Sequence record: MZ681930.1 | Direction: 5' to 3' (one strand) | DNA from: Enterobacteria phage phiC600P9 | Length of the DNA stretch: 64,000 nt | Program-made: the position numbers and the translations under genes | The notes under the pieces: model-generated | What the model saw: only the letters and a program-made list of their open reading frames with translations | The model's database searches: none | Told to the model about the DNA's origin: nothing | Shown here: in pieces, positions 1 to 64,000 of the stretch | How positions within the stretch are numbered: position 1 is the stretch's first letter | Layout: every line of letters begins with the position of its first letter

Positions 1-2
1 CT

Positions 3-563
3 GAGCAAGCTTCTAAATTCATCGACCATCTTGCGAAAGAATGGCTCGCCGAAAATAAATTAGCAGTTGATAAAGGCATCAAAGCCGAACTGTTTGAATC
101 CATGCTTGGTGGATTAAAAGAGCTCTTTGTTGAACACAACGTTGTTGTTCCAGAAGAATCAGTTGATGTTGTGGCTGAAATGGAAGAAGAGCTGCAAGAA
201 CATAAAGAAGAATCAGCTCGTCTGTTCGAAGAACTCAATATGCGCGACGCATATATCAATTATGTGCAGCGTGAAGTGGCATTGAGCGAAAGTACTAAAG
301 ATCTGACTGAGTCTCAAAAAGAAAAAGTCTCTGCTCTGGTCGAAGGTATGGATTATTCAGATGCATTCTCAAGTAAATTGAGCGCAATCGTAGAAATGGT
401 GAAGAAATCTAATAAAGATGAAAGCACTATTACTGAGGGTATAAATACTCCTGATACTGAAGCAGCCGGACTGAATTTCGTCACTGAAGCTGTAGAAGAT
501 AAAGCTGCACAGGGTGCAGAAGATATTGTAAGTGTATATGCGAAAGTCGCATCTCGTTTCTAA
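3..563 (+). CDS. 22: Prohead core scaffold protein gp22, C-terminal part (5' end outside window)
   Basis: Open frame from window start to stop at 561-563; acidic coiled-coil-like sequence immediately upstream of gene 23, as in T4. Confidence 0.75.
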   Translation, partial: EQASKFIDHLAKEWLAENKLAVDKGIKAELFESMLGGLKELFVEHNVVVPEESVDVVAEMEEELQEHKEESARLFEELNMRDAYINYVQREVALSESTKDLTESQKEKVSALVEGMDYSDAFSSKLSAIVEMVKKSNKDESTITEGINTPDTEAAGLNFVTEAVEDKAAQGAEDIVSVYAKVASRF

Positions 564-581
564 TTTTAAAGGTTAACACAA

Positions 582-2147
582 ATGACTATCAAAACTAAAG
601 CTGAACTTTTGAACAAATGGAAGCCATTACTGGAAGGTGAAGGTTTACCGGAAATTGCTAATAGCAAACAAGCGATTATCGCTAAAATCTTTGAAAACCA
701 GGAAAAAGATTTCCAGACAGCTCCGGAATATAAAGACGAAAAAATTGCTCAGGCATTCGGTTCTTTCTTAACAGAAGCTGAAATCGGTGGTGACCACGGT
801 TACAATGCTACCAACATCGCTGCAGGTCAGACTTCTGGCGCAGTAACTCAGATTGGCCCAGCTGTTATGGGTATGGTACGTCGTGCTATTCCTAACCTGA
901 TTGCTTTCGATATTTGTGGTGTTCAGCCGATGAACAGCCCGACCGGTCAGGTATTCGCACTGCGCGCAGTATATGGTAAAGACCCAATTGCTTCCGGTGC
1001 TAAAGAAGCATTCCACCCAATGTATGGTCCAGATGCAATGTTCTCTGGTCAGGGTGCTGCTAAGAAATTCACAGCTCTGGCTGCTAGCACACAAACCGTT
1101 GTAGGTGATATCTATACTCACTTCTTCCAGGAAACTGGTACTGTGTATCTGCAAGCTTCCGCTGTAGTAACAATTAGTTCAAGCGCAACTGATGCAGATA
1201 AATTAGATGCTGAAATTAAGAAACAAATGGAAGCTGGTGCACTGGTAGAAATCGCTGAAGGTATGGCTACTTCTATCGCTGAACTCCAGGAAGGTTTCAA
1301 CGGTTCTACCGATAACCCATGGAATGAAATGGGCTTCCGTATCGATAAACAAGTTATCGAAGCTAAATCTCGCCAGCTGAAAGCTGCTTACTCTATTGAA
1401 TTAGCACAAGACCTCCGCGCTGTTCACGGTATGGATGCTGATGCTGAACTGTCTGGTATTCTGGCTACAGAAATCATGCTGGAAATCAACCGTGAAGTTG
1501 TTGATTGGATTAACTACTCAGCTCAGGTTGGTAAATCTGGTATGACCCTGACTCCAGGTTCTAAAGCTGGTGTATTTGACTTCCAGGATCCGATTGATAT
1601 TCGTGGTGCTCGCTGGGCGGGTGAATCCTTTAAAGCTCTGTTGTTCCAGATTGACAAAGAAGCAGTTGAAATTGCTCGTCAGACTGGTCGTGGTGAAGGT
1701 AACTTCATTATCGCTTCCCGTAACGTAGTTAACGTTCTGGCTTCAGTTGATACCGGCATTTCTTATGCTGCACAAGGTCTGGCTACCGGCTTTAACACTG
1801 ATACTACCAAGTCAGTATTTGCTGGCGTTCTGGGTGGTAAATACCGTGTATATATCGACCAGTATGCTAAACAGGATTATTTCACTGTAGGTTATAAAGG
1901 TCCGAACGAAATGGATGCTGGTATTTACTACGCTCCATATGTAGCTCTGACTCCGCTGCGTGGTTCCGATCCGAAGAACTTCCAACCAGTAATGGGATTC
2001 AAAACTCGTTACGGTATCGGTATCAACCCATTTGCAGAATCCGCTGCTCAGGCTCCGGCTTCTCGCATCCAGAGCGGTATGCCTTCTATTCTGAATAGCC
2101 TTGGTAAAAACGCTTACTTCCGCCGTGTATATGTTAAAGGTATCTAA
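582..2147 (+). CDS. 23: Major capsid protein gp23
   Basis: 521 aa ORF, N-terminus MTIKTKAELLNKWKPLLEGEG recognisable as T4 gp23; T4 length. Confidence 0.97.
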   Translation: MTIKTKAELLNKWKPLLEGEGLPEIANSKQAIIAKIFENQEKDFQTAPEYKDEKIAQAFGSFLTEAEIGGDHGYNATNIAAGQTSGAVTQIGPAVMGMVRRAIPNLIAFDICGVQPMNSPTGQVFALRAVYGKDPIASGAKEAFHPMYGPDAMFSGQGAAKKFTALAASTQTVVGDIYTHFFQETGTVYLQASAVVTISSSATDADKLDAEIKKQMEAGALVEIAEGMATSIAELQEGFNGSTDNPWNEMGFRIDKQVIEAKSRQLKAAYSIELAQDLRAVHGMDADAELSGILATEIMLEINREVVDWINYSAQVGKSGMTLTPGSKAGVFDFQDPIDIRGARWAGESFKALLFQIDKEAVEIARQTGRGEGNFIIASRNVVNVLASVDTGISYAAQGLATGFNTDTTKSVFAGVLGGKYRVYIDQYAKQDYFTVGYKGPNEMDAGIYYAPYVALTPLRGSDPKNFQPVMGFKTRYGIGINPFAESAAQAPASRIQSGMPSILNSLGKNAYFRRVYVKGI

Positions 2148-2161
2148 TCTTTGACGATTTA

Positions 2162-2190
2162 AGGGACCTTCGGGTCCCTTTAGTTGTTTT
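2162..2190 (+). terminator. Hairpin (GGGACC-UUCG-GGUCCC) plus T-run after gene 23
   Basis: Perfect GC stem with UUCG loop followed by tttagttgttttt. Confidence 0.7.
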
Positions 2191-2195
2191 TATGG

Positions 2196-2203
2196 TATAA
2201 ATA
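2196..2203 (+). promoter_or_regulatory. T4-type late promoter TATAAATA upstream of gene 24
   Basis: Exact TATAAATA about 28 nt upstream of the gene 24 ATG. Confidence 0.75.
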
Positions 2204-2230
2204 AATCATATAAACCAAAAGGAAAGCGCA

Positions 2231-3514
2231 ATGGCTAAAATCAACGAACTTCTGCGCGAATCAACCACAACGAATAGCAACTCAATCGGTCGCCCAAATC
2301 TCGTTGCTTTGACTCGCGCTACCACTAAATTAATATATTCTGACATTGTAGCAACGCAAAGAACTAATCAACCTGTTGCTGCTTTTTATGGTATCAAATA
2401 CCTTAACCCAGATAACGAATTTACATTTAAAACTGGTGCTACTTACGCTGGCGAAGCTGGGTACGTAGACCGAGAACAAATCACAGAATTAACAGAAGAG
2501 TCTAAATTAACTCTCAATAAAGGCGATTTATTCAAATATAATAATATCGTTTATAAAGTATTAGAAGATACACCATTTGCTGATATTGAAGAAAGCGATT
2601 TAGAATTAGCTCTTCAGATTGCAATTGTTCTTTTAAAGGTTCGTCTATTTTCTGATGCTGCAGTAACAAGCAAATTTGAAAGCTCTGATAGCGAAATTGC
2701 GGATGCTAGATTCCAGATTAATAAATGGCAAACCGCAGTTAAATCTCGTAAACTTAAAACTGGCATCACAGTTGAATTAGCGCAAGATTTAGAAGCAAAT
2801 GGATTCGATGCTCCTAATTTCTTGGAAGATTTGCTTGCAACTGAAATGGCAGATGAAATCAATAAAGATATTCTGCAATCTTTGATTACAGTATCAAAAC
2901 GCTATAAAGTTACAGGAATTACTGATACTGGATTCATTGATTTGAGTTATGCATCTGCACCTGAAGCTGGTCGTTCATTATACCGAATGGTATGTGAAAT
3001 GGTTTCGCATATCCAAAAAGAATCAACTTATACTGCAACGTTCTGTGTTGCTTCAGCTCGTGCCGCTGCGATTCTTGCTGCATCAGGTTGGTTAAAACAT
3101 AAACCAGAAGATGATAAATATCTTTCACAAAATGCCTACGGGTTCTTAGCTAATGGTTTACCGCTTTATTGCGATACTAACAGCCCATTAGATTATGTAA
3201 TCGTTGGTGTAGTAGAAAATATTGGCGAAAAAGAAATTGTTGGATCAATTTTCTATGCTCCGTATACAGAAGGTCTTGACTTAGATGACCCTGAACATGT
3301 AGGTGCATTTAAAGTTGTAGTTGATCCAGAAAGCTTACAACCATCTATCGGTTTATTGGTTAGATATGCTTTATCTGCAAATCCTTACACCGTAGCAAAA
3401 GATGAAAAAGAAGCAAGAATAATTGATGGTGGAGACATGGATAAAATGGCGGGTCGTTCAGATTTGTCTGTTTTATTAGGTGTTAAATTACCAAAAATTA
3501 TCGTTGATGAATAA
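2231..3514 (+). CDS. 24: Capsid vertex protein gp24
   Basis: 427 aa ORF, gp23 paralogue, position after gene 23. Confidence 0.95.
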   Translation: MAKINELLRESTTTNSNSIGRPNLVALTRATTKLIYSDIVATQRTNQPVAAFYGIKYLNPDNEFTFKTGATYAGEAGYVDREQITELTEESKLTLNKGDLFKYNNIVYKVLEDTPFADIEESDLELALQIAIVLLKVRLFSDAAVTSKFESSDSEIADARFQINKWQTAVKSRKLKTGITVELAQDLEANGFDAPNFLEDLLATEMADEINKDILQSLITVSKRYKVTGITDTGFIDLSYASAPEAGRSLYRMVCEMVSHIQKESTYTATFCVASARAAAILAASGWLKHKPEDDKYLSQNAYGFLANGLPLYCDTNSPLDYVIVGVVENIGEKEIVGSIFYAPYTEGLDLDDPEHVGAFKVVVDPESLQPSIGLLVRYALSANPYTVAKDEKEARIIDGGDMDKMAGRSDLSVLLGVKLPKIIVDE

Positions 3515-3516
3515 AA

Positions 3517-3545
3517 CAAAGGGACCGAAAGGTCCCTTTTTTATT
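3517..3545. terminator. Bidirectional hairpin terminator between gene 24 (+) and rnlB (-)
   Basis: GGGACC-GAAA-GGTCCC stem flanked by A-run upstream and T-run downstream. Confidence 0.7.
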
Positions 3546-4549
3546 TAACTTACCAATTCAATCCAAGCCGGACGAAGTACATCTTGTACCATTTTAACTA
3601 ATTCCTTTTTAATCAAAGAAGGATTATCCGCTTGAGTTAAAGTAATACCTTCACGAGAAGTTTCTTCCAAAATATCTTGAACAGTTAGTCCCATCACCTT
3701 TCCAAAATCCTTTGGACCAATTTCGCCAATTTTAGAAATAACGTTATTTACTCGGTTCAGTGTAACGTAGCAAGCTAAAATTCCCAGCAATTTATTATCA
3801 GCTTCTGACAGCTCAACTTTAGCTTTAATAGGCTTATCAGACTTTTTCTTTTCGCTAAATTTAGAGTTCTTGCATTTAATAGCTACACGATTGCCATTAG
3901 GCATCCAAGAAGGATAACAAGGTTTCAATACATAACCTTCAGCGGTAAATACTTCGCCTTTTGCTTCGGCATTCCAAACGCATTTATTTGCATCAACTAA
4001 TCCAGCATGGTCTACTGTAAAATTATAATCCTGGACGACAGAATCTAAATCGTTTGGCAATTTAATAAGCTCTTCAAATTTACCGCGACCTAAAAGTGGA
4101 GCCATTTTAAATTTAAATGTATTACAGAATGATTCCATCATATAATCATCGACATAAGTCACATCACCACTTTCGGTAGTAACAATAATGTCAAATACAT
4201 AAAAATCTTTATCGCCATAATCGACATTCTTCTGAATGCCAGGTCCAGCGAATTCGCCAAAGACTTGATAAGATACAACCGCTGAGGTTTCCATAATATC
4301 TTGTACTGCTTTAATGGAATCAGCGTAATTCTTTAGAATAATTTCATACCCAAAGAAATCTTCAGCAGGAAGAATAGGACCAGTACGTTTAGCGCAAGTT
4401 ACTTTATCGCGCTCAATAATCAATGAGAAATTTGTGCCGTGAATCTTTTCACGAGCTACCCACTCCCCACCAGTCAATCCCAAGCTATAAAGTTTTTCAA
4501 TAAATTTAGAGTTGTAATGATTTTCAAGACTGCTATACTTTTTAAACAT
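3545..4549 (-). CDS. rnlB: RNA ligase 2 (Rnl2)
   Basis: 334 aa ORF, N-terminus [19 protein letters not shown] and KIHGTN adenylation motif; T4 Rnl2 length. Confidence 0.93.
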
Positions 4550-4558
4550 AATTAATCC

Positions 4559-4837
4559 TCAAAATGTAATTTCTAACCAATCACCATCACGCTGATCACT
4601 ATTGACTTTAAAGCTGAATCCTTCTTTTCTCAGCCAATCACCAATTTCTTCAGTAATCAATTTATCACGAGCAATACAATAATAATTAAAATGTGTTTTA
4701 CCTTGTTCAGCTGCTTTATTAGCAAGTTCCGAAAAATCTTTAATAAAACACTCTAGTTTAAACTGTTTACTTTTAAGTGCTTTTTCGCGTAATTGACTAG
4801 CAAAAGATTCATTTTCATAAAGATCATACTGTTCCAT
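4559..4837 (-). CDS. Hypothetical protein (T4 24.2 position)
   Basis: 92 aa ORF in operon with rnlB; synteny only. Confidence 0.6.
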   Translation of the reverse strand: MEQYDLYENESFASQLREKALKSKQFKLECFIKDFSELANKAAEQGKTHFNYYCIARDKLITEEIGDWLRKEGFSFKVNSDQRDGDWLEITF

Positions 4838-5039
4838 TTTTCACCTTCTTATTAATATGTCTTTTTCTATAGACAACTTTTTCTCGAGTCTCAAATTTAT
4901 TCTTAGCAGTCATAGCTCGAGCCCATAATACAGCCACTTCTTTCGCCTGTAAGTTCAATTCACGAGCAATTTCAATGAATGACTTTCCAGACTCATGGAG
5001 TGTAAACACCACAACCTCAGTTCTCATAATCAATCTCAT
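4824..5039 (-). CDS. Small protein with HTH-like segment (T4 24.3 position)
   Basis: 71 aa ORF; segment SFIEIARELNLQAKEVAVLWARA resembles a sigma-region-4/LuxR-type helix-turn-helix. Confidence 0.5.
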   Translation of the reverse strand: MRLIMRTEVVVFTLHESGKSFIEIARELNLQAKEVAVLWARAMTAKNKFETREKVVYRKRHINKKVKNGTV

Positions 5040-5108
5040 GTTATCGAGTTGGTGCCATTATATACATCGTTTTCCGATTGTGTTTTGTGTGCTTTCAAAA
5101 TGAAGAAA

Positions 5109-5122
5109 GGGGCCGAAGCCCC
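5109..5122 (-). terminator. GGGGC-UUCG-GCCCC hairpin between hoc and 24.3
   Basis: Perfect GC hairpin; on the minus strand it is followed by a T-rich run. Confidence 0.6.
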
Positions 5123-5127
5123 TGAGA

Positions 5128-6258
5128 TTATGGATAGGTATAGATGATACCAGTTTCTAAAGCAGTTTTATGAATGATGTATCCATTACGTGATTCTTGA
5201 ACATCAACTTCTGGATAGTCTTTCATCATCTTCTGAAGAGTGTAACGATGCAAGTAGTATTTACTATCTGGATCTTCAGTTTTCCAATCTTTACCTTCTT
5301 CAGTCATTTTTTGGATTTCATCCATAACCCACCAACCGCACCAGATATAAGCTGAAGTACGATGTGGAAGAGGATGAACATAAGGTAATTCACCTTCTGG
5401 TTCCGGAGCAACTTTATCAGTTACCTGAACTTGACCTTCTGCTGTGATAGTTTTGCTATCATAGTCAGTTGCTGTAACGACAGCAGTAACTTCAATAGTT
5501 TGACTTCCAATAGATGATGTATCAACGGTGTATACATTAGTTGACCCTTCTACAGGAGAAGAATCTTTCTTCCATGAATACGTAATTTGCGCTTCTTCCG
5601 GGGCATCAGTGACATTAGCAGTAAATGTAGCCGAAGCATCTTGCTGAACATTAATAGAAGGAGGAGTCAATGTAACTTGTGGATTCATTGTCTTCTTATT
5701 AACAGTCAGTGATACTTCATTAGAAGTAACTTCCTTTGCATCATAATCTGTCGCTGTTACTTGGGCTACGCATTTAATTCTTTTTACTCCACTTGTAGTT
5801 GGAGTATAGCTAAATGTAGCGGAAGTTGCTTCACTAACAGGAGAATCATCTACATGCCACTGATACGTAGCAGATGCGCCTGGTGGTTGAGAAGCTAAAG
5901 CAGCAGTAAATTCAACAGGAGTTCCAATCACTCCAGCAGCAGGACTATCAGGAGTTACAGCTAAGGTAGTTGTCTGTGTCTTATTTTGAACTGTGATAGT
6001 TGTACTAATTTCAGCTGTTTCGGGACTACTATCGGCAACTTGATTGGTTGCAACTACTTTAATAGTCTTTTGACCAGCAGGTCCTTTTAGTACATAACTA
6101 AAAGTTGCTTCAGCTCCATCTTGTGGAACATCATCTACAGTCCAAACATATGTAATAGGTCCATCTCCAGTTTGACCACTGGGTGTAGCAGTAAACTGCT
6201 GAGTCTGATCTATAACTCCAGTAGGTGTTTTAGGAGTTATATCAACTGTAAAAGTCAT
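5128..6258 (-). CDS. hoc: Highly immunogenic outer capsid protein Hoc
   Basis: 376 aa ORF with Ig-like repeat architecture and the conserved capsid-binding C-terminus (YVHPLPHR...CGWWVMDEIQK). Confidence 0.93.
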   Translation of the reverse strand: MTFTVDITPKTPTGVIDQTQQFTATPSGQTGDGPITYVWTVDDVPQDGAEATFSYVLKGPAGQKTIKVVATNQVADSSPETAEISTTITVQNKTQTTTLAVTPDSPAAGVIGTPVEFTAALASQPPGASATYQWHVDDSPVSEATSATFSYTPTTSGVKRIKCVAQVTATDYDAKEVTSNEVSLTVNKKTMNPQVTLTPPSINVQQDASATFTANVTDAPEEAQITYSWKKDSSPVEGSTNVYTVDTSSIGSQTIEVTAVVTATDYDSKTITAEGQVQVTDKVAPEPEGELPYVHPLPHRTSAYIWCGWWVMDEIQKMTEEGKDWKTEDPDSKYYLHRYTLQKMMKDYPEVDVQESRNGYIIHKTALETGIIYTYP

Positions 6259-6267
6259 AAGTTATCC

Positions 6268-6948
6268 TTATTTTAATGTTACGAAAGAAGAATTGCGTGT
6301 TTCACGAATTAGAACTGATCCGTCACGATTAATGTAGTAAATTAAGCTAAATAAAGTTTGGTGTGCTGACGCATGCTCAAAACTGGTTGGGTGAGATTTC
6401 CAATCCGGAGTTTCAGCAATCCACTGGTAAATCCACCAAGGAACAGTGCAGAATCCTGGATTTTTTCCAATCAGCTGAAGATTCGGACTAAAGTTTTCCG
6501 GAAGAGTAAATACAGACGGCTTTTCAGATTCAATAATCTCAGCTATAGCCTGTTCGAATTTTTCTTCAACAAAAGGAGTATCTTCAATCAAAACATCGGT
6601 ATTTTCGGGAATTTTATCCGTTTCTACTACTTCAATTTTAATATCAGATTTAACCGGAGAATCAATTAGAAGTGCTGCTTCTGGATTGACTTCTTCATCG
6701 TCATATTTTAACCCCTCTGCGGCATCAGCAGCATTGATTAAGTCTTTAATAGATAACCCATCAGTCTCTGGCATAGGTTCACTAGCGAGCTTCTGGAGGG
6801 CTTCTTCAATATCAACAACGATATTATCAAAAGATTTATTCTTTTTGACCTTTATACCAAACTGTTCAGCATATTCAGCTAATTTAGCCTTAGCTTCTTT
6901 ATTATCATCAAGAGCCTTCAGCTCTGCAATATAATCTTTATCTATCAT
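6268..6948 (-). CDS. inh: Inhibitor of prohead protease (Inh)
   Basis: 226 aa ORF, position between hoc and segD, T4 Inh length. Confidence 0.8.
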   Translation of the reverse strand: MIDKDYIAELKALDDNKEAKAKLAEYAEQFGIKVKKNKSFDNIVVDIEEALQKLASEPMPETDGLSIKDLINAADAAEGLKYDDEEVNPEAALLIDSPVKSDIKIEVVETDKIPENTDVLIEDTPFVEEKFEQAIAEIIESEKPSVFTLPENFSPNLQLIGKNPGFCTVPWWIYQWIAETPDWKSHPTSFEHASAHQTLFSLIYYINRDGSVLIRETRNSSFVTLK

Positions 6949-6961
6949 AATATTTCCTCAG

Positions 6962-6969
6962 TATAAATA
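6962..6969 (+). promoter_or_regulatory. Late promoter TATAAATA upstream of segD
   Basis: Exact TATAAATA about 30 nt upstream of the segD ATG. Confidence 0.6.
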
Positions 6970-6997
6970 TAGATATATTTATTACTCGGAAAATAGT

Positions 6998-7615
6998 ATG
7001 TACCACTTTGTATATGAAACGACAAATCTAATAAATGGTAAAAAGTATATAGGAAAACACTCTACTGATGACTTGAATGATGGCTACCTTGGTTCCGGTA
7101 AGGCAATTCAGCAGGCTATAAAGAAATATGGTGAAAAGAATTTCTCTAGAACAATACTAAAAGAGTTTAAAACTTCCGAAGAAGCGTACATGTATGAAGA
7201 AGAAATTATAACTCCTGAACTAATAAAAAGCAAAAATTATTATAATATGAAACCTGGTGGAATTGGTGGAATTGTTATGACTGCAGAGGTTATAGCAAAG
7301 ATGAAAGAATCTTCCGCTAAGAGATTTGAAAACTCACCGGGCACGGTATTAGGTACAACTTGTTACACTAATGGAACTAAAAATATTTTTATTAAACCTG
7401 GAGAACTTGTTCCAGAAGGATTTGTAAAAGGGATGGTTCATCTTAATAGAAAGTCCAGAAAAGGATGTAAAGTCAAACCGACTACCACAGGAACTTTTTG
7501 GGTCAATAATGGAGCAATAAATAAATTAATACAACCGGACGGTATTATTCCCGACGGATTTATTAAAGGTCGTCTCATGAAAAGAGACTCTAAAGGCAAA
7601 TTTAGTAAGGCATAA
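6998..7615 (+). CDS. segD: GIY-YIG homing endonuclease SegD
   Basis: 205 aa ORF; N-terminal GIY-YIG motif (YHFVYETTNLINGKKYIGKH); C-terminal repeated NG..N..I.P....P.GF.KG DNA-binding-like modules. Confidence 0.85.
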   Translation: MYHFVYETTNLINGKKYIGKHSTDDLNDGYLGSGKAIQQAIKKYGEKNFSRTILKEFKTSEEAYMYEEEIITPELIKSKNYYNMKPGGIGGIVMTAEVIAKMKESSAKRFENSPGTVLGTTCYTNGTKNIFIKPGELVPEGFVKGMVHLNRKSRKGCKVKPTTTGTFWVNNGAINKLIQPDGIIPDGFIKGRLMKRDSKGKFSKA

Positions 7616-7617
7616 TT

Positions 7618-9126
7618 ATGGATATTAAAGTACATTTTCACGACTTCAGTCATGTACGCATCGATTGTGAAGAGAGCACGTTCCACGAATTAAGAGATTT
7701 CTTTTCGTTTGAGGCCGATGGATATAGGTTTAATCCTCGCTTCAGATATGGCAACTGGGATGGACGAATCCGTCTTTTAGATTATAATCGTCTTCTTCCA
7801 TTCGGCTTAGTCGGGCAAATTAAAAAGTTCTGTGATAATTTTGGCTATAAAGCCTGGATTGACCCGCAGATTAACGAAAAAGAAGAATTATCAAGAAAAG
7901 ATTTTGATGAATGGCTTTCTAAATTAGAAATCTATTCAGGAAATAAAAGAATTGAACCGCATTGGTATCAAAAAGATGCAGTGTTCGAAGGATTAGTTAA
8001 TCGTCGTAGAATTCTTAATCTTCCAACATCCGCTGGTAAATCGTTAATCCAAGCTTTGCTTGCGCGATATTATTTGGAAAATTATGAAGGTAAAATTCTT
8101 ATCATTGTTCCAACAACTGCTCTGACAACTCAGATGGCTGATGACTTTGTTGACTATCGTTTATTCAGTCATGCAATGATAAAGAAAATTGGTGGCGGAG
8201 CATCAAAAGATGATAAATATAAAAATGATGCACCAGTCGTCGTTGGTACATGGCAAACTGTAGTTAAACAACCGAAAGAATGGTTCTCACAGTTTGGAAT
8301 GATGATGAATGATGAATGCCATCTTGCTACAGGAAAAAGTATTTCATCCATCATATCAGGTTTAAATAACTGCATGTTCAAATTCGGTTTGTCTGGTTCA
8401 TTACGTGATGGCAAAGCCAATATCATGCAGTATGTTGGAATGTTTGGTGAAATATTTAAGCCAGTAACGACTTCTAAATTAATGGAAGATGGACAAGTAA
8501 CTGAGCTAAAAATTAATAGTATTTTTCTTCGCTATCCCGATGAGTTCACTACTAAATTAAAGGGAAAAACTTATCAAGAAGAAATAAAAATTATTACTGG
8601 GCTTAGTAAAAGAAATAAATGGATCGCTAAATTAGCTATTAAGCTTGCGCAAAAAGATGAAAACGCTTTTGTCATGTTTAAACATGTATCGCATGGTAAA
8701 GCTATTTTCGATTTAATTAAAAATGAATACGATAAAGTTTATTACGTATCAGGGGAAGTTGATACCGAAACCCGCAACGTAATGAAAACCTTAGCTGAAA
8801 ATGGTAAAGGAATAATTATAGTAGCGAGTTATGGTGTATTTTCTACTGGTATTTCAGTTAAAAATCTGCATCATGTTGTTTTAGCGCACGGCGTTAAATC
8901 AAAAATCATTGTATTACAAACAATCGGTCGTGTATTACGTAAGCATGGTTCTAAAACAGTCGCAACAGTCTGGGACCTCATAGATGATTGTGGTGTTAAG
9001 CCAAAATCTGCTAATACGAAAAAGAAATATGTTCATTTGAACTATCTTTTAAAACACGGCATTGATCGTATTCAGCGCTACGCAGATGAAAAATTTAATT
9101 ACGTAATGAAAACAGTTAATTTATAA
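7618..9126 (+). CDS. uvsW: UvsW DNA helicase
   Basis: 502 aa ORF; Walker A (LPTSAGKS) and DECH box. Confidence 0.93.
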   Translation: MDIKVHFHDFSHVRIDCEESTFHELRDFFSFEADGYRFNPRFRYGNWDGRIRLLDYNRLLPFGLVGQIKKFCDNFGYKAWIDPQINEKEELSRKDFDEWLSKLEIYSGNKRIEPHWYQKDAVFEGLVNRRRILNLPTSAGKSLIQALLARYYLENYEGKILIIVPTTALTTQMADDFVDYRLFSHAMIKKIGGGASKDDKYKNDAPVVVGTWQTVVKQPKEWFSQFGMMMNDECHLATGKSISSIISGLNNCMFKFGLSGSLRDGKANIMQYVGMFGEIFKPVTTSKLMEDGQVTELKINSIFLRYPDEFTTKLKGKTYQEEIKIITGLSKRNKWIAKLAIKLAQKDENAFVMFKHVSHGKAIFDLIKNEYDKVYYVSGEVDTETRNVMKTLAENGKGIIIVASYGVFSTGISVKNLHHVVLAHGVKSKIIVLQTIGRVLRKHGSKTVATVWDLIDDCGVKPKSANTKKKYVHLNYLLKHGIDRIQRYADEKFNYVMKTVNL

Positions 9127-9151
9127 GGGCTTCGGCCCTTTGGAGAAAAAG

Positions 9152-9382
9152 ATGTTACTAAAATTTAAACAATTTCTTTATGAAGCTTCTATTGATGAAT
9201 TTATGGGTAAAATTGCCTCTTGTCAAACATTAGAAGGTTTAGAAGAACTTGAAGCTTATTACAAGAAAAGAGTCAAAGAAACTGAATTAAAAGATACTGA
9301 TGACATCTCTGTAAGAGATGCTTTGGCAGGAAAAAGAGCTGAATTAGAAGATTCAGACGATGAAGTAGAAGAAAGCTTTTAA
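9152..9382 (+). CDS. uvsW.1: UvsW.1 small acidic protein
   Basis: ORF track gives 9140 (TTG) as start; ATG at 9152 preceded by GGAG gives 76 aa, the T4 UvsW.1 size. Confidence 0.75.
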   Translation: MLLKFKQFLYEASIDEFMGKIASCQTLEGLEELEAYYKKRVKETELKDTDDISVRDALAGKRAELEDSDDEVEESF

Positions 9383-9438
9383 ATTAAAAAAGGCCCAACC
9401 AAAAAGGAAGGGCCAAAACTATAGACTAAAGGTCACAC

Positions 9439-9606
9439 TATAGCAAAAGTTGTGTTTCATTTAATTGTTCTTCCGAACTTTCTGAAACTGGTAGTTCTTT
9501 AATGTAATTATAGCAAGGCCCAGGATGTACAGGACCTTTGTCTGTTTCAACAACCAATGCAGAATCGATTGGAGTTTTACAGACAACACAAATCTTATCT
9601 GACATG
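9439..9606 (-). CDS. Small Cys-containing protein (T4 uvsY.-1 position)
   Basis: 55 aa ORF below the track cutoff: MSDKICVVCKTPIDSALVVETDKGPVHPGPCYNY...; CxxC plus a distal Cys. Confidence 0.55.
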
Positions 9607-9633
9607 ATTGTCTCCTCTGAATTATATATCTAT

Positions 9634-9858
9634 TTATACAACTCTCATATGCATATCAATGCCCATATCTTTAGAATAAAAATATTCATCAAGATATCCG
9701 GCAAATTTTCCTTTAATATAAAGGACATCTTCACCACACGGGTGATCGGCCAGGATACGAATATCCTGACGCTTAAGATTATGCTTTTTCATTAAGAATT
9801 GAATTTCCGTTTCAAATTCTTCTTCATAATTAAAAGCATCATCAATGCTATATCTCAT
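9634..9858 (-). CDS. Hypothetical protein (T4 uvsY.-2 position)
   Basis: 74 aa ORF with ATGA-type overlap to the uvsY stop. Confidence 0.65.
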   Translation of the reverse strand: MRYSIDDAFNYEEEFETEIQFLMKKHNLKRQDIRILADHPCGEDVLYIKGKFAGYLDEYFYSKDMGIDMHMRVV

Positions 9859-10271
9859 TATTTTCCAGCCTCAAATGCCCGCATGTCTTGAATATGCTTA
9901 ATAGCAAATCCACGTGATTTGATAGCATCAAGAGCTCCGCTACAGAAATCCAATAAAATCCCCCAATACTGCAGCGAGGTATCAACCTTTAAAACATCCT
10001 TATCAGCTGATAGAACTGTCTTCATTTCTGATTTCTCGTAACGATCCATACTAAATTCATCACCATCTCCTCGTCCCGAGTAGTAGTCTAATCTAGCTTT
10101 AAGAGCAACTTTTTTCTGTGCGTCAATTCTAAGCATTTCCTTTTTAATACTTGAATGCTTATTAAGCCATTTACTATATAACATCACATTATTAGCTGCT
10201 TCATACTGTAATTTAGTCGAATCTATAAACACATCTTTCTTCAATTCTTCTTGAAGATCTTCTAATCTCAT
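9858..10271 (-). CDS. uvsY: Recombination mediator UvsY
   Basis: 137 aa ORF, T4 UvsY length and sequence (MRLEDLQEELKKDVFID...). Confidence 0.93.
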   Translation of the reverse strand: MRLEDLQEELKKDVFIDSTKLQYEAANNVMLYSKWLNKHSSIKKEMLRIDAQKKVALKARLDYYSGRGDGDEFSMDRYEKSEMKTVLSADKDVLKVDTSLQYWGILLDFCSGALDAIKSRGFAIKHIQDMRAFEAGK

Positions 10272-10304
10272 ATTGTTCTCTATTCAATTGTTATTGGATG
10301 GACT

Positions 10305-10340
10305 TAGATTCATTATACCACGTTTTAACGTGAAGCATTA
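10305..10340 (-). promoter_or_regulatory. MotA-dependent middle promoter for uvsY
   Basis: Minus-strand TAATGCTTCA (MotA box) followed 13 nt later by TATAAT, upstream of uvsY. Confidence 0.75.
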
Positions 10341-10736
10341 TACTCTATTACTGGAAGCCAGTTGCAGTTTTATCTGCTCAATATCATCGGGGTTATCGAT
10401 GACCGAAAAGCGTATTTCTACTATCAGAGTATAATCATCATAAACTGGTATTACATTAACTGATAATTTATCAATACGTGGCTCATAGTTTCTTACTGCG
10501 CTTTCGATATTGCGCTCAACTGTGTCAGCAGTAAGAGGAGTCATATTTTCAAAAAGCTGGTCGGACAAATCACATCCAAATTCAGGGTCAAACGGTCTTG
10601 AACCTTTTCTTGTTGTAATAATTCCCAAAAGACTGTTTTTAATTGACCTTAATCCAAGTGATCTGGAAACATCTTTGTTCCAATCCATTTTCATTTCCGG
10701 GTCAATATCAGAATAAAGCTTATTAATATTTGCCAT
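10338..10736 (-). CDS. 25: Baseplate wedge protein gp25
   Basis: 132 aa ORF, T4 gp25 length and position. Confidence 0.93.
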   Translation of the reverse strand: MANINKLYSDIDPEMKMDWNKDVSRSLGLRSIKNSLLGIITTRKGSRPFDPEFGCDLSDQLFENMTPLTADTVERNIESAVRNYEPRIDKLSVNVIPVYDDYTLIVEIRFSVIDNPDDIEQIKLQLASSNRV

Positions 10737-11362
10737 TATAGTAACTCAAAGAACTCTTTGAGGCCTCTTATTACGTGAGCATGGGTTTTTCCACACTCTG
10801 GACACTTAATTGGAACAGCCAAATAAACGGTAGGTTTTAAAAGCATATCTTTTATAGCTACAATATCTGACTCTGTGATGATAGAATATAAATCTTCTAG
10901 TTCCTTTTCATTTAAGTCTTCAACTGGAATGCTTTCCCCGTTAGCATGAATCGTTTCTATGCATGATACTATCATGTGGGCTATATTTTTATCATCAAAA
11001 ATTTTAGGGTATCGGAATTTAATTTTAATGTCACCCAGTGTATACCAGAGGTCTTCTGGTGCATCTATTTGTGTATGTAATAGATTTATATGGGTTGGTA
11101 TTTCAGTTCCACAGGTGCACTTCCAGGAGTTTTCGTGATTAACTTCGCCGAGAGAATGTGCCCATAAATGAATCAATAATAGTTCTGATTCTTGGCGGTT
11201 TAAATCTTTTGCATTTGTGCAGTCTTTGATTAGCTTTTTAACAATTACTTCTACAGAACCATTATTTTTGGCAGTAATAAGTTCTAGATATTCTTTAAGC
11301 GTGAATGCGCGACAATTGATTATTTTAGAACCAACTCTCACATCAAATTTGTATTCATACAT
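10736..11362 (-). CDS. 26: Baseplate hub protein gp26
   Basis: 208 aa ORF, synteny. Confidence 0.88.
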
Positions 11363-11383
11363 ATTTAGCTCCTTTATTTATCA

Positions 11384-11395
11384 TATTTATAAATA
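11384..11395. promoter_or_regulatory. Overlapping divergent late promoters for gene 26 (-) and gene 51 (+)
   Basis: tatttataaata contains TATAAATA on both strands (plus 11388-11395, minus 11384-11391) between the divergent 26 and 51 starts. Confidence 0.7.
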
Positions 11396-11412
11396 GAATA
11401 AAAGGAGCATCT

Positions 11413-12162
11413 ATGGCAAACATTATTCGTTGTAAATTACCAGATAGTGTTCATCGTTTTAAACCATTTACGGTAGAAGATTATCGAGATTTTTTGTTAG
11501 TTCGAAACGATATAGAACATCGGTCACCACAAGAACAAAAAGAAATAATTACTGATTTAATTGATGATTATTTTGGAGACTATCCGAAGACTTGGCAACC
11601 ATTTATATTTTTGCAGGTATTTGTAGGGTCGATAGGTAAAACAAAAGTACCAGTCACATTCGTATGTCCAAAATGTAAAAAAGAAAAGACAGTTCCATTT
11701 GAAATATATCAAAAAGAATTAAAGGAACCTGTTTTTGATGTAGCTAATGTTAAAATTAAATTAAAGTTTCCTTCTGAGTTTTATGAAAATAAAGCAAAGA
11801 TGATTACTGAAAATATTCATTCTGTTCAAGTAGATGAAACATGGTATGATTGGAAGGAAATTAGCGAGTCCAGTCAAATAGAACTCGTTGACGCCATCGA
11901 GATAGAAACATTAGAAAAAATTCTCGATGCAATGAATCCTATTAATTTAACTCTACATATGTCATGCTGTAATAAGTACATTAAAAAATACACTGATATA
12001 GTAGATGTGTTTAAGCTATTAGTTAACCCAGATGAGATATTTACTTTTTATCAAATTAATCACACACTCGTAAAAAGTAATTATAGCTTAAATTCAATAA
12101 TGAAAATGATTCCTGCTGAGCGCGGATTCGTATTAAAACTGATTGAGAAGGATAAACAATAA
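11413..12162 (+). CDS. 51: Baseplate hub assembly protein gp51
   Basis: 249 aa ORF, T4 gp51 length and position. Confidence 0.9.
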
Positions 12163-13337
12163 TGAGTATGTTGCAACGCCCCGGATATCCAAATCTCAGC
12201 GTTAAATTATTTGATAGCTACGACGCTTGGAGTAATAATAGATTTGTTGAATTAGCTGCTACTATTACCACATTAACTATGCGGGATTCTCTTTATGGCC
12301 GAAATGAAGGAATGCTGCAGTTTTATGATTCTAAAAACATCCATACAAAAATGGATGGAAATGAAATAATTCAGATTTCTGTAGCTAATGCAAATGATAT
12401 TAATAATGTTAAAACACGAATTTATGGATGTAAGCATTTTTCCGTGTCAGTAGATTCAAAAGGTGATAACATCATTGCTATTGAATTGGGAACTATTCAT
12501 TCTATAGAAAATCTTAAATTCGGTAGACCATTTTTCCCTGATGCAGGTGAATCTATAAAAGAAATGCTTGGTGTCATTTATCAGGATCGCACATTATTAA
12601 CTCCAGCAATAAATGCTATAAATGCTTATGTTCCTGATATTCCATGGACTAGCACATTTGAAAACTATTTGTCATATGTAAGAGAAGTTGGTCTAGCTGT
12701 AGGAAGCGACAAATTTGTATTTGTATGGCAAGACATCATGGGAGTTAACATGATGGACTATGATATGATGATAAATCAAGAACCATATCCAATGATTGTC
12801 GGTGAGCCATCTTTAATAGGTCAATTCATCCAAGAATTAAAATATCCATTAGCATATGATTTCGTTTGGTTGACTAAATCGAATCCTCACAAACGTGACC
12901 CAATGAAAAATGCTACTATCTATGCGCATTCATTTTTAGATTCTTCATTGCCAATGATTACTACAGGAAAGGGCGAAAACTCTATTGTAGTGTCAAGGTC
13001 AGGTGCTTATTCTGAAATGACTTATAGGAATGGATATGAAGAAGCTATTCGTCTTCAAACTATGGCACAATATGACGGTTATGCTAAATGTTCTACTGTT
13101 GGTAATTTTAACTTGACTCCTGGTGTTAAAATTATTTTTAATGATAGTAAAAACCAATTTAAAACAGAATTTTACGTTGATGAAGTTATCCATGAATTAT
13201 CCAATAATAATTCAGTAACTCATCTATATATGTTCACTAATGCAACGAAACTGGAAACAATAGACCCAGTTAAGGTTAAAAATGAATTTAAATCTGATAC
13301 TACCACTGAAGAAAGTAGTTCTTCCAATAAGCAATAA
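12162..13337 (+). CDS. 27: Baseplate hub protein gp27
   Basis: 391 aa ORF, T4 gp27 length. Confidence 0.93.
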
Positions 13338-13815
13338 AGAAGTTTCTATTCCTAAAATGGGTCTTAAACATTATAACATTTTAAAGGATGTTAAAGGTCC
13401 TGATGAAAATTTAAAACTTCTTATTGATTCTATTTGTCCGAATTTATCACCGGCAGAAGTTGATTTCGTTTCTATTCATTTATTGGAATTTAATGGAAAG
13501 ATTAAATCTCGTAAAGAAATAGATGGTTATACTTATGACATTAATGATGTCTATGTATGCCAAAGATTAGAATTTCAATACCAAGGAAATACATTTTATT
13601 TTAGACCTCCTGGAAAATTTGAACAATTTTTAACGGTGAGCGATATGTTATCCAAATGCTTGCTTAAGGTCAATGATGAAGTTAAAGAAATTAATTTTCT
13701 TGAGATGCCAGCATTCGTTTTAAAATGGGCAAATGATATTTTTACAACTTTAGCAATTCCTGGCCCTAATGGTCCAATAACCGGAATTGGCAATATTATT
13801 GGATTATTTGAATGA
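13282..13815 (+). CDS. 28: Baseplate hub distal subunit gp28
   Basis: 177 aa ORF overlapping the 3' end of gene 27. Confidence 0.85.
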
Positions 13816-15584
13816 AAAAGCCACAAGAAATGCAAACGATGCGTAGAAAAGTTATTTCAGATAATAAACCAACACAGGAAGCGGCTAAATCCGCTTCTAA
13901 TACTTTATCTGGACTTAATGATATATCTACGAAATTGGATGATGCTCAAGCTGCCTCTGAATTAATAGCTCAAACTGTCGAAGAAAAATCGAATGAAATA
14001 ATTGGAGCAATTGATAACGTAGAAAGCGCAGTGAGTGATACTACTGCCGGTTCTGAGTTAATTGCTGAAACTGTCGAAATTGGCAATAATATCAATAAAG
14101 AAATAGGCGAATCACTCGGAAGCAAATTAGATAAATTAACGAGTTTATTAGAACAAAAAATTCAGACAGCTGGAATTCAACAGACTGGGACTAGTTTAGC
14201 CACAGTTGAAAGCGCTATTCCTGTTAAAGTCGTTGAGGATGATACTGCTGAATCTGTGGGTCCTTTATTACCGGCTCCCGAAGCAGTTAATAATGATCCT
14301 GACGCTGATTTTTTCCCTACCCCTCAACCAGTTGAACCCAAACAAGAATCGCCAGAAGAAAAACAGAAAAAAGAAGCATTTAACTTAAAATTATCTCAAG
14401 CTTTAGATAAATTAACAAAGACTGTTGATTTTGGATTTAAGAAATCCATTTCAATTACTGATAAAATATCAAGCATGTTATTTAAGTATACCGTCAGTGC
14501 TGCTATTGAAGCTGCTAAAATGACTGCAATGATATTGGCTGTTGTTGTTGGAATAGACCTGTTGATGGTTCACTTTAAATATTGGTCAGATAAATTTTCA
14601 AAAGCCTGGGATTTATATGATACTAACTTTAATAAATTCTCTACCGAAACCGGAACATGGGGTCCTTTATTACAGAGCATCTTTAGTTCTATTGATAAAA
14701 TTAGACAACTTTGGGAAGAGGGAGATTGGGGTGGATTGACAACAGCTATCATAGAAGGACTCGGAAGTGTTCTTTTTAATTTAGGTGAACTTATTCAATT
14801 AGGTATGGCTAAATTATCTGCTGCAATTCTTCGAGTCATTCCTGGCATGAAGGATACTGCTGATGAAGTAGAAGGAAGAGCACTAGAAAATTTCCAAAAT
14901 TCTACTGGAGCATCTCTCAATAAAGAAGACCAGGAAAAAGTTGCAAATTATCAAGATAAACGAATGAACGGAGACCTTGGTCCGATAGCAAAAGGATTAG
15001 ATAAAATTGCTAATTGGAAAACTCGTGCATCTAATTGGATTCGCGGTGTTGATAATAAAGAAGCACTAACTACCGACGAAGAACGTGCAGCAGAAGAAGA
15101 AAAATTAAAGCAGCTTTCACCTGAAGAAAGAAAAAATGCTTTAATGAAGGCTAATGAAGCACGTGCCGCGATGATTCGTTTTGAAAAATATGCTGATTCA
15201 GCTGATATGAGTAAAGACTCAACGGTTAAATCTGTTGAATCTGCCTATGAAGACCTTAAAAAACGGATGGATGACCCGGATTTAAACAATTCACCGGCAG
15301 TTAAAAAGGAACTTGCTGCTAGATTTTCTAAAATTGATGCTACTTATCAAGAGCTCAAGAAAAATCAGCCTAATGCCAAACCTGAAACTTCTGCTAAATC
15401 GCCAGAAGCGAAACAGGTCCAGGTTATTGAAAAGAACAAAGCACAGCAAGCTCCTGTTCAGCAAGCATCTCCTTCAATCAATAATACTAATAATGTTATT
15501 AAGAAAAATACTGTCGTTCATAATATGACACCTGTCACAAGCACAACTGCTCCTGGTGTATTTGATGCGACTGGAGTTAATTAA
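13812..15584 (+). CDS. 29: Baseplate hub / tail length determinator gp29
   Basis: 590 aa ORF, T4 gp29 length. Confidence 0.92.
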   Translation: MKKPQEMQTMRRKVISDNKPTQEAAKSASNTLSGLNDISTKLDDAQAASELIAQTVEEKSNEIIGAIDNVESAVSDTTAGSELIAETVEIGNNINKEIGESLGSKLDKLTSLLEQKIQTAGIQQTGTSLATVESAIPVKVVEDDTAESVGPLLPAPEAVNNDPDADFFPTPQPVEPKQESPEEKQKKEAFNLKLSQALDKLTKTVDFGFKKSISITDKISSMLFKYTVSAAIEAAKMTAMILAVVVGIDLLMVHFKYWSDKFSKAWDLYDTNFNKFSTETGTWGPLLQSIFSSIDKIRQLWEEGDWGGLTTAIIEGLGSVLFNLGELIQLGMAKLSAAILRVIPGMKDTADEVEGRALENFQNSTGASLNKEDQEKVANYQDKRMNGDLGPIAKGLDKIANWKTRASNWIRGVDNKEALTTDEERAAEEEKLKQLSPEERKNALMKANEARAAMIRFEKYADSADMSKDSTVKSVESAYEDLKKRMDDPDLNNSPAVKKELAARFSKIDATYQELKKNQPNAKPETSAKSPEAKQVQVIEKNKAQQAPVQQASPSINNTNNVIKKNTVVHNMTPVTSTTAPGVFDATGVN

Positions 15585-15592
15585 GGAATAAT

Positions 15593-16687
15593 ATGGCAAT
15601 TGTTAAAGAAATAACTACTGATTTAATTAAAAAGTCCGGTGAGAAAATTTCAGCCGGACAGAGCACTAAATCAGAAGTAGTAACTAAAACATACACTGCC
15701 CAGTTTCCAACTGGGCGTGCTAGTGGTAATGACACTACAGGGGACTTCCAGGTAACAGATCTATATAAGAATGGATTATTATTTACTGCATACAATATGT
15801 CATCTAGGGATTCTGGAAGTCTTAGATCGATGAGATCTAACTACTCTTCTTCATCTTCGAGTATTTTAAGTACAGCTAGAAACACTATTAGTAGTACAGT
15901 ATCAAAACTATCAAATGGATTAATATCAAATAATAATTCAGGAACAATAAGTAAAGCTCCTGTCGCAAACATTCTTTTACCGAGATCTAAATCTGATGTT
16001 GATACATCAACACATAGATTTAATGATGTTCAAGAAAGCCTTATCAGTAGAGGCGGAGGTACTGCTACTGGTGTGCTAAGTAATATTGCTTCAACCGCAG
16101 TATTTGGGGCACTGGAAAGTATAACACAAGGTATAATGGCTGATAATAATGAACAGATTTATACGACAGCCAGAAGTATGTATGGTGGTGCTGAAAATAG
16201 AACTAAAGTGTTTACATGGGATTTGACTCCACGTTCAACAGAAGATTTAATGGCTATTATTAATATCTATCAATATTTTAACTATCTTTCTTATGGTGAA
16301 ACAGGTAAATCTCAATACGCTGCTGAAATAAAGGGGTATTTAGATGATTGGTATCGTTCTACGTTAATTGAACCTTTATCTCCGGAAGACGCAGCTAAAA
16401 ATAAAACACTATTTGAGAAAATGACAGCAAGTTTAACGAACGTTCTTGTAGTTTCAAACCCGACAGTTTGGATGGTGAAAAACTTTGGTGCAACATCTAA
16501 GTTTGATGGAAAAACGGAAATATTTGGTCCATGCCAAATACAGAGCATTAGATTTGATAAAACACCTAATGGTAACTTTAACGGATTAGCTATTGCTCCA
16601 AACCTCCCTAGTACATTTACTCTCGAGATTACTATGAGAGAAATTATCACGTTAAACCGTGCTTCTTTATATGCGGGGACTTTTTAA
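15593..16687 (+). CDS. 48: Baseplate tail-tube junction protein gp48
   Basis: 364 aa ORF, T4 gp48 length. Confidence 0.92.
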   Translation: MAIVKEITTDLIKKSGEKISAGQSTKSEVVTKTYTAQFPTGRASGNDTTGDFQVTDLYKNGLLFTAYNMSSRDSGSLRSMRSNYSSSSSSILSTARNTISSTVSKLSNGLISNNNSGTISKAPVANILLPRSKSDVDTSTHRFNDVQESLISRGGGTATGVLSNIASTAVFGALESITQGIMADNNEQIYTTARSMYGGAENRTKVFTWDLTPRSTEDLMAIINIYQYFNYLSYGETGKSQYAAEIKGYLDDWYRSTLIEPLSPEDAAKNKTLFEKMTASLTNVLVVSNPTVWMVKNFGATSKFDGKTEIFGPCQIQSIRFDKTPNGNFNGLAIAPNLPSTFTLEITMREIITLNRASLYAGTF

Positions 16688-17652
16688 TGTATTCTTTAGA
16701 GGAATTTAATAATCAAGCAATAAACGCAGATTTCCAACGTAATAATATGTTTAGCTGCGTTTTTGCAACAACTCCATCAACTAAAAGCTCTTCGTTGATA
16801 AGTTCAATTAGCAACTTTTCTTATAATAACTTGGGCCTAAATTCAAATTGGTTAGGATTAACTCAAGGTGATATTAATCAGGGAATTACCACGCTAATTA
16901 CAGCTGGCACACAAAAACTGATAAGAAAATCAGGGGTTAGTAAATATCTTATTGGTGCCATGAGTCAACGTACAGTTCAAAGTTTATTAGGCTCATTTAC
17001 AGTTGGTACATATTTAATTGACTTCTTTAACATGGCATATAACTCATCTGGATTGATGATATATTCTGTAAAAATGCCAGAGAATAGATTATCCTATGAA
17101 ACTGACTGGAACTATAATTCTCCTAATATTCGTATAACTGGAAGAGAATTAGACCCTTTGGTTATTTCATTTAGAATGGATTCAGAAGCTTGTAACTATC
17201 GTGCAATGCAAGACTGGGTTAACTCTGTTCAAGACCCAGTAACTGGACTGCGTGCTTTGCCGCAAGATGTCGAGGCAGATATTCAGGTTAATCTTCATTC
17301 TCGCAATGGATTGCCTCATACTGCGGTGATGTTCACCGGATGCATTCCAATATCAGTGAGCGCTCCTGAGCTATCATATGATGGAGATAACCAAATAACT
17401 ACATTTGATGTTACTTTTGCGTATAGAGTCATGCAGGCTGGAGCAGTTGATAGACAAGCTGCGCTTGAGTGGCTTGAATCTGCTGCTATAAATGGCATTC
17501 AAAGCGTTCTCGGAAATAGTGGAGGTGTTACTGGACTATCTAATTCGCTTTCACGACTTAGTAGATTAGGAGGAACTGCTGGAAGCATTTCAAACATTAA
17601 TACTATGACAGGAATTGTCAATTCGCAAAGTAAAATATTAGGAGCAATATAA
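16687..17652 (+). CDS. 54: Baseplate tail-tube initiator gp54
   Basis: 321 aa ORF, synteny. Confidence 0.92.
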   Translation: MYSLEEFNNQAINADFQRNNMFSCVFATTPSTKSSSLISSISNFSYNNLGLNSNWLGLTQGDINQGITTLITAGTQKLIRKSGVSKYLIGAMSQRTVQSLLGSFTVGTYLIDFFNMAYNSSGLMIYSVKMPENRLSYETDWNYNSPNIRITGRELDPLVISFRMDSEACNYRAMQDWVNSVQDPVTGLRALPQDVEADIQVNLHSRNGLPHTAVMFTGCIPISVSAPELSYDGDNQITTFDVTFAYRVMQAGAVDRQAALEWLESAAINGIQSVLGNSGGVTGLSNSLSRLSRLGGTAGSISNINTMTGIVNSQSKILGAI

Positions 17653-17656
17653 CAAT

Positions 17657-17686
17657 GGGGACCTTTCGGTCCCCATATTTTTATTT
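17657..17686 (+). terminator. Hairpin terminator after gene 54
   Basis: GGGGACC-tttc-GGTCCCC followed by atatttttattt. Confidence 0.7.
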
Positions 17687-17971
17687 GCGGAATGAAATGA
17701 AAGCAGAAACTGAAGCAACTAAACTGTCTTCAATATAAACTTCAATTTTTACCGGAGCTTCTGACTCAAATTTACCTGTTACTACACCCTGAAAAATACT
17801 TTCAGTCTGTTCTGGCTTTGAAAAATTTTCAGAAGGAAAAATTCCGAACTTTTTATCTGTTCCAAAAATTTTAATAAATTCATCGTAAACCGCTTCGTTA
17901 AAAGCATTATCAGCAGGAATAACGCCTTCAACTACAAGTTCTTGACCTAAAAAGCGTAAAGAAGATTTCAT
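17681..17971 (-). CDS. Hypothetical protein (T4 alt.-3 position)
   Basis: 96 aa ORF with SD GAGGAA and its own early promoter. Confidence 0.65.
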   Translation of the reverse strand: MKSSLRFLGQELVVEGVIPADNAFNEAVYDEFIKIFGTDKKFGIFPSENFSKPEQTESIFQGVVTGKFESEAPVKIEVYIEDSLVASVSAFISFRK

Positions 17972-17977
17972 TTTGTG

Positions 17978-18033
17978 TTCCTCATGTTATGTCAGTAAGA
18001 CTATTATAACACAACATAAGGAACTTGTAAACT
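17978..18033 (-). promoter_or_regulatory. Early promoter (GTTTAC -35, TGnTATAAT extended -10) with 11-bp inverted repeat
   Basis: Minus strand GTTTACAAG-TTCCTTATGTT-gtgTTATAAT...AACATGAGGAA-cacaaaATG; the 3' arm covers the SD. Confidence 0.75.
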
Positions 18034-20089
18034 ACATTTTGAACTTTTTAGACATTCCGTTAATGTTAACCAAAGAAGCTAAGATTTGAGAAACTTCGTT
18101 TTCCTCTTCTTTTGATTCTTCTACAAGGAATTGATTAAATCCAGCCATTGGACGAACTTCACCAGTTTCCATTAAATGGTCTCCATCATATACTGATTCT
18201 TCTAATTGTTCAGAAGGAGGAACGATTGCACCTTCGATTAGATACTTGTTATAAGCAGTTTCTTTCATAAAGTACGTACTTACTTTATTAATCTTCAGTA
18301 AAATTCCACGCGGTAGAATAACTTCAGCTTCTGATGGAAATCCTGTTAAATGACCTGGAACGATAACTTTGATTCGCTCAGCTCCTTTAATTACCATACC
18401 CACTCTAGTTTCAGCATTTTCATTAGCGTATGTAGAATGACTACCCATATGCATCAAATCTTCTGCATCAACGGAACCTTCTCCTTCACCAGAAAATACT
18501 GCGCCGGAATCATCTAAAGCCATATAGTTTTTACCATGCTCGCCGAAGATATTTGGTTTAAGCGATGTAGATACGAAGTTCTTGAAATAGAACATTTTGT
18601 TTTCAATGTTATGACGCAAAGTTTTAAAGGTAACTTCTTGTCCACGGTAAAGTGTAGTTCCTGGAGGAAGAACTGAACCTTTAGCAAATGCAGAATCCAA
18701 CGTCTCGATGTGTTTAATAGCTCGTTCCATATATTCTTCGCGGGTAGAATCAGGTTTACCCAAAAGGAACGAGTTCATTTCAACATATGAATCTGCACAA
18801 TAATCTTCAATTACATCAGATTCAGCTTGAGTTAATCCTTTTGGAGTTACTTCGGTGCTTGCGTATTCATATGCCTGGGCAGCAGATTCATTAATCAATT
18901 TATAAATGCCATTCATTACAAATTGAATAATAGCTGTCTTTTCATCTGGCGTAGCTTTAGAACCTTTAACCAAATCATTGATAATTTTCTTAATAACATC
19001 AAAGCTATTAGAAATATTAATATCAGCAAGATCGCTTAAAATTTTATCAGTTTTATAATCAAAGAATTCTTTATTCTTTAAATATTCTTGAGAACCTTGA
19101 TATGTTATATCGCTCTGCAACTTGATGGATGGATCACGTAAACGTGCATGGGCTAATGCAATATGATTTCGGAAGTTTTCTAGTTCATAATCGCTAGATT
19201 TAAAACGAGAAGCACTTCTCATACCACCGATAGCTCCTTTGCTGAAGTTTGAACCAATCTGAATAACGCCAGAGTTCATTGGTCCTTCTGCTTTATATAC
19301 CGGAACTTTAGATTCAAACTCTTGATATTTCTTGGCAGCGAAGCTATCACCCTGAAGTGAAGCATCAACAGTAGAATATTGAGCTTGTGCTGCTAATCGA
19401 CGACTAATTTTAGTTTTCTGAATAACAGCTTGGTCCGTGCGCTTATCATTTTCTAAAGCAATAGAAGCAGCAACAGCGACAGCTTTAGGAACAGCATTAC
19501 CTGTTTTAACGTCTACATAAACATCACCAACCTTTGATTCAACTTTTGTGAATAACTCAGTTGAAATAGGAGGTACACCTGGAATGTCTTCTAAATTGGC
19601 ATTTTTACGGTAAACCATAATATATGCATACTTTTTATCATAGTCCCAGATTTCCTTTAAAAGAACATATCGACCTGCTCCTTTAGTACGTACTAAACGG
19701 TCAGCAATAACTTGCATTTGACGAGCAGCGCCATTTGTTTTACTCTTTAGTACACGGAATAAGCACGCGTCAATTTTATACTGTTTCATTGTTTGAAGAG
19801 CAGTATCAAAAACAGCATTAATGACGCCAATTGGATTTCCACCCAAGTTTCTAAGCTTAACCAGTGATAATTTCTCATTAACACCTATCATTACGATATG
19901 CATCATTTTATCGCCCGGCTTAACGTTTTTATTCGTATCACCGCCAGAGGTGTATGTACAAAATCTAAATCCAGGAAGCACGCTTTCTTCGCCGGCTTGA
20001 ATAGCAAAAATTTGTGGTATTTTATGCTTAGGATTTAAGTTAACAACCGGCGCCGAAGCGCCGTCAAATAATTCTGTAATAAGTTCCAT
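18032..20089 (-). CDS. Alt-family ADP-ribosyltransferase, second tandem paralogue
   Basis: 685 aa ORF; N-terminus MELITELFD and C-terminal ART motifs (YRGQ, FVSTSL, EAEVILPRG) shared with Alt; central region diverged. Confidence 0.85.
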   Translation of the reverse strand: MELITELFDGASAPVVNLNPKHKIPQIFAIQAGEESVLPGFRFCTYTSGGDTNKNVKPGDKMMHIVMIGVNEKLSLVKLRNLGGNPIGVINAVFDTALQTMKQYKIDACLFRVLKSKTNGAARQMQVIADRLVRTKGAGRYVLLKEIWDYDKKYAYIMVYRKNANLEDIPGVPPISTELFTKVESKVGDVYVDVKTGNAVPKAVAVAASIALENDKRTDQAVIQKTKISRRLAAQAQYSTVDASLQGDSFAAKKYQEFESKVPVYKAEGPMNSGVIQIGSNFSKGAIGGMRSASRFKSSDYELENFRNHIALAHARLRDPSIKLQSDITYQGSQEYLKNKEFFDYKTDKILSDLADINISNSFDVIKKIINDLVKGSKATPDEKTAIIQFVMNGIYKLINESAAQAYEYASTEVTPKGLTQAESDVIEDYCADSYVEMNSFLLGKPDSTREEYMERAIKHIETLDSAFAKGSVLPPGTTLYRGQEVTFKTLRHNIENKMFYFKNFVSTSLKPNIFGEHGKNYMALDDSGAVFSGEGEGSVDAEDLMHMGSHSTYANENAETRVGMVIKGAERIKVIVPGHLTGFPSEAEVILPRGILLKINKVSTYFMKETAYNKYLIEGAIVPPSEQLEESVYDGDHLMETGEVRPMAGFNQFLVEESKEEENEVSQILASLVNINGMSKKFKM

Positions 20090-20092
20090 GAT

Positions 20093-22144
20093 TTATCCTT
20101 GAACGAACTTGTAAGGCATGTTTGCAATATCTATGCAAGACGCAATAATTCCAAGAGATGATTCTACTTTCTGTTTAACATTTGATGAAACAAATGATGC
20201 AAAGTCAACTCTATCTTCTATATCACCTGTCATTGTAACCAATTCACCAGTTTCCATTAAATGGTCTCCGTCATAGATTACCGATTCGGTGAGCTCTTCC
20301 GTGGTCATAACTTCAGCTTGAATAAGCTTGTTGTTAGTTTTAACTGTTCCATCATTGTAAGATGCATCGGTTATTTTATTAACTTTGACCATTAATCCAC
20401 GTGGCAAAATGACTTCCATTTCATTTGAAGGCGCTAAACTTCCACCGGGTAAAACAACATTGACCTTATCAGCCCCAGTAATAACCCATCCAATTCCAAC
20501 TAAATTATCGCTAGAATTTACTAGTCCTTCATCAGTTTTATCAATAGAAACACTTAGACGCTTTTCGTCTGGTAAAACACCTATAGATGAATCAGTCATC
20601 CAAGTACCAAAAATATTTGGATATAATGATGTTGACACAAAGTTTCTAAAATAAAAAACTCGATTTTTTACCAATGCTTCATATATTGAAGGTAACATTC
20701 GCTGTGAACGATATAAAGTAATACCTTTTGGCAATCGATCGCCATTTTTAAAGGCTGAATCTAAATTATCGATGGCTTGTTCTATTTCGGGTGCTGTCAA
20801 AATACTTGTACGCTCATCTGGATTATATAATCCCAAAAGAGCATTATTCATGTCTACATATCCTGAACCCACATATTCACGAATTCCGCGTTTTTGAGCC
20901 GGTGTGTATTTAGATGAATCTTTATTTTCGACTATAGAATGCAATGACCATCCAACGGTAAGAGCATATCCACGTAATTCTCTTCGAATAATCTTTGTTT
21001 TTATTGCATTCCAAGAATTTTGCACTAACTCATTTGCAGCATCTTGATTTAAATGCGAATGCTTGTTAATATTTCTTTCTAACCAAGCACTTTTATATTT
21101 TTCTAAAGTATCATCGACTATAGAAGCAATAGTTTCTAAAGTTTTTATTGAAGTAATAGATTCTTTTCGTAATCTTTCTAAAGCTTTATTTTTTATTTCT
21201 GCATTAACATCAGATTCTTTATCTTCAGGAATTATAGAAGCTTCTCTGAATGCCATCCCAGCTGTAACACTATTAAGAGCATTCTCTAGTGCAAATCCTG
21301 AAGTAGAAATTACCGTTAATTCATTAGAATCAGAAATTAAAGGCGCGTCCGCTGGTTTATTTAATTCTGCCGCTGAAGCCTCAAATTTTTGAAACATCGG
21401 TGTTTCAAATCTAGAAGATTCCAATGACTGACTTTGTGCAATTGCTCTACGGGAAATTTTAACTTTAACGATTACAGCTTGGTCAGAACGTTTATCGTTT
21501 TCTTGCGCAATAGATGCTGCAATTGCCTCATTTTTAGTTACTTGAGCTCCAGTATCTTTATTGATATAAACATCACCGACCTTCGATTCAACTTTAGTAA
21601 AGAGCTCGGTACTAATTTCCGGAACTCCTGGAATGTCTTCTAGTGATACATTTTTGCGATGTATAAGAATATATGCATACTTTTTATCATAATCCCAGAG
21701 TTCCTTAAGAAGGACGTATCTGCCACCTGAACGACTACGGATAAGTCTATCAGCAATAACTTGAATTTGTCGAGCTTGACCAGCGGTTTTAGACTTAAGA
21801 ATACGAAGCATGCAGGCATCAATTTTATACTGGCGCATTGTTTGCATTGCAACAGTAAAAACTGAATTGATATAATTAATTGGGCTTGGACCAAGACCTT
21901 TCAATTTAGCAATTGAACCTTTAGCAGTTAATGTAAAAGGAACAATGTGCATCATTTTATCGCCCATCTTTAAATCACGATTAGTATCACCTCCAGATGT
22001 ATAGGTACATAAACGAAAGCCTGGTTGTTCAATTGCGTCATCAACATGAACTGAAAAAATTTGTGGTATTTTCTTCTTTGGATTTAAGTTTGTAATCGGA
22101 AGAGTAGTATCTTCGTCAAATAATTCTGTAATTAGTTCCATCAT
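20093..22144 (-). CDS. alt: ADP-ribosyltransferase Alt
   Basis: 683 aa ORF; matches T4 Alt along its length as recalled (MELITELFDEDTTLPITNL...; YRSQ, FVSTSL, EMEVILPRG). Confidence 0.9.
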   Translation of the reverse strand: MMELITELFDEDTTLPITNLNPKKKIPQIFSVHVDDAIEQPGFRLCTYTSGGDTNRDLKMGDKMMHIVPFTLTAKGSIAKLKGLGPSPINYINSVFTVAMQTMRQYKIDACMLRILKSKTAGQARQIQVIADRLIRSRSGGRYVLLKELWDYDKKYAYILIHRKNVSLEDIPGVPEISTELFTKVESKVGDVYINKDTGAQVTKNEAIAASIAQENDKRSDQAVIVKVKISRRAIAQSQSLESSRFETPMFQKFEASAAELNKPADAPLISDSNELTVISTSGFALENALNSVTAGMAFREASIIPEDKESDVNAEIKNKALERLRKESITSIKTLETIASIVDDTLEKYKSAWLERNINKHSHLNQDAANELVQNSWNAIKTKIIRRELRGYALTVGWSLHSIVENKDSSKYTPAQKRGIREYVGSGYVDMNNALLGLYNPDERTSILTAPEIEQAIDNLDSAFKNGDRLPKGITLYRSQRMLPSIYEALVKNRVFYFRNFVSTSLYPNIFGTWMTDSSIGVLPDEKRLSVSIDKTDEGLVNSSDNLVGIGWVITGADKVNVVLPGGSLAPSNEMEVILPRGLMVKVNKITDASYNDGTVKTNNKLIQAEVMTTEELTESVIYDGDHLMETGELVTMTGDIEDRVDFASFVSSNVKQKVESSLGIIASCIDIANMPYKFVQG

Positions 22145-22164
22145 ATCCTCTCTAGTGTTTATTC

Positions 22165-22172
22165 TATTTATA
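22165..22172 (-). promoter_or_regulatory. Late promoter TATAAATA upstream of alt
   Basis: Minus-strand TATAAATA about 20 nt upstream of the alt ATG; fits Alt being a late, head-packaged protein. Confidence 0.7.
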
Positions 22173-22178
22173 AAATTA

Positions 22179-22196
22179 AAGGCCCGAAGGCCTTTA
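22179..22196 (-). terminator. Hairpin after alt.1
   Basis: AAAGGCC-cgaa-GGCCTTT stem; on the minus strand it is followed by AATTTT. Confidence 0.6.
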
Positions 22197-22382
22197 ATAA
22201 TCTATAGGTAAGAGAGTACGATATATTTCAAACTTTGGACCTTTTTCATAAGCATCAAATGTTTCTGTAAATTTATTATAAGCGTATGCATCTACAAATT
22301 CGAGAATGACTTGTGATACAGAAGTAGAAACATCTCCACCTTCTTTTTGAGCCACGACAATTGTTTCTAAGTAAGCTTTCAT
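22194..22382 (-). CDS. Hypothetical protein (T4 alt.1 position)
   Basis: 62 aa ORF, overlapping stop/start with gene 30. Confidence 0.6.
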   Translation of the reverse strand: MKAYLETIVVAQKEGGDVSTSVSQVILEFVDAYAYNKFTETFDAYEKGPKFEIYRTLLPIDY

Positions 22383-23842
22383 AGACCAGTTACCTCATGA
22401 AAATCGCCAAATACATCTTCGAACGTATTAGCTTTAGTTTTATCTTCACGTAAACGAATCGCAATCGGAAGAAATAATTTAACGTAATCAGTGCGGCCAT
22501 CAGATTTTAACCAACCATTGCATTCGCACTCTAGAATTTTTCCAATATAATAATTTTGGTTTTCCATAATGCGAGTACGGTCAAGTTCATGCGATTTTAC
22601 ACCGGCTTTATCTTTTAAGCCTGAACCAGCATTTACCTTAATTTTTCCACACTCTGACTCAAGAATAAATCCACCTGCTTTAGTAGGGTCTTTACGGTGA
22701 GGATAAATTCCTACAATTTTTAAATCAACATCAATTACTTCTTTAAATTTATAGAGATTTTTTGAACGAGCATTTTCCCATAATCCATCGATATTTTTGA
22801 GAATAATACCTTCAAGACCTTGGTCAATATACTTTTTATAAATTACCTTAGCTTCATCTAGGTTATTTACTACCTGGTTTTCAATTAAAATTACTTTATC
22901 ATATCCTGATGTCATTTGTTCTAGTTTAGAAAAACGTACATCATATTTTAAACGAAACGCCGGAAGACCGTATATTTCTACCAACGGGACATAATCCCAG
23001 ACCTGAAACTTCATACATTGAGCTTCTTTTTCAGAAATGGTTCCTTTTAAGGATTTATTGGCGATTCCATTAGAAGTAGTACGAGATTCCGCTACTTCGG
23101 CGAATTCTTTAGCTTTACTAATTTCAGGATAAGCATCAAAAAGAAAATCTAGTCCTTCTGGTTCCTTTTTAACTTGCTCATGGTATACCAATTCGCCATC
23201 AATTAACACACCTTCTGGATGAATCTGGCGGGCTTCAGCAGTCATTTTGATTAATTCTTCCTTAAGAAGATCTAATCCTAGATATTCATTACCAGCTCGT
23301 GATAAAAGACGAACATCATCTAATTCATCACCTCGGACTTCAGCAAAACACCGAGCTCCATCTGCTTTTAACTGTGCAAAAGCTGGAAACTTGATATTCT
23401 TACTAATGCCTTTTTCATCATAAGAACTTGCCAGCATTTGAGGTTGTTCAGGAATTAAACCTGGCCAAACTTTGTTTGCAATAGATACTGAAGCACCGCA
23501 TTCAAGGTCTCGCATCATAACTCGACGCAAAACTTCAACATCATCCTTTTTACCATCGGTGATATATCCAGTCAATTCCTCAATTGCAGCATTTCCAGTC
23601 AATTTCCGAGTAGCTAACGTGAATTCAATGAAGTCAAGCATATCGGTAATGGTCAGCATTCCAAAACTCTGGGTAGCAATACCAGGTTTAGGCCATTTCT
23701 TGATATAATACTGCAACCCACGAGAATAAGTCAGACGATATACTCGTTTAAGCAATTCATTATCTTTATTCTTTTCAAGAATTGCTTGCTTCTGCTTAGT
23801 TGAACCAATAGATGCTATTTCATTCAGAATTTTAAGAATCAT
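22379..23842 (-). CDS. 30: ATP-dependent DNA ligase gp30
   Basis: 487 aa ORF; KxDG adenylation motif (LKADGARCF); T4 ligase length. Confidence 0.95.
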   Translation of the reverse strand: MILKILNEIASIGSTKQKQAILEKNKDNELLKRVYRLTYSRGLQYYIKKWPKPGIATQSFGMLTITDMLDFIEFTLATRKLTGNAAIEELTGYITDGKKDDVEVLRRVMMRDLECGASVSIANKVWPGLIPEQPQMLASSYDEKGISKNIKFPAFAQLKADGARCFAEVRGDELDDVRLLSRAGNEYLGLDLLKEELIKMTAEARQIHPEGVLIDGELVYHEQVKKEPEGLDFLFDAYPEISKAKEFAEVAESRTTSNGIANKSLKGTISEKEAQCMKFQVWDYVPLVEIYGLPAFRLKYDVRFSKLEQMTSGYDKVILIENQVVNNLDEAKVIYKKYIDQGLEGIILKNIDGLWENARSKNLYKFKEVIDVDLKIVGIYPHRKDPTKAGGFILESECGKIKVNAGSGLKDKAGVKSHELDRTRIMENQNYYIGKILECECNGWLKSDGRTDYVKLFLPIAIRLREDKTKANTFEDVFGDFHEVTGL

Positions 23843-24108
23843 TATTCATCCTTCAGAGTTTGGTTTACAGCTCTATTATAAATCAATTCATCATTAAGCT
23901 CAGGCAAAGACTTATGATATGTAGTTCTAACTTTATTTCCTTGCATCCAGTGCTTGACGTAAATGAAACCTTGCTCTACACATTTTTTAAAAATTCGTTC
24001 GTCTTTTTGAGCTCGGAATTCTGGATTGCATCTAAAAAATTGATTTACGTGACCGTAATCACGTGTAGTATTACCTTCATTTTCATAAATAGTGTGAACG
24101 ACAAACAT
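23842..24108 (-). CDS. Hypothetical protein (T4 30.1 position)
   Basis: 88 aa ORF, synteny. Confidence 0.6.
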   Translation of the reverse strand: MFVVHTIYENEGNTTRDYGHVNQFFRCNPEFRAQKDERIFKKCVEQGFIYVKHWMQGNKVRTTYHKSLPELNDELIYNRAVNQTLKDE

Positions 24109-24971
24109 TAGAATGCTCCTTGGAAAATATTATCACCACTAGTAAATCTATTAAAATACCCTGCATCGCCAGGCTTGGTATAACTCCACGTATGGAATGG
24201 ATTCATATGATACGGGTGTGTATAATATGGATTATATGGATGTGTATAATATGGATTATACGGATTAAATCCAGGAGTTCTCCAGGTAGTGTTCCAACGA
24301 AAAGAATCGTTTTTAACCATCTTCTCAATTACATCTTTTATAGCTTTTTCACTATCAAAACTTTCTTTATTTTCCTTTGGTGAAAAAAGCTTATTTTCTA
24401 CATCATTCCATGTATAAACTCGCTGCGCAGTTTTTGGAATATTGTCACGCTCTCCTCGAGCCATCCAATAAACCGGAACATTTAATATTTCACTCGCGTG
24501 GTCACAGTGGTGAGCGAGATCGTCAATATAACAAATTACGTTATATTTCTCTTTTGCCTTTTTAAACAACTCTTCTTTTGAAGAATCATGGCCACACATC
24601 ATTACTTCTGAGAAGGCACCAGGAAAAAGAGCATTCAAATTAAATTGACGATTCAACAGAGCGTCAATAGAATCACCCAATGCTGTAACAGCTACAAAAT
24701 TATAATCTTCTTTTAATTTGTTAATTACACACAGGGCATCTTTATACGGAGACAAGTAACGAATAAAATCTGAACGATTGTATTTTTCAATTAACTTGAC
24801 GCCAAGTTCTTCATCACAATTAAAGAGTTTACCTGGAGAAATAAATTTCTCATCTTGGATCATTTTTAAAATATGTTCTAACGGAAGATTATATTTCTGA
24901 GCAAAATAAGGAAGGCCTGATTGCCAGCTTAAACATACTCCATCAATATCAGTTAAAATAGTAGGCTTCAT
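24108..24971 (-). CDS. HAD-superfamily hydrolase-like protein with Pro/Tyr-rich repeat tail (T4 30.2 position)
   Basis: 287 aa ORF; N-terminal DxDGV motif (ILTDIDGV); C-terminal NPYNPYYTHPYNPYYTHPY repeats. Confidence 0.7.
   Translation of the reverse strand: MKPTILTDIDGVCLSWQSGLPYFAQKYNLPLEHILKMIQDEKFISPGKLFNCDEELGVKLIEKYNRSDFIRYLSPYKDALCVINKLKEDYNFVAVTALGDSIDALLNRQFNLNALFPGAFSEVMMCGHDSSKEELFKKAKEKYNVICYIDDLAHHCDHASEILNVPVYWMARGERDNIPKTAQRVYTWNDVENKLFSPKENKESFDSEKAIKDVIEKMVKNDSFRWNTTWRTPGFNPYNPYYTHPYNPYYTHPYHMNPFHTWSYTKPGDAGYFNRFTSGDNIFQGAF
24215..24262. repeat. Tandem 24-nt repeat x2 inside 30.2
   Basis: ggtgtgtataatatggattatatg / gatgtgtataatatggattatacg, two mismatches; encodes the repeated PYYTHPYN segment on the minus strand. 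Confidence 0.85.
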
Positions 24972-25432
24972 AGAGAGTCTCTTAATAGGTTTAACACATC
25001 AATAAATTCAGCTTCGGTTAGTATTGTATCATCTTTTGTTAGACCACTAGCCATGCTGTGCTTCAAAACTTTTCCTTTCGAGGCTTGTAATGCATCGCGA
25101 AAACCCTTGTTTTGGAACGCTGCTTCAAAATATGCATTTGTGTATAATTCTTTCCACGCCGGGGAATATCTTGAAAACGGAACTCCAAGCCAGAAGAGGG
25201 TCCCACGGTCCTGAGCTCTAGCATAAGACCTTCCAGCTTGTTGAGCGGCAAGCCCAGATAACCCAAATATACGACGTTGTTGTTCAACGTTTTTCACCTT
25301 GCATCCTTGGAGGAATCCTTCAAGACCTCCAAATTGAATACCATCCATAACGAAAGGCCATTGGGCGAAATTACTTAATGCACATGATGGCCACCTAAAA
25401 TTGCTTCTAATCTCTAACTCAGACATTTTCAA
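24968..25432 (-). CDS. NADAR (YbiA-like, DUF1768) family protein (T4 30.3 position)
   Basis: 154 aa ORF; LSNFAQWPFVMDGIQF matches the conserved SNFAxWP...DG block of E. coli YbiA / NADAR proteins. Confidence 0.7.
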   Translation of the reverse strand: MKMSELEIRSNFRWPSCALSNFAQWPFVMDGIQFGGLEGFLQGCKVKNVEQQRRIFGLSGLAAQQAGRSYARAQDRGTLFWLGVPFSRYSPAWKELYTNAYFEAAFQNKGFRDALQASKGKVLKHSMASGLTKDDTILTEAEFIDVLNLLRDSL

Positions 25433-25625
25433 TGCTTATAATTTCAACATCAGCCCAATGACCATAGCAAGGAAGACGAAATTCAACTGGCCAGTTAGGG
25501 TCCTTTTCTAATATAATAGACTCAACTCGTGGTTCTTCATGTTCATCAGTATATGGATTTTTATCTGTTACTTTATATGTGACCTTAATGTACTGAATTC
25601 CAAAAATCTTATTAATTATATTCAT
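25419..25625 (-). CDS. Hypothetical protein
   Basis: 68 aa ORF in operon. Confidence 0.5.
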   Translation of the reverse strand: MNIINKIFGIQYIKVTYKVTDKNPYTDEHEEPRVESIILEKDPNWPVEFRLPCYGHWADVEIISIENV

Positions 25626-25819
25626 ACTAATTCCTTTAATCCGTAGATAGGAGATAATTCATCACCCATACGAAGGTCTTCATTTCCATCTACCCAGGAA
25701 ACAATATAAGCCTCTTTTATTTGAATACCACTCCATTTAAATGGAGGTAGAACCTTAGAAATTAATCCAGGTATACCAACTCCCTTTAATTCAACAGTTT
25801 GACCTAAAAAGAATTTCAT
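25622..25819 (-). CDS. Hypothetical protein
   Basis: 65 aa ORF with overlapping stop/start to neighbours. Confidence 0.5.
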   Translation of the reverse strand: MKFFLGQTVELKGVGIPGLISKVLPPFKWSGIQIKEAYIVSWVDGNEDLRMGDELSPIYGLKELV

Positions 25820-26106
25820 TAGAACCTCATCTGAAAACCGTGCGATTTAACATTACCGCCACCAATATCAGAGATATTAATTTCGCGCGCAATTGAAGGG
25901 TCAATGTCAATTTCACGATTGAGTTTAGTGATAGCTAAAGTATCGCGCCCATTTACAGTACGGAACTCTAAAGGGCAGACTACATTAACATAGTTTTTAA
26001 TCGATTCACTAGTAGGCTGCAAATGAGCAGGAAGGTCTTTAGGCGCCTTAGAGAAAACAACTTCACAGAAATTTTTGCGGGTATCAAAATAAGTAGTCAT
26101 AAACAT
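25819..26106 (-). CDS. Hypothetical protein
   Basis: 95 aa ORF. Confidence 0.55.
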   Translation of the reverse strand: MFMTTYFDTRKNFCEVVFSKAPKDLPAHLQPTSESIKNYVNVVCPLEFRTVNGRDTLAITKLNREIDIDPSIAREINISDIGGGNVKSHGFQMRF

Positions 26107-26146
26107 AATATTTTCCTCAATAGGGGCCGAAGCCCCTCATTTTATT

Positions 26147-26512
26147 TTAAATATCAAATTCGTTAAGAACTACATCAAAGATCGCTTCAAGATGCTCAGG
26201 TTTAGCTCTGTTACTCAGAATATGACGAATCCAAGTTTTAACTAAGAGTTTACGATTAGCACCATTCCAGCAAGGATGAGTCCCTAAATCGCGTTGACGG
26301 AAATCATCATCTAATGCGATTTTAAAAGAAGAACCTTCTTTCGTGATTGAAACCGTGATGCCATTTTCAAATCGCATATAAACGTAGTTAGGAGTCATAT
26401 ACTGTTCAATTTCGCATACTGATCCATTTTGATGTTTCCAAAGGCAGATAGTATCAATAGAACCTGCAATACCGTTAGAAACATATTTACGTTCAAAGTT
26501 AATGTAGTTCAT
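26147..26512 (-). CDS. Hypothetical protein
   Basis: 121 aa ORF preceded by SD GGAGAA and an early promoter. Confidence 0.6.
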   Translation of the reverse strand: MNYINFERKYVSNGIAGSIDTICLWKHQNGSVCEIEQYMTPNYVYMRFENGITVSITKEGSSFKIALDDDFRQRDLGTHPCWNGANRKLLVKTWIRHILSNRAKPEHLEAIFDVVLNEFDI

Positions 26513-26538
26513 TTTTATTCTCCGAGATGTTTAATTGC

Positions 26539-26579
26539 GGTACAGGTATATAATATCATATCCTGTACCAAAGTAAACA
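26539..26579 (-). promoter_or_regulatory. Early promoter with 8-bp inverted repeat (GGTACAGG/CCTGTACC) around the -10
   Basis: Minus strand GTTTACTTT-GGTACAGG-atatgaTATTATata-CCTGTACC. Confidence 0.65.
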
Positions 26580-26580
26580 A

Positions 26581-26913
26581 TTATTTTACTACTTTCCAGT
26601 GCTGCATGTCAAGTTTACCAACTTTTTTCATCTTCTCAATTAAGCGTTCGGCACGTTGGCGAGCTGTAACATAATACCATTCACCCAACTCATTTTGTTC
26701 AATTTTTCCAACGATTACCGTATTCAGTTCATAAATCCAACCAGTAAAGAAATTATGAACTTGGATTGTAAAGGTGAAATCTGTTCCCATACCTTCTGTT
26801 GTTTCTACTTCAATAATATCACCTTCAACTGCCATTAAGAACCACATAGTTTCATCATATTTACCATTGAAGCATTTAGTTTTAACTGTGGCGTTCAGAT
26901 TAATCGTTTTCAT
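26581..26913 (-). CDS. Hypothetical protein
   Basis: 110 aa ORF with SD AAGGAG. Confidence 0.6.
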   Translation of the reverse strand: MKTINLNATVKTKCFNGKYDETMWFLMAVEGDIIEVETTEGMGTDFTFTIQVHNFFTGWIYELNTVIVGKIEQNELGEWYYVTARQRAERLIEKMKKVGKLDMQHWKVVK

Positions 26914-26920
26914 TTTATTC

Positions 26921-26971
26921 TCCTTTGTTTGTGTAAGATAATACTATCACAAAGGAACCATACTGTAAACA
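26921..26971 (-). promoter_or_regulatory. Early promoter with inverted repeat whose 3' arm overlaps the SD
   Basis: Minus strand GTTTACAGTATGG-TTCCTTTGTG-atagtattatcttacac-AAACAAAGGAG-aataaaATG. Confidence 0.65.
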
Positions 26972-26989
26972 ACTTTGTGCAATCTTTGG

Positions 26990-27018
26990 AAAATAAAAAA
27001 GGACTCCCGAAGGAGTCC
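26990..27018 (-). terminator. Hairpin terminator downstream of the 30.9-like gene
   Basis: GGACTCC-cgaa-GGAGTCC; on the minus strand it is followed by TTTTTTATTTT. Confidence 0.7.
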
Positions 27019-27023
27019 TTAAC

Positions 27024-27200
27024 TTATGCTTTCTGCTTACCAAAACGAGAAGCATCATCTCGAAGAACCGCACGTGCTCGGCGCATGATCTTCTCAACAG
27101 TTTGATTGATACGAGAGTTCGACCCACGCTTGTAACCAGCGCGTTTAGAATCACCAACTTTCTTTTCAACTGCTTTCTTTGCTTTAGCTTGTTTTGCCAT
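27024..27200 (-). CDS. Small basic protein (T4 30.9 position)
   Basis: ORF track 27024..27242; likely start MAKQAKAKKAVEKK at 27200 (58 aa, Lys/Arg-rich). Confidence 0.55.
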   Translation of the reverse strand: MAKQAKAKKAVEKKVGDSKRAGYKRGSNSRINQTVEKIMRRARAVLRDDASRFGKQKA

Positions 27201-27242
27201 TATAAATTCTCTTTTAAATGAAAATGCAGGACTTATTGGCAT

Positions 27243-27598
27243 TGCCTGCGCAAGCCCTCACGGGGAACATAGGTTTTTGAATATTTAACGACCAGGATAA
27301 CCATAAACCCGTCATCATACCTTATAGCTCTTATCTGTTGCACACCGTTAGCTTAAAGGTTCCGGGTTCGATTTCTCGAGGATAAGATATATACTGATGG
27401 ATATATAGGCCTTGAGGCGTACTCCCGATTGGCCATCACCTCGGGGTAGCATGCACTTGCCGCTATAAGAATAACATTCAAGAGGTACACCGTAAAACTG
27501 CCGGGGTCTTAAAACTATAATGATTCGCAAATCATTAATCAGACAGTTCGACGGCTCCTCGATTTTAGCTCACACTAAGGCAGTGAATCTCCAATAAA
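27243..27598 (-). other. GC-elevated non-coding island between the 30.9-like gene and rIII
   Basis: About 355 bp with no convincing ORF; several local stems (CCCGA...TCGGG; TAATGATT-cgca-AATCATTA). Confidence 0.4.
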
Positions 27599-27847
27599 TT
27601 ACTTCAGTGTTACCACAAAGTGACGAACTGCTTTTCGTGCAGCAGAAGCCAGAGGCTTAGCATATTTAAGTTCATCTTTTTCCTGGAGCTCAGCAGCTAA
27701 TGCAGTTTGAGCAGGATTCAGATGTTTGAAATAACGCAGGATTTCAAGAGCTTCGGCTTCAACATCAATAGATGCGCCATAGTTTTCGTGACCATTATTC
27801 CATGCGTTTCGTTGCAGTTCAAGAGCGTGTTGTAATTGTTTAATCAT
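27599..27847 (-). CDS. rIII: Lysis inhibition accessory protein rIII
   Basis: 82 aa ORF, T4 rIII size and position. Confidence 0.85.
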   Translation of the reverse strand: MIKQLQHALELQRNAWNNGHENYGASIDVEAEALEILRYFKHLNPAQTALAAELQEKDELKYAKPLASAARKAVRHFVVTLK

Positions 27848-27986
27848 TTAAAAATTCTCGTTAGAGATTAAAACTCGGTAGTCACGTTCTTCTGAATTTC
27901 ATCTTCTTTCGACAGATCTCTCAGTTGTAGACTACCACGTAGAATTGTTCGGTTAACTTATTATTCCGACACCCAATTCATATTAT

Positions 27987-27994
27987 TATTTATA
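27987..27994 (-). promoter_or_regulatory. Late promoter TATAAATA upstream of rIII
   Basis: Minus-strand TATAAATA (gatataaataataat) in the 31-rIII intergenic region. Confidence 0.55.
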
Positions 27995-28330
27995 TCACTT
28001 ATAAAGACACGGAATAGCTTTATAGTGACAGGTAACGAATTTTTGTTTAATTTCTTTTGGCTGCTTAAGACCCAGAGCTACAAAAGGATGCGGAACGTTT
28101 CGAATTTGACCAACTGGAAGAGAAGTCAAATCACCAACTTCGCAGAAACCTTCAGGAACATCAGGACCAACAGAGTGAACTACACACAGTTCAGGAACTT
28201 CACCTTGAACACGTTTACCGATAATGAGTCCTGATTCTGTAACTTCTTCATCACCAGCTTGCGCAGGTTCAGAAACTAAAATAACATATTCACCGACAGC
28301 ACGAATTGGTAGCTGTTGTACTTCAGACAT
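27995..28330 (-). CDS. 31: Co-chaperonin gp31 (GroES analogue)
   Basis: 111 aa ORF, T4 gp31 length and position. Confidence 0.9.
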
Positions 28331-28354
28331 CGTTTTTCCTTTTTGTTAACAGAT

Positions 28355-28390
28355 GAATTAATAATAACAAATAATTCTTAAAGCATTTAT
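28355..28390 (-). promoter_or_regulatory. MotA-dependent middle promoter for gene 31
   Basis: Minus strand AAATGCTTTAA (MotA box), about 12 nt spacer, then TATTAT, upstream of gene 31. Confidence 0.7.
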
Positions 28391-28695
28391 TTACCAATAA
28401 ATTGAAGCAAATGCTCAACTTTCATACCATTAACGGAAATCAATTTGTCAATAGAAAAACCTCGCCATGCACCAAGCTCAACATCAAATACTGGAATCAT
28501 ATCAGTAGATTCTTTCCGAGTAGATTCAGTCAATTTACCAGTTTGCATGGTTGGCATAAAGTCTGCATCACGAGTACCTTTCATAGTACGAATAGTACCA
28601 TCAGACTTTTCAAAAACTACATTTGAAATACCCATGGACAATTTAGTTTTCAAAATTTCACGAATTGCTACTTTTTGTTCAGTCGTCAGTTTCAT
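28387..28695 (-). CDS. Hypothetical protein (T4 31.1 position)
   Basis: 102 aa ORF. Confidence 0.6.
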   Translation of the reverse strand: MKLTTEQKVAIREILKTKLSMGISNVVFEKSDGTIRTMKGTRDADFMPTMQTGKLTESTRKESTDMIPVFDVELGAWRGFSIDKLISVNGMKVEHLLQFIGK

Positions 28696-28932
28696 TTATT
28701 TACCTATCACAGTTTTAATATGAGTTGTTCCACGTTCTTTAAGTGTGGAAAGCAGTTTTTGGCATTTTTCTAAATCAGATTTCCAACTATATGGATTATC
28801 AATACAAACCCAGTTTGACTTATAATACTGTTTCCATTTAGAGAAAAAATATTTCTTATACTCTACAGCAAATGAAATGTTCTCATTAGAATAAGAACTA
28901 ATTGCTGTGAGTTGTACCAAACGAAATTTCAT
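28696..28932 (-). CDS. Hypothetical protein (T4 31.2 position)
   Basis: 78 aa ORF. Confidence 0.55.
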   Translation of the reverse strand: MKFRLVQLTAISSYSNENISFAVEYKKYFFSKWKQYYKSNWVCIDNPYSWKSDLEKCQKLLSTLKERGTTHIKTVIGK

Positions 28933-29513
28933 TATTCACCGCAGAATTCGTTGATATTTTCCCAGTTTAACTTATTCAAGTTTTTCTTAGGAACATTAAA
29001 CACTTCAATACCTGCATTTCGCAGAATATCATCCCAGCCAGGTTTATTTTTATCGTATGTTTCGCAATAAACCAGCTTTTTAATACCAGATTGAGCTATC
29101 GCTTTTGCACAATCTGGGCAAGGAGAAAGTGTTACATACATAGTAGCACCTTCAATTGAAGAACCATTTCGTGCAGCAAACAAAATCGCATTTAGTTCAG
29201 CATGAATTTCATTTTTAGACGACCATTCAGAATGAGCGCTGCGGTGTTCTTTCGCCAAAACAAAACGATCAGTTGAACCAAACGATACGCATTCAGGCTT
29301 ATGACCTTGAATGATAGTATGTTTAGGCTTATTCAGCAACCAACCTTGCTCGGCAGCATAATCACAGCAATTCACACCACCTGCCGGAGAACCGTTATAT
29401 CCAGTAGAAATAATACGTCCATTCTTTTCAATTACTGCCCCTACCTTCCAGGAGCAACACTTTGATTCTTGTGATACTAAATATGCAATTTGAAGTACTG
29501 TACTCGCTTTCAT
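28932..29513 (-). CDS. cd: dCMP deaminase
   Basis: 193 aa ORF; zinc-binding deaminase motifs HAELNAI and PCPDCAKAI. Confidence 0.93.
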   Translation of the reverse strand: MKASTVLQIAYLVSQESKCCSWKVGAVIEKNGRIISTGYNGSPAGGVNCCDYAAEQGWLLNKPKHTIIQGHKPECVSFGSTDRFVLAKEHRSAHSEWSSKNEIHAELNAILFAARNGSSIEGATMYVTLSPCPDCAKAIAQSGIKKLVYCETYDKNKPGWDDILRNAGIEVFNVPKKNLNKLNWENINEFCGE

Positions 29514-29848
29514 TTCATAATCACCAGATAAGCAGATTTAGCAGTTTCAACACGATAAATTTCGTGACGAAGTTTAGTTATACTTTTAATAACAGAACTA
29601 ATTATATTCTGCCCATCTTTAAAGCGGTTTTTCTTATCAATAAAAATTGCACCAGCCATCTTTTTGTGAAGCTCAACTGGGTACTTCGTCACAATAATAG
29701 CATCATACACAGAAGGATGAATACTATTCACTAGAGTGTCATTCATTAAAGTTATTCTAATGAACTGTGATGTTTCAGAGTCAAGCGCTCTATGATCGCC
29801 AGTATCATTTTCAAGACAATTATCAATTATATCAGTTAAATTCATCAT
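29510..29848 (-). CDS. Hypothetical protein (cd.1 position)
   Basis: 112 aa ORF. Confidence 0.6.
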   Translation of the reverse strand: MMNLTDIIDNCLENDTGDHRALDSETSQFIRITLMNDTLVNSIHPSVYDAIIVTKYPVELHKKMAGAIFIDKKNRFKDGQNIISSVIKSITKLRHEIYRVETAKSAYLVIMK

Positions 29849-30081
29849 AGTACGCCATACACCCTTTGTGCTTCAACTAATCCATCAAAATCCAGTTTAA
29901 GATGTGTTATTTGGTCACCATCACCTGGATTCACAATTACTAATACTGAACGAGGAGTTTCGGTAATAACACGAACCGATGTTTCTGGAAATCGTTCAGA
30001 AACCTTATTTACCAATTCCTGAGCAAATAGTTTAACTTTTTCTTGGAATTCTTTAACAGTAATTGGTTTTTCACTTAGCAT
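29845..30081 (-). CDS. Hypothetical protein (cd.2 position)
   Basis: 78 aa ORF with SD GAGGAAA and an early promoter upstream. Confidence 0.6.
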   Translation of the reverse strand: MLSEKPITVKEFQEKVKLFAQELVNKVSERFPETSVRVITETPRSVLVIVNPGDGDQITHLKLDFDGLVEAQRVYGVL

Positions 30082-30094
30082 TTTGTTTTCCTCA

Positions 30095-30142
30095 TTTGTT
30101 TTGGTAGAGCTATAATATCACAACTCTACCATAAAGTAAACC
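30095..30142 (-). promoter_or_regulatory. Early promoter with 7-bp inverted repeat (GGTAGAG/CTCTACC) around the -10
   Basis: Minus strand GTTTACTTTAT-GGTAGAG-ttgtgaTATTATag-CTCTACC-aaaacaaatgaggaaaacaaaATG. Confidence 0.65.
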
Positions 30143-30143
30143 A

Positions 30144-30425
30144 TTAAATTGCTTTGAATTCTGATGTCTGTGATTCAAAGCGAATATCGCCTTTGATGAC
30201 TAGCTCAGCATCAAGACCAAATACGACAATGATATGCGCGGAACCCGGATACAGCGTAATTGCAATAGAATCCACCTGGTCTGGAAGCAAAGTGTTCAAT
30301 ACATGAGTCACTTGAGCATGAATTCGAAGCTCGGCTGCGTTATCAAGCTTTTCAAACATATTATTAGCGATAATTTGACTAAACACTACTTCTACGATTT
30401 TAGAATAAGTCGGAAACATATTCAC
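30144..30425 (-). CDS. Hypothetical protein (cd.3 position)
   Basis: 93 aa ORF. Confidence 0.6.
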   Translation of the reverse strand: MNMFPTYSKIVEVVFSQIIANNMFEKLDNAAELRIHAQVTHVLNTLLPDQVDSIAITLYPGSAHIIVVFGLDAELVIKGDIRFESQTSEFKAI

Positions 30426-30614
30426 CCCACATAATTTTCTTCAAGCCAATTAATAACATCCAACGCATTATCAAAAGTTGAACCATCTACTATGTCTTCT
30501 GTTTCATAATCAAGAATATCTAAGTCTATTCTTCCATCAACAATAGGCCATAAACAAAATAGATATTTCTTTTCTTTTTCAATTTTATCGCAAAGTTGAT
30601 AAATCTTTTCTATG

Positions 30615-30622
<8 letters not shown>
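30422..30622 (-). CDS. Hypothetical protein (cd.4 position)
   Basis: 66 aa ORF. Confidence 0.55.
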
Positions 30623-32033
<1,411 letters not shown>

Positions 32034-32037
<4 letters not shown>

Positions 32038-32264
32038 TTATTTTTCTCAACCAATGATTGAATATAATCATGCAGGTCTTTAGATGCTTTACCCCACTTA
32101 TTTTGATATTCATTTTTAAGATTAGCCCGAGATTGAGCTAATAAAACATCATTGGTTGGAGGTAAAGATTCTAATCGTTGAATCTGGCGTCCATAAATCA
32201 TTGCAGCCATCTCAGATTCATAAATCAATCCTTTGAGATGTTCAAATTGATGCCATGAAATCAT
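32034..32264 (-). CDS. Hypothetical protein (pseT.2 position)
   Basis: 76 aa ORF. Confidence 0.55.
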
Positions 32265-32560
32265 TTACATTTATCCTCTTTTAGCTCTTGACGATAATAA
32301 CATATCATAGTTTTTTGGTCATGCACATATCGTTTTACATCATTAAGCCAAATACGAAATTCCTGGGAGTCTTCAAATGGCATACCGACCCAAGCTTTAC
32401 CATCAATAACTTTAACTTGCCAAGATAGTTTAGCTTCGTCATATGACTTTATTTGCACAGGCCAATTAGGATGAACTGTTTCTTTCTTTACTTCTAGAGG
32501 CTTTGTCGAACAACCAACTAGAAGACCAATAGATAATATTACTGCTGATAGTTTAATCAT
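32261..32560 (-). CDS. Putative lipoprotein (pseT.3 position)
   Basis: 99 aa ORF; signal peptide with lipobox LLVGC. Confidence 0.6.
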   Translation of the reverse strand: MIKLSAVILSIGLLVGCSTKPLEVKKETVHPNWPVQIKSYDEAKLSWQVKVIDGKAWVGMPFEDSQEFRIWLNDVKRYVHDQKTMICYYRQELKEDKCK

Positions 32561-32910
32561 TTAGAAAGTTCCTGGATGTCTTCTGCGAACTTGTTGAAGG
32601 AGTTGTTGATTTGTTTTTCAACCAATCCTGGCTTATGAGCCACCACATCCGCCTTCTTTGCATCTTTGCGCAGTTTTTCATTTTCACGCTCAATAGCAGC
32701 AATTGCCTCACGATTTTTATTATTCATCGCATCAATATAATTATACTGAATTCGCAAATTATCTAATGCTAAAGCGTTTTCATTGGCCGTTTTTGTAATT
32801 TCAGTAACTGATGTTTCTAATCTTTCTACCTTATTTTTTAAAATAATAGATGTTCCGCCAAATGCTATTACAAGTAATAGCAATCCAGCTGTAAAATTAC
32901 TTACATGCAT
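32557..32910 (-). CDS. Putative membrane-anchored coiled-coil protein
   Basis: 117 aa ORF; N-terminal hydrophobic helix then charged helical region. Confidence 0.55.
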   Translation of the reverse strand: MHVSNFTAGLLLLVIAFGGTSIILKNKVERLETSVTEITKTANENALALDNLRIQYNYIDAMNNKNREAIAAIERENEKLRKDAKKADVVAHKPGLVEKQINNSFNKFAEDIQELSK

Positions 32911-33407
32911 AAAGTTTTAATAACCTCTACAATATCGTCTTGAGAAAGACCGTTAATTAAAATATGATGTTCAGCTGGAGATTTAGAAATTTTAAAGCAT
33001 GCCTCAACATCTTCTGCCATATCTGATGCACTACGATTTGGATTACTAATTCCAAGACGATGCTTTTCTGTCAAAGGATTAACGATGATGTAGCATTTAC
33101 AGTTATTGATATGAACATTAGGTTGAGTCTGATTAATGAACACTTCACAATCATATTTCGCAAGCTGATTTTCTAAAAAGACTTTCATCTCCTCGACTGC
33201 ATCAGGAAGCATATCACGGGCTTGCTCAAGACGACGATTTCGATATTCTTTAATGGTCGTTTTCCGCTTGACTTGCTTAGCTAAATCTTTCTTAAGATCA
33301 GTGATATATCCAACTCGACGATTTCCTTTGAATACAGAAATCCCATCTGTAGTATCACCGTATGCTTCAACGACCATTTCAGTAGTAATAAGCTGTAAAT
33401 CCATCAT
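32901..33407 (-). CDS. alc: Alc, inhibitor of host transcription
   Basis: 168 aa ORF; matches T4 Alc as recalled (MDLQLITTEMVVEAYGD...). Confidence 0.88.
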   Translation of the reverse strand: MMDLQLITTEMVVEAYGDTTDGISVFKGNRRVGYITDLKKDLAKQVKRKTTIKEYRNRRLEQARDMLPDAVEEMKVFLENQLAKYDCEVFINQTQPNVHINNCKCYIIVNPLTEKHRLGISNPNRSASDMAEDVEACFKISKSPAEHHILINGLSQDDIVEVIKTLCM

Positions 33408-33411
33408 AAAG

Positions 33412-33466
33412 TCCTCGTGTTATGTCAGTAAGACTACTGTAACACAACACGAGGGACTTGTAAACA
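33412..33466 (-). promoter_or_regulatory. Early promoter for alc with 9-bp inverted repeat covering the SD
   Basis: Minus strand GTTTACAAGTC-CCTCGTGTT-gtgttacagtagtcttactgacat-AACACGAGG-actttATG; near-duplicate of the 17978-18033 promoter. Confidence 0.7.
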
Positions 33467-33468
33467 GC

Positions 33469-35056
<1,588 letters not shown>

Positions 35057-35062
35057 AATAAA

Positions 35063-35078
35063 ATGGGCCTTGCGGCCC
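35063..35078 (-). other. Intercistronic hairpin between nrdB and denA
   Basis: TGGGCC-ttgc-GGCCCA perfect stem between the nrdB stop and the denA start. Confidence 0.6.
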
Positions 35079-35083
35079 ACTCC

Positions 35084-36262
35084 TTAAAAGTATTTTTTAA
35101 AACTCATCATAACTTTATCATCAACATCATTATCAATTTGTGCGACAAGATAAGAACTGATTTCAACTTCCTGAGGAGCTGCTTGAACTAAATCGGAGTT
35201 CAGATATTCACGAATCCAAGGATACGGATGCTTGGTCGGAGCATCAGTGATTGGGCATGGCAAACCACACTGTTTCATACGAGACACAGTCAAGTAATCA
35301 ACAAAAGCACACATACTCTGCGTATTGATACCTGGACATGTACCGTCTTTAAAGAGGTGTGCAGCCCATTCCTTCTCTTGTCTATTTACTTCCATAAAAA
35401 TGTTAACTGCTTCTTGTTCACATTCTTTAGCAATTTGAACCCACTCATCACCATCAGTACCAGATTGAAGTTGACGGATAATGTACTGAGTACCCTTGAG
35501 GTGGAGTTGTTCGTCACGAGCAATGAACTTCATAATCTTTGCATTGCCTTCCATAATTTCCATATTTTTATGGAAGTTAAAGGTACATGCAAATGATACG
35601 TAAAAACGAATAGCTTCCAAGGCGTTAATTACATGAAGGCAAAGATAAAGAGATTTCATTAGCTCACGCTTCCAATATGTCTCATGCTCAATAGCATCTT
35701 CAATAACGTCTTCGTCTGCATTAATTTCTTTTTGGTATTCGATATCAGCTTTAGCGTTTTCCCAATAACGAGTTTTAACCAGAACATCATCGTAATATTT
35801 ACCTATTGATTCAGCTCGTTTCATGATTGCTTCGTCTAATACAATCTCATCAAATACTTTGGATGGATCAGTATAAAGATTTCGCATAATATGAGTATAC
35901 GAACGAGAGTGAATAGTTTCACTGAATGTCCATGTTGCAACCCATGTATCTAATGAAGGGTCAGAAATCAGTGCCATAAGTACCGCAGACGGGGCCCTGC
36001 CTTGGATAGAATCTAATAATGATTGATACTTAAGATTGTTTGTAAAGATGTCCTGTTGGAACTGAGGAAGCTTATTGAACTGCGCAGAGTCCAACATCAA
36101 GTTTACCTCTTCTGGGCGCCAAAAAAATGATAATTGCTTTTCGGTCAAATCTTCAAAAACTTTATGGCGTTGAATATCATAACGCGCAATACCAAGACCA
36201 GAACCAAAGAACATCGGTTCATTCAAAACATCGACTTGTTGTGTGTTAAAAACTGTACTCAT
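35084..36262 (-). CDS. nrdB: Ribonucleotide reductase small subunit NrdB (no intron)
   Basis: 392 aa uninterrupted ORF with the RNR R2 ferritin-like fold signature region. Confidence 0.93.
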   Translation of the reverse strand: MSTVFNTQQVDVLNEPMFFGSGLGIARYDIQRHKVFEDLTEKQLSFFWRPEEVNLMLDSAQFNKLPQFQQDIFTNNLKYQSLLDSIQGRAPSAVLMALISDPSLDTWVATWTFSETIHSRSYTHIMRNLYTDPSKVFDEIVLDEAIMKRAESIGKYYDDVLVKTRYWENAKADIEYQKEINADEDVIEDAIEHETYWKRELMKSLYLCLHVINALEAIRFYVSFACTFNFHKNMEIMEGNAKIMKFIARDEQLHLKGTQYIIRQLQSGTDGDEWVQIAKECEQEAVNIFMEVNRQEKEWAAHLFKDGTCPGINTQSMCAFVDYLTVSRMKQCGLPCPITDAPTKHPYPWIREYLNSDLVQAAPQEVEISSYLVAQIDNDVDDKVMMSFKKYF

Positions 36263-36315
36263 TATATTTTCTCACTTAGTTTAACTCATCCATGAGTAAA
36301 TTATAATAAAAAGTC

Positions 36316-38571
36316 TTAAAGCTTACAAGCAGAACAATCTTCAGCTTTAGGTGTTTCTAATTCATAGTCATCTGTACCTGACCCATCACGAGTGTTATGA
36401 TAGTAGAGGTTTTTTCCGCCAAAGTACCAGAAGTAAAGTAGATCGTCAAGCATTACTGACATTGGCACTTTACCTTTCTCAAATACTGCAGGGTCATAGT
36501 AAGTATTAGCAGAAGCAGATTGGCACACCCATTTCAACATGATAGCAACTTGAGTCAAATAAGGTTTATTACCTTTCTTAGCAAGTTTCCACGCGTAGTC
36601 GTAAAGACTCATGTTATGTTCTATATTAGGAACAACCTGACGGAAGTTTCCTTCTTTAGATTCTTTAATACTTACCGGACCGCGCGGTGGCTCAATCCCG
36701 TTTGTAGAGTTTGATACTTGACTGCTTGACTCGCAAGGCATGAGTGCAGACAACGTTGAGTTACGAATTCCATGTTCTTTGAGTTCAGCTCGAAGTTCTT
36801 CCCAGTCACAGACGTAGTTCGGGGCTGCAATTTGGTCAATCTTTTTATTGTACCAGTCGATAGGTAATTCGCCTCTAGACCATTTAGTGTCTGAATAATA
36901 CTCACAAGGTCCTTTTTCTTTGGAGAGTTTGATTGAAGCTTTGATAAGGCCATATTGCAATCTCTCAAACAATTCATGAGTCAAATCGTTAGCGTCTTCA
37001 TATGAAGCAAAGTTAGAAGCTAACCATGCAGCATAGTTCGTAACACCAATACCCAAGTTACGACGCTTTTTAGCTTTTAAAGCTTCTGGAACCGGATAAT
37101 CTTGATAGTCTAACAGGTTATCAAGTGCACGTACTTGTACTTCAGCAAGTTCATTAATTTTATCTTGGTCTTGCCAATCAAATTTATCTAATACAAAAGC
37201 AGATAATGTGCATAAACCAATTTCAGCATCAGGACCATTCACGTCATTAGTCGGAATAGCGATTTCACAACATAAGTTACTCTGACGAATTGGAGCTTTT
37301 TCGCGAATAAACGGAGTGTAGTTATTCGTGTTATCAACGAATTGTGGATAAATTCGAGCAGTGCCAGAACGTTCAGTCATGAACAATTCAAAGAGTTCTA
37401 GTGCTTTGATTCTTTTCTTTCTGATTGTCGGGTCTTTTTCAGCTTTCTCATAAAGCTCACGGAATTTATCTTGATCTTCAAAGAACGAGTAGTATAGTTC
37501 GCCTGACATTTCGTGAGGGCTAAATAAAGTAATATAATCATTTTTACCAAGGCGTTCCATCATAAGGTCATTAATCTGAATTCCGTAGTCCATATGTCGA
37601 ATACGGTTTTCATCCACGCCTTTGTTATTTTTCAGAACTAATAGGTTCTCTACTTCTAAGTGCCACATCGGATAATACGCTGTAGCAGCACCACCACGAA
37701 TACCACCTTGAGAACAAGATTTTACTGCAGTTTGGAAATGTTTCCAGAATGGAATAACACCTGTATGTCGAACTTCACCCATACCGATCTTAGAACCTTC
37801 TGCACGAAGCATACCAACGTTGATACCGATACCAGCTCGTTTAGAAATATATTCAATAATTGATGCTGAAGTTTTGTTAATAGATTTTAACGAATCACCT
37901 GCTTCAATAACTACACAACTAGAGAACTGGCGAGTCGGAGTACGAGCACCTGCCATAATTGGGGTAGGCAATGAAACTTGATGAGTAGAAACGGCATCAT
38001 AAAAACGAATAATATGTTTCAAACGGTCATGAGTTTCGTCTTGATGTAAGGCCATGCCAATAGCCATGATAGCAAACTGGGGAGTTTCATAAATCTTCCC
38101 GGTTGTTTTATCTTTAACTAGATATTTTTCTTTAAGCTGCATAGCACCAGCATAAGTCAGGTCAAAGTCTCGTTCATGTTTAATCTGTGAATCGAGATAA
38201 ATGATTTCTTCTGCAGAATATCTAGACAACAACTCAGGGTCGTATTTGCCTTCATTAACACAATAAGAAATATGGTCGATAAAAGCAGGCGGTTCAAACT
38301 GTCCGTATACATCTTTACGGAGTGCAAACATTAGCCCTTTGGCGGCGACATACTGATAATCAGGTTCTTCGACAGAAATCGAGTTAGCTGCAACTTTAAT
38401 ACAAATCTTCTGGATATCTTTGGTGCTCATCCCATCGACAAGATGGGTCTTAATTTCTTCGTACAATTCATATGGGTCAATTTGTGTTCCTTCACATTGC
38501 CAAGTTAAGACTTGAATAATTTTCTGTGCATCAAAATTTTGGGATACACCACTGCTCTTAGTTACTTGCAT
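36316..38571 (-). CDS. nrdA: Ribonucleotide reductase large subunit NrdA
   Basis: 751 aa ORF; class I RNR catalytic subunit; C-terminal CxxC (DCSACKL). Confidence 0.95.
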   Translation of the reverse strand: MQVTKSSGVSQNFDAQKIIQVLTWQCEGTQIDPYELYEEIKTHLVDGMSTKDIQKICIKVAANSISVEEPDYQYVAAKGLMFALRKDVYGQFEPPAFIDHISYCVNEGKYDPELLSRYSAEEIIYLDSQIKHERDFDLTYAGAMQLKEKYLVKDKTTGKIYETPQFAIMAIGMALHQDETHDRLKHIIRFYDAVSTHQVSLPTPIMAGARTPTRQFSSCVVIEAGDSLKSINKTSASIIEYISKRAGIGINVGMLRAEGSKIGMGEVRHTGVIPFWKHFQTAVKSCSQGGIRGGAATAYYPMWHLEVENLLVLKNNKGVDENRIRHMDYGIQINDLMMERLGKNDYITLFSPHEMSGELYYSFFEDQDKFRELYEKAEKDPTIRKKRIKALELFELFMTERSGTARIYPQFVDNTNNYTPFIREKAPIRQSNLCCEIAIPTNDVNGPDAEIGLCTLSAFVLDKFDWQDQDKINELAEVQVRALDNLLDYQDYPVPEALKAKKRRNLGIGVTNYAAWLASNFASYEDANDLTHELFERLQYGLIKASIKLSKEKGPCEYYSDTKWSRGELPIDWYNKKIDQIAAPNYVCDWEELRAELKEHGIRNSTLSALMPCESSSQVSNSTNGIEPPRGPVSIKESKEGNFRQVVPNIEHNMSLYDYAWKLAKKGNKPYLTQVAIMLKWVCQSASANTYYDPAVFEKGKVPMSVMLDDLLYFWYFGGKNLYYHNTRDGSGTDDYELETPKAEDCSACKL

Positions 38572-38629
38572 ATAGTCCTCAGTATAGGTTGATAGACATT
38601 ACTCCAAACGGGATAGTATTTATCCCGTT

Positions 38630-38662
38630 AATTTATTATACACTTTTAAACTGAAGCGTTAA
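38630..38662 (-). promoter_or_regulatory. Middle promoter for nrdA (MotA-box-like plus TATAAT)
   Basis: Minus strand AACGCTTCAG, 12 nt, TATAAT; adjacent AACGGGA...TCCCGTT hairpin in the leader. Confidence 0.6.
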
Positions 38663-38913
38663 TTATCCTCAGCAATAATTTCTTCGTATTCTTTAGGTGT
38701 CAAGACTGTGATATCGAAATAAACCAATGGTTCTTTTTCTATACCGTAACCACCACAAAATTCACGATAGTCATAAATTCGTTCGTGTGAATAGCAAATA
38801 AATCGTTCACCTTTAACTGTGATTTCACTATTCGGTGAAGGGATATCCAGTTCGGTAGGATTTTTCATTTCAAAAATTGTGGTGCCATATGAATTAATAA
38901 AACGTAAAATCAT
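38659..38913 (-). CDS. Hypothetical protein (nrdA.1 position)
   Basis: 84 aa ORF between td and nrdA. Confidence 0.6.
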   Translation of the reverse strand: MILRFINSYGTTIFEMKNPTELDIPSPNSEITVKGERFICYSHERIYDYREFCGGYGIEKEPLVYFDITVLTPKEYEEIIAEDN

Positions 38914-38914
38914 T

Positions 38915-39775
38915 TTATACCGCCATTTTAGCTTTGATAGCTGGATGTGATTCGTAATTTTTAAGAATAAAGTCTTTAGGACGAAGTTTTAATACATATT
39001 CGATTTGTTCTTCGGTTGATAGATGTCTAAATTTGTATGGTAATCCGTTAATAACTAATTCACATAGTTCTTTAGGCTCACGACGTAAAATTTCTTTGCA
39101 TTGTTCTACATGATTGCTGTAGATATGCGTGTTGCCGCCTGAGAACACTAAATCACCTGGGATAAGGTTACACATCTTCGCTACAATATGCGTCAAGGCA
39201 GCGTACGAGGCAATGTTGAACGGCAGGCCCAAGAAAACATCTACACTGCGTTGATACCATTGTAAATCAAGATGACCATTACGCACATTGAACTGGTAGA
39301 ACATATGGCAAGGAGGAAGTGCCATTTGATTTATTTCAGCTGGATTCCAGGCAGAAACAATTTGACGACGATCAGTTGGTAATTTTTTAATACGGTCGAT
39401 TGTTTCAACTAATTGGTCTACACCGCCGAAATCACGCCATTGTTTACCATATATAGGACCAAGTTCACCGCTATGGTACCCAAGGTCTTTTGCCTGATTT
39501 TCGTAATTATCGTCCCAAATAGTTTTACCTTCAATTAGACTACCATGGGTACGAAGACGTAATTCGTTAACATTAGTAGAACCGGACATGAACCACAGTA
39601 GTTCGGCAATACAAGCTTTCCATGCAAGCTTCTTGGTTGTTACTGCAGGAAATCCTTTAGTAAGGTCCCATCGCAATTTAGTTCCGAACAGGGCAATAGT
39701 GCCGGTACCTGTACGGTCGTCTGTTTCGTAGCCATTTTCTAAGATATCTTTAATTAGGTATTGGTATTGTTTCAT
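38915..39775 (-). CDS. td: Thymidylate synthase (no intron)
   Basis: 286 aa uninterrupted ORF; ThyA catalytic region (PPCHMFYQF). Confidence 0.95.
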   Translation of the reverse strand: MKQYQYLIKDILENGYETDDRTGTGTIALFGTKLRWDLTKGFPAVTTKKLAWKACIAELLWFMSGSTNVNELRLRTHGSLIEGKTIWDDNYENQAKDLGYHSGELGPIYGKQWRDFGGVDQLVETIDRIKKLPTDRRQIVSAWNPAEINQMALPPCHMFYQFNVRNGHLDLQWYQRSVDVFLGLPFNIASYAALTHIVAKMCNLIPGDLVFSGGNTHIYSNHVEQCKEILRREPKELCELVINGLPYKFRHLSTEEQIEYVLKLRPKDFILKNYESHPAIKAKMAV

Positions 39776-39819
39776 TTAGTACCTTATATAAATTATAATA
39801 CATTTTATGAAGCTAATAA

Positions 39820-40167
39820 TTAATACGGTTTAGCATCAAATTTTCTCTCAATTTCAGGCGTGAAATATAATTCTTTACCGCGTTTGGAAAAGCGACCAAT
39901 AATATGATAATTATTCTCATCAAACGTGATATTACCAATATCCATAGCTTTCAACCAAATATCGATATTTCTATCCAGCTTTATGTCAAAATTCCAATAC
40001 GGAGAACTATTACCGAAAATACTGCAAGCGGATTCAGTGAAACAACTGCTATAAATCTTGTCTTTAGGAACTACTAATTGATAGACGCCTTTAATAAACT
40101 GAGGACCCTGCCACTTTGGCTGTTTCTCGTCTTTTTCTAATAGAATAGGGTAATAATTAAAATTCAT
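39820..40167 (-). CDS. Hypothetical protein inserted between frd and td
   Basis: 115 aa ORF with no recognisable motif. Confidence 0.6.
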   Translation of the reverse strand: MNFNYYPILLEKDEKQPKWQGPQFIKGVYQLVVPKDKIYSSCFTESACSIFGNSSPYWNFDIKLDRNIDIWLKAMDIGNITFDENNYHIIGRFSKRGKELYFTPEIERKFDAKPY

Positions 40168-40186
40168 ATTTCCGCCACGCGTTATT

Positions 40187-41013
<827 letters not shown>

Positions 41014-41023
41014 ATTATTTTCC

Positions 41024-41266
41024 TTAAACAGACTTTTTCACAATTTTCCAATCAGCTTTAAACTGTTCAACGTCAGAATGATAAATCCAGAATCCTGCGC
41101 TTTCTCCATCCTCATAAAGAGGGCATCCATCGCATTCATCTTCCCATCCCATATCACGCAAAAGATGTTCAGCTTTTTCAACAAGTTCAGAATCTTTACC
41201 GATGATATTAAAATACCATTTACCTCTAACTTCTGAATCTTTAATGCTCTGGCGTTGTAATCTCAT
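41024..41266 (-). CDS. Hypothetical protein (frd.2 position)
   Basis: 80 aa ORF with SD GAGGAG and its own early promoter. Confidence 0.6.
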   Translation of the reverse strand: MRLQRQSIKDSEVRGKWYFNIIGKDSELVEKAEHLLRDMGWEDECDGCPLYEDGESAGFWIYHSDVEQFKADWKIVKKSV

Positions 41267-41285
41267 TTTATTCTCCTCAGTTGAT

Positions 41286-41322
41286 AGGGTAATAGTATCA
41301 CACTACTACCCTGTTGTAAACT
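41286..41322 (-). promoter_or_regulatory. Early promoter with AGGGTA/TACCCT inverted repeat around the -10
   Basis: Minus strand GTTTACAAC-AGGGTA-gtagtgtgatactat-TACCCT-atcaactgaggagaataaaATG. Confidence 0.65.
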
Positions 41323-41701
41323 ACTTTTTGAAAGTTTTTCGCAAAAGTTCAATGATTTCATCTACATTGTTTTCGTCTACAATGCAGTGAATTTTTGTTA
41401 CGCCAGAAACCTTGTCTTCTATTTCATCTTCTTCAGAAGTCGGTTCTTTATACTCGCGGAAACAATGAAATTCGTCTTCGCAAATTTCTAAAAGTCTATC
41501 TTTGAGGTAAAAATGCTTTCCATTTGCGCATTCAATGTGTTTTACTGCTTTATATCCATTAGCGACGGAAACTTCTTTAACTTCAAACCATCCGCCATTA
41601 TCTCGAATAGCTTTAACTATTGATGAATTAGAACGTGGGCTATAATTAATAAATGTATCAATAAGTCTTGGAACAAGTTCATACTTTCTACCAGTATACA
41701 T
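41321..41701 (-). CDS. Hypothetical protein
   Basis: 126 aa ORF between frd.2 and the frd.3-like ORF. Confidence 0.6.
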   Translation of the reverse strand: MYTGRKYELVPRLIDTFINYSPRSNSSIVKAIRDNGGWFEVKEVSVANGYKAVKHIECANGKHFYLKDRLLEICEDEFHCFREYKEPTSEEDEIEDKVSGVTKIHCIVDENNVDEIIELLRKTFKK

Positions 41702-41745
41702 TGCGTTTTCCTCATTTTAATAGGGGCTTGATAGCCCCTTGATAA

Positions 41746-41973
41746 TTACTGCTCAATAAATCCTGTGTAAAATTCTACATCTTCAGCATCCATACCGTCA
41801 CAATATTCATTAACCATAAATTGTTTAAGACGATTTAAAGGACCTTCAATAACAACTGAAACATTGCAATTGGGGTCATTTAGTGCGCTTGTAATACGGA
41901 GTTCAGGATAACGATTACGAATAATTTCTTCAATATATTCAAAATCAACAACATCAATATCAATTTTAGCCAT
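41746..41973 (-). CDS. frd.3-like small protein (internal ATG of the extended gene 32 frame)
   Basis: 75 aa from MAKIDIDVV..., preceded by SD AAAGAGGAAAATAAC; in frame with gene 32 because the gene 32 stop is absent. Confidence 0.6.
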
Positions 41974-42924
41974 GTTATTTTCCTCTTTAATCATCATCAG
42001 CAGTATTGCCGATAGTTGTATAGTACCACAGTATGCTTTGAGGTCCGTGTCATCAGCACTAGATGAACTGCCAGAGCTTGAGCTCATAAAATCATCTTCA
42101 GTTTTTGTTTTGAAGTCATCAACATTGAATGCATCCAAATCATCAGCAACTTTATCGGCTTTCTTAGCAGCAGTTGCTGCGGCACCACCCATAGCAGCAG
42201 TTCCCATAACTTGACTGAACTTAGTGCTCAGTTCTTCAAACGATTTGAATTTATCTTTAGAAGTCATTTCAGAAAGGTCAACCATCTGTTCAAACAGTTC
42301 TTTCTGGAAAGATTCATCATCAATGTTTGGAATCGCAGATTGATTCAGGAATTTAGATTCGTCGTAGTTACTAAAACCAGAAACTTGTTTAACTTTCAGT
42401 ACAAAGTTAGCACCTTCCCACGGACAAGTTACATCAACCGGAGTTTCACCCATTTCAACATCAACTGCAATCATTGCATTGATTTTATCCCAGATTTTCT
42501 TACCAAAACGGTATTTAAATACTTTACCTTCATTTTCTGGAGCAGCTGGGTCTTTTACTACAAGAATGTTAGCCCAATAAGAAGTTTTGCGTTTAACAAG
42601 ACTGTACTCTTTATTGTCAGTGTTGTACAAATCATTTTTACTGATATACTGACATACTGGACAAGAATCGTAATCACCGTGGGTAGATGAACAGTTTTCA
42701 ATATACCATTTACCATTTTTCTTGAAACCGTGATTTACAAGAATTGCGAATGGTGCTTGTTCATCATTTTTAGACGGAAGAAAACGAATTACTGCTTGAC
42801 CGTTACCCGCATTGTCGAGTTTCAGTTTCCACTCGCCTTTATCTTCAGAAGAAAAACCACCTTTATTTCCAGCCAGTTTAGCCATTTGTGCAGCGAGTTC
42901 AGCAGTAGATTTACGTTTAAACAT
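41746..42924 (-). CDS. 32: ssDNA-binding protein gp32; ORF reads through into the frd.3-like ORF
   Basis: First ~295 aa recognisable as gp32 ([17 protein letters not shown]...[10 protein letters not shown]); frame then continues [31 protein letters not shown] to the stop at 41746 (392 aa). Confidence 0.8.
41985..42040 (-). promoter_or_regulatory. Promoter-like 36-nt cassette (extended -10 TGGTACTATAC) embedded in the gene 32 3' end
   Basis: AAAGCATACTGTGGTACTATACAACTATCGGCAAT is near-identical to the motA promoter core at 58172-58192; followed by GATGATGATTAA in another frame and the frd.3 SD. Confidence 0.55.
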
Positions 42925-42995
42925 TTTTATTTCCTTTTTAATTTAATTAACAGTTGGTGCTATGACGATGTATGACCTCATAGCTGGTCAGTGAG
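42925..42995 (-). promoter_or_regulatory. Gene 32 translational operator (pseudoknot plus UUAAA-rich leader)
   Basis: Minus strand GCTATGAGGTCatacatcgTCATAGC then AATTAAATTAAAAAGGAAATAAAA-ATG, the gp32 autoregulatory leader as recalled from T4. Confidence 0.75.
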
Positions 42996-43007
42996 ATAAT
43001 TATAATC

Positions 43008-43015
43008 TATTTATA
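43008..43015 (-). promoter_or_regulatory. Late promoter TATAAATA upstream of gene 32
   Basis: Minus-strand TATAAATA just after the gene 59 stop. Confidence 0.65.
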
Positions 43016-43023
43016 ATAAGCAA

Positions 43024-43677
43024 TTAATACTTGCAAGATTTCACAGTTTCAATGAAAACACTTTTAGCTTTCTGTGAATCAATATTTAAAATTTTTCTAT
43101 AAGCCTTTAACTTTATAGAATAATTATTCCAGACTAAATTATCAGTCTGTTCATCATGTTTATCAATTATATTTAAAAACGAATCAAGCAAGATAAACGT
43201 CTCAAACGAAATTATATTCGATTGAAGTAGTTTAAAAATATAACTTGATTGAACTTTTGGATTATACTCAAAGATTTCTTTAAAAGCAGAAACTTCAACT
43301 TTTTTACTAAAATAATAAATGTTGCGAATATCTTCTTCAAACTTAAATTTAATTTGCTTTAAGCGTCCGATATATTCACGATAAAACACAAGTGCATCAG
43401 CGTCAGAGATGTCACCAATCCAAGCATCCTGGTTAGCAACAAGATTGCTTATAAAGATTAAAGCAAGTTCCTTTAATTTATATTTTTCTGATAACTTCTG
43501 GAAAAAATACTTATCCCTTCGCTTTTGATAAGCGGCATCAGACACCCGCATGCACCAATTATACTTAATTACATCATACTTTCCATTCATATGTTGTTTT
43601 ATCATTAAGTATAATTTATAAACTGATTTACCATCAATATATCTTTCACCACCAGCAGGCATGCGGAGTTTAATCAT
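43024..43677 (-). CDS. 59: Helicase loader gp59
   Basis: 217 aa ORF, T4 gp59 length and position. Confidence 0.92.
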   Translation of the reverse strand: MIKLRMPAGGERYIDGKSVYKLYLMIKQHMNGKYDVIKYNWCMRVSDAAYQKRRDKYFFQKLSEKYKLKELALIFISNLVANQDAWIGDISDADALVFYREYIGRLKQIKFKFEEDIRNIYYFSKKVEVSAFKEIFEYNPKVQSSYIFKLLQSNIISFETFILLDSFLNIIDKHDEQTDNLVWNNYSIKLKAYRKILNIDSQKAKSVFIETVKSCKY

Positions 43678-44012
43678 AGTAGAAAATCTAATGTATTAGT
43701 TTTTTCACAACGAACAACAGAAGGACGTAAAAGATTTTCGTCAATAGCTTCTGACTGAATTTTTTCAATTATACCCGAAGGAATAAATTTAGCAAATTGA
43801 GTTTCAGGAATAGAATTTTCTTCCAAGAATGCTGTTGTAGCTTCAAGATAACTCATTCCAAACTCTTCTACCATTTTTTCAATAATAAATCCATTTTCTT
43901 GACGATCAAGCAGTTTTGCTATTTCATCCTTTTCTTTCTTAATTGAAAGTTCTTTTTCTGAAAGACCGGTCTCATCGACCGGACGAATATCATTTAGAGA
44001 AAACTGTGTCAT
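43674..44012 (-). CDS. 33: Late transcription co-activator gp33
   Basis: ORF track 43674..44021; start MTQFSLNDIRPV at 44012 gives 112 aa, the T4 gp33 size. Confidence 0.88.
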   Translation of the reverse strand: MTQFSLNDIRPVDETGLSEKELSIKKEKDEIAKLLDRQENGFIIEKMVEEFGMSYLEATTAFLEENSIPETQFAKFIPSGIIEKIQSEAIDENLLRPSVVRCEKTNTLDFLL

Positions 44013-44259
44013 AAAGTTCAACTACCTCTTCGGTTTCAGCTTCAAACACATCACGGTTATCTTTATGATACAAAGCTAAAAGACGATTAAACATCTTACC
44101 ATCAACACCAAGTTCATCTTTGGCGCGAATTCGAATATCTTTAATCAATTCATTATAACCAGAAATTTTCAGTTTATGATCAGATGCTTCTTTGATAAAT
44201 TTAGCCAAGTCTTCGCCATGGATAGCTTCATCAAATTCAACCATTTCTTTTTTAGCCAT
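43990..44259 (-). CDS. dsbA: dsDNA-binding protein DsbA
   Basis: 89 aa ORF, synteny with 33 and rnh. Confidence 0.85.
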   Translation of the reverse strand: MAKKEMVEFDEAIHGEDLAKFIKEASDHKLKISGYNELIKDIRIRAKDELGVDGKMFNRLLALYHKDNRDVFEAETEEVVELYDTVFSK

Positions 44260-44267
44260 TATTCACC

Positions 44268-45200
44268 TCAAAATTCATTAATGCTATTAGTTAATTTAGA
44301 AAGACCCGCTTTTACAAAATATGAATAAATTTTGCCACGCGGTGGTAATTTATATGAATTATAGTAATTCACAATGTTTGAAGCAATATTATCAGGAATA
44401 TAATCAAAATCAATTAGAACTAAATTTTCTTTATAACGATTATATTCAGATTCTGTGAGAAGCACCTTAGCTTGCTCACGATCATTAGCAATAGCTTCAA
44501 CGATTGAAGTTTTCATTGAAGGAGTTCGTTCACCTTCAACTTTGGTAAACCAAAAGTCAGATCGTACTTTAACTGAAGCAACGTTATCCTTTTTGTCGCC
44601 TTTAAGGATTTTAGTCATACAGTCAATTTCAGCAGAACCGCTTTTAATTTTAACCCATTTCTTGTGCATCGGTGACCATTGCTTAACATTTGGATATTTG
44701 TGAAGCTGTGTAAAGTCACCATCCGATGAAATGATTAAAATCTTGTGTCCTTCTAAAGAGAACTTTTTAACAAGAACAGCAATGTGGTCATCTGCTTCAT
44801 ACTTATCAATATCCATAACAATGTATGGCATATAAGCTTTCAATTCATCTATAACTTTATGGCTGGATTCAAAATAACCTTCCCAGTCCCAAGTAGATTC
44901 TTCTCGTGCTTTTCCGCGGTTTTTCTTATAGTAATAAGCGAAATCACGACGCCAGTATCCAGATTTCGCGTTATCAATACACAATACAATTTTAGTGTAT
45001 CCAAGAGTTTTTGCTTTTTTGACATTAAACTTAATTGAGTTCAATATCAAATGACGAACCATTGATAAATTAATTTTTTCTTTATCTGGGAAGTTTACCA
45101 GAGCAGTTGAAAGCGCAATTTGACTAAAGTCAATTAAGCAGATTCCTTCTTTGTAATCTTCATCCAACATCATTTCTAAATCCATATGAACCTCGTTCAA
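44268..45200 (-). CDS. rnh: RNase H / 5'-3' flap exonuclease
   Basis: 310 aa ORF; FEN-1-like acidic active-site clusters. Confidence 0.9.
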   Translation of the reverse strand: MNEVHMDLEMMLDEDYKEGICLIDFSQIALSTALVNFPDKEKINLSMVRHLILNSIKFNVKKAKTLGYTKIVLCIDNAKSGYWRRDFAYYYKKNRGKAREESTWDWEGYFESSHKVIDELKAYMPYIVMDIDKYEADDHIAVLVKKFSLEGHKILIISSDGDFTQLHKYPNVKQWSPMHKKWVKIKSGSAEIDCMTKILKGDKKDNVASVKVRSDFWFTKVEGERTPSMKTSIVEAIANDREQAKVLLTESEYNRYKENLVLIDFDYIPDNIASNIVNYYNSYKLPPRGKIYSYFVKAGLSKLTNSINEF

Positions 45201-45245
45201 TTAGTGAGATTTCTATTATATACCATCCAAATCTTAAAGTAAACA
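45201..45245 (-). promoter_or_regulatory. Early promoter for rnh with AGATTT/AAATCT inverted repeat around the -10
   Basis: Minus strand GTTTACTTTA-AGATTT-ggatggtaTATAATag-AAATCT-cactaattgaacgaggttcatATG. Confidence 0.7.
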
Positions 45246-45247
45246 AG

Positions 45248-45255
45248 TATAAATA
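45248..45255 (+). promoter_or_regulatory. Late promoter TATAAATA for gene 34
   Basis: Exact TATAAATA about 35 nt upstream of the gene 34 ATG. Confidence 0.75.
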
Positions 45256-45289
45256 CTTATTATTGAAAACACAATAGGAGCCCGGGAGA

Positions 45290-48200
45290 ATGGCCGAGAT
45301 TAAAAGAAAGTTCAGAGCAGAAGACGGTCTGGACGCAGGTGGCGATAAAATAATCAACGTAGCTTTAGCTGATCGTACCGTAGGAACTGACGGTGTTAAC
45401 GTTGATTACTTAATTCAAGAAAATACAGTTCAACAATATGATCCAACTCGTGGATATTTAAAAGATTTTGTAATCATTTATGATAACCGCTTTTGGGCTG
45501 CTATAAATGATATTCCAAAACCAGCAGGAGCTTTTAATAGCGGACGCTGGAGAGCATTACGTACCGATGCAAACTGGATTACGGTTTCATCTGGTTCATA
45601 TCAATTAAAATCTGGTGAAGCAATTTCGGTTAACACTGCAGCTGGAAATGACATTACGTTTACTTTACCGTCTTCTCCAATTGATGGTGATACTATCATT
45701 CTCCAAGATATTGGAGGAAAACCTGGAGTTAACCAAGTTTTAATTGTAGCTCCAGTGCAAAGTATTGTAAACTTTAGAGGTGAACAAGTACGTTCAGTAC
45801 TAATGACTCATCCAAAGTCACAGCTAGTTTTAATTTTTAGTAATCGTCTGTGGCAAATGTATGTTGCTGATTATAGTAGAGAAGCTATAGTTGTAACACC
45901 AGCGAATACTTATCAAGCGCAATCCAACGATTTTATCGTACGTAGATTTACTTCTGCTGCACCAATTAATGTTAAACTTCCAAGATTTGCTAATCATGGC
46001 GATATTATTAATTTCGTCGATTTAGATAAACTAAATCCGCTTTATCATACAATTGTTACTACATACGATGAAACGACTTCAATACAAGAAGTTGGAACTC
46101 ATTCCATTGAAGGCCGTACAACGATTGACGGTTTCTTGATGTTTGATGATAATGAGAAATTGTGGAGATTGTTTGACGGGGATAATAAAGCGCGTTTACG
46201 CATTATAACGACTAATTCTAATATTCGTCCAAATGAAGAAGTTATGGTATTTGGTGCGAATAACGGAACAGCTCAGACAATTGAACTTCAGCTTCCGACT
46301 GATATTTCTGTTGGTGATACTGTTAAAATTTCCATGAATTACATAAGAAAAGGACAAACAGTTAAAATCAAAGCTGCCGGTGAAGATAAAATTGCTTCTT
46401 CAGTTCAATTGCTGCAATTCCCAAAACGTTCAGAGTATCCGCCTGAAACTAAATGGGTGACTGTTCAAGAATTAGTTTTTAACGGTGAAACTAATTATGT
46501 TCCAGTTTTACAACTTGCTTATATAGAAGATTCTGATGGAAAATACTGGGTAGTACAGCAAAACGTTCCAACTGTAGAAAGAGTAGACTCTTTAAATGAT
46601 TCTACTAGAGCAAGATTAGGCGTAATTGCTTTAGCTACACAAGCTCAAGCTAATGTCGATTTAGAAAATTCTCCACAAAAAGAATTAGCAATTACTCCAG
46701 AAACATTAGCTAACCGTACTGCTACTGAAACTCGCAGAGGTATTGCAAGAATAGCAACTACTGCTCAAGTGAATCAGAACACCACATTCTCTTTTGCTGA
46801 TGATCTTATCATTACTCCTAAAAAGCTGAATGAAAGAACTGCTACAGAAACTCGTAGAGGTGTTGCTGAAATTGCTACGCAGCAGGAAACTAATGCAGGT
46901 ACTGATGATACTACAATCATCACTCCTAAAAAGCTTCAAGCTCGTCAAGGTTCTGAATCATTATCTGGTATTGTAACCTTTGTATCTACTGCAGGAGCTA
47001 CTCCAGCTTCTAGTCGTGAATTAAATGGTACAAACGTTTATAATAAAAACACTAATAATTTAGTTGTTTCGCCTAAAGCTTTGGATCAGTATAAAGCTAC
47101 TCCAACGCAACAAGGTGCAGTAATTTTAGCAGTTGAAAGTGAAGTAATTGCTGGACAAAGCCAAGAAGGATGGGCAAATGCGGTTGTAACGCCAGAAACG
47201 TTACATAAAAAGACATCAACTGATGCAAGAATTGGTTTAATTGAAATTGCTACGCAAAGTGAAGTTAATACAGGAACTGATTATACTCGTGCAGTCACTC
47301 CTAAAACTTTAAATGACCGTAGAGCAACTGAAAGTTTAAGTGGTATAGCTGAAATTGCTACACAAGTTGAATTCGACGCAGGCGTCGACGATACTCGTAT
47401 CTCTACACCATTAAAAATTAAAACTAGATTTAATAGTACTGATCGTACTTCTGTTGTTGCTCTATCTGGATTAGTTGAATCAGGAACTCTCTGGGACCAT
47501 TATACACTTAATATTCTTGAAGCAAATGAGACACAGCGTGGTACACTTCGTGTAGCTACACAGGTTGAAGCTGCTGCAGGAAAATTAGATAATGTTTTAA
47601 TAACTCCTAAAAAGCTTTTAGGTACTAAATCTACTGAAGCACAAGAAGGTGTTATTAAAGTTGCAACTCAGTCTGAAACTGTAACTGGAACGTCAGCAAA
47701 TACTGCTGTATCTCCAAAAAATTTAAAATGGATTGCGCAGAGTGAACCTACTTGGGCAGCTACTACTGCGATAAGAGGTTTTGTTAAAACTTCATCTGGT
47801 TCAATTACATTCGTTGGTAATGATACGGTAGGTTCAACACAGCCATTAGAATCATATGAGAAAAATAGCTATGCGGTATCACCATATGAATTAAACCGTG
47901 TATTAGCAAATTATTTGCCGTTAAAAGCAAAAGCTGCTGATACAAATTTATTGGATGGTCTAGATTCATCTCAGTTCATTCGTAGGGATATTGCACAGAC
48001 GGTTAATGGTTCACTAACCTTAACCCAACAAATGAATCTGAGTGCCCCTCTTGTATCATCTAGTACTGCTACGTTTGGTGGATCAGTTTCGGCAAATAGT
48101 ACATTAACTATTTCTAATACTGGAACGGCAACTCGTCTGATTTTTGAGAAAGGACCTCAGACTGGAACTAACCCAGCGCAGACGATGGCTATCAAAGTTT

Positions 48201-49159
48201 GGGGAAATCAGTTTGGTGGCGGATCAGATACAGCACGTTCTACTGTATTTGAAGTTGGTGATGAAACATCTTATCACTTTTATTCTCAACGTAATAAAGA
48301 CGGGAATATAGCGTTTAGCATTAATGGTACTGTAATGCCAATAAATATTAATGCTTCCGGTTTGATGAATGTGAATGGCGTTGCAACATTCGGTCGTTCA
48401 GTTACTGCTAATGGCGAATTCACCAGTAAATCAGCAAATGCCTTTAGAGCAATAAATGGTAATTATGGATTCTTTATCAGGAATGATGGCGTTAGCACAT
48501 ATTTTATGCTCACTGCATCTGGTGATCAGACTGGCGGATTTAATGGATTACGTCCTTTAGCTATTAACAATGCATCTGGTCAAGTAACGATTGGTGAAGG
48601 CTTAATCGTTGCCAAAGGTGTTACTATAAACTCAGGTGGCTTAACTGTTAACTCGAGAATTCGTTCTCAGGGTAATAAAACATCTGATTTATATACCCGT
48701 GCGCCAACATCTGATACAGTAGGATTCTGGTCAATCGATATTAATGATTCAGCTACTTATAACCAATTCCCGGGTTATTTTAAAATGGTTGAAAAAACTA
48801 ATGAAGTGACTGGGCTTCCATACTTAGAACGTGGCGAAGAAGTTAAATCTCCTGGTACACTGACTCAGTTTGGTAACACACTTGATTCGCTTTACCAAGA
48901 TTGGATTACTTATCCAACAACTCCAGAAGCACGTACAACCCGTTGGACACGTACATGGCAGAAAACCAAAAACTCTTGGTCGAGTTTTGTTCAGGTATTT
49001 GATGGAGGTAACCCTCCTCAACCATCTGATATCGGTGCTTTACCATCTGATAATGCTACAATGGGGAATCTTACTATTCGTGATTTCTTACGAATTGGTA
49101 ATGTTCGCATTGTTCCTGACCCAGTGAATAAATCTGTTAAATTTGAATGGGTTGAATAA
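45290..49159 (+). CDS. 34: Long tail fibre proximal subunit gp34
   Basis: 1289 aa ORF (T4 gp34 length); repeated ~25-aa E(T/S)xRG(I/V)AxIATQ motifs. Confidence 0.95.
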   Translation: MAEIKRKFRAEDGLDAGGDKIINVALADRTVGTDGVNVDYLIQENTVQQYDPTRGYLKDFVIIYDNRFWAAINDIPKPAGAFNSGRWRALRTDANWITVSSGSYQLKSGEAISVNTAAGNDITFTLPSSPIDGDTIILQDIGGKPGVNQVLIVAPVQSIVNFRGEQVRSVLMTHPKSQLVLIFSNRLWQMYVADYSREAIVVTPANTYQAQSNDFIVRRFTSAAPINVKLPRFANHGDIINFVDLDKLNPLYHTIVTTYDETTSIQEVGTHSIEGRTTIDGFLMFDDNEKLWRLFDGDNKARLRIITTNSNIRPNEEVMVFGANNGTAQTIELQLPTDISVGDTVKISMNYIRKGQTVKIKAAGEDKIASSVQLLQFPKRSEYPPETKWVTVQELVFNGETNYVPVLQLAYIEDSDGKYWVVQQNVPTVERVDSLNDSTRARLGVIALATQAQANVDLENSPQKELAITPETLANRTATETRRGIARIATTAQVNQNTTFSFADDLIITPKKLNERTATETRRGVAEIATQQETNAGTDDTTIITPKKLQARQGSESLSGIVTFVSTAGATPASSRELNGTNVYNKNTNNLVVSPKALDQYKATPTQQGAVILAVESEVIAGQSQEGWANAVVTPETLHKKTSTDARIGLIEIATQSEVNTGTDYTRAVTPKTLNDRRATESLSGIAEIATQVEFDAGVDDTRISTPLKIKTRFNSTDRTSVVALSGLVESGTLWDHYTLNILEANETQRGTLRVATQVEAAAGKLDNVLITPKKLLGTKSTEAQEGVIKVATQSETVTGTSANTAVSPKNLKWIAQSEPTWAATTAIRGFVKTSSGSITFVGNDTVGSTQPLESYEKNSYAVSPYELNRVLANYLPLKAKAADTNLLDGLDSSQFIRRDIAQTVNGSLTLTQQMNLSAPLVSSSTATFGGSVSANSTLTISNTGTATRLIFEKGPQTGTNPAQTMAIKVWGNQFGGGSDTARSTVFEVGDETSYHFYSQRNKDGNIAFSINGTVMPININASGLMNVNGVATFGRSVTANGEFTSKSANAFRAINGNYGFFIRNDGVSTYFMLTASGDQTGGFNGLRPLAINNASGQVTIGEGLIVAKGVTINSGGLTVNSRIRSQGNKTSDLYTRAPTSDTVGFWSIDINDSATYNQFPGYFKMVEKTNEVTGLPYLERGEEVKSPGTLTQFGNTLDSLYQDWITYPTTPEARTTRWTRTWQKTKNSWSSFVQVFDGGNPPQPSDIGALPSDNATMGNLTIRDFLRIGNVRIVPDPVNKSVKFEWVE

Positions 49160-49167
49160 GAGGTATT

Positions 49168-50283
49168 ATGGAAAAATTTATGGCAGAGTTTGGACAAGGA
49201 TATGTCCAAACGCCATTTTTATCGGAAAGCAATTCAGTAAGATACAAAATAAGCATAGCGGGTTCTTGCCCGCTTTCTACAGCAGGACCATACGTTAAAT
49301 TTCAGGATAATCCTATCGGAAATCAAACATTTAGCGCAGGCCTTCATTTAAGAGTTTTTGACCCTTCTACAGGAGCATTAGTTGATAGTAAGTCATATGC
49401 TTTTTCTACTTCAAATGATACTACATCAGCGGCTTTTGTTAGCTTCATGAATTCTATTTCAAGCAATAGACTTGTTGCTATATTAACTAACGGAAAGGTT
49501 AATTTTCCTCCTGAAGTGGTGTCTTGGTTAAGAACCGCAGGAACGTCTGCTTTTCCATCTGATTCTATATTGTCAAGATTCGACGTATCATATGCTGCTT
49601 TTTACACTTCTTCTAAAAGAGCTATTGCATTAGAGCATGTTAAACTAAGTAATAGAAAAAGCACAGATGATTATCAAACTATTTTAGATGTTGTATTTGA
49701 CAGTTTAGAAGACGTTGGAGCTACCGGATTTCCAAGAAGAACGTATGAAAGCGTTGATCAATTTATGTCGGCAGTTGGCGGAACTAATAATGAAATTGCG
49801 CGATTGCCAACTTCAGCTGCCATAAGTAAATTATCTGACTATAATTTAATTCCTGGCGATGTTCTTTATCTTAAAGCTCAGTTATATGCTGATGCCGATT
49901 TACTTGCGCTTGGAACTACAAATATATCTATCCGTTTTTATAATGCATCAAATGGATATATTTCTTCAACACAAGCTGAGTTCACCGGACAAGCTGGGTC
50001 TTGGGAATTAAAGGAAGATTATGTAGTTGTTCCAGAAAACGCTGTGGGATTTACGATATACGCGCAAAGAACTGCACAAGCCGGTCAAGGTGGCATGAGA
50101 AATTTAAGCTTTTCTGAAGTGTCAAGAAATGGAGGTATTTCGAAACCCGCTGAATTTGGCGTCAATGGCATTCGTGTTAATTATATCTGTGAATCTGCTT
50201 CACCTCCGGATATAATGGTACTTCCTACACAAGCATCGTCTAAAACTGGTAAAGTGTTTGGGCAAGAATTTAGAGAAGTATAA
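49168..50283 (+). CDS. 35: Long tail fibre hinge connector gp35
   Basis: 371 aa ORF, synteny. Confidence 0.9.
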   Translation: MEKFMAEFGQGYVQTPFLSESNSVRYKISIAGSCPLSTAGPYVKFQDNPIGNQTFSAGLHLRVFDPSTGALVDSKSYAFSTSNDTTSAAFVSFMNSISSNRLVAILTNGKVNFPPEVVSWLRTAGTSAFPSDSILSRFDVSYAAFYTSSKRAIALEHVKLSNRKSTDDYQTILDVVFDSLEDVGATGFPRRTYESVDQFMSAVGGTNNEIARLPTSAAISKLSDYNLIPGDVLYLKAQLYADADLLALGTTNISIRFYNASNGYISSTQAEFTGQAGSWELKEDYVVVPENAVGFTIYAQRTAQAGQGGMRNLSFSEVSRNGGISKPAEFGVNGIRVNYICESASPPDIMVLPTQASSKTGKVFGQEFREV

Positions 50284-50288
50284 ATTGA

Positions 50289-50314
50289 GGGAGCCTTCGG
50301 GTTCCCTTTTTCTT
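50289..50314 (+). terminator. Hairpin terminator after gene 35
   Basis: GGGAGCC-ttcg-GGTTCCC followed by tttttcttt. Confidence 0.65.
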
Positions 50315-50322
50315 TATAAATA
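50315..50322 (+). promoter_or_regulatory. Late promoter TATAAATA for gene 36
   Basis: Exact TATAAATA about 24 nt upstream of the gene 36 ATG. Confidence 0.75.
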
Positions 50323-50345
50323 CTATTAAAATAAAGGGGCATACA

Positions 50346-51011
50346 ATGGCTGATTTAAAAGTAGGTTCAACAACCGGAGGCTCTGTCATTTGGCATCAAG
50401 GAAATTTTCCATTGAATCCAGCCGGTGACGATGTACTCTATAAATCATTTAAAATATATTCAGAATATAATAAACCACAAGCTGCTGATAACGATTTCGT
50501 TTCTAAAGCTAATGGTGGTACTTATGCATCAAAGGTAACATTTAACGGTGGCGTACAAGTTCCGTATGCTATAAACAACACAAACCAATGTGGTATTTAT
50601 CCAGGTAACGGTGATAATGCTACTTTTGCTGTAGCAAATATTGATATTGTTTCGTGGAATGGTATTGGTTTTAAATCATCACAAGGTTCAGCGGAACGAA
50701 ATGTTGTAATTAATGCACGTAATGGTGATATTAGTACAAAAGGCGTTGTGACAGCAGTAGGTCAAATAAGAAGTAATGCAGTTTCTCCTGTATCAGCAAA
50801 TGACCTTACTAGAAAGGACTATGTTGATGGAGCAATAAATACTGTTACAGCAAATGCGAACTCTAGAGTGTTGCGTTCTGGCGACACTATGACAGGTAAT
50901 TTAACCGCGCCAAACTTTTTCTCGCAGAATCCCGCATCTCAACCTTCACATGTTCCACGATTTGACCAAATCGTAATTAAGGATTCTGTTCAAGATTTCG
51001 GCTATTATTAA
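50346..51011 (+). CDS. 36: Long tail fibre distal connector gp36
   Basis: 221 aa ORF, T4 gp36 length. Confidence 0.92.
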
Positions 51012-51019
51012 GAGGACTT

Positions 51020-54000
51020 ATGGCTACTTTAAAACAAATACAATTTAAAAGAAGCAAAACCGCAGGTGCACGTCCTGCTGCTTCAGTATTAGCCGAAGGT
51101 GAATTGGCTATAAACTTAAAAGATAGAACAATTTTTACTAAAGATGATTCAGGAAATATCATTGATTTAAGTATTTCCGCTGGCGGTAATATCAGTGGAA
51201 ATATCACTCAAACTGGTGATTATTTACAAAATGGAACATATAATCTTAATGGAAACCAGTTTGTTTATGCTGGTAAATATATTGAATTCCTGCCTAAAAC
51301 CGCGGGTAATGGTGCTTGGGCAAACCAACATAAAAATAAAGCTCCTATCTTTACCGATTTGAGTTCAACTACTTCTACTTCAGAATACCATCCGCTAATT
51401 AAACAACGCTATAAAGATGGAACTTTTTCTGTTGGTACGTTAGTAAATGAAGGAAGTTTTAAAATTCAATATATCAATGAATCTGGTGATTCGAAATATT
51501 GGACTTTTAATCGAAACGGTAGTTTTATTGTAGATAATGGCAATATTGAAGCTCGTGCTGGTAATATTTCGGCTTCAGGTAATATTAACTCGGCAACTGG
51601 ATTTGTTTCTGCTCCACAGATTAATACAAAAACCATAGTTTTTGATACAAAAGCATTCGGACAATACGATTCACAGTCATTAGTTCAATATGTTTATCCT
51701 GGAACCGGTGAAACAAACGGAATCAATTACCTTCGTAAAGTTCGAGCTAAATCAGGCGGAACCATTTACCATGAAATCGCTTCTGCGCAGACCGGAAAAA
51801 GTGATGAAATTTCTTGGTGGACTGGAAATACAGCCGTTAATAAACAAATGGGTCTTCGTAATGATGGGGCTTTAGTATTACGACGCTCACTCGCAATTGG
51901 TACAATTACAACAGATGAAAACATTAATAACTACGGCTCCGCTGGAGCAATGGGCGAATGTTATATAGTTATCGGTGATGCATCAACAGGTTTATCATAC
52001 AAAAAAACTGGAGTATATGATTTAGTTGCTAGCGGTCTTTCTTTAGCATCTATTACTCCTGATAGTTTCCGTAGTACTCGTAAAGGTATATTTGGCCGCT
52101 CAGAAGATCAAGGCGCAACTTGGATAATGCCTGGTACAAATGCTGCTCTCTTGTCTGTTCAAACACAAGCTGATAATAACAATGCTGGAGACGGACAAAC
52201 TCATATTGGATACAATGCTGGCGGTAAAATGAGTCATTATTTCCGCGGTAAAGGCAAAACTAATATTAATACTCAGGAAGGTGTAGACGTTAACCCTGGT
52301 ATATTGAAGTTAACCACCGGCGGTGAAAGTATTAGCTTTAATGCCGCAACTGGAAGTATTAATTCTACATTAGCTTTTCGTCTTAATAAAGGCATAATTA
52401 TTGATGGACCTGATAATCAGGGATTCCAGTTTAACGCCCCGACGGCTGCAGATGGTACTAGAAGTATATACTGGAATAGTGGTACTCTCGCAGGTCAAAA
52501 CAAAAACCCTGTTACAGTTAAAGTGTGGGGTAATTCATTTAACGCATCTGGTGATCGTAATCGTGAAACCGTTTTTGAAGTAGCTGATGGGCAAGGTTAT
52601 TATTTTTACGCTCAACGTACTAATCCTGCATCAGGTCAAACAGTAGGTCCGGTTAACTTTAAATTTAACGGAACTGTCGAAACAGGCCATATCGTAGGCC
52701 TTGGTAATATAAGTGCCTCCGGTACAGGTTCTTTTGGTGGTAATGTTACCATGTCTAATGGTTTGTTTGTCCAAGGTGGTTCTTCTATTACAGGCCAAGT
52801 AAAAATTGGTGGAACAGCTGATGCATTAAGAATTTGGAACGCTGAATACGGTGCAATTTTCCGTCGTTCTGAAGATAAGCTTTATATTATTCCAACTCCG
52901 CAGAATGCTGGTGAAACAGGTGGCATTTCTAATTTACGTCCGTTCTATATTACATTAAGTAATGGTAAAGTTTCTATGGATCATGACGTAGATATCGGCG
53001 GCGGTAGATTTAAAGTAGAAACTAGTGGAACAACATCAGGGCAACGTATTACAGTTAATACTGCCTCCGATGCTATTAGAATAAATGCTCCAACACAAGA
53101 ATCTTCTAACTTCATCCAAGGACGTAAAGCAGATGTTCCGAAATGGTATTTAGGTATTGGTGATGGCGGCAACGTCGTTCGTATGCACAGTTACACCTAC
53201 TCCCATGGTATTGCATTAAACTCTGATACGGTTGATATAGCTAAACCTCTTAGAATAGGTTCAGCCCAATTAGGTACTGATGGTAATATTACTGGTGGTT
53301 CTGGTAATTTTGCTAACTTGAATACCACAATAAATAACCTTAAGACGGATATTGTCTCGAGTTACCCAATTGGTGCTCCGATTCCTTGGCCTACTGATAC
53401 ACCTCCTGAAGGTTATGCCATAATGGAAGGTCAAACATTTGATGCTGGCTTGTATCCTAAGTTAGCTGCAGTGTATCCTTCCGGCACTCTGCCTGATATG
53501 CGTGGTCAAACTATCAAGGGTAAACCATCTGGGCGTGCTGTATTAAGTACAGAAGCAGACGGTGTTAAGTCACATAGCCATAGTGCAAGTGCATCAAACA
53601 CAGATTTGGGTACTAAGACCACTTCTAGTTTTGATTACGGTAGCAAAACGACTTCAAGCTTTGATTATGGTACTAAGACAAGTAGTACCACTGGCAACCA
53701 TAACCATACAGTGAGTGGTAATACTAGTTCCGCTGGTGCTCACCAACACGCGCGTTCAGGCCCTCAGATGCAAGGCGGCATACCCACTAGCATATTCTAT
53801 GATGGATACAATAGTGCGGGTCCAAACGGCAACGCTAAAATCACTGGAACCGTGAGCGGTGCTACTGCATCGTCGAATATGGCCAAAACTTCTTCAGACG
53901 GTGCCCACACCCATAGTTGGTCAGGAACTACTAGCGCTACTGGTAACCATGCTCATACTGTGGGTATTGGTGCTCATACACACACTGTAGGCATTGGTGC

Positions 54001-54118
54001 TCATTCTCATACTGTTGCAATTGGTTCCCATGGACATACAATAACTGTAAATGCCACAGGAAATACAGAAAACACAGTTAAAAACGTTGCTTTTAACTAT
54101 ATCGTTCGTTTAGCATAA
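51020..54118 (+). CDS. 37: Long tail fibre distal subunit / receptor-binding protein gp37
   Basis: 1032 aa ORF; C-terminal His-box array ([51 protein letters not shown]). Confidence 0.95.
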
Positions 54119-54123
54119 GGAGA

Positions 54124-54145
54124 AGGGACTTCTGTCCCTTTTTAT
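54124..54145 (+). terminator. Hairpin after gene 37
   Basis: AGGGAC-ttct-GTCCCT followed by TTTTT. Confidence 0.6.
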
Positions 54146-54148
54146 AAT

Positions 54149-54700
54149 ATGAAACTCTATCACTATTATTTTGACACTAAAGAATTTTACAAAGAAGAAA
54201 ATTATAAACCATTAAAAGGCGTAGGATTTCCGGCTCATTCGACACCAAAAAAACCTTTAGACCCTAAAGAAGGCTATGCTGTTGTATTTGATGAACGCGA
54301 ACAAGAATGGGTATATGTTGAAGACCATCGTGGAAAAACAGTATGGACTTATGATAAGCAAAAAATTGTTATTGACACTCCAGGTGCTCTTCAAAATGTT
54401 ACTACAGAAGAACCTGGTGAATTTGACGTTTGGACCGGCGACGGGTGGAAGGAAGATGAAGCATATAAACGCGTAGTTCAACGTGATAAGAAAATTCATG
54501 AACTCTATAAATTATTCAGTGTTTTAAGTTCTCTTATTGACGCAGAGGTTGCTAATAGAGAAGAAAAACGAAAATTTAAAGAGCTCAAAAAATTCTTTGC
54601 CCTTTTAGAAAAACACGAACATCTTGGCGGTGAATTCCCTAAATTCCCTGACCTTGAAAACAAATCTATTGTCAAAGCGATTATAAATATCTTTAAGTAA
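54149..54700 (+). CDS. 38: Tail fibre assembly chaperone gp38 (T4-type)
   Basis: 183 aa ORF, T4 gp38 size, directly after gene 37. Confidence 0.88.
   Translation: MKLYHYYFDTKEFYKEENYKPLKGVGFPAHSTPKKPLDPKEGYAVVFDEREQEWVYVEDHRGKTVWTYDKQKIVIDTPGALQNVTTEEPGEFDVWTGDGWKEDEAYKRVVQRDKKIHELYKLFSVLSSLIDAEVANREEKRKFKELKKFFALLEKHEHLGGEFPKFPDLENKSIVKAIINIFK
54682..54689 (+). promoter_or_regulatory. Late promoter TATAAATA for holin gene t
   Basis: Exact TATAAATA inside the 3' end of gene 38, about 20 nt upstream of the t ATG. Confidence 0.7.
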
Positions 54701-54709
54701 GGAGGTATT

Positions 54710-55369
54710 ATGGCAACACCAAAAGTATCATTTTCACTTAGTGATATTCTATTTGGGTTGCTAGATCGTATTTTCAAAGATAACGCTACTGGAAAGGTTT
54801 TAATGTCCCGAGTAGCGGTAATTATTCTTTTGTTCCTAATGGCACTAATATGGTACAAAGGAAGTATTTTGCTGGATTATTATGTAAGAGCTAAGTATGA
54901 TACTTATACTGAAATAATCCAAAAAGAACGAGCTTTACGTTTTGAATCTGCGGCTCTAGAACAACTGCAAATAGTTCATATCTCATCTGGTGCAGATTTT
55001 AGTGCTGTGTATTCTTTCAGACCTAAAAACTTAAATTATTTCGTCGACCTTATAGCTTATGAAGGCAAACTACCTAGCACAATTTCTGAAAAGTCCCTTG
55101 GCGGATTCCCGGTGGATAAAACGGCTAATGAATATATGGTTCATTTAAGTGGCCGTCATTTCTCATCTAAATCAGAATTTGCATTTTTGCCTACAAAATC
55201 TAAGACTGCCGAACTTTCTTATATGTATAGTTGTCCATACTTTAATTTGGATAACATCTATGCTGGAACTGTGACGATGTATTGGTATAAGGGGAGTAAT
55301 ATACTTGAGGAAGATCGCTTAGCGGCTATATGCAACCAAGCGATCCGAATACTAGGAAGGGCTAAATAA
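54710..55369 (+). CDS. t: Holin T
   Basis: 219 aa ORF; N-terminal transmembrane segment then large periplasmic domain; T4 T size. Confidence 0.92.
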   Translation: MATPKVSFSLSDILFGLLDRIFKDNATGKVLMSRVAVIILLFLMALIWYKGSILLDYYVRAKYDTYTEIIQKERALRFESAALEQLQIVHISSGADFSAVYSFRPKNLNYFVDLIAYEGKLPSTISEKSLGGFPVDKTANEYMVHLSGRHFSSKSEFAFLPTKSKTAELSYMYSCPYFNLDNIYAGTVTMYWYKGSNILEEDRLAAICNQAIRILGRAK

Positions 55370-55642
55370 TTAGTTGTTAGAATACATCGCTAAATGACGA
55401 TAAATATTTTCAAAACCTTCATTGAATTCACTAATCAGTGTTTTCTTTTCTTCGGCAGTTAAATTTGTAATTAGTTTTCTGAACGAATTCTGATTTAGCT
55501 GCCGACCATCTTTTTTAATTCCAATCTCATTCAAGAATCCGATGAAACTTGCTCGGTCTTCAACAATATCTTCCCTAGAGAATTTAATCAAAATAGAAGC
55601 AATAGTAATAATTTCACGTACGATTTCAATGTCTTTATTCAT
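55370..55642 (-). CDS. asiA: Anti-sigma70 factor AsiA
   Basis: 90 aa ORF; matches T4 AsiA as recalled (REIIT.ASILIKFSREDIVE...LNEIG). Confidence 0.93.
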   Translation of the reverse strand: MNKDIEIVREIITIASILIKFSREDIVEDRASFIGFLNEIGIKKDGRQLNQNSFRKLITNLTAEEKKTLISEFNEGFENIYRHLAMYSNN

Positions 55643-55688
55643 AACGTTTTATTCATTCCATTTAGTTGATATGGATATAGTACCAATA

Positions 55689-55904
55689 TTAGTGTTGATT
55701 GTAAACGGCCTTTTCTACGCTTTTAACGTAATTGGTATAGTCTTCCTGTTCATACGAGTGTAAGGCCAAGAACGGAACTAATAGTTCATTATAGACTAAA
55801 GCCTCACGCTCACGTTCGGCCTCTACTACGTTCTGAAGATTATGACTCATATCGTTCCTTATAACTATCAATGTAGTCCTGTATGTCGAAGAATGACATT
55901 TCAT
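55689..55904 (-). CDS. Hypothetical small protein
   Basis: 71 aa ORF overlapping the next ORF; the true start may be the internal Met. Confidence 0.4.
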   Translation of the reverse strand: MKCHSSTYRTTLIVIRNDMSHNLQNVVEAEREREALVYNELLVPFLALHSYEQEDYTNYVKSVEKAVYNQH

Positions 55905-56139
55905 ATTCTAGGGCATTAAGAGCCCGTTCTTCAGTATAGTCAGAACCAAAGACGATAGTGATTTCACCAGGCTTCATGTGATTGAAATCAACACTAAAAG
56001 GAATACGAGAACATACTTCGTCTGCCATATCTGCAACAACACTACGATATACTTCTCGGTTAACCTGATAAAGCTCTGCAAGTTCTTCGCATCGAATAAC
56101 AAGTTCAGTGGCAGGATTTTCTTTGATTTTAGTAAGCAT
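55840..56139 (-). CDS. Acidic small protein, possibly Arn-like anti-restriction DNA mimic
   Basis: 99 aa ORF, net strongly acidic; position between asiA and motA where T4 carries arn. Confidence 0.45.
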   Translation of the reverse strand: MLTKIKENPATELVIRCEELAELYQVNREVYRSVVADMADEVCSRIPFSVDFNHMKPGEITIVFGSDYTEERALNALEYEMSFFDIQDYIDSYKERYES

Positions 56140-56213
56140 AGTCTTTACCCTTATGTTTTTGTTTACGTTTAGATTGAAGTTCTGATTTCTTCTTGTCCTT
56201 ATGAACAGAAGCC

Positions 56214-56441
56214 TTATTGAAATCGTGTTTTGCTACAAGATTGTTCATAATGATTTATAACCTCATTTAAACATTTATCGGTAAAAGAAAACTTTTTAGC
56301 CACAGAACATTCGATAATGTGCTCTTTCAAATCTTTAGAGTCAGTATATCCCATCTCAGTAATAAAGTGGCGAATTAAAGCTTTATTCTTATCATTAACA
56401 GAATTAAAATAATCTACTTTAGAATCAATTATTCTCATCAT
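56214..56441 (-). CDS. Hypothetical protein
   Basis: 75 aa ORF. Confidence 0.5.
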   Translation of the reverse strand: MMRIIDSKVDYFNSVNDKNKALIRHFITEMGYTDSKDLKEHIIECSVAKKFSFTDKCLNEVINHYEQSCSKTRFQ

Positions 56442-56706
56442 CTAATTTCCTTAATTGATATTGCAACGAGCTAATAATTTCTTCGTTCATTTTAATATAC
56501 ATGTCACGCAAGAAAGATTTTAACCCGTCACGAATAATTGCTAACGTATCACCTTTACATAAATTGACCAAATAAGGGTGGTCTAAAGCGTCCCAACCAG
56601 GCTGATTAGCATACATACCATAGTTTTCTTCCATCATATGATTAAGACGTTTGATATCTTGGATACGTGATTCAATAGCATCTTTCTGGAGTTGTTTAAT
56701 ATTCAT
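56425..56706 (-). CDS. Hypothetical protein
   Basis: 93 aa ORF. Confidence 0.55.
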   Translation of the reverse strand: MNIKQLQKDAIESRIQDIKRLNHMMEENYGMYANQPGWDALDHPYLVNLCKGDTLAIIRDGLKSFLRDMYIKMNEEIISSLQYQLRKLDDENN

Positions 56707-57167
56707 TAATAAAGGTCCTCAGAGTAAAGTTCTTTTTCACTACCACCACGTTCAATACGTACTTGTCCAGCGTAAGTTGCAATAATCATTGCTTCTTCAC
56801 GTGTCCAATAATTACTATATTGGTCAATAAACCCTTGGTCATCATCACAAACTTGTTGAGTAACTAATTGTGGTTTAACTACATCTAAAACTGCTGCCAT
56901 ATCTTTAGAATAATGACGAGCACCTGGAATAACAAGAGTTCGTCCATCTTTTAATTTAAAACGGTTGGCTGCACAAACAATTCGTCGTTGATACTTTTGG
57001 TTTTCATCCCAGTATGCAGACTGCCAACAGATTTCAGGAACTTCTTTTAGAATATCTTCTTCTGTGCATTTATAACCATGCGCTTTAAATTTTTCAACAA
57101 GACTTTCTGGAGTTTCACGAGATAAAGGAACATTCAGCATTTTTAAACGATTAATAAATGGGTTCAT
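56706..57167 (-). CDS. Hypothetical protein
   Basis: 153 aa ORF. Confidence 0.6.
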
Positions 57168-57493
57168 TTAAACCATCCTTTAATACGTTGCCACAAAGTT
57201 TTCTGTTGAGCTTTGTTAACACCAATTGAGCGAATAACCGGTTGAGATTCCTGGAATTCTTTATAATCAGCAAGGTAAATTTCGTAAGCTGAATCTGTAA
57301 AGGAACTTATCGCTGCCATGAAATTATTGCGAATACCTACTGGAGCATCTTTACTTTCACGAATAATCATGTATTTACCAGTCTTAATCTTTACGATAGT
57401 TCCAAGATAAGCTCCATGGTACCAGATGTCCCACCCCTCTTGAGTGGGTTCTGCACAACGACGAAGTTCATTAACAATTTCTAACTTGTTCAT
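57164..57493 (-). CDS. Hypothetical protein (motA.1 position)
   Basis: 109 aa ORF. Confidence 0.6.
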
Positions 57494-57503
57494 TATTTAT
57501 TCC

Positions 57504-58139
57504 TCACAGTTCAGATGCTACAGTAATTACAGCTTCAATGTTTTCTGCTGAGCGTTTAATGTCAAGATACACATTACCATTTTTAGCGATTTTACATGAC
57601 ATTCCGATATCAGTAAATTTCTGAATATGATGTTCCATCATTTTGTATCCAAAAATTCGCATATTTCCATTGTTGTTAATTTCAAAATTACGAATTCCGT
57701 GAGTGCGTTTTTCTAAAATAGCGAGATAGTTACTACGATAAGTTTCAACCTTTTTAAGAACAAATCCATTTTCATCTAAAAGTTTTAACATGAAGTCTTT
57801 ATCTTCTTCCATATCAGAAGTAATCTCGCGAGCTTTACGAGTTGCTCGTTTTTTCAGCAGTTCCGGAGCGTTTTCCTGTGCGTATAAAGTTGCTGCATTT
57901 GAAATAATATCCTGAGCTTCACCAGTAATGATTAATCCATCACCAGATTTCTCCACCAGGCCTTTTTTAATCAATACCCCAATATTACTATTAACTACTG
58001 CATTACCTAAATCTGGATGCACCTCACGAACTTCTGCAGCTGTAATGAAATCTTTCTTAGCAATGGTAATTAAAATCGCAGCAGTTTTTTCATTCAGAAC
58101 ATCGTTAGAAGCTTTGATGATGTAAGTTACTTTAGACAT
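57504..58139 (-). CDS. motA: Middle transcription activator MotA
   Basis: 211 aa ORF, T4 MotA length and sequence character. Confidence 0.92.
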   Translation of the reverse strand: MSKVTYIIKASNDVLNEKTAAILITIAKKDFITAAEVREVHPDLGNAVVNSNIGVLIKKGLVEKSGDGLIITGEAQDIISNAATLYAQENAPELLKKRATRKAREITSDMEEDKDFMLKLLDENGFVLKKVETYRSNYLAILEKRTHGIRNFEINNNGNMRIFGYKMMEHHIQKFTDIGMSCKIAKNGNVYLDIKRSAENIEAVITVASEL

Positions 58140-58161
58140 TTTCTAATCTCCGTAATTCTGT

Positions 58162-58200
58162 ATCAGTAGTTGATAGTTGTATAGTACCACAGAATGCTTT
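58162..58200 (-). promoter_or_regulatory. Extended -10 early promoter for motA with ATTCTGT/ACAGAAT inverted repeat
   Basis: Minus strand AAAGCATTCTGTGGTACTATACAACTATCAACTACTGATACAGAAT; same 21-nt core as the element inside gene 32. Confidence 0.65.
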
Positions 58201-58201
58201 G

Positions 58202-58219
58202 GAGAGCCGAGGCTCTCCC
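58202..58219 (-). terminator. GGAGAGCC-UCGG-GCUCUCC hairpin
   Basis: Perfect 7-bp GC-rich stem between the small membrane ORF and the motA promoter. Confidence 0.55.
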
Positions 58220-58224
58220 TAAAA

Positions 58225-58374
58225 TTACTGCATGACTGTGATAACTGTCATGATAACGCGTTGAATGCCGAACGCAAGAAGACCTCCTGCTACGGCTGGA
58301 ACAACACCTAAACCCGCTAGTAAAATGCCGCCAGATACTAACGCCGCGCTTGTAATACCAATGAATGGACTCAT
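58225..58374 (-). CDS. Small hydrophobic membrane protein, translationally coupled to gene 52
   Basis: 49 aa ORF below the track cutoff: MSPFIGITSAALVSGGILLAGLGVVPAVAGGLLAFGIQRVIMTVITVMQ; ATGA overlap with the gene 52 stop. Confidence 0.6.
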   Translation of the reverse strand: MSPFIGITSAALVSGGILLAGLGVVPAVAGGLLAFGIQRVIMTVITVMQ

Positions 58375-59699
58375 TTGATTTCCTCTAAATCTTTGGTGTA
58401 TTCGGTAACTACATCAGTAGTTTTCCAATATTCGTTTTCTTCTTTCTTAGCTTTAGCTTCTTCAGCAAGTTTCTTTGCTTCATCAGAAGTCATATGAAAA
58501 ATATTCATACCGACTAGTTTATCAACATAAGAAGAATACATCTCAATTTTAGAAAGTTCTTCGGTCAGTTCTTTACGAGTTTTACCCTGTACAACAATTT
58601 CACCTGAAATTACTTTCTTAATGAAATGTGCCTTGGCAAAGGCTAAACGAAAAGCTGACTCAGTTTCTTTGATTTTGTTATCAATTCGTTTTTGGACATA
58701 AGTTTTACGAACTTCAACGAAGTCTTTGATTAAATCAACTACGTTATCGTAAACTTGTAGCTTTCCTTTCTCATTAATAACGGTAATATTCTGGGAACGA
58801 CGCTCAATCAACCCGAAGTCTTTCATAATTTTTGCATGGCGTTCTTCTTCATTATCGCTCAAAGAATATTCTTTACGGAATTTAACTTTAAAGCCAAAAC
58901 CATGCTCACCACAAGCATCATCCCATGTAATGAAGCCTTTATCTTCAAGTGGGTCTAAGATTTTACTCACATAAGTTTCACGATCATACTTATACGGAAT
59001 CTCAGTGATATGCATTTGAGTTCGTGAAGTAAACTTATATGTTCCACGAATTTCATATTGTCCATCAATTTCAACGACTTCACCACGAAATTCTGGGAAT
59101 TCTACCTTCGGTTTAGTTACTTTCTTTCCTTGAAGAGCTTGCAATACAGCTTTCTTGACAGAAGAAACACTATGAGGAAGAATGTAAGTTGCATAACCAG
59201 TTGCAATACCGGAAACACCATTAAGAAGAACAGTAGGAATAACAGGCAAATAGAAAGCAGGCGGAATGTGTTCTTTATCTTGATGTACCGGAGCATATTC
59301 AGTATCTTTATATACGTTATAGAAATTTTTACTTACACGAGCAAAAATATAACGACTTGCTGCTGCTTTTTGGACAGTACGAGAACCAAAGTTTCCTTGA
59401 CCATCTAACAGAGGAAAGTTATTATTCCAAGTGTTAGCCATCAAAGCACCTGCGTCTTGCGCAGAGTTTTCACCATGATGATATCCAAGGTCCGCTACAC
59501 CACCTGCAATAGAAGCGAGTTTGTGAAACTTATCTTTATTTCCTCGTGCCAAATCAAGAGCTCGAGCAATAACAAATCGTTGAACTGGCTTAAATCCATC
59601 AATCATATTTGGAATAGCACGATTTTCAACCGTGTACATAGCATAAGCCAATGCTTCATTATCAATGATACTTTTTAAATCGCGATTATTCAGTTGCAT
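58371..59699 (-). CDS. 52: DNA topoisomerase II medium subunit gp52
   Basis: 442 aa ORF, GyrA-like N-terminal domain, synteny. Confidence 0.92.
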   Translation of the reverse strand: MQLNNRDLKSIIDNEALAYAMYTVENRAIPNMIDGFKPVQRFVIARALDLARGNKDKFHKLASIAGGVADLGYHHGENSAQDAGALMANTWNNNFPLLDGQGNFGSRTVQKAAASRYIFARVSKNFYNVYKDTEYAPVHQDKEHIPPAFYLPVIPTVLLNGVSGIATGYATYILPHSVSSVKKAVLQALQGKKVTKPKVEFPEFRGEVVEIDGQYEIRGTYKFTSRTQMHITEIPYKYDRETYVSKILDPLEDKGFITWDDACGEHGFGFKVKFRKEYSLSDNEEERHAKIMKDFGLIERRSQNITVINEKGKLQVYDNVVDLIKDFVEVRKTYVQKRIDNKIKETESAFRLAFAKAHFIKKVISGEIVVQGKTRKELTEELSKIEMYSSYVDKLVGMNIFHMTSDEAKKLAEEAKAKKEENEYWKTTDVVTEYTKDLEEIK

Positions 59700-59836
59700 A
59701 AATTTACCATACTAGTGAATGTAGTGCCATAATAACATCAGAAATGAAAAGCACGACTTGAATTAATCCGAACATTATTCCGTAATATAATGCTACCAAT
59801 AAAGTAGCAAGGGCTAATGAATAGCCCAAGATTTTC

Positions 59837-59995
59837 TTAATCATTAGTAGATAACAACACAAATGTTAAATATGCACACATACCCTGAGCTAAAGCTTGC
59901 GAAAACACACTGCTGGCATCAATACAGATAGTTAAAACACATGCTACTATCCAACAAATAAATGAAATAACTCCTAATAATTTTGCGATATTCAT
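59837..59995 (-). CDS. ac: Small membrane protein Ac (acridine sensitivity)
   Basis: ORF track 59837..60025; start MNIAKLLG at 59995 with SD GAGGAG gives 52 aa with one transmembrane helix. Confidence 0.65.
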   Translation of the reverse strand: MNIAKLLGVISFICWIVACVLTICIDASSVFSQALAQGMCAYLTFVLLSTND

Positions 59996-60005
59996 AATAT
60001 TCTCC

Positions 60006-60161
60006 TCAACTATTTTTAGAACCAATGTACGCGAATAATGATAAAATCGCTAATACGCCCTGAGCTGATGCTTGCAAAAATACTGAAGTTTCTCCAGTTA
60101 TTACTGTTCCGATACATAAAAAGAACCAACAGAAAAAGGCTATACCGTGAACAAATTTCAT
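60006..60161 (-). CDS. Ac paralogue, small membrane protein
   Basis: 51 aa ORF below the track cutoff: MKFVHGIAFFCWFFLCIGTVITGETSVFLQASAQGV...; shares the SVF.QA.AQG block with Ac; SD GAGGAAA. Confidence 0.6.
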   Translation of the reverse strand: MKFVHGIAFFCWFFLCIGTVITGETSVFLQASAQGVLAILSLFAYIGSKNS

Positions 60162-60168
60162 ATTTTCC

Positions 60169-60249
60169 TCACTGGCGTCCGAAGACGCCTTTGGTTTTAA
60201 GATTGTTACGATAGAACTGCATCACGTGTTCGTTGTGGAAATTACTCAT
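60169..60249 (-). CDS. stp: Stp peptide (suppressor of three-prime phosphatase)
   Basis: 26 aa [29 protein letters not shown], matching T4 Stp as recalled; start overlaps the ndd stop (TAATG). Confidence 0.85.
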
Positions 60250-60707
60250 TAATATGCCTGCAAAACAAATTTAAAGTTATCAGCCAACATACGATTCATT
60301 TCTTCAAGCGTTTGATACTCAGAATGATGGTTACGAGTAAACGCCAAAGCTAACTGACCTTTTCCAAATCCTGTCGTCAGAGGTTTCATCTTAGAAGCAG
60401 GCAGATAAAACACTGTGTATGGAACATTGTTATTTGCAATAGTACGCGCAAGTTGAGACCGACGTTGACGAATATGACTTAGAACTGCACTGAATCCTTG
60501 CTTAGAACGCTGATTACCTACATAAAATCGTGCAGACACACATGGATTACTAAATGGACGACCATCTAATTTACTTACTAAAAAGTAAAATCCAGGTTTA
60601 GATAAAATATCTTTATGCGGAGTTCCTAAAAACCATTCACCACCCTTGATTGTACCAATAACAGTTGCGCCTGCATTATTCAGATCAGTAACAGTCATAT
60701 ATTTCAT
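60249..60707 (-). CDS. ndd: Nucleoid disruption protein Ndd
   Basis: 152 aa ORF, T4 Ndd length and position. Confidence 0.88.
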
Positions 60708-60766
60708 TTTAATTTCCTCTAATTATTTTCTACTCCAAGGCCGCATGAATACATACGGCCGATAAA

Positions 60767-60982
60767 TTAATCGTCGCAGTCGACGCTCAATTCCCAAAAC
60801 TCTTCTACGGTATAAGTTTCAGTATCATTTTCAATACAGAAACGTTCATTACTGTTATTTGCTAAAGTAGCGTTAACTGTCATTTTCTCGCTAGTGCTTT
60901 TAAGAGGTGAAATACGAATTAACTGATCACCATTATCTAAACAGAAAATTTCACCAACTTTTACATCTTTAAAGATTTTCAT
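60767..60982 (-). CDS. Hypothetical protein
   Basis: 71 aa ORF. Confidence 0.55.
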   Translation of the reverse strand: MKIFKDVKVGEIFCLDNGDQLIRISPLKSTSEKMTVNATLANNSNERFCIENDTETYTVEEFWELSVDCDD

Positions 60983-61097
60983 AATTCACCTCAAGGAGTA
61001 TAAAATCCAAATGCAGTTGTTGACCATCCCATCCAATATGGGAAATTTGCACCAATGTAAAACATAAGAATATAAAACCAACCACTCAGCAAATTCA

Positions 61098-61316
61098 TCA
61101 TTTTACGCCATTCCAAATTGTTTCAACCACAGATTTCAAACCATTTTGGTGAATATCCATTCCGACAACTGCCATCAAATAGATTCCAACTACAACTGAA
61201 CCTAAGGCGAAAATCAGCATGAAAATGAATAAAGCTGGAAAAATATTATCGAAAAACCATTCCATAAATGTAAAAGCACTACGTTTACGCTTCATATTTT
61301 CCTCACATAAATCCAA
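61098..61316 (-). CDS. Small membrane protein
   Basis: 72 aa ORF with a long hydrophobic segment. Confidence 0.55.
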   Translation of the reverse strand: MDLCEENMKRKRSAFTFMEWFFDNIFPALFIFMLIFALGSVVVGIYLMAVVGMDIHQNGLKSVVETIWNGVK

Positions 61317-61415
61317 AGTAAGCGTTTAATACATCAATCATTAAAACGATTGGGAATATACTCAAAACTACTAGTATTATAACTACATTCCATATAGCTT
61401 TAACAATCTTTTTCA
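61303..61415 (-). CDS. Small hydrophobic peptide
   Basis: 37 aa (MKKIVKAIWNVVIILVVLSIFPIVLMIDVLNAYFGFM) with SD GGAGGA and an early promoter directly upstream; the 82-aa track ORF is a longer frame extension. Confidence 0.55.
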
Positions 61416-61419
61416 TTTT

Positions 61420-61475
61420 CTGTTCCTCCGTAGTTGATAGGGTAATAATACCACAGAGGAACAGTCTTGTAAACA
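61420..61475 (-). promoter_or_regulatory. Early promoter with 9-bp inverted repeat covering the SD
   Basis: Minus strand GTTTACAAGA-CTGTTCCTC-tgtggtattattaccctatcaactacg-GAGGAACAG-aaaATG. Confidence 0.7.
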
Positions 61476-61576
61476 ACTTTTTTAAAAATATTCGTAATAA
61501 ATGTGAATACCAACTACTACCGCTGAAACCTGTGCAACCCACCACGCACAAGCAATAAGTACAGAATTAAAAATTT

Positions 61577-61663
61577 TCATAATAACCTCATCACAAAAGT
61601 AAATGTTAAACAAATTGCTGGAATACTAATTAACCAAACAAAACACCACCACAGTGAACTCAT
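61577..61663 (-). CDS. Small hydrophobic peptide, translationally coupled
   Basis: 28 aa (MSSLWWCFVWLISIPAICLTFTFVMRLL); ATGA overlap with the upstream 87-aa ORF stop. Confidence 0.45.
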   Translation of the reverse strand: MSSLWWCFVWLISIPAICLTFTFVMRLL

Positions 61664-61923
61664 AGTTCAATCTCAACGATTTCCAGGTGTTTTTGTTTTA
61701 TTGCCTTTTTAACACAATCATGGACTAAATATGACCATGAATCATTATATTCTCCATTAACTAATCGTTGGAGATCTTCACGCGATGATAAGTAAGGTTG
61801 ATCTGATTCCCATTTTGATAAAAATACTGCAGTAAAAATATCTCCTTCACCTGTAGTTGAAGTCGTAAATGCAATAAATTCACCGGTAATTTTATGTTTA
61901 GCGTAATAAAATTTAAATTTCAT
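61660..61923 (-). CDS. Hypothetical protein
   Basis: 87 aa ORF with SD GGAGGAG and an early promoter. Confidence 0.6.
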   Translation of the reverse strand: MKFKFYYAKHKITGEFIAFTTSTTGEGDIFTAVFLSKWESDQPYLSSREDLQRLVNGEYNDSWSYLVHDCVKKAIKQKHLEIVEIEL

Positions 61924-61939
61924 TTTTACTCCTCCGTAG

Positions 61940-61981
61940 CTGATAGTTGTATAGTACCACGGTCCTTGTGGTATGTAAACC
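61940..61981 (-). promoter_or_regulatory. Early promoter (GTTTACAT + TGGTACTATAC extended -10)
   Basis: Minus strand GTTTACATACCACAAGGACCGTGGTACTATACAACTATCAGCTACGGAGGAG. Confidence 0.7.
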
Positions 61982-61996
61982 GTTTTGTGAAAATTT

Positions 61997-62554
61997 TTAA
62001 ATGGAAAGATACCATCCGTTGTAGTTGCTTTTTCTTACAACCTTACGAAGGTCTTCTCTGTCACCGATGAACTTCGGAGTGTACTGGATGACACCTGGAT
62101 GAATTTCTTTAGTGTTGAATATAATTATACAGTCAGCGACTTGATGATTTAGAATGGGCCCTAGATTTATTCCAGAACCATATGGATACTCTCCGCTGCA
62201 TCCGGTTGTTACCGAAATCCAACGTGAGTCAGTTTGATGTGTCTTAACTTCTACACGAAGCCCACAGTATTTTGGATGCGCCAATACATCCCATGCATAT
62301 GTGTACGGATCATCAACATCTTCTTGACCTTTGTTAACATACCCGCTCAGCCAATCTGCTACAAAAAACTCTGCGTACACAGCGATACGGCATCTTTCGA
62401 TAACTTCTGCCTTATCCTGATTCGGATTTTGTTTTAAAGAGTATCTTGCTGTATCAGAAATTTTGACCTTCATTTCACTAGTCAAGTCACTGTTCGATAG
62501 GGTAAATGTCGGAATCTGAAATAGTCTCTGTAAACCCGGATTCGTTTTCTGCAT
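61997..62554 (-). CDS. denB: Endonuclease IV (DenB)
   Basis: 185 aa ORF, T4 DenB size, position between ndd and rIIB. Confidence 0.85.
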   Translation of the reverse strand: MQKTNPGLQRLFQIPTFTLSNSDLTSEMKVKISDTARYSLKQNPNQDKAEVIERCRIAVYAEFFVADWLSGYVNKGQEDVDDPYTYAWDVLAHPKYCGLRVEVKTHQTDSRWISVTTGCSGEYPYGSGINLGPILNHQVADCIIIFNTKEIHPGVIQYTPKFIGDREDLRKVVRKSNYNGWYLSI

Positions 62555-62816
62555 TTAGACTTTCCTTTTTACCACTGAGATAAGCGTTATATACTTTAAG
62601 AGTGCCGTAATAAATTCGGTCATTTTCATCTAAAGACTCGCGGTCAAGTTCATCGAGCTCCTTTTTATCCATGACTATAACATCATTACAGTAAAGAAAC
62701 CCAAGTTTTTCGTGACCAAACTCAAATTTATTACAGTACACAATATTAGCGTGATGATTTCCGTGCAGTTTAATCTCTTTTATGTCGGAATCACCGATAT
62801 TCATACAATAAATCAT
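62487..62816 (-). CDS. Hypothetical protein (denB.1 position)
   Basis: 109 aa ORF overlapping the denB 5' end. Confidence 0.5.
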   Translation of the reverse strand: MIYCMNIGDSDIKEIKLHGNHHANIVYCNKFEFGHEKLGFLYCNDVIVMDKKELDELDRESLDENDRIYYGTLKVYNAYLSGKKESLNAENESGFTETISDSDIYPIEQ

Positions 62817-62834
62817 AATTTTTCCTTAAAACAA

Positions 62835-62852
62835 AAGGGCCGAAGCCCTTTA
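62835..62852 (-). terminator. AAGGGC-UUCG-GCCCUU hairpin, copy 1
   Basis: Perfect hairpin; on the minus strand followed by TTTTGTTTT; identical 16-mer recurs at 63063-63080. Confidence 0.6.
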
Positions 62853-62854
62853 TT

Positions 62855-63049
62855 TTACTTGAATTGTGCAATTCTTTTTTCTAAACAATCTGCATAAGAT
62901 TTCATTGAGATGAGCTGCGAAAGCAGCAGTTCTTGCTCAACTTCATTAATCGTTAGAAACTTTGTGCTTTCTAAAAATTTGCTCAGTGCATTAATTTTGA
63001 GCATTAATTGATCGTATTCTTCTTTTACTCGTGCTTGATAACCTAACAT
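62855..63049 (-). CDS. Hypothetical protein (rIIB.1 position)
   Basis: 64 aa ORF flanked by the two identical hairpins. Confidence 0.55.
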   Translation of the reverse strand: MLGYQARVKEEYDQLMLKINALSKFLESTKFLTINEVEQELLLSQLISMKSYADCLEKRIAQFK

Positions 63050-63062
63050 AATTTTCCTCAGT

Positions 63063-63080
63063 TAAGGGCCGAAGCCCTTA
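63063..63080 (-). repeat. AAGGGC-UUCG-GCCCUU hairpin, copy 2 (direct repeat of 62835-62852)
   Basis: Same 16-mer AAGGGCCGAAGCCCTT immediately after the rIIB stop. Confidence 0.6.
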
Positions 63081-64000
63081 TTTAAATTGTTCAGTAACGT
63101 CTTCAACTACTTCGTATTGGCAGGTACGCATTTTAGCATCGTTGTAATCAATCGGAATTGATACTACATCGCGAGGATGTACTTTAACTTTTACAACTCG
63201 ACTGGTTGAACTGCCAAAGTGACGAATATAAGATTTAGAACACACATGCAGACCACGAGAACAAGTTTGTGTATCATCGTCATTCACACGAGTACGTGGC
63301 ATTTTAACTACTTTACCGGGACTGTTATCGAAAGTATTTGAATGACAGTCAAAGTAATTACTACGAACTACTTTCCAAGCATAGAAGTAGCCGTCTTCCG
63401 TAATTTCAATATCGTTTGCTACCAAGAAATCAAAGAGCCGAGATACCGCTTTTTGGCTCGGGTTTTCCAACAGATTTTCCAAAAACGGAAAATAAAATTC
63501 AAAGTTTTCGCCTTTTTCCATCGAGTCAAGAATACGATCAACTAAACCAGACCGCAATTCAATATTTTGATAGAACAGGCTTCCACCTTCAATTCGAACA
63601 TCACCGGAAATATATTTTTCAACAGCGCGACGAACATTAATTTTTTGTGCCGCTTCTTCTAATTTATCTGCAACAAGCAGATTAAGAATTTCCTGGAAGT
63701 TTGAATGAGTATTAGGAGTTGCGTTATAAGTTACACCGTCAACAGTAATTGAAATGAATTTTTTAGATGCATTCCAAATAATGTCAGATTTAGCAACCGG
63801 AGCAATAACTGCATCGCTATTAACTTTAACTGTAATATCACCGCTAATAGTAACTTTAGGGCGTTTAGCTTCTTCAGCATTTTTCAAAACACGACGGATT
63901 GTGTCAACCGATACATCCTTCCAATAAGCCAATTCCTGTTGGGTGTAATTACCGCTTGAATACAGTTTAACAATTTCAGCTTGTTCGTTTTTGGTCAGGC
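63078..64000 (-). CDS. rIIB: rIIB protein, 3' portion (5' end outside window)
   Basis: Frame open to the window edge; C-terminal 284 aa recognisable as rIIB. Confidence 0.85.
   Translation of the reverse strand, partial: LTKNEQAEIVKLYSSGNYTQQELAYWKDVSVDTIRRVLKNAEEAKRPKVTISGDITVKVNSDAVIAPVAKSDIIWNASKKFISITVDGVTYNATPNTHSNFQEILNLLVADKLEEAAQKINVRRAVEKYISGDVRIEGGSLFYQNIELRSGLVDRILDSMEKGENFEFYFPFLENLLENPSQKAVSRLFDFLVANDIEITEDGYFYAWKVVRSNYFDCHSNTFDNSPGKVVKMPRTRVNDDDTQTCSRGLHVCSKSYIRHFGSSTSRVVKVKVHPRDVVSIPIDYNDAKMRTCQYEVVEDVTEQFK

Follow-up and report, generated by a model that had tools for sequence, protein, structure and literature searches.

Stable hairpins span several early promoters of Enterobacteria phage phiC600P9. 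They occur in statistical excess, show the strand asymmetry of a structure in the sense transcript, and are maintained among related phages even where the sequences of their arms are not. With some reserve, we favor the reading that these are cis-encoded RNA hairpins across sigma-70-type early promoters, and that those of one class, here termed class I, gate the translation of read-through RNA. In class I hairpins the 3' arm is the Shine-Dalgarno (SD) region of the next gene, whereas a second group, class II, folds tightly around the -10 element and leaves the SD free. What the modeled structures would imply is that read-through transcripts adopt these folds in vivo and that translation is controlled in consequence.

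The window, by which we mean the whole 64,000-nt stretch analyzed (record MZ681930.1), comes from a T4-like phage (Tequatrovirus) and is colinear with approximately 104.4–168.9 kb of T4 (NC_000866). A 3-kb query around the finding gave 100% identity to Enterobacteria phage phiC600P9 and 95–99% identity to several hundred T4-like phages. A first-pass annotation had listed ten minus-strand early promoters with flanking inverted repeats. All ten stretches are present, all on the minus strand, and they map upstream of T4 genes alt.-3, 30.7, 30.8, cd.2, alc, frd.1, rnh, motA, ndd.4, and ndd.6. Nine of them have the consensus GTTTAC-N17/18-TAnnnT; the exception is motA, which lacks a -35 element.

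A scan blind to the repeats, requiring a perfect GTTTAC, 17–18 nt, and TAnnnT, found 11 matches on the minus strand of the window and 0 on the plus strand. These comprise the nine sites above, the asiA promoter (55706), and a match at 45772, questionable because it is antisense and falls within gene 34. When 9 seed promoters were used to derive a PWM, it was overfitted and found nothing new, so the promoter set was restricted to perfect GTTTAC sites, with weaker early promoters falling outside it. The +1 was placed at the seventh nucleotide after the -10; this position is inferred rather than mapped in phiC600P9, and it agrees with the promoter name Pe133295 given to the cd.2 promoter in the T4 record.

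Four minus-strand sites have an SD within the 3' arm of a hairpin whose loop of 15–20 nt encloses both the -10 and the transcription start. The stability of each is expressed as a z-score, which compares the MFE of the RNA from spacer to start codon with that of 200 dinucleotide shuffles. At alt.-3, the promoter (18003..18032, minus strand) is orthologous to that at T4 123093 and has the exact consensus GTTTAC-N18-TATAAT, with the inferred +1 at 17996. Its hairpin (17977..18024, minus strand) has an MFE of -24.1 kcal/mol and a z of -6.59, and 0/200 shuffles were as stable. The 5' arm (18024–18004) consists of the spacer and part of the -10, and the 3' arm (17998–17977) includes the SD GAGGA (17983–17979), with the AUG at 17971–17969. 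At alc (33409..33459, minus strand; MFE -27.0, z -6.38), the spacer sequence CCCTCGTGTTGTGT pairs with ACATAACACGAGG; here GTTTAC lies at 33465–33460, the SD GAGGA at 33416–33412, and the AUG at 33407–33405.

The ndd.4 hairpin (61420..61464, minus strand; MFE -23.2, z -5.77) follows a GTTTAC at 61474–61469. Its 5' arm (61464–61450; CUGUUCCUCUGUGGU) pairs with a 3' arm at 61434–61420 that includes the SD GGAGGA (61429–61424), and the AUG follows at 61416–61414. The fourth site, 30.8 (26920..26957, minus strand), is a weak representative in which the arms UUCCUUUGU and ACAAAGGAG again include the SD, with an MFE of -12.1, a z of -1.68, and 10/200 shuffles as stable. An intrinsic terminator at 27020–26999 is located just upstream of the 30.8 promoter. 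The annotation's statement that in at least four cases the 3' arm contains the SD is thus correct for alt.-3, alc, ndd.4, and, weakly, 30.8.

The same annotation had described one geometry for all ten sites, with one arm between -35 and -10 and the other just downstream of the start. This description fits class I and does not fit cd.2, 30.7, and frd.1, the three class II sites, where 12–14 pairs form a tight hairpin centered on the -10. Their 3' arms occupy roughly -6 to +6, end at about -1 to +6, and exclude the SD. The cd.2 hairpin (30102..30131, minus strand; arms UGGUAGAGUUGUG and UAUAGCUCUACCA) has 13 pairs round the -10, an MFE of -17.2, and a z of -5.70; the inferred +1 (30105) is inside its 3' arm and the SD is outside the stem. 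At 30.7 (26538..26570, minus strand; MFE -16.1, z -5.44), the arms GGUACAGGAUAUGA and UAUAUACCUGUACC also surround the -10, and the SD is ~15 nt further downstream. The frd.1 hairpin (41286..41312, minus strand; arms AGGGUAGUAGUG and UACUAUUACCCU) has 12 pairs, with the -10 hexamer forming part of the 3' arm; its MFE is -15.2 and its z is -3.00, and 2/200 shuffles were as stable. The repeat AGGGTA/TACCCT quoted in the annotation maps to frd.1; it is at chance level as a 6-mer, yet belongs to this 12-pair stem.

Three of the ten noted sites are at chance level by z-score and shuffles. The motA site (58162..58200, minus strand) is a promoter remnant with an extended -10 only and a z of -0.90. 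The 40 nt corresponding to T4 163666–163705, including GTTTAC, are absent in phiC600P9, so that the -35 is lost and a G+C-rich hairpin now adjoins the spacer. Its ATTCTGT/ACAGAAT repeat is indistinguishable from chance. The ndd.6 early promoter (61940..61981, minus strand; z -0.67) has only a 7-pair stem (CCGUGGU/GCUACGG), whose duplex energy of -11.0 is matched by 10% of background positions. For the rnh early promoter (45201..45245, minus strand; z +0.63), the repeat AGATTT/AAATCT had been listed in the annotation; its duplex energy of -4.2 is matched by 82% of background positions, and it does not survive this comparison. The asiA early promoter (55665..55706, minus strand; z +0.22), which is absent from the annotation's list and has the consensus and no hairpin, serves as an internal negative example.

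By the same measure, the hairpins at alt.-3, alc, ndd.4, cd.2, and 30.7 are beyond doubt, with z-scores from -5.4 to -6.6, that at frd.1 is moderate, and that at 30.8 is marginal. The claim of promoter-specific repeats therefore stands for the first five and, less strongly, frd.1, and falls for motA, ndd.6, and rnh. The arm length of 6–11 bp given at the outset was an underestimate, as the stems at the five strong sites reach 13–21 pairs when G.U is counted and in many cases draw on the -10 hexamer itself. Rfam, searched at gathering score, gave 0 matches over the whole window.

A second measure scores the best contiguous stem that the spacer can form with the 50 nt following the -10, counting Watson-Crick pairs as 1 and G.U pairs as 0.5. 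The scores are 15 for alt.-3, 13 for ndd.4, 12.5 for alc, 9.5 for cd.2, and 8.5 for both 30.7 and 30.8, followed by 7.5 for motA, 6 for frd.1 and for rnh, 5.5 for ndd.6, and 4 for asiA, against a mean of 5.5 (sd 1.15) in shuffles. Duplex energies rank the window promoters as the stem scores do. The first-pass annotation had named a scan against shuffled controls as a check, and its outcome is partly favorable: scores of at least 8 occur at 6 promoters where 0.52 are expected, and the maximum in 1000 shuffles was 3. Moreover, cognate 5' and 3' halves of window promoters beat swapped halves in 20000/20000 permutations.

The whole T4 genome, joined from four stretches, yielded 36 intergenic consensus early promoters that were scored as in the window. 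Their duplex energies are distributed bimodally, and values of -17 kcal/mol or lower occur at 14/36 promoters, a level reached at 0.5% of background positions and by 1.35% of swapped pairs. Here, too, cognate halves beat swapped halves in 20000/20000 permutations. Several cassettes are paralogous (alt.-3/alc and ndd.4/nrdC.9), and so the promoters are not independent observations. The strong T4 hairpins divide evenly, as 7/14 include the SD (motB.2, nrdC.9, regB, denV, alt.-3, alc, and ndd.4) and 7/14 do not (motB, dmd, mobD.2, ipII, ipI, 30.7, and cd.2). In the Karamvirus EcL8g (40% GC), energies of -17 or lower occur at 6/28 consensus promoters versus 1% of background positions.

These counts bear on whether the repeats are chance matches or by-products of the promoter consensus and of cassette duplication, carried along without function when cassettes are inherited. 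The sites at chance level (rnh, motA, ndd.6, and asiA) and the 6-mers quoted in the annotation, which are expected by chance, are what this explanation predicts, and the paralogy of alt.-3 with alc and of ndd.4 with nrdC.9 fits it as well. It is nevertheless largely refuted by the controls, because z is -5.4 or lower at five sites, the swap and background comparisons agree, and the same enrichment appears in a 40%-GC Karamvirus genome. We regard it as very improbable.

Pairing of the SD itself was assessed separately. Among T4 genes led by such promoters, 10/35 (29%) have an SD core that pairs firmly (p >= 0.9) with nucleotides preceding the transcription start, versus 6% for random upstream sequence, 3% for 100 gene starts that lack a promoter, and 11% for swapped promoters. 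Only this firm threshold separates cognate from swapped promoters in T4, since at the lax threshold of p >= 0.5 the values are 37% and 34%. In EcL8g, SD pairing at the firm threshold (p >= 0.9) is in excess for cognate over swapped promoters, but the difference does not reach significance (p about 0.11). The 5' UTRs are only ~20–35 nt long, and a long 3' arm downstream of +5 will therefore often overlap the SD by geometry alone. Anti-SD 4-mers are present in 28–29% of spacers versus ~10% of same-strand 18-mers (p = 0.0016 and 0.0046). For T4 the values are 28% and 9.6% (p = 0.0016), and just upstream of the -35 such words occur in 1/36 18-mers.

If these repeats act in a transcript, the two strands should not be equivalent, and they are not. 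Among the 14 strong stems of T4, the sense RNA is more stable than the antisense RNA in 12 and the reverse holds in 0, with means of -21.5 and -16.1 kcal/mol, respectively. A strand-symmetric search restricted to stems of at least 8 Watson-Crick pairs found 21 G.U pairs and 1 A.C pair at internal positions of T4 stems. This asymmetry argues for a structure of the sense transcript and not for a DNA palindrome.

An element that functions as DNA, whether a cruciform, a protein-binding palindrome, or a recombination site for cassette shuffling with no role in RNA, would find some precedent in the published PeSLs (promoter-early stem-loops), at which recombination and the formation of mini-circles are reported (PMC2839356; PMC4122927). 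Homology between phiC600P9 and T4 also breaks at two of the promoters, alt.-3 (a 1.7-kb Alt-like gene) and motA (the 40-nt loss), and a few perfect palindromes, such as those at T4 ipII, denV, and 30.7, are equal on both strands. Against this stand the G.U excess and the stability of the sense RNA just described, and arms that are specific to each promoter make a common binding protein implausible. Substitutions among relatives, described below, also follow the RNA pathway of A-U, G.U, and G-C. An explanation at the DNA level alone consequently strikes us as highly unlikely.

The hairpins are not intrinsic terminators by the usual signs. A terminator scan of 17–34 kb called none of the promoter-spanning hairpins, a T-run follows none of them, and their loops are often long; the same scan does call the true terminator at 27020–26999. 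Like intrinsic terminators placed before early promoters, they are stem-loops between early genes; unlike them, they lack the T-run, and in T4 the two tend to be mutually exclusive. Six T4 early promoters have a terminator at most 90 nt upstream, and all six are without a strong hairpin; strong T4 hairpins have no terminator within that distance. This amounts to 0/14 strong-hairpin promoters versus 6/22 others (p = 0.06), a trend only, in the direction expected if hairpins matter in read-through RNA.

To model the effect on initiation, we predicted how probable an unpaired SD is, comparing read-through RNA with RNA beginning at the inferred +1. The paired values (read-through/promoter-initiated) are 0.00/0.14 for alt.-3, 0.02/0.85 for alc, 0.00/0.71 for ndd.4, and 0.03/0.74 for 30.8. 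The first-pass annotation had proposed that read-through transcripts fold the SD into a hairpin while local transcripts expose it, and had suggested folding both RNAs as a check. By predicted pairing, this holds for the four class I sites, in which the helix includes the SD, and does not hold for the remainder; the helix leaves out the SD at 30.7, frd.1, rnh, and motA. Predicted accessibility is the same in both RNAs at 30.7 (0.40/0.39), frd.1 (0.71/0.70), rnh, motA, and asiA. At ndd.6, whose stem is at chance level, the SD is predicted to be unpaired at 0.43 in read-through RNA and 0.79 in promoter-initiated RNA. Although the cd.2 stem excludes the SD, the corresponding values there are 0.17 and 0.84, by way of a weaker outer helix.

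These features suggest a simple mechanism. The 5' arm occupies the -35/-10 spacer, which is tolerant of sequence change, and the -10 and start site fall in the loop or in the 3' arm. With the local start positioned between the two arms, the hairpin is possible only in RNA from an upstream promoter, and transcripts started locally lack the 5' arm. At class I sites an anti-SD sits in the spacer, and the 3' arm supplies the SD for the gene that follows. Early and middle read-through transcripts would then be poorly translated at the class I gene, which would depend almost entirely on its own promoter and so be expressed only as an immediate-early gene, its dosage insulated from summed upstream transcription. 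Sites of the class I type make up about 20–30% of T4 early promoters. Half of the strong hairpins leave the SD free, and SD masking therefore cannot be the general purpose of these structures.

A masking hairpin could have a quite different consequence if the ribosome translating the upstream gene melted it. Translation downstream would then be coupled to, and proportional to, translation upstream instead of being silenced. The stop codons of upstream genes are indeed near, as the Alt-like ORF upstream of alt.-3 ends in a TAG whose G is also that of GTTTAC, and the TAA of the gene upstream of alc is 3 nt before its GTTTAC. This argument is one of geometry only, and the geometry is not favorable on closer inspection. 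A terminating ribosome unwinds or covers roughly 8–12 nt downstream of the stop, whereas the anti-SD nucleotides lie ~13–21 nt past it, and ndd.4 has no stop codon in the 25 nt upstream of its -35. From these distances alone, coupling appears improbable.

Comparison among relatives indicates which features of the class I hairpins are retained. Within Tequatrovirus, the variable pair of the alt.-3/alc cassette is A-U, G.U, or G-C and never A.C. Between T4 and the window, the ndd.4 stem differs by three substitutions (C-G to U.G, U.G to C-G, and G-C to G.U), and 3/3 keep pairing. The alt.-3 and alc cassettes are 91–94% identical over 54–57 bp. Some changes do break a stem, as a G-to-A in fPS-65 disrupts one pair at a promoter of the cd.2 type, T4 alt.-3 carries a C.A mismatch, and two IMG/VR lineages (L023 and L029) have single mismatches.

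The most extensive comparison concerns alc, where a 5' arm in the spacer and a 3' arm holding the SD recur in five genera (Tequatrovirus, Moonvirus, Karamvirus, Gelderlandvirus, and Jiaodavirus), with three unrelated types of arm sequence and register. The arms are CCTCGTGTT/AACAYGAGG in Tequatrovirus; CTCCATTTGGTT/AACCAAATGGAG in Moon (Moonvirus), EnA02 (Karamvirus), and SonariX; CTCCGTTTAGTT/AACTAAACGGAG in SEA1 (Gelderlandvirus); and ATCCTCATCA/TGATGAGGAT in UTI-K1 (Jiaodavirus). In another IMG/VR lineage (L024), the alc SD pairs with a GGTTCC located between -10 and +1, and in Mosigvirus a20 the alc hairpin is absent. A single consensus structure for all alc orthologues fails, with registers of i+j = 65, 62, and 61 (alignment A1), and these differences between groups indicate turnover rather than simple covariation. 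Pair counting was therefore limited to the Moon/Karam/Gelderland group (alignment A2), in whose six sequences the 12 pairs are 97.2% paired and 2 pairs have changed on both sides. Arm sequences that are independent among the five genera, with compensatory changes, add to the case against chance.

Class membership can itself change. At 30.7 the hairpin belongs to class II in T4, in the window, and in Mosigvirus a20, where the arms are conserved, and the orthologous promoters in Moon and EcL8g have a class I hairpin instead (CTCCGTTGTAT/ATACAACGGAG). The cd.2 arms are kept in RB14, 11B_SA_NWU, and a20. Metagenomic sequences were surveyed by a pattern scan of IMG/VR on the alt.-3/alc loop (8 loci from few genomes) and by a scan anchored on the Alc protein (11 loci); the loci of the pattern scan were treated as haplotypes only, being too few for statistics.

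The closest functional parallel to class I is found among T4 genes that use other promoters. In e, soc, 49, and I-TevI, the SD and/or the AUG is sequestered in a helix, and a promoter inside the hairpin gives rise to a translatable RNA (PMC3014915), whereas longer transcripts from upstream are silent for the gene (Uzan and Miller 2010, PMC3014915). The annotation had correctly named this masking for e, soc, and I-TevI, and gene 49 belongs with them. Homing-endonuclease genes such as Aeh1 mobE are of the same masking type, and reviews from 2010 list inhibitory structures at translation initiation regions only for these four T4 genes and for some that encode homing endonucleases. Class I sites have the same anatomy, known here from sequence and structure prediction, including a 5' arm located so that transcripts from the inferred +1 begin inside the hairpin and do not include its 5' strand.

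The differences are equally clear. The established examples rely on late (gp55, TATAAATA) promoters, and their expression is delayed until late in infection, whereas class I sites have the GTTTAC-N17/18-TAnnnT promoters of early, sigma-70 type. Because the relieving promoter is early and not late, the predicted outcome is reversed, with expression only while early promoters fire. In addition, the class I 5' arm is inside the -35/-10 spacer, and the arrangement affects a sizeable fraction of one promoter class instead of a handful of genes. Class I sites are therefore not members of the e/soc/I-TevI family in the narrow sense, and are predicted to work like it.

The second parallel, with PeSLs, is structural. 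PeSLs of RB49 and phi1 combine early promoters with stem-loops that contain G-T pairs and lie mostly between -35 and -10 or overlap the -10 (Arbiol et al. 2010, PMC2839356), and the concept was later extended to T4 and PST, where the stem-loops are drawn immediately ahead of the promoter (Comeau et al. 2014, PMC4122927). The stem-loops were interpreted as terminators or attenuators and as recombination sites (PMC2839356). The sites in the window share much of this composition: a strong sigma-70-like early promoter with an AT-rich upstream region and a G.T-paired stem-loop, then a small gene with its SD and start codon. As with PeSLs, which are repeated in hyperplastic regions, there are repeated cassettes (the alt.-3/alc identity) and indels between relatives at cassettes, as at alt.-3 and motA.

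Class II hairpins (cd.2, 30.7, and frd.1) overlap the -10 as PeSL stem-loops do, and this part of the finding is already known. They correspond to the published stem-loops and may have roles in attenuation or pausing, in protection of the 3' end of upstream mRNA, or in recombination. Class I hairpins depart from the description because, with the 5' arm between -35 and -10, the 3' arm is distant; PeSL stem-loops are compact, and the window hairpins are without U-tracts. The annotation's statement on the lack of a description as a general property of early promoters thus needs correcting for the stem-loops themselves and remains valid for their interpretation, as neither pairing of the spacer with the SD nor gating of translation is proposed in the available portions of PMC2839356 or PMC4122927. 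A literature search found no earlier SD masking at early promoters, although gene papers of the 1980s may hold an instance, and it found no mapped T4 starts or RNA-seq. SD gating at early promoters by class I sites looks like a new version of a known mechanism, a prediction with good backing from sequence statistics and from comparison among phages.

The PeSL literature also supplies the most serious competing explanation, in which all of these hairpins are attenuators or stabilizers that act through pausing, through termination, or by blocking 3' exonucleases or RNase E scanning, with SD overlap incidental to the short 5' UTRs. The position of the RB49 and phi1 stem-loops, and the observation that one of them cuts downstream lacZ expression as much as rrnB T1 does (PMC2839356), are consistent with this, as is the lack of SD involvement in class II (7/14 in T4, and three sites in the window). 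Hairpins and upstream terminators also tend to exclude each other, as alternative insulators would. The missing T-runs and terminator calls count against it, with the reservation that attenuation free of a U-tract is compatible with them. More telling are the firm masking of the SD (p >= 0.9), which is 5–10 times commoner than in natural and random controls, and the enrichment of anti-SD words in spacers. The alc SD, furthermore, remains the 3' partner despite arm turnover in five genera, which is hard to explain if any hairpin suffices. We consider this explanation rather unlikely, and prefer translational gating at class I sites.

A broader proposal, which we put forward tentatively and hold to be somewhat less probable than not, is that the -35/-10 spacer acts as an anti-Shine-Dalgarno element for genome-wide translational insulation. 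About one-fourth of early genes would then be translated only from transcripts of their own promoters, and early synthesis would stop at promoter shut-off despite the read-through and middle RNA that crosses these genes. T4 early transcripts do in general extend into downstream genes (PMC2988021). With the same tentativeness, the candidates for genes expressed from their own promoters only are alt.-3, alc, and ndd.4, and in T4 also regB, denV, motB.2, and nrdC.9. Because RNA structure shields GGAG motifs from RegB (PMC2988021), masked SDs would also be hidden from this nuclease, and the arrangement would have been kept across Tevenvirinae by turnover of the arms.

The shut-off of early protein synthesis in T4 has been attributed to promoter shut-off and to RegB cleavage, and reviews describe it as incompletely understood. 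If class I gating is real, the published PeSL stem-loops would gain a second, testable function, and in phage engineering a change of spacer or a swap of early promoters could mask or unmask the downstream gene. Viable recombinants among promoter cassettes would be constrained, as their arms must still pair. For the phage, nested early units would avoid cumulative over-expression without terminating transcription that is needed downstream, and SD masking built into the promoters would give early shut-off a further, simple level of control in cis.

An intrinsic terminator lay upstream of none of the 14 T4 early promoters that carry a strong promoter-spanning hairpin, whereas one was present at six of the 22 that lack such a hairpin (p = 0.06). 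In the window, a canonical intrinsic terminator (AAGGACTCCTTCGGGAGTCCTT followed by a T-run; 27020-26999, minus strand) is located directly upstream of the 30.8 promoter. Another stem-loop, between gene 54 and alt.-3 (17655-17676), is called terminator-like on each strand.

The motA promoter region (58162-58225, minus strand) is missing 40 nt relative to T4, corresponding to T4 163666-163705, a loss that took with it the upstream terminator's T-run together with the -35 element GTTTAC. Following this loss, the stem GGGAGAGCCTCGGCTCTCC directly adjoins the motA spacer, and the promoter is reduced to an extended -10 (TGTGGTACTAT). Expression of motA in this phage may depend on read-through.

Upstream of alc, a lineage represented by three IMG/VR contigs (L024, L025, and L028) has a stem-loop at the -35 element. 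In these contigs a G+C-rich stem (GGGG...CCCC) encloses the -35 sequence, GTGTAC, in its loop and is followed by a T-rich stretch (TTCTTTCT), so the -35 and a terminator-like stem-loop overlap. The alc Shine-Dalgarno (SD) sequence pairs with GGTTCC, which follows the -10 and precedes +1. This arrangement is a different solution, for which the predicted outcome is the same as for the SD-masking hairpins.

A third kind of element is formed entirely within the promoter spacer. The loop of this mini-hairpin, CCACA-AGGA-TGTGG, presents an SD-like AGGA. The element recurs at unrelated promoters, namely the ndd.6 promoter of the window, the T4 promoters at 2458 and 50973, and the alc promoter of Mosigvirus a20 (L016). 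The ndd.6 example (61956-61974, minus strand) has the form CCAC...GTGG, and its folding energy is not significant.

Among the minus-strand early-promoter sites is the consensus asiA promoter (55665-55706), which was absent from the first-pass annotation and lacks any hairpin. A candidate site with a perfect GTTTAC-N18-TACAAT match (45743-45772, minus strand) lies antisense within gene 34 and is kept in T4, at 151291.

The cd.2 promoter has a history in the T4 record, which carries the note 'inverted complement of previously reported sequence; corrects the early promoter Pe133295'. The 14 corrected nucleotides (T4 133300-133313, or 33301-33314 of the T4 stretch L001; equivalent to about 30110-30123 of the window) coincide with the cd.2 hairpin's loop and the inner part of its stem. 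The palindromic sequence may be part of the reason for the original sequencing mistake.

The alt.-3 promoter marks the exact point where homology between the window and T4 breaks. An intact Alt-like (ADP-ribosyltransferase) paralogue of 685 aa (18032-20089, minus strand) occupies a position where T4 retains only the remnants alt.-1 and alt.-2, and its TAG stop codon overlaps the promoter, sharing its G with GTTTAC. This looks like cassette-mediated gene exchange of the type described for PeSL (promoter-early stem-loop) cassettes. Because the 5' half of the T4 alt.-3 promoter (T4 123093) is identical to that of the alc promoter (AAGTCCCTCGTGTTGTGT), whereas the window alt.-3 promoter (18032) carries AAGTTCCTTATGTTGTGT, the sequences suggest conversion between paralogous cassettes, an event that would account for the single C.A mismatch within the alt.-3 stem of T4.

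Follow-up and report, generated by a model that had tools for sequence, protein, structure and literature searches.

We found two neighboring open reading frames (ORFs) on the minus strand of the window, a 64,000-nucleotide stretch of Enterobacteria phage phiC600P9 (sequence record MZ681930.1), one at 20093..22144 (683 aa if the first ATG is used) and one at 18032..20089 (685 aa), with the sizes and adjacency that a first-pass annotation had given. The upstream frame is a T4-type allele of alt, and its product, Alt1, is 98% identical to T4 Alt (Pfam PF03496, 7e-34). A GAGG Shine-Dalgarno sequence (22147..22150, minus strand, read from sequence) is just 2 nt from the upstream in-frame ATG and 5 nt ahead of the second ATG (22139-22141), and both the T4 annotation and mass-spectrometry numbering (ITE-6) take MELITE as the start of Alt. 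Thus, alt most likely spans 20093..22141 and encodes 682 aa. The downstream frame encodes Alt2, a full-length Alt paralog (Pfam PF03496, 1e-19; PHROG 802, 3.7e-255). Pairwise alignment of the two ORFs gave 42% identity across the full length (BLASTP E value, 3e-161), far above chance. The alt stop codon TAA (20093-20095) and the Alt2 ATG (20087-20089) are separated by the 3 nt ATC (20090-20092), exactly the spacing claimed earlier. The AAGGA Shine-Dalgarno sequence of Alt2 (20096..20100, minus strand) lies inside the last alt codons, 6 nt ahead of the Alt2 ATG. The junction, AAGGATAAATCATG, is unchanged in T2, T6, PP01, SH-2, JE01, and T4, making seven phages with phiC600P9.

Upstream of alt, we found an exact match to the T4-type late-promoter motif TATAAATA (22165..22172, minus strand), whose position is kept in six other Tequatrovirus genomes. 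It is the sole exact match on the minus strand between 11.4 and 28.0 kb. An exact and one-mismatch search revealed no second late-promoter match near Alt2; within alt, the coding strand has one-mismatch matches only at 20907 and 21559, both distant from the Alt2 start. The locus therefore has a single late promoter motif upstream of the first gene, as had been proposed. In the AT-rich window, TATAAATA was not enriched (13 observed versus 8.9 +/- 2.7 expected), and one-mismatch matches were as frequent as by chance. Thus, it is position and conservation in six phages, beyond the motif itself, that support the promoter call. By what is known of late promoters in T4, we infer that TATAAATA acts as the late promoter of alt. 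Directly before it stands a G+C-rich hairpin (AAAGGCC-TTCG-GGCCTTT, then AATTTT; 22178..22195, minus strand, read from sequence) that overlaps the alt.1 stop codon. This hairpin, which was absent from the output of a simple terminator scan, looks like a terminator of the upstream ligase/alt.1 transcript. The hairpin and the motif are identical in T4, T2, T6, PP01, SH-2, and JE01.

Directly after the Alt2 stop codon lies a sigma-70/T4-early-type promoter of alt.-3 (GTTTAC, 17 nt, TGnTATAAT; 18003..18031, minus strand; scan match of 11/12 with TG). The gene downstream of Alt2, alt.-3 (17681..17971, minus strand; 96 aa; DUF5498; Pfam PF17602, 5e-64), is the same gene as in the T4 annotation. We found no terminator in the interval between Alt2 and alt.-3 (17972-18031) by terminator scan and sequence inspection, so late transcripts probably read through alt.-3. 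Between alt.-3 and gene 54, which converge, the scan found a bidirectional terminator hairpin (17655..17676, both strands) whose 9-bp stem includes 6 G-C pairs; the late transcript of alt-Alt2(-alt.-3) likely ends there.

T4 Alt is packed in the head, injected with the DNA, and ADP-ribosylates host RNA polymerase. Both products had been called Alt-family ADP-ribosyltransferases (ARTs), and both matched PF03496 (117 bits for Alt1 and 71 bits for Alt2; cutoff, 23.4) and PHROG 802 (E values of 1e-263 for Alt1 and 4e-255, full length, for Alt2). The motifs described as shared at the N terminus and in the catalytic region were located in each protein, with MELITE at residues 1 to 6 in both, YRSQ starting at 477, FVSTSL at 501, and EMEVILPRG at 574 in Alt1, and YRGQ at 481, FVSTSL at 505, and EAEVILPRG at 587 in Alt2. 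The Alt2 N-terminal alpha/beta module (residues 7-238; 19376..20071, minus strand) is basic (pI 9.7), is 55 to 82% identical to Alt1, and is presumed to be a prohead-core/packaging module. The central all-helical module (residues 239-420; 18830..19375, minus strand), in which helices span 250-414 in the predicted model, has no sequence relationship to its Alt1 counterpart, with 2 to 17% identity in 40-residue windows over the stretch ~240-420. The first-pass annotation was thus right that the centers differ strongly, but the divergent stretch is about 180 residues long rather than ~250. The Alt2 central module had no Pfam match, and a search of 1.8 billion cluster representatives gave no credible homolog. 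Within the ART domain, a second divergent insert separates STS from ExE (5 to 17% identity between Alt1 and Alt2). The ARTT loops read GFPSEAE in Alt2, APSNEME in T4-type Alt1, and GIATEAE in T2-type Alt1.

In Dhakavirus WG01, both genes have orthologs at the matching positions: WG01_b shares 66% identity with T2-type Alt1, and WG01_c shares with Alt2 the ...KFKM end and, over the full length, 49% identity. By this comparison, Alt2 is an ancient full-length paralog, and the duplication is older than the Tequatrovirus/Dhakavirus split. Because WG01 has both orthologs, we rejected the idea that Alt2 is a recent duplicate. The viable phages PST and ECML-134 carry only one gene, an Alt1N::Alt2 hybrid in which the N-terminal part of Alt1 is fused to the effector part of Alt2, and two metagenome contigs bear other hybrids; all four breakpoints are distinct. 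Natural hybrids with differing breakpoints suggest that the N-terminal modules are interchangeable. T4 Alt is non-essential, so the viability of hybrid-only phages is no proof that the hybrid protein functions.

In T4, alt.-1 and alt.-2 are annotated as "an old duplication of the first part of gene alt." We found that they are 95 to 96% identical to Alt2 residues 1-56 and 62-116 and only 56 to 62% identical to T4 Alt. They share with Alt2 both the upstream junction AAGGATAAATCATG and the downstream alt.-3 promoter. In T4, an A-run near codon 55 has lost 1 nt, which causes a frameshift, and a blastn alignment of the window with the T4 region showed that T4 lacks 1,699 bp of Alt2 (18043..19741, minus strand). 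The missing segment is flanked by 9-bp direct repeats, CTAAAGAGT (19742-19750) and CTAAAAAGT (18043-18051). Judged by these alignments, alt.-1 and alt.-2 correspond to the Alt2 gene and are the remnant of a full-length paralog broken by a frameshift and a deletion between 9-bp repeats, rather than a partial duplication of the first part of alt. Alt2 is thus the intact form of a gene that is wrecked in the model phage T4.

The 1,699-bp segment is present in 401 records, and some 400 records of Tequatrovirus, those of T2 and T6 among them, contain Alt2. The pair is a common feature and is known at the annotation level, where RefSeq already calls Alt2 "Alt-like RNA polymerase ADP-ribosyltransferase." The first-pass annotation had missed this, as well as the remnant in T4. 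We also found the T4-type deletion junction in 91 phage records, including the natural isolates ACG-C40 and fPS-90. Since T4 and about 90 records lack an intact Alt2, its contribution must be conditional or redundant with that of Alt1. Alt2 is dispensable in some lineages.

The unrelated central module and the different ARTT loop make it plausible that Alt2 has a target different from that of Alt1. We counted in favor of this that the two genes were retained together from a time before Tequatrovirus and Dhakavirus split. The case for distinct targets is one of sequence divergence. Counted against a target split, T4-type and T2-type Alt1 likewise differ greatly in the central module, and the older literature credits both with the same "alteration" of RNA polymerase. 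On balance, we think it probable that the locus is a two-gene late operon encoding two virion-delivered arginine-specific mono-ADP-ribosyltransferases, Alt and Alt2, which probably have different substrates. It is doubtful that Alt2 is packaged and active yet redundant, modifying the same main target, Arg265 of RNA polymerase alpha, and the same side targets as a matter of dose or backup. Such redundancy would fit the family, ExE motif (which implies arginine specificity), and delivery ends common to Alt1 and Alt2, as well as the promiscuity described for T4 Alt, which modifies many host proteins. T4 and about 90 relatives have lost Alt2, and PST and ECML-134 have lost the effector part of Alt1, as if either sufficed. 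However, the central modules and the ARTT loops have diverged, the duplication is old, and the central module and ART features of each lineage are under strong purifying selection, which is unexpected if the two proteins are redundant. These observations favor two enzymes with distinct substrates.

The prohead protease gp21 cleaves T4 Alt at ITE-6 and LTE-619 (Ali et al. 2017, PMC5694885), and Alt1 has both sites. Alt2 begins with an N-terminal propeptide, MELITE (20072..20089, minus strand), that is identical to that of T4 Alt, with cleavage predicted after E6. Its LEE-631, an L-x-E before SVYDGD, sits at the position homologous to T4 Alt LTE-619, although (L/I)-x-E is a short motif, of which both Alt1 and Alt2 hold several further copies. 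A predicted C-terminal propeptide (residues 632-685; 18035..18196, minus strand) begins with SVYDGDHLMETGE after LEE-631 and is acidic (pI 4.6). In an alignment of 17 sequences, the P1 glutamates E6 and E631 never vary, and the termini are predicted to be disordered (pLDDT of <50 at residues 1-10, 629-670, and 677-685). Together with the lack of a promoter of its own and the natural hybrids, these features indirectly support packaging of Alt2 in the virion, which the first-pass annotation had thought probable. Each part of that earlier interpretation open to sequence analysis was supported.

We consider it improbable that Alt2 is active but unpackaged, acting late in the cell that makes it (for instance, on proteins of the host or the phage in morphogenesis), with an N terminus that is a relic of the duplication. 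The late promoter would make the protein present late, and our literature search found no proteomic or biochemical study of the Alt2 paralog, no direct sign of its production, packaging, cleavage, injection, or activity, and no proteomic placement of Alt2 in virions. The computed mass of mature Alt1 (residues 7-619), 68.2 kDa, equals the published value (PMC5694885). Mature Alt2 is predicted to be 69.2 kDa versus 68.2 to 70.0 kDa for Alt1, so the two would co-migrate, and the absence of Alt2 from old gel-based inventories is uninformative. Moreover, within Alt2, constraint is strongest on the N-terminal module (dN/dS of 0.017, versus 0.08 for the central module and 0.05 for the ART domain), both gp21 motifs are retained, and hybrids with the N-terminal part of Alt1 persist in nature.

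The Alt2 ART domain (residues 421-631; 18197..18829, minus strand) was confidently predicted to adopt the ART fold. Its catalytic residues are R482 (18644-18646), S507-T-S509 (18563-18571), and E587-A-E589 (18323-18331), all on the minus strand; those of Alt1 are R478, S503-T-S505, and E574-x-E576. We checked the second copy for loss of catalytic residues and found that all are retained, as R482, S507, S509, E587, and E589 are invariant in the alignment of 17 sequences from both paralog groups. An E577A change in T4 Alt, in that paper's own numbering, abolishes ADP-ribosylation (PMC11404850). If numbered from the upstream in-frame ATG, E577 would be the second Glu of ExE, which is E589 in Alt2. 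Across six phages, dN/dS was equal for the two genes (0.04 to 0.06 for Alt2 and 0.03 to 0.056 for alt), and the 685-codon Alt2 ORF was intact, without indels, in 6/6 genomes examined. Alt2 looks like a working gene by these measures. A decaying or non-catalytic Alt2, either a pseudoenzyme or a structural filler of the head core, would fit the viability of T4 with the gene destroyed and a Pfam score below that of Alt1, but the intact ORF, the ART-domain dN/dS of 0.05, the invariant catalytic residues, the predicted fold, and the retention of the gene in about 400 records make it very improbable.

According to the model of two delivered enzymes, the conserved late promoter motif would give rise to one mRNA for alt and Alt2. 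Alt2 would be translated from its own AAGGA within the end of alt, possibly with translational coupling. By analogy with T4 Alt, the shared basic N-terminal module and the MELITE propeptide would take both proteins into the prohead core. At the motifs described above, gp21 would then cut off residues 1-6 and the acidic tail after LEE-631, leaving a basic Alt2 of ~69 kDa that would enter the host with the injected DNA. The R-S-ExE ART domain of Alt2 would transfer ADP-ribose from NAD+ to arginines of host proteins. Because Alt2 has an unrelated helical module and a different ARTT loop and STS-to-ExE insert, its substrates probably differ from, or only overlap, those of Alt1. The locus would be a modular effector cassette with conserved delivery ends, exchangeable central and ART modules, and variable copy number.

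Alt2 resembles T4 Alt in family (PHROG 802; Pfam PF03496; PF26846, Tevenvirinae_ADPRT, on close relatives), in its locus between DNA ligase/alt.1 and alt.-3/gene 54 in the same late transcription unit, and in a four-part layout of propeptide, basic N module, helical middle, and ART domain with an acidic C-terminal tail. Both have the MELITE start, the L-x-E site before SV(I)YDGDHLMETGE, and the R-S-ExE triad. Besides its low overall identity and unrelated center, Alt2 differs from T4 Alt in the STS-to-ExE insert, in ARTT turn 1 (F584 at E-3 versus P in T4 Alt), and in its C-terminal end (...KFKM versus ...KFVQG).

The C3/Vis/VIP2/iota-family toxins, which are bacterial ADP-ribosylating proteins, are only 13 to 25% identical in sequence, are secreted or translocated by bacterial systems and not packed in capsids, and lack equivalents of the Alt N-terminal and central modules. 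T4 ModA and ModB fall with Alt2 in the R-S-E clade, whose members are arginine-specific phage ARTs that modify proteins of host transcription and translation. They are small (about 200 aa), early, and non-packaged and lack the N-terminal module, propeptides, and late promoter, whereas Alt2 has the Alt architecture. [quoted passage not shown] IPI is an anti-restriction effector. Their loci are hypervariable in T-even phages, and the cargo differs between close relatives. However, the internal proteins are non-enzymatic, 8 to 20 kDa, and present at about 360 copies, whereas the Alt proteins are enzymes of ~70 kDa present at about 40 copies and add a large conserved N-terminal domain and a C-terminal propeptide.

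We found two adjacent Alt-type genes on the minus strand of a Tequatrovirus (T4-like) segment (window 17600-22400, 100% identical to phiC600P9 MT630408.1). This confirms the tandem pair described in the first-pass annotation, and every sequence detail quoted there from the two ORFs is present in the window. By gene order (ligase, alt.1, alt, alt.-3, gene 54), the locus is that of the T4 Alt family proper. All of the following features lie on the minus strand. DNA ligase (22379-23842) forms the upstream end and is followed by alt.1 (22194-22382; 62 aa; Pfam PF24647 "Phage_blade," E 2e-29), a hairpin (22178-22195) that overlaps the alt.1 stop codon and precedes the alt late promoter, the late-promoter motif TATAAATA (22165-22172), a GAGG Shine-Dalgarno (SD) sequence, and alt (20093-22141), which encodes Alt1. 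The annotation gave Alt1 683 aa; the ORF holds, but the second ATG is the most likely start, for a protein of 682 aa as in T4. A 3-nt spacer separates alt from the gene for Alt2, a 685-codon ORF (18032-20089). Directly downstream of Alt2 are the early-type promoter of alt.-3 (18003-18031; GTTTAC, 17 nt, TGnTATAAT), alt.-3 itself (17681-17971; DUF5498, 96 aa), and a bidirectional terminator that faces gene 54 (17655-17676). In T4, mutations that extend Alt.-3 at its C terminus block CmdA degradation and thereby permit escape from the CmdTAC defense (bioRxiv 10.1101/2024.02.24.581662). In one RefSeq record (T6), the alt.1 ortholog is named "siderophore-interacting protein," apparently through an error in annotation transfer.

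By motif alone, TATAAATA shows no enrichment in the AT-rich window. The whole hairpin-promoter-SD-ATG block is identical in T4, T2, T6, PP01, SH-2, and JE01, and this conservation, together with the position of the motif, makes the promoter call credible. We found no other late-promoter-like site near Alt2; one-mismatch matches to TATAAATA occurred only at chance level and far from the start. A sigma-70 scan also stayed at background, and we rejected a late promoter of Alt2's own.

By every criterion that could be applied to its sequence, Alt2 belongs to the Alt family. Alt1 is 98% identical to T4 Alt, and Alt2 is 42% identical to Alt1 across its full length (E 3e-161). Alt2 matched Pfam PF03496 (ADPrib_exo_Tox) with 70.8 bits (E 1.3e-19, residues 416 to 618), against 117.2 bits for Alt1 and a curated cutoff of 23.4 bits. 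It also matched phrog_802 ("Alt-like RNA polymerase ADP-ribosyltransferase") over residues 1 to 685 (E 3.7e-255), and Alt1 likewise matched end to end. PF26846 (Tevenvirinae_ADPRT) is a precomputed assignment on a 98% identical protein from a relative (P0001) and on the hybrid genes described below. The ADP-ribosyltransferase (ART) motifs of Alt2 are Y-R482-G-Q (region I), F-V-S507-T-S509-L (region II), and E587-A-E589-VILPRG (region III). Loss of catalytic residues from the second copy had been named as the result that would count against an active pair; we found instead that R482, S507, S509, E587, and E589 are invariant in an alignment of 17 sequences from both paralog groups. In the R-S-E ART family, ExE in place of QxE predicts arginine specificity. 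The substitution E577A (numbering of that paper) abolished ADP-ribosylation by T4 Alt (PMC11404850). Counted from the upstream in-frame ATG, E577 would correspond to the second Glu of ExE, which makes E589 the likely equivalent in Alt2. The AlphaFold2 model of Alt2 (pLDDT 77, pTM 0.68) falls into four parts. An alpha/beta domain at the N terminus leads into a long middle made up entirely of helices, an ART domain follows on the C-terminal side, and the termini (residues 1 to 10 and 629 to 685) are disordered. The modeled ART domain shows the split beta-sandwich and N-terminal helical lobe expected of the fold. A phmmer search of PDB sequences found no solved structure of any Alt protein.

Alt2 is widespread among the relatives of T4. 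At a coverage of at least 80%, 401 phage records contain the part of Alt2 that is missing from T4, among them T2 (LC348380), T6 (NC_054907), RB32, RB9, RB18, PP01, and PST; the 90%-identity protein cluster of Alt2 has 772 member sequences, and ~80% of sequenced T4 relatives, T2 and T6 among them, have the gene. In many genomes, RefSeq names both genes "Alt-like RNA polymerase ADP-ribosyltransferase," and other submitters label them "hypothetical protein" or "alt_1/alt_2." In the T4 reference annotation, two small ORFs, alt.-1 and alt.-2, are called "an old duplication of the first part of gene alt." We found that they are 95 to 96% identical to Alt2 residues 1 to 56 and 62 to 116 and merely 56 to 62% identical to T4 Alt, and the PHROGs built on them match Alt2 far better than Alt1. 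Compared with the intact gene (window 18032-20089), T4 (NC_000866, 3066-3451) has lost 1 nt from an A-run near codon 55, which shifts the frame, and a further 1,699 bp in a microhomology-mediated deletion. The 9-bp direct repeats that bound this second deletion are CTAAAGAGT (window 19742-19750) and CTAAAAAGT (18043-18051). Thus, alt.-1 and alt.-2 are what remains of a full-length paralog inactivated by these two losses and not a partial duplication. The T4-type deletion junction is present in 91 records, natural isolates (ACG-C40, fPS-90, vB_EcoM_112, and slur14) included, and all those checked have T4-type alt.

The Alt1/Alt2 duplication is old, since Dhakavirus WG01 holds orthologs of both. 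At the equivalent locus between ligase and gene 54 (1012-7124), WG01 has three tandem Alt genes, of which the second is an Alt1 ortholog (66% identical to the T2-type allele) and the third is an Alt2 ortholog (49% identical across its full length, with ...KFKM at the end in both). The promoter-like motif in WG01 reads CATAAATA. Between ligase and gene 54, Aeromonas phage Asfd_1 (1890-6812) has full-length, N-only, and ART-only Alt fragments. Duplications of alt in T4-like genomes were already noted by Nolan et al. in 2006 (PMC1524935). The record of Shigella phage sb4 (PQ666542) shows each of the two alt genes (2981-7090) broken into several ORFs. Because gene 48 is split there too, we set these aside as most likely the result of uncorrected sequencing frameshifts and not real pseudogenes. 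Pseudomonas phage vB_PSGBLB0006 (PV654520.1) is 97% identical to the region, and its host is listed as P. aeruginosa; there may be a problem with the host label or with the sample.

Comparison by region shows that Alt proteins are mosaics. Alt1 and Alt2 share 55 to 82% identity in the N module, 2 to 17% in a middle of ~180 residues, 30 to 45% in the ART core, 5 to 17% in an insert between STS and ExE, and 40 to 45% around SV(I)YDGDHLMETGE. The strong central divergence seen in the first-pass annotation is therefore real, but it spans ~180 rather than ~250 residues, and the ART domain holds a second divergent insert. Allelic forms of alt differ in a similar place. In Tequatrovirus, alt is either T4 type (682 aa, as at window 20093-22141) or T2/T6 type (697 aa); in the compared relatives (loci L003 to L006 and L008), the gene lies at 5042-7135. 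The T4- and T2-type proteins are 100% identical over approximately the first 200 residues, 10 to 35% identical in the middle, and 60 to 97% identical toward the C terminus. Thus, the effector middle of the "same" gene in T4 is not that found in T2/T6. Other proteins (P0013 to P0015) pair an Alt2-like ART domain with a middle of still another kind. The central module of Alt2 had no Pfam match even at an E value of ≤10. Among 1.8 billion cluster representatives, its one match was a 1,147-aa repeat protein, hit via a short DYxLxNF motif, which we judged spurious; in that set, the protein standing for the 50% cluster of Alt2 itself evidently carries another middle module. The GNAT acyl-CoA N-acyltransferases are a candidate family that we considered for the N-terminal module common to the paralogs.

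Some genomes have a single alt gene of 684 to 686 aa between alt.1 and alt.-3. We found this arrangement in Yersinia phage PST (2552-4612), Escherichia phages ECML-134 (2552-4612) and SCS4, and two metagenome contigs (L014 and L015, 5001-7061). In these hybrids, the N-terminal part of Alt1 is joined in frame to the middle, ART domain, and tail of Alt2, and proteins P0004 to P0006 have this composition of an Alt1-type N module with an Alt2 middle and ART. The switch from Alt1 to Alt2 occurs at codon ~100, ~150, ~180, or ~220 and is different in each of the four mapped loci (PST, ECML-134, and the two contigs), which indicates recurrent unequal crossing-over between the tandem paralogs. One breakpoint falls on a 30-nt exact repeat, which raised the question of misassembly. 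We rejected a general assembly artifact because three isolate genomes and two contigs have the single gene and all four mapped breakpoints differ. The locus thus has at least four states: T2-type Alt1 with Alt2, T4-type Alt1 with Alt2 (the window), T4-type Alt1 with the remnant (T4), and the hybrid alone.

The divergent regions bear on what Alt2 modifies. Its ARTT loop reads GFPSEAE, and the Alt1 forms read APSNEME and GIATEAE. That its helical middle is unrelated and its ARTT loop different suggests that the substrate preferences of Alt2 differ from those of Alt1, and the paralogs have also long been retained together; this is the weakest step of the model. Given this divergence, it is uncertain whether Alt2 shares the RNA polymerase alpha Arg265 target ("alteration"). 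If Alt2 were simply redundant with Alt1, this would account for the repeated losses of either effector, but it fits poorly with the long-term retention of two distinct forms, and we consider it rather unlikely.

In T4, ~40 copies of Alt enter the prohead core and are trimmed by gp21, the prohead protease. Alt, which is nonessential, then enters the host along with the injected DNA and there ADP-ribosylates RNA polymerase alpha as well as further proteins. Mass spectrometry showed that gp21 cuts T4 Alt at ITE-6 and LTE-619 to give a mature protein of 68.2 kDa (PMC5694885), and the mass that we computed for residues 7 to 619 is also 68.2 kDa. Alt2 starts with the same MELITE and has LEE-631 (L-x-E) at the alignment position homologous to LTE-619. 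E6 and E631 of these predicted gp21 motifs are invariant, and the tails flanking them are predicted to be disordered. Mature Alt2 (residues 7 to 631) would have a mass of 69.2 kDa and a pI of 8.1, and the C-terminal propeptide would be acidic (pI 4.6). Taken together, the gp21 motifs, the disordered tails, the single late promoter, and an SD sequence embedded in alt favor, as the best reading, a pair of arginine ARTs that are co-transcribed from one late promoter, co-packaged, and co-injected with the DNA. According to this model, gp21 would trim Alt2 at both ends and Alt2 would act as an arginine ART in the host. Mature Alt2 would be expected to co-migrate with Alt1 on gels, which may explain why no Alt2 was noticed in T2 and T6 particles. 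In the literature that we searched, we found no virion proteome that covers Alt2 (those of Morganella phage MP1 and the Yersinia fPS phages do not) and no study of Alt2 function, the only relevant work being the 2006 genome comparison.

Alt2 is under strong purifying selection and is not a decaying duplicate. It has 685 codons and no indels in all six phages compared (the window, T2, T6, PP01, SH-2, and JE01), with pairwise dN/dS values of 0.04 to 0.06, indistinguishable from those of alt (0.03 to 0.056). By region, dN/dS was 0.017 in the N module, 0.084 in the middle, 0.050 in the ART domain, and 0.034 in the C-terminal tail. An Alt2 that is active yet not packaged is improbable: the N module is very strongly constrained and the cleavage motifs are present, both of which contradict it. 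A pseudoenzyme or decaying copy is very improbable indeed, contradicted as it is by the predicted fold, the catalytic residues, and dN/dS. The first-pass interpretation of the pair is supported, with indirect evidence for its packaging and target-divergence parts.

A broader possibility, which we offer tentatively, is that the T-even alt locus is a polymorphic, modular cassette of injected effectors and that Alt2 modifies a host factor or defense component untouched by Alt1. The conserved N-terminal packaging module and C-terminal propeptide would serve as delivery signals and recombination handles, and central-plus-ART effector modules would be swapped, duplicated, fused, or deleted between these shared ends. 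T4-type Alt1, T2-type Alt1, Alt2, the three Dhakavirus copies, the Alt1N::Alt2 hybrids, and the T4 deletion are the states on which this proposal draws. If it is true, T4, a natural Alt2-deletion strain, hid for fifty years one injected effector deployed by ~80% of its relatives, and some differences between T4 and T2/T6 in host takeover or defense sensitivity might stem from Alt2.

As an enzyme that the virion delivers and that reprograms the host when the DNA enters, Alt is a textbook case, and to our knowledge almost all that is known of it comes from T4. Because T4 lacks an intact Alt2 while T2, T6, and ~80% of relatives carry a second Alt, the injected-effector set of T-even phages is probably underdescribed. 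The tandem pair itself was already a known feature, since hundreds of GenBank and RefSeq records include the genes by name and duplications are in the literature, and as a discovery the advance is modest. What we add is the derivation of alt.-1 and alt.-2 from Alt2 via a defined deletion, which corrects the T4 annotation of these ORFs to remains of a full-length paralog; purifying selection on Alt2 equal in strength to that on alt; the retention in Alt2 of both mapped gp21 motifs; and four allelic states of the locus, natural Alt1N::Alt2 fusions among them.

In the whole window, we found no tRNA genes. Two 2-kb stretches (1-2000 and 52001-54000) have a G+C content of 0.42 to 0.43, compared with ~0.35 in the rest of the window.

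Follow-up and report, generated by a model that had tools for sequence, protein, structure and literature searches.

A 64,000-nucleotide stretch of DNA from Enterobacteria phage phiC600P9 (sequence record MZ681930.1; hereafter, the window) very probably carries adfN, an orphan, antitoxin-like NADAR gene, next to an independent HAD gene, gene 30.2, that lies outside the anti-DarT mechanism. phiC600P9 is a T4-like phage (Tequatrovirus), and its gp30.3 protein, the product of adfN, is identical to T4 gp30.3 at 150/152 residues. T4 gp30.3, named AdfN, is a DNA ADP-ribosylglycohydrolase of the NADAR fold that removes guanine ADP-ribose made by DarT1 and so enables T-even phages to grow on DarTG1 hosts (Johannesman 2025; Toxins 2024; HIDEN-SEQ 2025), and the anti-DarT role of the gp30.3 NADAR is already known from published work. 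By transfer of function from the T4 protein at 99% identity, we infer that the phiC600P9 allele would behave like T4 AdfN.

How would AdfN protect the phage? First, the DarT1 toxin of the DarTG1 toxin-antitoxin defense would ADP-ribosylate guanines in the infecting phage DNA. Second, this modification would block replication of the phage DNA. Third, AdfN would hydrolyze the N-glycosidic bond of guanine-ADP-ribose, restoring the DNA and allowing the phage to replicate. Catalysis would use the NADAR site, comprising the SNF motif, Glu36, Lys43, and a histidine, His123, that replaces the Glu or Asp of the last strand.

Layout of the locus

All genes of the locus are on the minus strand, and they are transcribed in the order 30.4, 30.3, 30.2, 30.1, 30 (ligase), alt.1, and alt (Table 1). 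The initial annotation placed the NADAR and HAD genes “downstream” of the ligase gene; because transcription runs on the minus strand, they are upstream of it, and are downstream in plus-strand coordinates only. It also described them as near ADP-ribosyltransferase genes, and two full-length Alt paralogs are indeed present. The start of adfN and the end of gene 30.4 overlap by 8 nt (ATGTCTGA), and the adfN stop codon overlaps the gene 30.2 start codon (ATGA).

Table 1. Features of the adfN locus in the window
Feature	Position	Strand	Description
Gene 30.4	25419..25625	-	68-aa ORF directly upstream of adfN; PHROG 2042
adfN (T4 gene 30.3)	24968..25426	-	Very probable 152-aa NADAR-fold DNA ADP-ribosylglycohydrolase, anti-DarTG1 factor
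S18-N19-F20 codons	25367..25375	-	N-terminal NADAR motif; invariant (89/89); codons read directly
E36 to K43 codons (EGFLQGCK)	25298..25321	-	Catalytic Glu and phosphate-binding Lys; E36 in 89/89, K43 in 87/89
H123 codon	25058..25060	-	Invariant (89/89); marks the phage gp30.3 subfamily
C-terminal helix, residues 138-151	24974..25015	-	Helix in structure model; present in 89/89 family members
Gene 30.2	24108..24971	-	Predicted 287-aa HAD-superfamily phosphatase (C1 cap, NT5C-like), disordered C-terminal tail
D8-I9-D10 codons	24942..24950	-	HAD motif I (DxD: nucleophile and general acid/base); codons read directly
24-bp tandem repeat	24210..24265	-	2.3 copies; encodes NPYYTHPY in gp30.2 tail; TRF score 98
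Gene 30.1	23842..24108	-	DUF3045, PF11243 at 5e-63
Gene 30	22379..23842	-	ATP-dependent DNA ligase, PF01068
Two alt paralogs	18032-20089 and 20093-22144	-	Full-length Alt-type ADP-ribosyltransferases, PF03496 at 1.3e-19 and 7.4e-34

gp30.3 is a NADAR protein

The initial annotation reported a 154-aa ORF with a conserved NADAR block. The block is present (LSNFAQWPFVMDGIQF, residues 17-32 of the 152-aa protein) and the ORF is real, but its start is the ATG at 25426 rather than the TTG at 25432. The TTG was picked mechanically in the ORF listing; the ATG, which is the start annotated in T4, lies two codons later and gives E36 and K43 the numbering used in the literature. Only two residues differ from T4 gp30.3, I104F and I125M, with the family accepting I or M about equally at one such site. 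A further T4-annotated ORF, the internal 30.3', was left out of the feature: phiC600P9 has ACG in place of its ATG, and one relative has an internal stop. In GenBank records such as that of phiC600P9, the gene is called from an internal Met and labeled hypothetical; annotation pipelines for anti-defense genes will therefore miss adfN.

The phiC600P9 protein matches PF08010 (Phage_30_3) over its full length (9e-70; profile positions 1-138 of 138), as do 89/89 gp30.3 relatives. PF08719, the NADAR profile, is matched by 13/89 relatives (best 1.5e-7), and phiC600P9 gp30.3 itself gives no match to it at E<=1. The missing direct match reflects divergence and not absent homology, because those 13 relatives do match and because the family profile finds YbiA (93.9% probability, E 1.6e-7). 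NCBIfam and PADLOC scans of gp30.3 returned nothing at E<=1, and single-sequence searches of PDB sequences with gp30.3 and gp30.2 gave matches at chance level only. The predicted structure of gp30.3 has the helical core flanked by small sheets that characterizes the NADAR fold. Together, profile searches, structure prediction, and inspection of the aligned residues uphold the family placement first proposed for this ORF, with the catalytic residues kept.

In other NADARs, the catalytic Glu and phosphate-binding Lys are E43/K50 (PnNADAR) and E48/K55 (YbiA). gp30.3 E36 and K43 align to the YbiA pair, and S18-N19-F20 align to YbiA S30-N31-F32. The E36A and K43A substitutions each weaken T4 AdfN (PMC11825919). 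The last-strand residue is His in the phage gp30.3 subfamily, Glu in the YbiA family, and Asp in the DarG1 family (PMC11125620, PMC11543638); gp30.3 K122 aligns to YbiA V124, placing H123 opposite YbiA E125. The C-terminal helix of AdfN is needed for full activity, and the RB69 allele, which has lost it through a frameshift, is inactivated by that loss (PMC11825919). In phiC600P9, the ORF reaches residue 152 as in T4, and the helix is intact.

YbiA is an N-glycosidase acting on riboflavin intermediates, encoded in a LexA-controlled operon. It is extremely improbable that gp30.3 is likewise a housekeeping N-glycosidase of the YbiA type, acting on riboflavin-pathway intermediates and not on DNA. 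The last-strand Glu that defines YbiA is His in 89/89 gp30.3 family members, the T4 protein has activity on ADP-ribosylated DNA and a DarTG1-specific phenotype, and the T4 group falls closest to DarG1-type NADARs, not YbiA, in a published phylogeny (PMC11825919).

AdfN very probably counters host DarTG1 rather than phage Alt

There is direct evidence for the function of the T4 protein. Guanine-linked ADP-ribose is cleaved off DNA by the purified protein (PMC11125620; PMC11825919), and DarT1-modified DNA is among its substrates (PMC11825919). T4 without AdfN becomes sensitive to DarTG1, and RB69 is rescued by ectopic expression of AdfN (PMC11825919). In a T4 transposon screen, insertions in 30.3 were lost on the DarTG1 host (log2FC -7.25, padj 0); 30.3 and 30.4 were the only two genes genome-wide to be significantly depleted on DarTG1, and 30.3 is dispensable on plain K-12, being essential only with DarTG1 (bioRxiv 10.1101/2025.11.20.689424). 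Hence, the proposal in the initial annotation that a phage NADAR could be an eraser against DarT-type defense has been demonstrated experimentally for a protein that differs from that of phiC600P9 at two positions.

It was also proposed that the NADAR balances the activity of the phage's own Alt. More broadly, it could reverse or tune ADP-ribosylation by Alt, ModA, or ModB instead of countering host defense. Two Alt paralogs are found ~3-7 kb from the NADAR gene and are transcribed in the same direction, and gp30.3, ligase, and alt genes neighbor one another in many T4-like loci. However, Alt modifies arginine on proteins. The NADARs that have been assayed, with DNA substrates, remove guanine-linked but not thymidine-linked ADP-ribose (PMC11125620, PMC11543638), and alt insertions were neutral on DarTG1 in the T4 screen (log2FC -0.01; bioRxiv 10.1101/2025.11.20.689424). 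Moreover, there is no Alt gene within 8 kb of any of 61 distant gp30.3 homologs, and at least seven T4-like genomes carry the NADAR gene ~55 kb away from the HAD-ligase-alt block (e.g., loci L049/L098 and L072/L103). A role in modulating phage ADP-ribosyltransferases is thus very improbable; the non-essentiality of 30.3 without DarTG1, the neutral alt insertions, and the 61 distant loci without Alt leave the balancing proposal unsupported.

The reading of gp30.3 as an anti-DarTG1 enzyme has one complication. AdfN-T4 does not neutralize DarT1 in uninfected cells and gives only weak help to non-T-even phages, and an additional T-even phage factor has been proposed as a requirement (PMC11825919). 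The picture of an enzyme that suffices alone is incomplete for these reasons.

Gene 30.2 is a HAD gene that probably acts independently

The 287-aa ORF next to adfN was initially described as starting with HAD motif I. This is correct: ILTDIDGV occupies residues 5-12, and all four HAD motifs (DxD, S/T, K, DD) are present in gp30.2, with D8, D10, and K132 invariant among 83 sequences and T96, D150, and D151 kept in at least 90% of them. The predicted structure combines a cap domain with a HAD core of the Rossmannoid type. gp30.2 itself has no match in Pfam or NCBIfam, and likewise none in PADLOC at E<=1; among its relatives, 18/83 match PF00702 and 11/83 match NT5C. Judged from its sequence and that of its relatives, gp30.2 is probably a Mg-dependent HAD phosphomonoesterase nearest to the NT5C-type 5'(3')-deoxyribonucleotidases, with subfamily matches that are weak (E 1e-4 to 0.1). 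A nucleotide is a possible substrate, to be proposed only tentatively, while a DNA-end phosphate is an unlikely one. The C-terminal repeat tail, rich in Tyr, Pro, Asn, and His, is predicted to be disordered. It has one repeat copy more than in T4, which shows a 10-residue gap in the alignment. Many relatives of ~200 aa lack this tail. gp30.2 also has an extra helix at residues 202-220. A literature search on “gp30.2” found no paper.

Could the NADAR and HAD proteins form one module, as their joint description in the initial annotation implied? The HAD phosphatase might process ADP-ribose or a phosphorylated product released by the NADAR, or might itself be the missing T-even factor of AdfN. 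The two genes overlap and share transcription, they adjoin in Tequatrovirus and in several other T4-like loci, and AdfN-T4 reportedly requires a T-even factor (PMC11825919). Nonetheless, the T4 screen covered 71 transposon sites in 30.2 and showed no depletion on DarTG1 (log2FC -0.12, p 0.61), and 30.2 is not among the two genes that were significant genome-wide. The patterns of co-occurrence also point elsewhere. gp30.3 is absent from 36/72 viral loci with gp30.2 homologs, whereas the ligase adjoins these homologs in 70/72, meaning that the constant neighbor of the HAD gene across phages is DNA ligase, not the NADAR. Conversely, the HAD gene is absent from the 61 distant gp30.3 loci. Clustering of the ORFs within 3.5 kb of these 61 homologs revealed no recurrent neighbor and no conserved gp30.3 partner, with no neighbor family in >7 loci. 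The two-enzyme module, which was accordingly rejected as a functional pair, is largely refuted by the T4 transposon data and is highly unlikely; the implied pairing finds support neither in those data nor in the co-occurrence counts. For the independent HAD gene, adjacency to ligase could be inherited T4 gene order instead of a functional link.

Gene 30.4 as a candidate AdfN helper

In the T4 screen, 30.4 was depleted on DarTG1 (log2FC -1.79, padj 0.014; bioRxiv 10.1101/2025.11.20.689424). This depletion is partial, and 30.5 is also trending down. gp30.4 (68 aa) belongs to no known family. An iterated HMM search of all ORFs of 80 loci found no gp30.4 relatives outside the T-even group, and gp30.4 homologs were found only beside gp30.3 genes that are >=84% identical; the 8-nt overlap recurs in every case. 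It is conceivable, albeit quite unlikely, that gp30.4 is a T-even-specific factor on which full AdfN activity depends. The NADARs that require no phage factor belong to phages outside the gp30.4-bearing group.

Gene 30.4 and adfN are likely to be translationally coupled, and polarity or translational coupling accounts more simply for the 30.4 signal. A scan of 23800-27400 for promoters and terminators gave 17 sites, compared to 12.5 +/- 3.5 in shuffles (no enrichment), and found nothing promoter-like on the minus strand between 30.6 and 30.3.

What do these observations add? The T4 AdfN precedent is already published, and the phiC600P9 locus contributes one more near-identical allele. The presence of a HAD phosphatase gene beside the DNA ligase gene extends throughout the T4-like phages. 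Lastly, 30.4 provides a cheap candidate for the factor that restricts AdfN activity to T-even infections.

Comparison with known systems

The closest known system is AdfN-T4 itself. The T4 and phiC600P9 proteins have equal length, the gene order 30.4-30.3-30.2-30.1-30 and both overlaps (8 nt with 30.4, ATGA with 30.2) are shared, and the phiC600P9 protein keeps E36, K43, H123, and the C-terminal helix. The differences are the two conservative substitutions, the lost start ATG of ORF 30.3', and a second full-length alt paralog in phiC600P9, where T4 has one alt gene and remnants. The adjacent gp30.2 differs from the NT5C-type 5'(3')-deoxyribonucleotidases and the T4 Pnkp 3'-phosphatase domain in the missing direct Pfam/NCBIfam match and in its extra helix and tail.

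Among host proteins, DarG1 (BC4488 family; Geobacter lovleyi 8BAT, E. coli C7) is associated with DarT1, whereas adfN has no DarT partner gene: its neighbors are 30.4 (PHROG 2042) and the HAD gene 30.2, with no adjoining DarT1 toxin gene and no PADLOC match. gp30.3 also differs from DarG1 in its length (152 aa without an N-terminal extension, versus 219 aa for 8bat), in having His123 in place of the last-strand Asp, and in the failure of T4 gp30.3 to neutralize DarT1 in uninfected E. coli. E. coli YbiA and the Phytophthora NADAR (PF08719) are ~20% identical to gp30.3 and have a last-strand Glu (Glu125 in YbiA) where gp30.3 has His123.

Among phage proteins, AdfN-Bas32 (T5-like) and AdfN-Bas60 (Vequintavirinae) are likewise guanine-specific orphan NADARs directed against DarTG1, but they belong to other NADAR clades and were acquired independently. 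They need no phage factor, and they do neutralize DarT1 in uninfected cells (PMC11825919). Within T4, AdfN is one layer of a counter-defense against DNA ADP-ribosylation that also includes AdfA (gp61.2), a non-enzymatic DarT binder, and AdfM (Tk.4), a macrodomain protein. AdfM targets the thymidine ADP-ribose made by DarTG2, a system on which AdfN does not act.

An established phage enzyme against DarT1

The DarTG1 toxin-antitoxin system defends bacteria by means of DarT1, which ADP-ribosylates guanine in phage DNA. Purified T4 gp30.3 strips ADP-ribose from guanine, not thymine, in DNA, and T4 gp30.3 fails to protect E. coli against DarT1 (PMC11125620). In T-even phages, Johannesman et al. (Nat Commun 2025; PMC11825919) traced resistance to DarTG1 to gene 30.3, which they renamed adfN. 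AdfN-T4 de-ADP-ribosylates DNA modified by DarT1, does not bind DarT1, is weakened by E36A, K43A and an RB69-like truncation, and rescues RB69 when supplied ectopically (PMC11825919). Similarly, in HIDEN-SEQ, a transposon screen of T4 (bioRxiv 10.1101/2025.11.20.689424), 30.3 is dispensable on K-12 and lost on a DarTG1 host, with a log2FC of −7.25 for 30.3 insertions on DarTG1 (adjusted p 0; Data S6). Given this published activity and the DarTG1 phenotype, the main inference of the initial annotation, that a phage NADAR erases DNA ADP-ribose against DarT-type defense, is correct and was already established for T4 gp30.3/AdfN. The feature is genuine, was interpreted correctly and had been described before, and the window carries a near-identical allele of T4 adfN that is predicted to be active. 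Only the annotation corrections, the HAD–ligase association and the gene 30.4 lead are new here.

Could the NADAR instead balance the phage's own Alt activity, as was first offered as an alternative? The genes do lie near ADP-ribosyltransferases, with two full-length Alt-type paralogues close by. Nevertheless, a balancing role finds no support: disrupting alt by insertion makes no difference on DarTG1 (log2FC −0.01, HIDEN-SEQ), and 30.3 has no phenotype when DarTG1 is absent. Eighty viral loci with a gp30.3 homologue were fetched, and none of the 61 more distant ones (~37–45% identity, contigs of 250–424 kb among them) encodes an Alt, a ligase or a HAD protein less than 8 kb away. In several T4-like genomes, the NADAR gene is ~55 kb from the HAD–ligase–alt block (the same contigs in the gp30.3 and gp30.2 locus sets, e.g. 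L049/L098, L072/L103 and L077/L107).

Locus and start codons

The region 23800–25700 shares 100% identity with the Tequatrovirus phiC600P9 and has matches in 659 records of T4-like phages; in 495, the match covers at least 80% of the query. Its minus-strand gene order, 30.4, 30.3, 30.2, 30.1, 30 (ligase), alt.1, alt, is that of T4, which identifies the feature as T4 genes 30.3 and 30.2. Both are transcribed towards the ligase gene and hence lie upstream of it, not downstream as had been claimed. The ORFs of 154 and 287 aa and both quoted peptides were found as described, but the TTG start at 25432 that gives 154 aa is a mechanical pick; the T4 annotation uses the ATG at 25426 (152 aa). This ATG overlaps the 30.4 stop (ATGTCTGA), and numbering from it gives the published E36 and K43. 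The phiC600P9 record MT630408 (locus L001, 4169–4549, equivalent to window 24968–25348) begins gp30.3 at the internal Met29, as a 126-aa “hypothetical protein”; this start drops P13 to F25, a family-invariant segment with the SNF motif. The same Met29-type miscall occurs in several 126-aa database clusters. Separately, the frame of T4 ORF 30.3' is open in 8/9 relatives, down to 84–86% gp30.3 identity, with an internal stop in one relative.

Features of the adfN region and the Alt genes (window coordinates)
Feature	Position	Strand	Description
Gene 30.3 (adfN)	24968–25426	−	152 aa, NADAR fold
Gene 30.2	24108–24971	−	287 aa, HAD protein
gp30.2 C-terminal tail	24108–24330	−	Tyr-, Pro-, Asn- and His-rich, predicted disordered
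24-bp tandem repeat	24210–24265	−	NPYYTHPY unit, in gp30.2 tail
Equivalent of T4 ORF 30.3'	25063–25290	−	75 aa in T4, internal, out-of-frame; ATG is ACG here, TTG one codon on
Gene 30.4	25419–25625	−	68 aa, directly upstream of adfN, 8-nt overlap with adfN start
Alt-type ADP-ribosyltransferase	18032–20089	−	685 aa, full-length, PF03496, tandem paralogue
Alt-type ADP-ribosyltransferase	20093–22144	−	683 aa, full-length, PF03496, tandem paralogue

Assignment of gp30.3 to the NADAR family

In a direct Pfam scan, gp30.3 matches PF08010 (Phage_30_3; 9e-70) and has no match to PF08719 (NADAR) even at E ≤ 1. Applied literally, the refuting condition set in the initial annotation would have seemed to go against NADAR membership on the PF08719 result, but the deeper tests were all positive. 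From 104 homologues gathered, several of which carry the JGI label “YbiA (DUF1768 family)”, 89 full-length sequences were aligned (alignment A1), and 13 of these match PF08719 individually (best 1.5e-7). The family profile retrieves E. coli YbiA (2b3w) from the PDB (E 0.006), and hhalign against the YbiA sequence gives a probability of 93.9% (E 1.6e-7). The AlphaFold2 model built from A1 is confident (pLDDT 93.1, pTM 0.88), and the values listed for known structures are 12.0 for a Phytophthora NADAR with ADP-ribose (8bau), 11.4 for 2b3w and 9.5 for the DarG1-type NADAR of Geobacter lovleyi (8bat). Thus, the homologue matches, the YbiA profile match and the model bear out the 152-aa protein as a NADAR. 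The phage gp30.3 group is already a NADAR subfamily in the prior bioinformatic analysis by de Souza and Aravind, as that work is cited in PMC11125620, PMC11543638 and PMC11825919.

S18, N19, F20, E36, G37, F38, Q40 and H123 are present in 89/89 sequences of A1, and K43 in 87/89. In the hhalign and HMMER alignments, S18-N19-F20 falls on YbiA S30-N31-F32, E36 on E48 and K43 on K55, so alignment reveals no loss of catalytic residues. K122 stands opposite YbiA V124, which places H123 facing YbiA E125. At this last-strand position, YbiA-family proteins have Glu, those of the DarT-linked BC4488 family have Asp, and the gp30.3 proteins of phages have His (PMC11125620, PMC11543638); H123 is exactly the published Glu-to-His replacement.

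Many environmental phage contigs (loci L019–L083, IMG/VR), several of 250–424 kb and including jumbo-sized ones, encode gp30.3-type NADARs with the invariant His. The PHROG 652 profile has 296 positions, of which the window gp30.3 covers only 126–272; the length of some proteins of the family, ~200 aa, suggests that these carry extra N-terminal sequence.

The HAD protein gp30.2 and DNA ligase

gp30.2 itself matches no Pfam or NCBIfam model. D8, D10 and K132 never vary among the 83 relatives aligned, and T96, D150 and D151 hardly do; together they make up the four HAD phosphatase motifs; 18/83 match PF00702 and 11/83 match NT5C. The motifs and the PF00702 matches uphold the original HAD call, and the DxD motif indicates a phosphatase, not a dehalogenase. 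When the family profile is searched against PDB sequences, a 5'(3')-deoxyribonucleotidase comes out best, though only marginally (E 0.097). In the AlphaFold model, pLDDT is >94 in the core, up to about residue 190; an additional helix spans 202–220, and the tail is disordered from about 251. Many relatives of ~200 aa lack the C-terminal tail.

A functional NADAR–HAD pair was considered and rejected on transposon data and neighbor counts. With 71 insertion sites, 30.2 is not depleted on DarTG1 (log2FC −0.12, p 0.61, HIDEN-SEQ). In 72 viral loci having a gp30.2 homologue with at least 3 kb on either side (among L084–L163), the neighbors include DNA ligase in 70, an Alt gene in 55 and gp30.3 in only 36. 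Neighbor clustering of the 61 distant gp30.3 genes found no recurrent partner in more than 7 loci. That 30.3 and 30.2 adjoin here reflects the gene order of T-even phages rather than a conserved module; gp30.2 is unrelated to AdfN, and its steady neighbor is ligase. The gp30.2–ligase adjacency persists to ~35–40% ligase identity and in three loci with reversed order. It hints that gp30.2 may act on the phosphates of nucleotides or DNA ends, with a possible functional tie to ligase or nucleotide metabolism, but inherited T4 synteny is an equally simple explanation.

Gene 30.4 as a lead

AdfN-T4 is fully effective only in T-even infection, irrespective of cytosine modification, for which reason an extra phage factor was proposed; AdfN-T4 is thus reported to need a T-even factor for full effect (PMC11825919). 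The HIDEN-SEQ DarTG1 sheet has exactly two significant genes, which in the rows read are 30.3 and 30.4 (30.4: log2FC −1.79, adjusted p 0.014); the preprint text does not discuss 30.4. Homologues of gp30.4 occur only beside T-even-type gp30.3 (at least 84% identical), and the 8-nt overlap is always kept (all ORFs of 80 loci). gp30.4 is therefore a candidate T-even helper factor for AdfN, albeit an improbable one. Polarity or lost translational coupling is the likelier cause of the 30.4 depletion, since this gene overlaps the start of adfN and the stretch from 30.6 to 30.3 has no promoter-like site. Gene 30.5 likewise trends down on DarTG1 (−3.0), a non-significant value that depends on a jackpot site.

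Comparison with T4 and RB69

The window gp30.2 is 90% identical to that of T4, diverging mostly in the tail, where it has one more copy of the NPYYTHPY unit. T4 has one alt gene and the truncated remnants alt.-1 and alt.-2, whereas the window has two full-length paralogues; related loci have one or two copies. gp30.3 differs from its T4 counterpart only by I104F and I125M, and position 125 is I in 41 and M in 39 sequences of A1. The RB69 allele has lost the C-terminal helix by frameshift and is inactive, whereas the window gp30.3 keeps this helix (138–151) intact.

Follow-up and report, generated by a model that had tools for sequence, protein, structure and literature searches.

A covariation-supported RNA element in the gap between rIII and 30.9 of T4-like phages of Enterobacterales

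The gap between rIII and 30.9

The question raised by this locus is what the long and relatively G+C-rich interval between rIII and 30.9 contains, if it does not contain a gene. The window, by which we mean the whole stretch of 64,000 nucleotides that was analysed, comes from a T4-like phage (Tequatrovirus), and the genes around the interval, 31 (27995-28330), rIII (27599-27847) and 30.9, are all found on the minus strand. The initial annotation had marked 27243-27598 as a G+C-elevated non-coding island, with the correct sequence and coordinates, and this description is accurate as far as it goes. However, 30.9 in fact begins with the ATG at 27200 (MAKQAK..., 58 aa, the same as in the T4 annotation), the 72-aa ORF listed for this gene being an overextended version of the same protein, and therefore the full non-coding gap extends over 27201-27598, a total of 398 nt. 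The corresponding gap in T4 measures 244 nt, which is itself unusual given how gene-dense that genome is.

The G+C content of 27243-27598 is 44.1%, a level attained by just 2.7% of the 356-nt windows in the stretch, the average over the whole window being 36.2%. For the central 120 nt a hand count had given roughly 45-47%, and this agrees with the 46.7-47.5% calculated for 120-nt windows at 27360-27519. Certain coding stretches nearby are equally G+C-rich, for example 49% within 30.9. The 60-aa ORF at 27348-27530, which starts with TTG and lies on the minus strand, does exist, but it is not the only one there as had been claimed, since other ORFs of 45, 36, 34 and 25 aa also overlap the region. 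No reading frame is open throughout the core of the gap.

A covarying RNA domain on the minus strand

Distinct copies of the core sequence were gathered from GenBank, IMG/VR and metagenomes and aligned in minus-strand orientation using MAFFT. Helices were derived from compensatory changes, and a covariance model (R1) was built on the resulting structure. The model recovered 41 copies, 34 of them distinct and representing only about nine independent lineages, including the divergent copy of phage fHe-Yen9-01 at 105 bits. The window copy scored 187.7 bits (E 1e-52) and is the sole copy in the window. Over the 34 distinct sequences, 97.5% of the cells form standard pairs and compensatory changes, with both sides altered, are present in 28 of the 48 pairs; this alignment was fitted to the model, somewhat in the model's favour, and a plain MAFFT count with the first 23 sequences agrees with it. 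None of 500 column shuffles attained any of the observed measures, and sliding the 3' partners by 1-3 columns reduced the pairing to 30-41%. Mutual information over the alignment presented no Watson-Crick contacts or tertiary pairs besides the modelled helices.

The same alignment indicates the strand. Read on the minus strand, the helices contain 55 G.U cells and no A.C cells, and it is solely in this reading that the loop of helix P3 is of the GNRA type. An RNA from the plus strand was rejected because the 55 wobble cells would become A.C there. RNAalifold energies are similar for both strands and thermodynamics consequently does not discriminate between them. The G.U asymmetry together with the GNRA loop places the RNA in the sense of rIII and 30.9.

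Could the region nevertheless be without any functional RNA, that is, the scar of a decayed gene or mobile element, a DNA-level signal, or chance hairpins in a G+C-rich spacer? We find this barely credible. GenBank records do carry short hypothetical proteins over the element, and single-sequence MFE z-scores are unremarkable (-0.9 for the plus strand and -1.5 for the minus strand). However, from one record to the next these ORFs are placed on different strands and in different frames, and stops interrupt all six frames of the element in all 34 distinct homologues, with no open or newly broken frame conserved among them. The substitutions are compensatory for RNA pairing, including those in a loop-loop helix, and covariation contradicts a chance origin; the strand-specific G.U asymmetry is inexplicable by a function of double-stranded DNA. 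In addition, the element is better conserved than the neighbouring gene in six of eight comparisons, with 86-95% identity to the window copy in six genera for which the value for rIII is 76-80%. The two most divergent members are an exception, in that the element is conserved no better there than rIII (76-80%), and part of the high identity between genera could be due to recent horizontal spread instead of constraint. These results speak against the decayed remnant proposed in the initial annotation and strongly support its other proposal, a structured non-coding RNA, for the core at 27321-27469 on the minus strand, with covariation extending over about ten phage genera. We are very confident that this is a genuine selected structured RNA. 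The comparison of homologues shows that the minus strand of 27321-27469 encodes a self-folding domain of about 150 nt, made up of the following parts.

27321-27469, minus strand: whole structured RNA element, 149 nt, from the 5' strand of P1 to its 3' strand
27462-27469, minus strand: P1 5' strand CUUAUAGC, pairs with 27321-27328 and closes the element
27321-27328, minus strand: P1 3' strand GCUAUAAG, partner of 27462-27469
27459-27461, minus strand: Pa 5' strand GGC, pairs with GCC at 27408-27410
27450-27458, minus strand: internal-loop strand AAGUGCAUG, opposite CCUCAAG at 27411-27417
27418-27449, minus strand: P6 hairpin, 9 bp, with two single-nucleotide bulges and a 12-nt loop
27433-27438, minus strand: kissing strand UGAUGG in the P6 loop, pairs with CCAUCA at 27395-27400
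27388-27407, minus strand: P4 hairpin, 7 bp, with the 6-nt loop CCAUCA (27395-27400)
27381-27387, minus strand: P2 5' strand UCUUAUC, pairs with GAUAAGA at 27329-27335
27368-27379, minus strand: P3 hairpin UCGA-GAAA-UCGA, 4 bp
27342-27367, minus strand: P2b hairpin ACCCG / CGG-U-GU, 5 bp plus a bulged U, with the 15-nt loop GAACCUUUAAGCUAA
27336-27341, minus strand: junction strand GCAACA between P2b and P2, invariant in 34 of 34 distinct sequences

Conserved sequence ends at the outer end of P1, in which six of the seven modelled pairs have compensatory changes. P6 presented such changes in seven of its nine pairs, with 99% of cells paired, and it corresponds to the CCCGA...TCGGG stem noticed earlier, which is indeed present, at 27424-27445, very close to the approximate 27425-27446 given there. 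The loops of P6 and P4 are joined by a kissing helix of 6 bp that is paired in 100% of cells and in every sequence, and that takes up the entire P4 loop. Three of its six columns covary (CG/UA; GC/AU/UA; GC/AU), and concerted variants of the two loops were found as CCAUCG/CGAUGG, CCAUAG/CUAUGG and UCAUUG/CAAUGA. In P4 itself three pairs have compensatory changes, and its closing U.G is replaced by C-G or U-A in single sequences. P2 covaries in three of seven pairs and its inner three pairs never vary. P3 covaries in three of four pairs, and its loop is mostly GAAA or GUAA, sometimes UAAA or UAAU. For P2b the variation is sparse: two of five pairs covary (A-U to U-A in locus L042; G-C to A-U in fHe-Yen9-01), with four P2b pairs being counted as invariant elsewhere in the same analysis. 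The P2b loop GAACCUUUAAGCUAA is near-invariant, with a 7-nt insertion in phage EcS1.

Helix Pa is paired in 100% of cells, with C-G changing to U-A in fHe-Yen9-01 and to U.G in locus L100. The case for this helix is thin, since its putative assignment comes from one varying, covarying pair. It replaced a GCC-UCAA-GGC hairpin (first called P5; GCCTCAAGGC), which is invariant and is broken in fHe-Yen9-01. The GCCTTGAGGC string reported earlier is accordingly present at 27409-27418, but it does not form a hairpin and represents one Pa strand with conserved internal loop. This internal loop, AAGUGCAUG opposite CCUCAAG, separates Pa from P6 and is near-invariant with no Watson-Crick covariation; we consider its AAGUGCAUG strand a candidate functional site. 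On the Pa assignment, P1, Pa-P6, P4 and P2 abut without any unpaired linker and form a gap-free four-way junction. A second, three-way junction is found inside P2 and carries P3, mostly GNRA-capped, and P2b with its large invariant loop. About 70 of the approximately 150 positions are invariant across genera, and they are clustered in two junction and internal-loop regions.

We could not find a sigma-70-like promoter in the gap, and inspection by eye gave no T4 late or middle promoter consensus there. Downstream of 30.9 there is a strong terminator.

26999-27020, minus strand: intrinsic terminator, a 9-bp G+C-rich stem followed by a T run, directly 3' of 30.9

This terminator closes the rIII-RNA-30.9 transcription unit. 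From the lack of a promoter in the gap and the terminator after 30.9, we infer that the RNA is transcribed together with rIII and 30.9.

An optional allele in a modular spacer

A megablast of the gap with its flanks against 50,697 phage records matched phage phiC600P9 at 100% identity over the 851 nt of the query, and otherwise presented two kinds of matches. T4 and many close relatives match both flanks without the central piece, and this piece, of about 135-145 nt, is the sole match in other genera (Klebsiella, Enterobacter and Edwardsiella phages), at 91-96% identity. When aligned with T4, KpV477 and PEi26, the segment precisely missing from T4 is window ~27319-27474, and in KpV477 and PEi26 the element is nearly unchanged between otherwise dissimilar flanks. 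A sensitive search using the core alone gave 404 phage records. The carriers infect Enterobacterales and belong to at least ten genera, those fetched being Tequatrovirus, Dhakavirus, Moonvirus, Jiaodavirus, Karamvirus, Kanagawavirus, Kagamiyamavirus, Marfavirus, Muldoonvirus and phage fHe-Yen9-01. In every fetched locus the element is found between the homologues of 30.9 and rIII. It is always upstream of 30.9 and downstream of rIII, which is compatible with a cis role. These two genes are also adjacent in phages that do not have the element.

Among rIII loci retrieved from IMG/VR, 19 of 47 carry the element, each time just downstream of rIII, and it is absent from some loci with an rIII protein 100% identical to that of the window. 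In metagenomes it was found on 14 contigs, mostly of T4-like genome size. A search for the exact core pattern in 185,579 bacterial and archaeal genomes gave no match, nor did blastn against 5,426 E. coli genomes at E up to 10. Members outside T4-like phages were looked for with loosened patterns in IMG/VR, which gave just chance matches in coding sequence (L151, L152), and 50-odd chance matches of a 15-base pattern failed model R1. Relatives without the element have no known RNA in its place. The element is restricted to T4-like phages of Enterobacterales, in which it represents an accessory, optional allele. The insertion point in the T4 group has three alleles: empty, as in T4, occupied by an unrelated hairpin cassette of ~55 nt, or occupied by the element.

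The remainder of the gap contains modules of its own, as follows.

27475-27598, minus strand: flanking module M1, directly after the rIII stop codon, present also in T4
27542-27548 / 27496-27502, minus strand: M1 outer stem AACUGUC / GGCAGUU, encloses the M1 hairpin
27518-27537, minus strand: M1 hairpin UAAUGAUU-UGCG-AAUCAUUA
27276-27318, minus strand: flanking module M3, AUGAUG...GGUUAUCC...GUUAAAUAU, common to T4
27247-27270, minus strand: flanking hairpin GUUCCCCGUGAGGGCUUGCG, common to T4

Both M1 stems have compensatory changes among T4-group phages, as judged by eye, and the TAATGATT-cgca-AATCATTA stem of the initial annotation, at 27518-27537, is thus a separate hairpin of this flanking module with covariation in its support. 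M3 and the GUUCCCCGUGAGGGCUUGCG hairpin, both within 27243-27318, are found in most genera, but the side of the element that they occupy varies. The element is on the 30.9 side of the common GGUUAUCC module in Jiaodavirus, Kanagawavirus and Muldoonvirus, and on the rIII side in the T4 group, Kagamiyamavirus and Karamvirus; a conserved GUACCCCUUGAGGGCUUG hairpin likewise changes sides between genera. The spacing from the rIII stop to P1 is 0-126 nt. In the loci read, about 100-170 nt separate the element from the start of 30.9, and this intervening sequence is unrelated between genera. With three alternative alleles at one insertion point and a module order that varies by genus, the earlier suggestion of a regulatory landing pad was partly apt.

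Comparison with known RNAs and possible functions

Following the suggestion of a covariance-model scan, the window was compared to Rfam 15 (4227 covariance models). No known family matched over the element at E up to 10, and seven divergent homologues gave no match at E up to 5. The sole nearby Rfam matches are terminator look-alikes at the end of 30.9, coinciding with the 26999-27020 terminator. ARAGORN found 0 tRNA or tmRNA genes in the whole window; a tRNA-like reading of GGTTCCGGGTTCGATT was rejected given this result and given that the string is antisense to P3/P2b, and a GGTTCGATT-like string on the plus strand similarly belongs to P3/P2b on the opposite strand. In the records listed, the element is either unannotated or covered by a short 'hypothetical protein', with no RNA annotation in any of them, and a full-text search, in which the coverage of subscription journals was incomplete, found no published description. 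The element appears to be a previously unannotated RNA family. Like T4 rnaC and rnaD (species 1 and 2), it is a small RNA of a T4-type phage within a longer transcript, but those RNAs are located in the tRNA cluster, have tRNA-like ends, are present in T4 and show no similarity to it. With filters off, model R1 reached at best 7.6 bits in T4 69000-75000, with nothing over rnaC or rnaD.

One set of close parallels is found among large riboswitch aptamers whose junctions are accompanied by contacts between loops. Like the lysine riboswitch (RF00168) and the cobalamin and SAM-I aptamers, the element is a multi-helix junction closed by P1, with invariant junction nucleotides, and like riboswitch aptamers it is located in a 5' untranslated region. 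In the lysine riboswitch, too, two adjacent arms are joined by a kissing helix of 6 bp between their loops, and one of these arms has an internal loop that must bend. However, the element has no covariance-model or sequence similarity to the lysine, cobalamin or SAM-I riboswitches, and it differs from the lysine riboswitch in having a four-way instead of a five-way junction and an extra three-way junction. The conserved, P1-closed aptamer-like fold with conserved junction nucleotides is therefore there, and the other part of a riboswitch, the expression platform, was not found: no terminator/antiterminator or Shine-Dalgarno-sequestering helix adjoins P1, and there is no terminator in the gap. 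Unlike riboswitches, the element is also optional within a species-level group, is found in phages only and is separated from the gene by a long and variable spacing.

These observations bear on the possibility that the element is a cis regulator of 30.9, either riboswitch-like with a metabolite aptamer or protein-operated, with gp30.9 binding its own operator in the style of ribosomal-protein leaders. Its constant presence in the 30.9 5' untranslated region and its large-aptamer-like architecture, including the kissing loop, would be consistent with this, as would the composition of gp30.9, a very basic protein of 58 aa rich in lysine and arginine to which comparison with Pfam, PHROGs and PDB assigned no function. 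Still, we give such a regulator a slim chance. Between P1 and the start of 30.9 lies sequence with no relationship from genus to genus, in some genera other modules intervene between the element and 30.9, no lineage has a terminator or Shine-Dalgarno-sequestering hairpin over P1, and T4 and many other phages have 30.9 without the element. Given this long, variable and unrelated stretch ahead of 30.9, and with no platform over P1, a switch acting on a terminator or ribosome-binding site is unlikely. The variable position of the element relative to the motifs and to both genes favours a self-contained module, either partner-binding or catalytic, over a classical riboswitch.

If the module were catalytic, it would represent a self-cleaving ribozyme of a new class, and by cutting the rIII-30.9 transcript it would make the fate of each of the two mRNAs independent of the other. 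Its genomic behaviour matches that of the hammerhead, twister, pistol and hatchet ribozymes carried by phages. Like these and twister-sister, the element is a sporadic, sense-oriented, position-free intergenic module in an operon, it occurs sporadically among close relatives, and its compact P1-closed and pseudoknotted fold has a conserved core, with invariant nucleotides clustered in the junctions. It differs from them in having no core signature or model match and about twice the usual size. Rfam gave no match to hammerhead, twister, twister-sister, pistol, hatchet, HDV-like, hairpin, VS or glmS ribozymes, even at E up to 10, and 150 nt with about 70 invariant positions is bigger and more constrained than most self-cleaving classes. 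A cleavage site is moreover not inferable from sequence. A ribozyme is thus an unlikely explanation, if one with some chance of being right.

A further reading is a cis-acting element without a diffusible partner, which could act as a stability element or RNase roadblock, or by processive antitermination (HK022 put-like) through the terminator into 30.8-30. The flexible position of the element, always within the same transcript and upstream of the 26999-27020 terminator, would suit such a role, and the covarying hairpin modules in the remaining gap suggest a region devoted to mRNA architecture. But known stabiliser hairpins and put RNAs are far simpler than this four-way junction with its kissing loop and some 70 invariant nucleotides, and in T4, where the element is absent, the terminator and the genes after it are the same. 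We consider this reading quite unlikely. If the element were only a stabiliser of one mRNA, its wider significance would be modest.

Covariation is blind to whether the two loops pair within one molecule or between molecules, and therefore an oligomerising RNA has to be weighed, in which a ring or cage would be the functional form as in phi29 pRNA or ROOL/GOLLD. The 6-nt loops are perfectly complementary and covarying, and the arms are unequal (7 bp versus 3 bp + internal loop + 9 bp), so that intramolecular pairing would probably need a sharp bend. The pRNA of the phi29 family (RF00044) is similarly phage-encoded, of similar size and with two Watson-Crick complementary, covarying loops; unlike the element, it has a three-way junction, its loops pair between molecules into a ring on the portal and its own promoter lies near the genome end. 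The element gave no match to RF00044, it has a four-way junction, and its genome is T4-like and does not have a phi29-type motor. T4-type packaging motors are not known to need RNA. The two arms are also neighbours on one four-way junction, the usual geometry of intramolecular kissing as in the lysine riboswitch. The chance that an oligomer is the functional form is very slight.

A weaker lead concerns tRNA recognition. Double T-loop modules are found in the RNase P specificity domain, T-box stem I and the L1 stalk, where they dock the tRNA elbow. Their signature consists of one AG..A and one UG..A pentad, and purine-purine platform pairs are typical (PMC3664808, Table 1). The element contains the pentads AGCUA (27350-27354, in the P2b loop) and UGCAA (27338-27342, at the P2b/P2 junction), both nearly invariant, the resemblance being a pattern match only. 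It also has the 10-mer GUGCAACAGA in common with E. coli RNase P RNA, with a chance expectation of ~5%. However, in RNase P this 10-mer covers the P11 strand and runs into the beginning of J11/12 (Rfam rnpB alignment), and in the element the pentads flank a 5-bp helix and the predicted platforms are pyrimidine-pyrimidine (U with C). Mimicry of the RNase P specificity domain or of a double T-loop module was rejected on account of this different structural context and these platforms, and is kept as a weak lead.

Returning to the self-contained module that binds a partner, the following mode of action can be proposed. The element floats in the gap with no adjacent expression platform and would work as a self-contained folded particle. 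The compact RNA might bind its partner, be it a protein, a small molecule or another RNA, through the conserved junction pockets, and it would most probably outlive the decay of the surrounding mRNA as a stable species. Its benefit to the phage may be conditional and host-dependent, for example in a decoy or scaffold role. We put forward this partner-binding, position-independent mechanism only tentatively. As an overall explanation, a self-folding RNA domain acting as a self-contained partner-binding module is the best that we can offer, and we hold it with middling confidence.

The combination of about 70 invariant nucleotides with a four-way junction and a kissing loop that covaries is typical of ribozymes, riboswitch aptamers and ribonucleoprotein scaffolds, and such a fold is unlike simple regulatory hairpins. 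It is possible, though on balance rather doubtful, that the element represents a new functional class of complex-fold RNA, whether ribozyme, ligand-sensing RNA or accessory counter-defence decoy or scaffold, carried as a recombining optional cassette. The T4 group has been dissected for seventy years, and yet the element has no RNA annotation in the records listed and no Rfam family; T4 itself lacks it. Natural isogenic-like pairs, with identical rIII and with or without the element, together with tractable hosts and phages, make its function directly testable. Exchangeable RNA modules make up a mosaic in the spacer between rIII and 30.9, a modular evolution of the kind usually described for phage genes and not for RNAs.

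Gene 30.9, its terminator and the annotation of the region

The gene that borders the rIII-30.9 spacer and the strong terminator that follows it are located as follows:

27024-27200, minus strand, gene 30.9, encoding the 58-aa protein gp30.9
26999-27020, minus strand, strong intrinsic terminator directly 3' of 30.9

The terminator is a UUCG tetraloop hairpin, AAGGACUCC-UUCG-GGAGUCCUU, followed by a U run, and it is responsible for the sub-threshold Rfam hits to Atu_C8 and Phe_leader. The gp30.9 protein has a very high lysine and arginine content and falls in a PHROG of unknown function; searches found no Pfam family and no relative with a solved structure.

Short "hypothetical protein" CDSs cross the 149-nt structured RNA element (27321-27469, minus strand), on strands that are inconsistent between GenBank records (MK327945, G4500_00226/00227; NC_031087, kpv477_220; NC_048798, gp203/gp204; NC_070779; MT630408). 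Small neighbouring genes in phiC600P9 and other phages are labelled "1,4-alpha-glucan branching enzyme, GH-13-type". Both the CDSs and these labels are probably annotation artefacts.

Sequence shared with RNase P RNA

The 10-mer GUGCAACAGA at 27336-27345 (minus strand) is identical to a stretch of E. coli RNase P RNA (rnpB), lying there within the conserved P11/J11-12 region, and about 0.05 such matches are expected by chance. GAACCCGG and CAAGGCC are likewise present in the E. coli RNA. However, the structural context of GUGCAACAGA in the element is different from that in RNase P RNA.

Alleles and modules of the rIII-30.9 spacer

Comparison of loci L101-L116, L118, L126, L132 and L143 distinguished three alleles in T4-group phages at the insertion point defined by the two ends of the element (about 27318 and 27475): an empty, T4-type allele, a cassette of about 55 nt (CUAUCACGCGUCAGAAAAAGGUUAUCUGUCUAAGUCGUGGUUGG), and the 149-nt element itself. 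The stems of the cassette covary, for example CAGA/UCUG versus CAGC/GCUG, and a related form, GGCUCUAUGC...UAAGACUUAGAGCUC, was found in other genera; the cassette had no match in Rfam.

Flanking module M1 (27475-27598, minus strand), directly 3' of the rIII stop codon, is structured in its own right and is present also in T4:

27542-27548 (AACUGUC) with 27496-27502 (GGCAGUU), minus strand, M1 outer stem

By eye, the outer stem reads AACUGUU/AACAGUU or AAUUGUC/GACAAUU in relatives, where the inner hairpin UAAUGAUU-UGCG-AAUCAUUA becomes UAUCGAUU/AAUCGGUA.

Two more modules are found across nearly all genera:

within 27243-27318, minus strand, AUGAUG...GGUUAUCC...GUUAAAUAU
within 27243-27318, minus strand, hairpin GUUCCCCGUGAGGGCUUGCG, with compensatory stem variation

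Their order relative to the element differs among genera. The entire rIII-30.9 spacer has the appearance of a series of RNA modules that can be exchanged.
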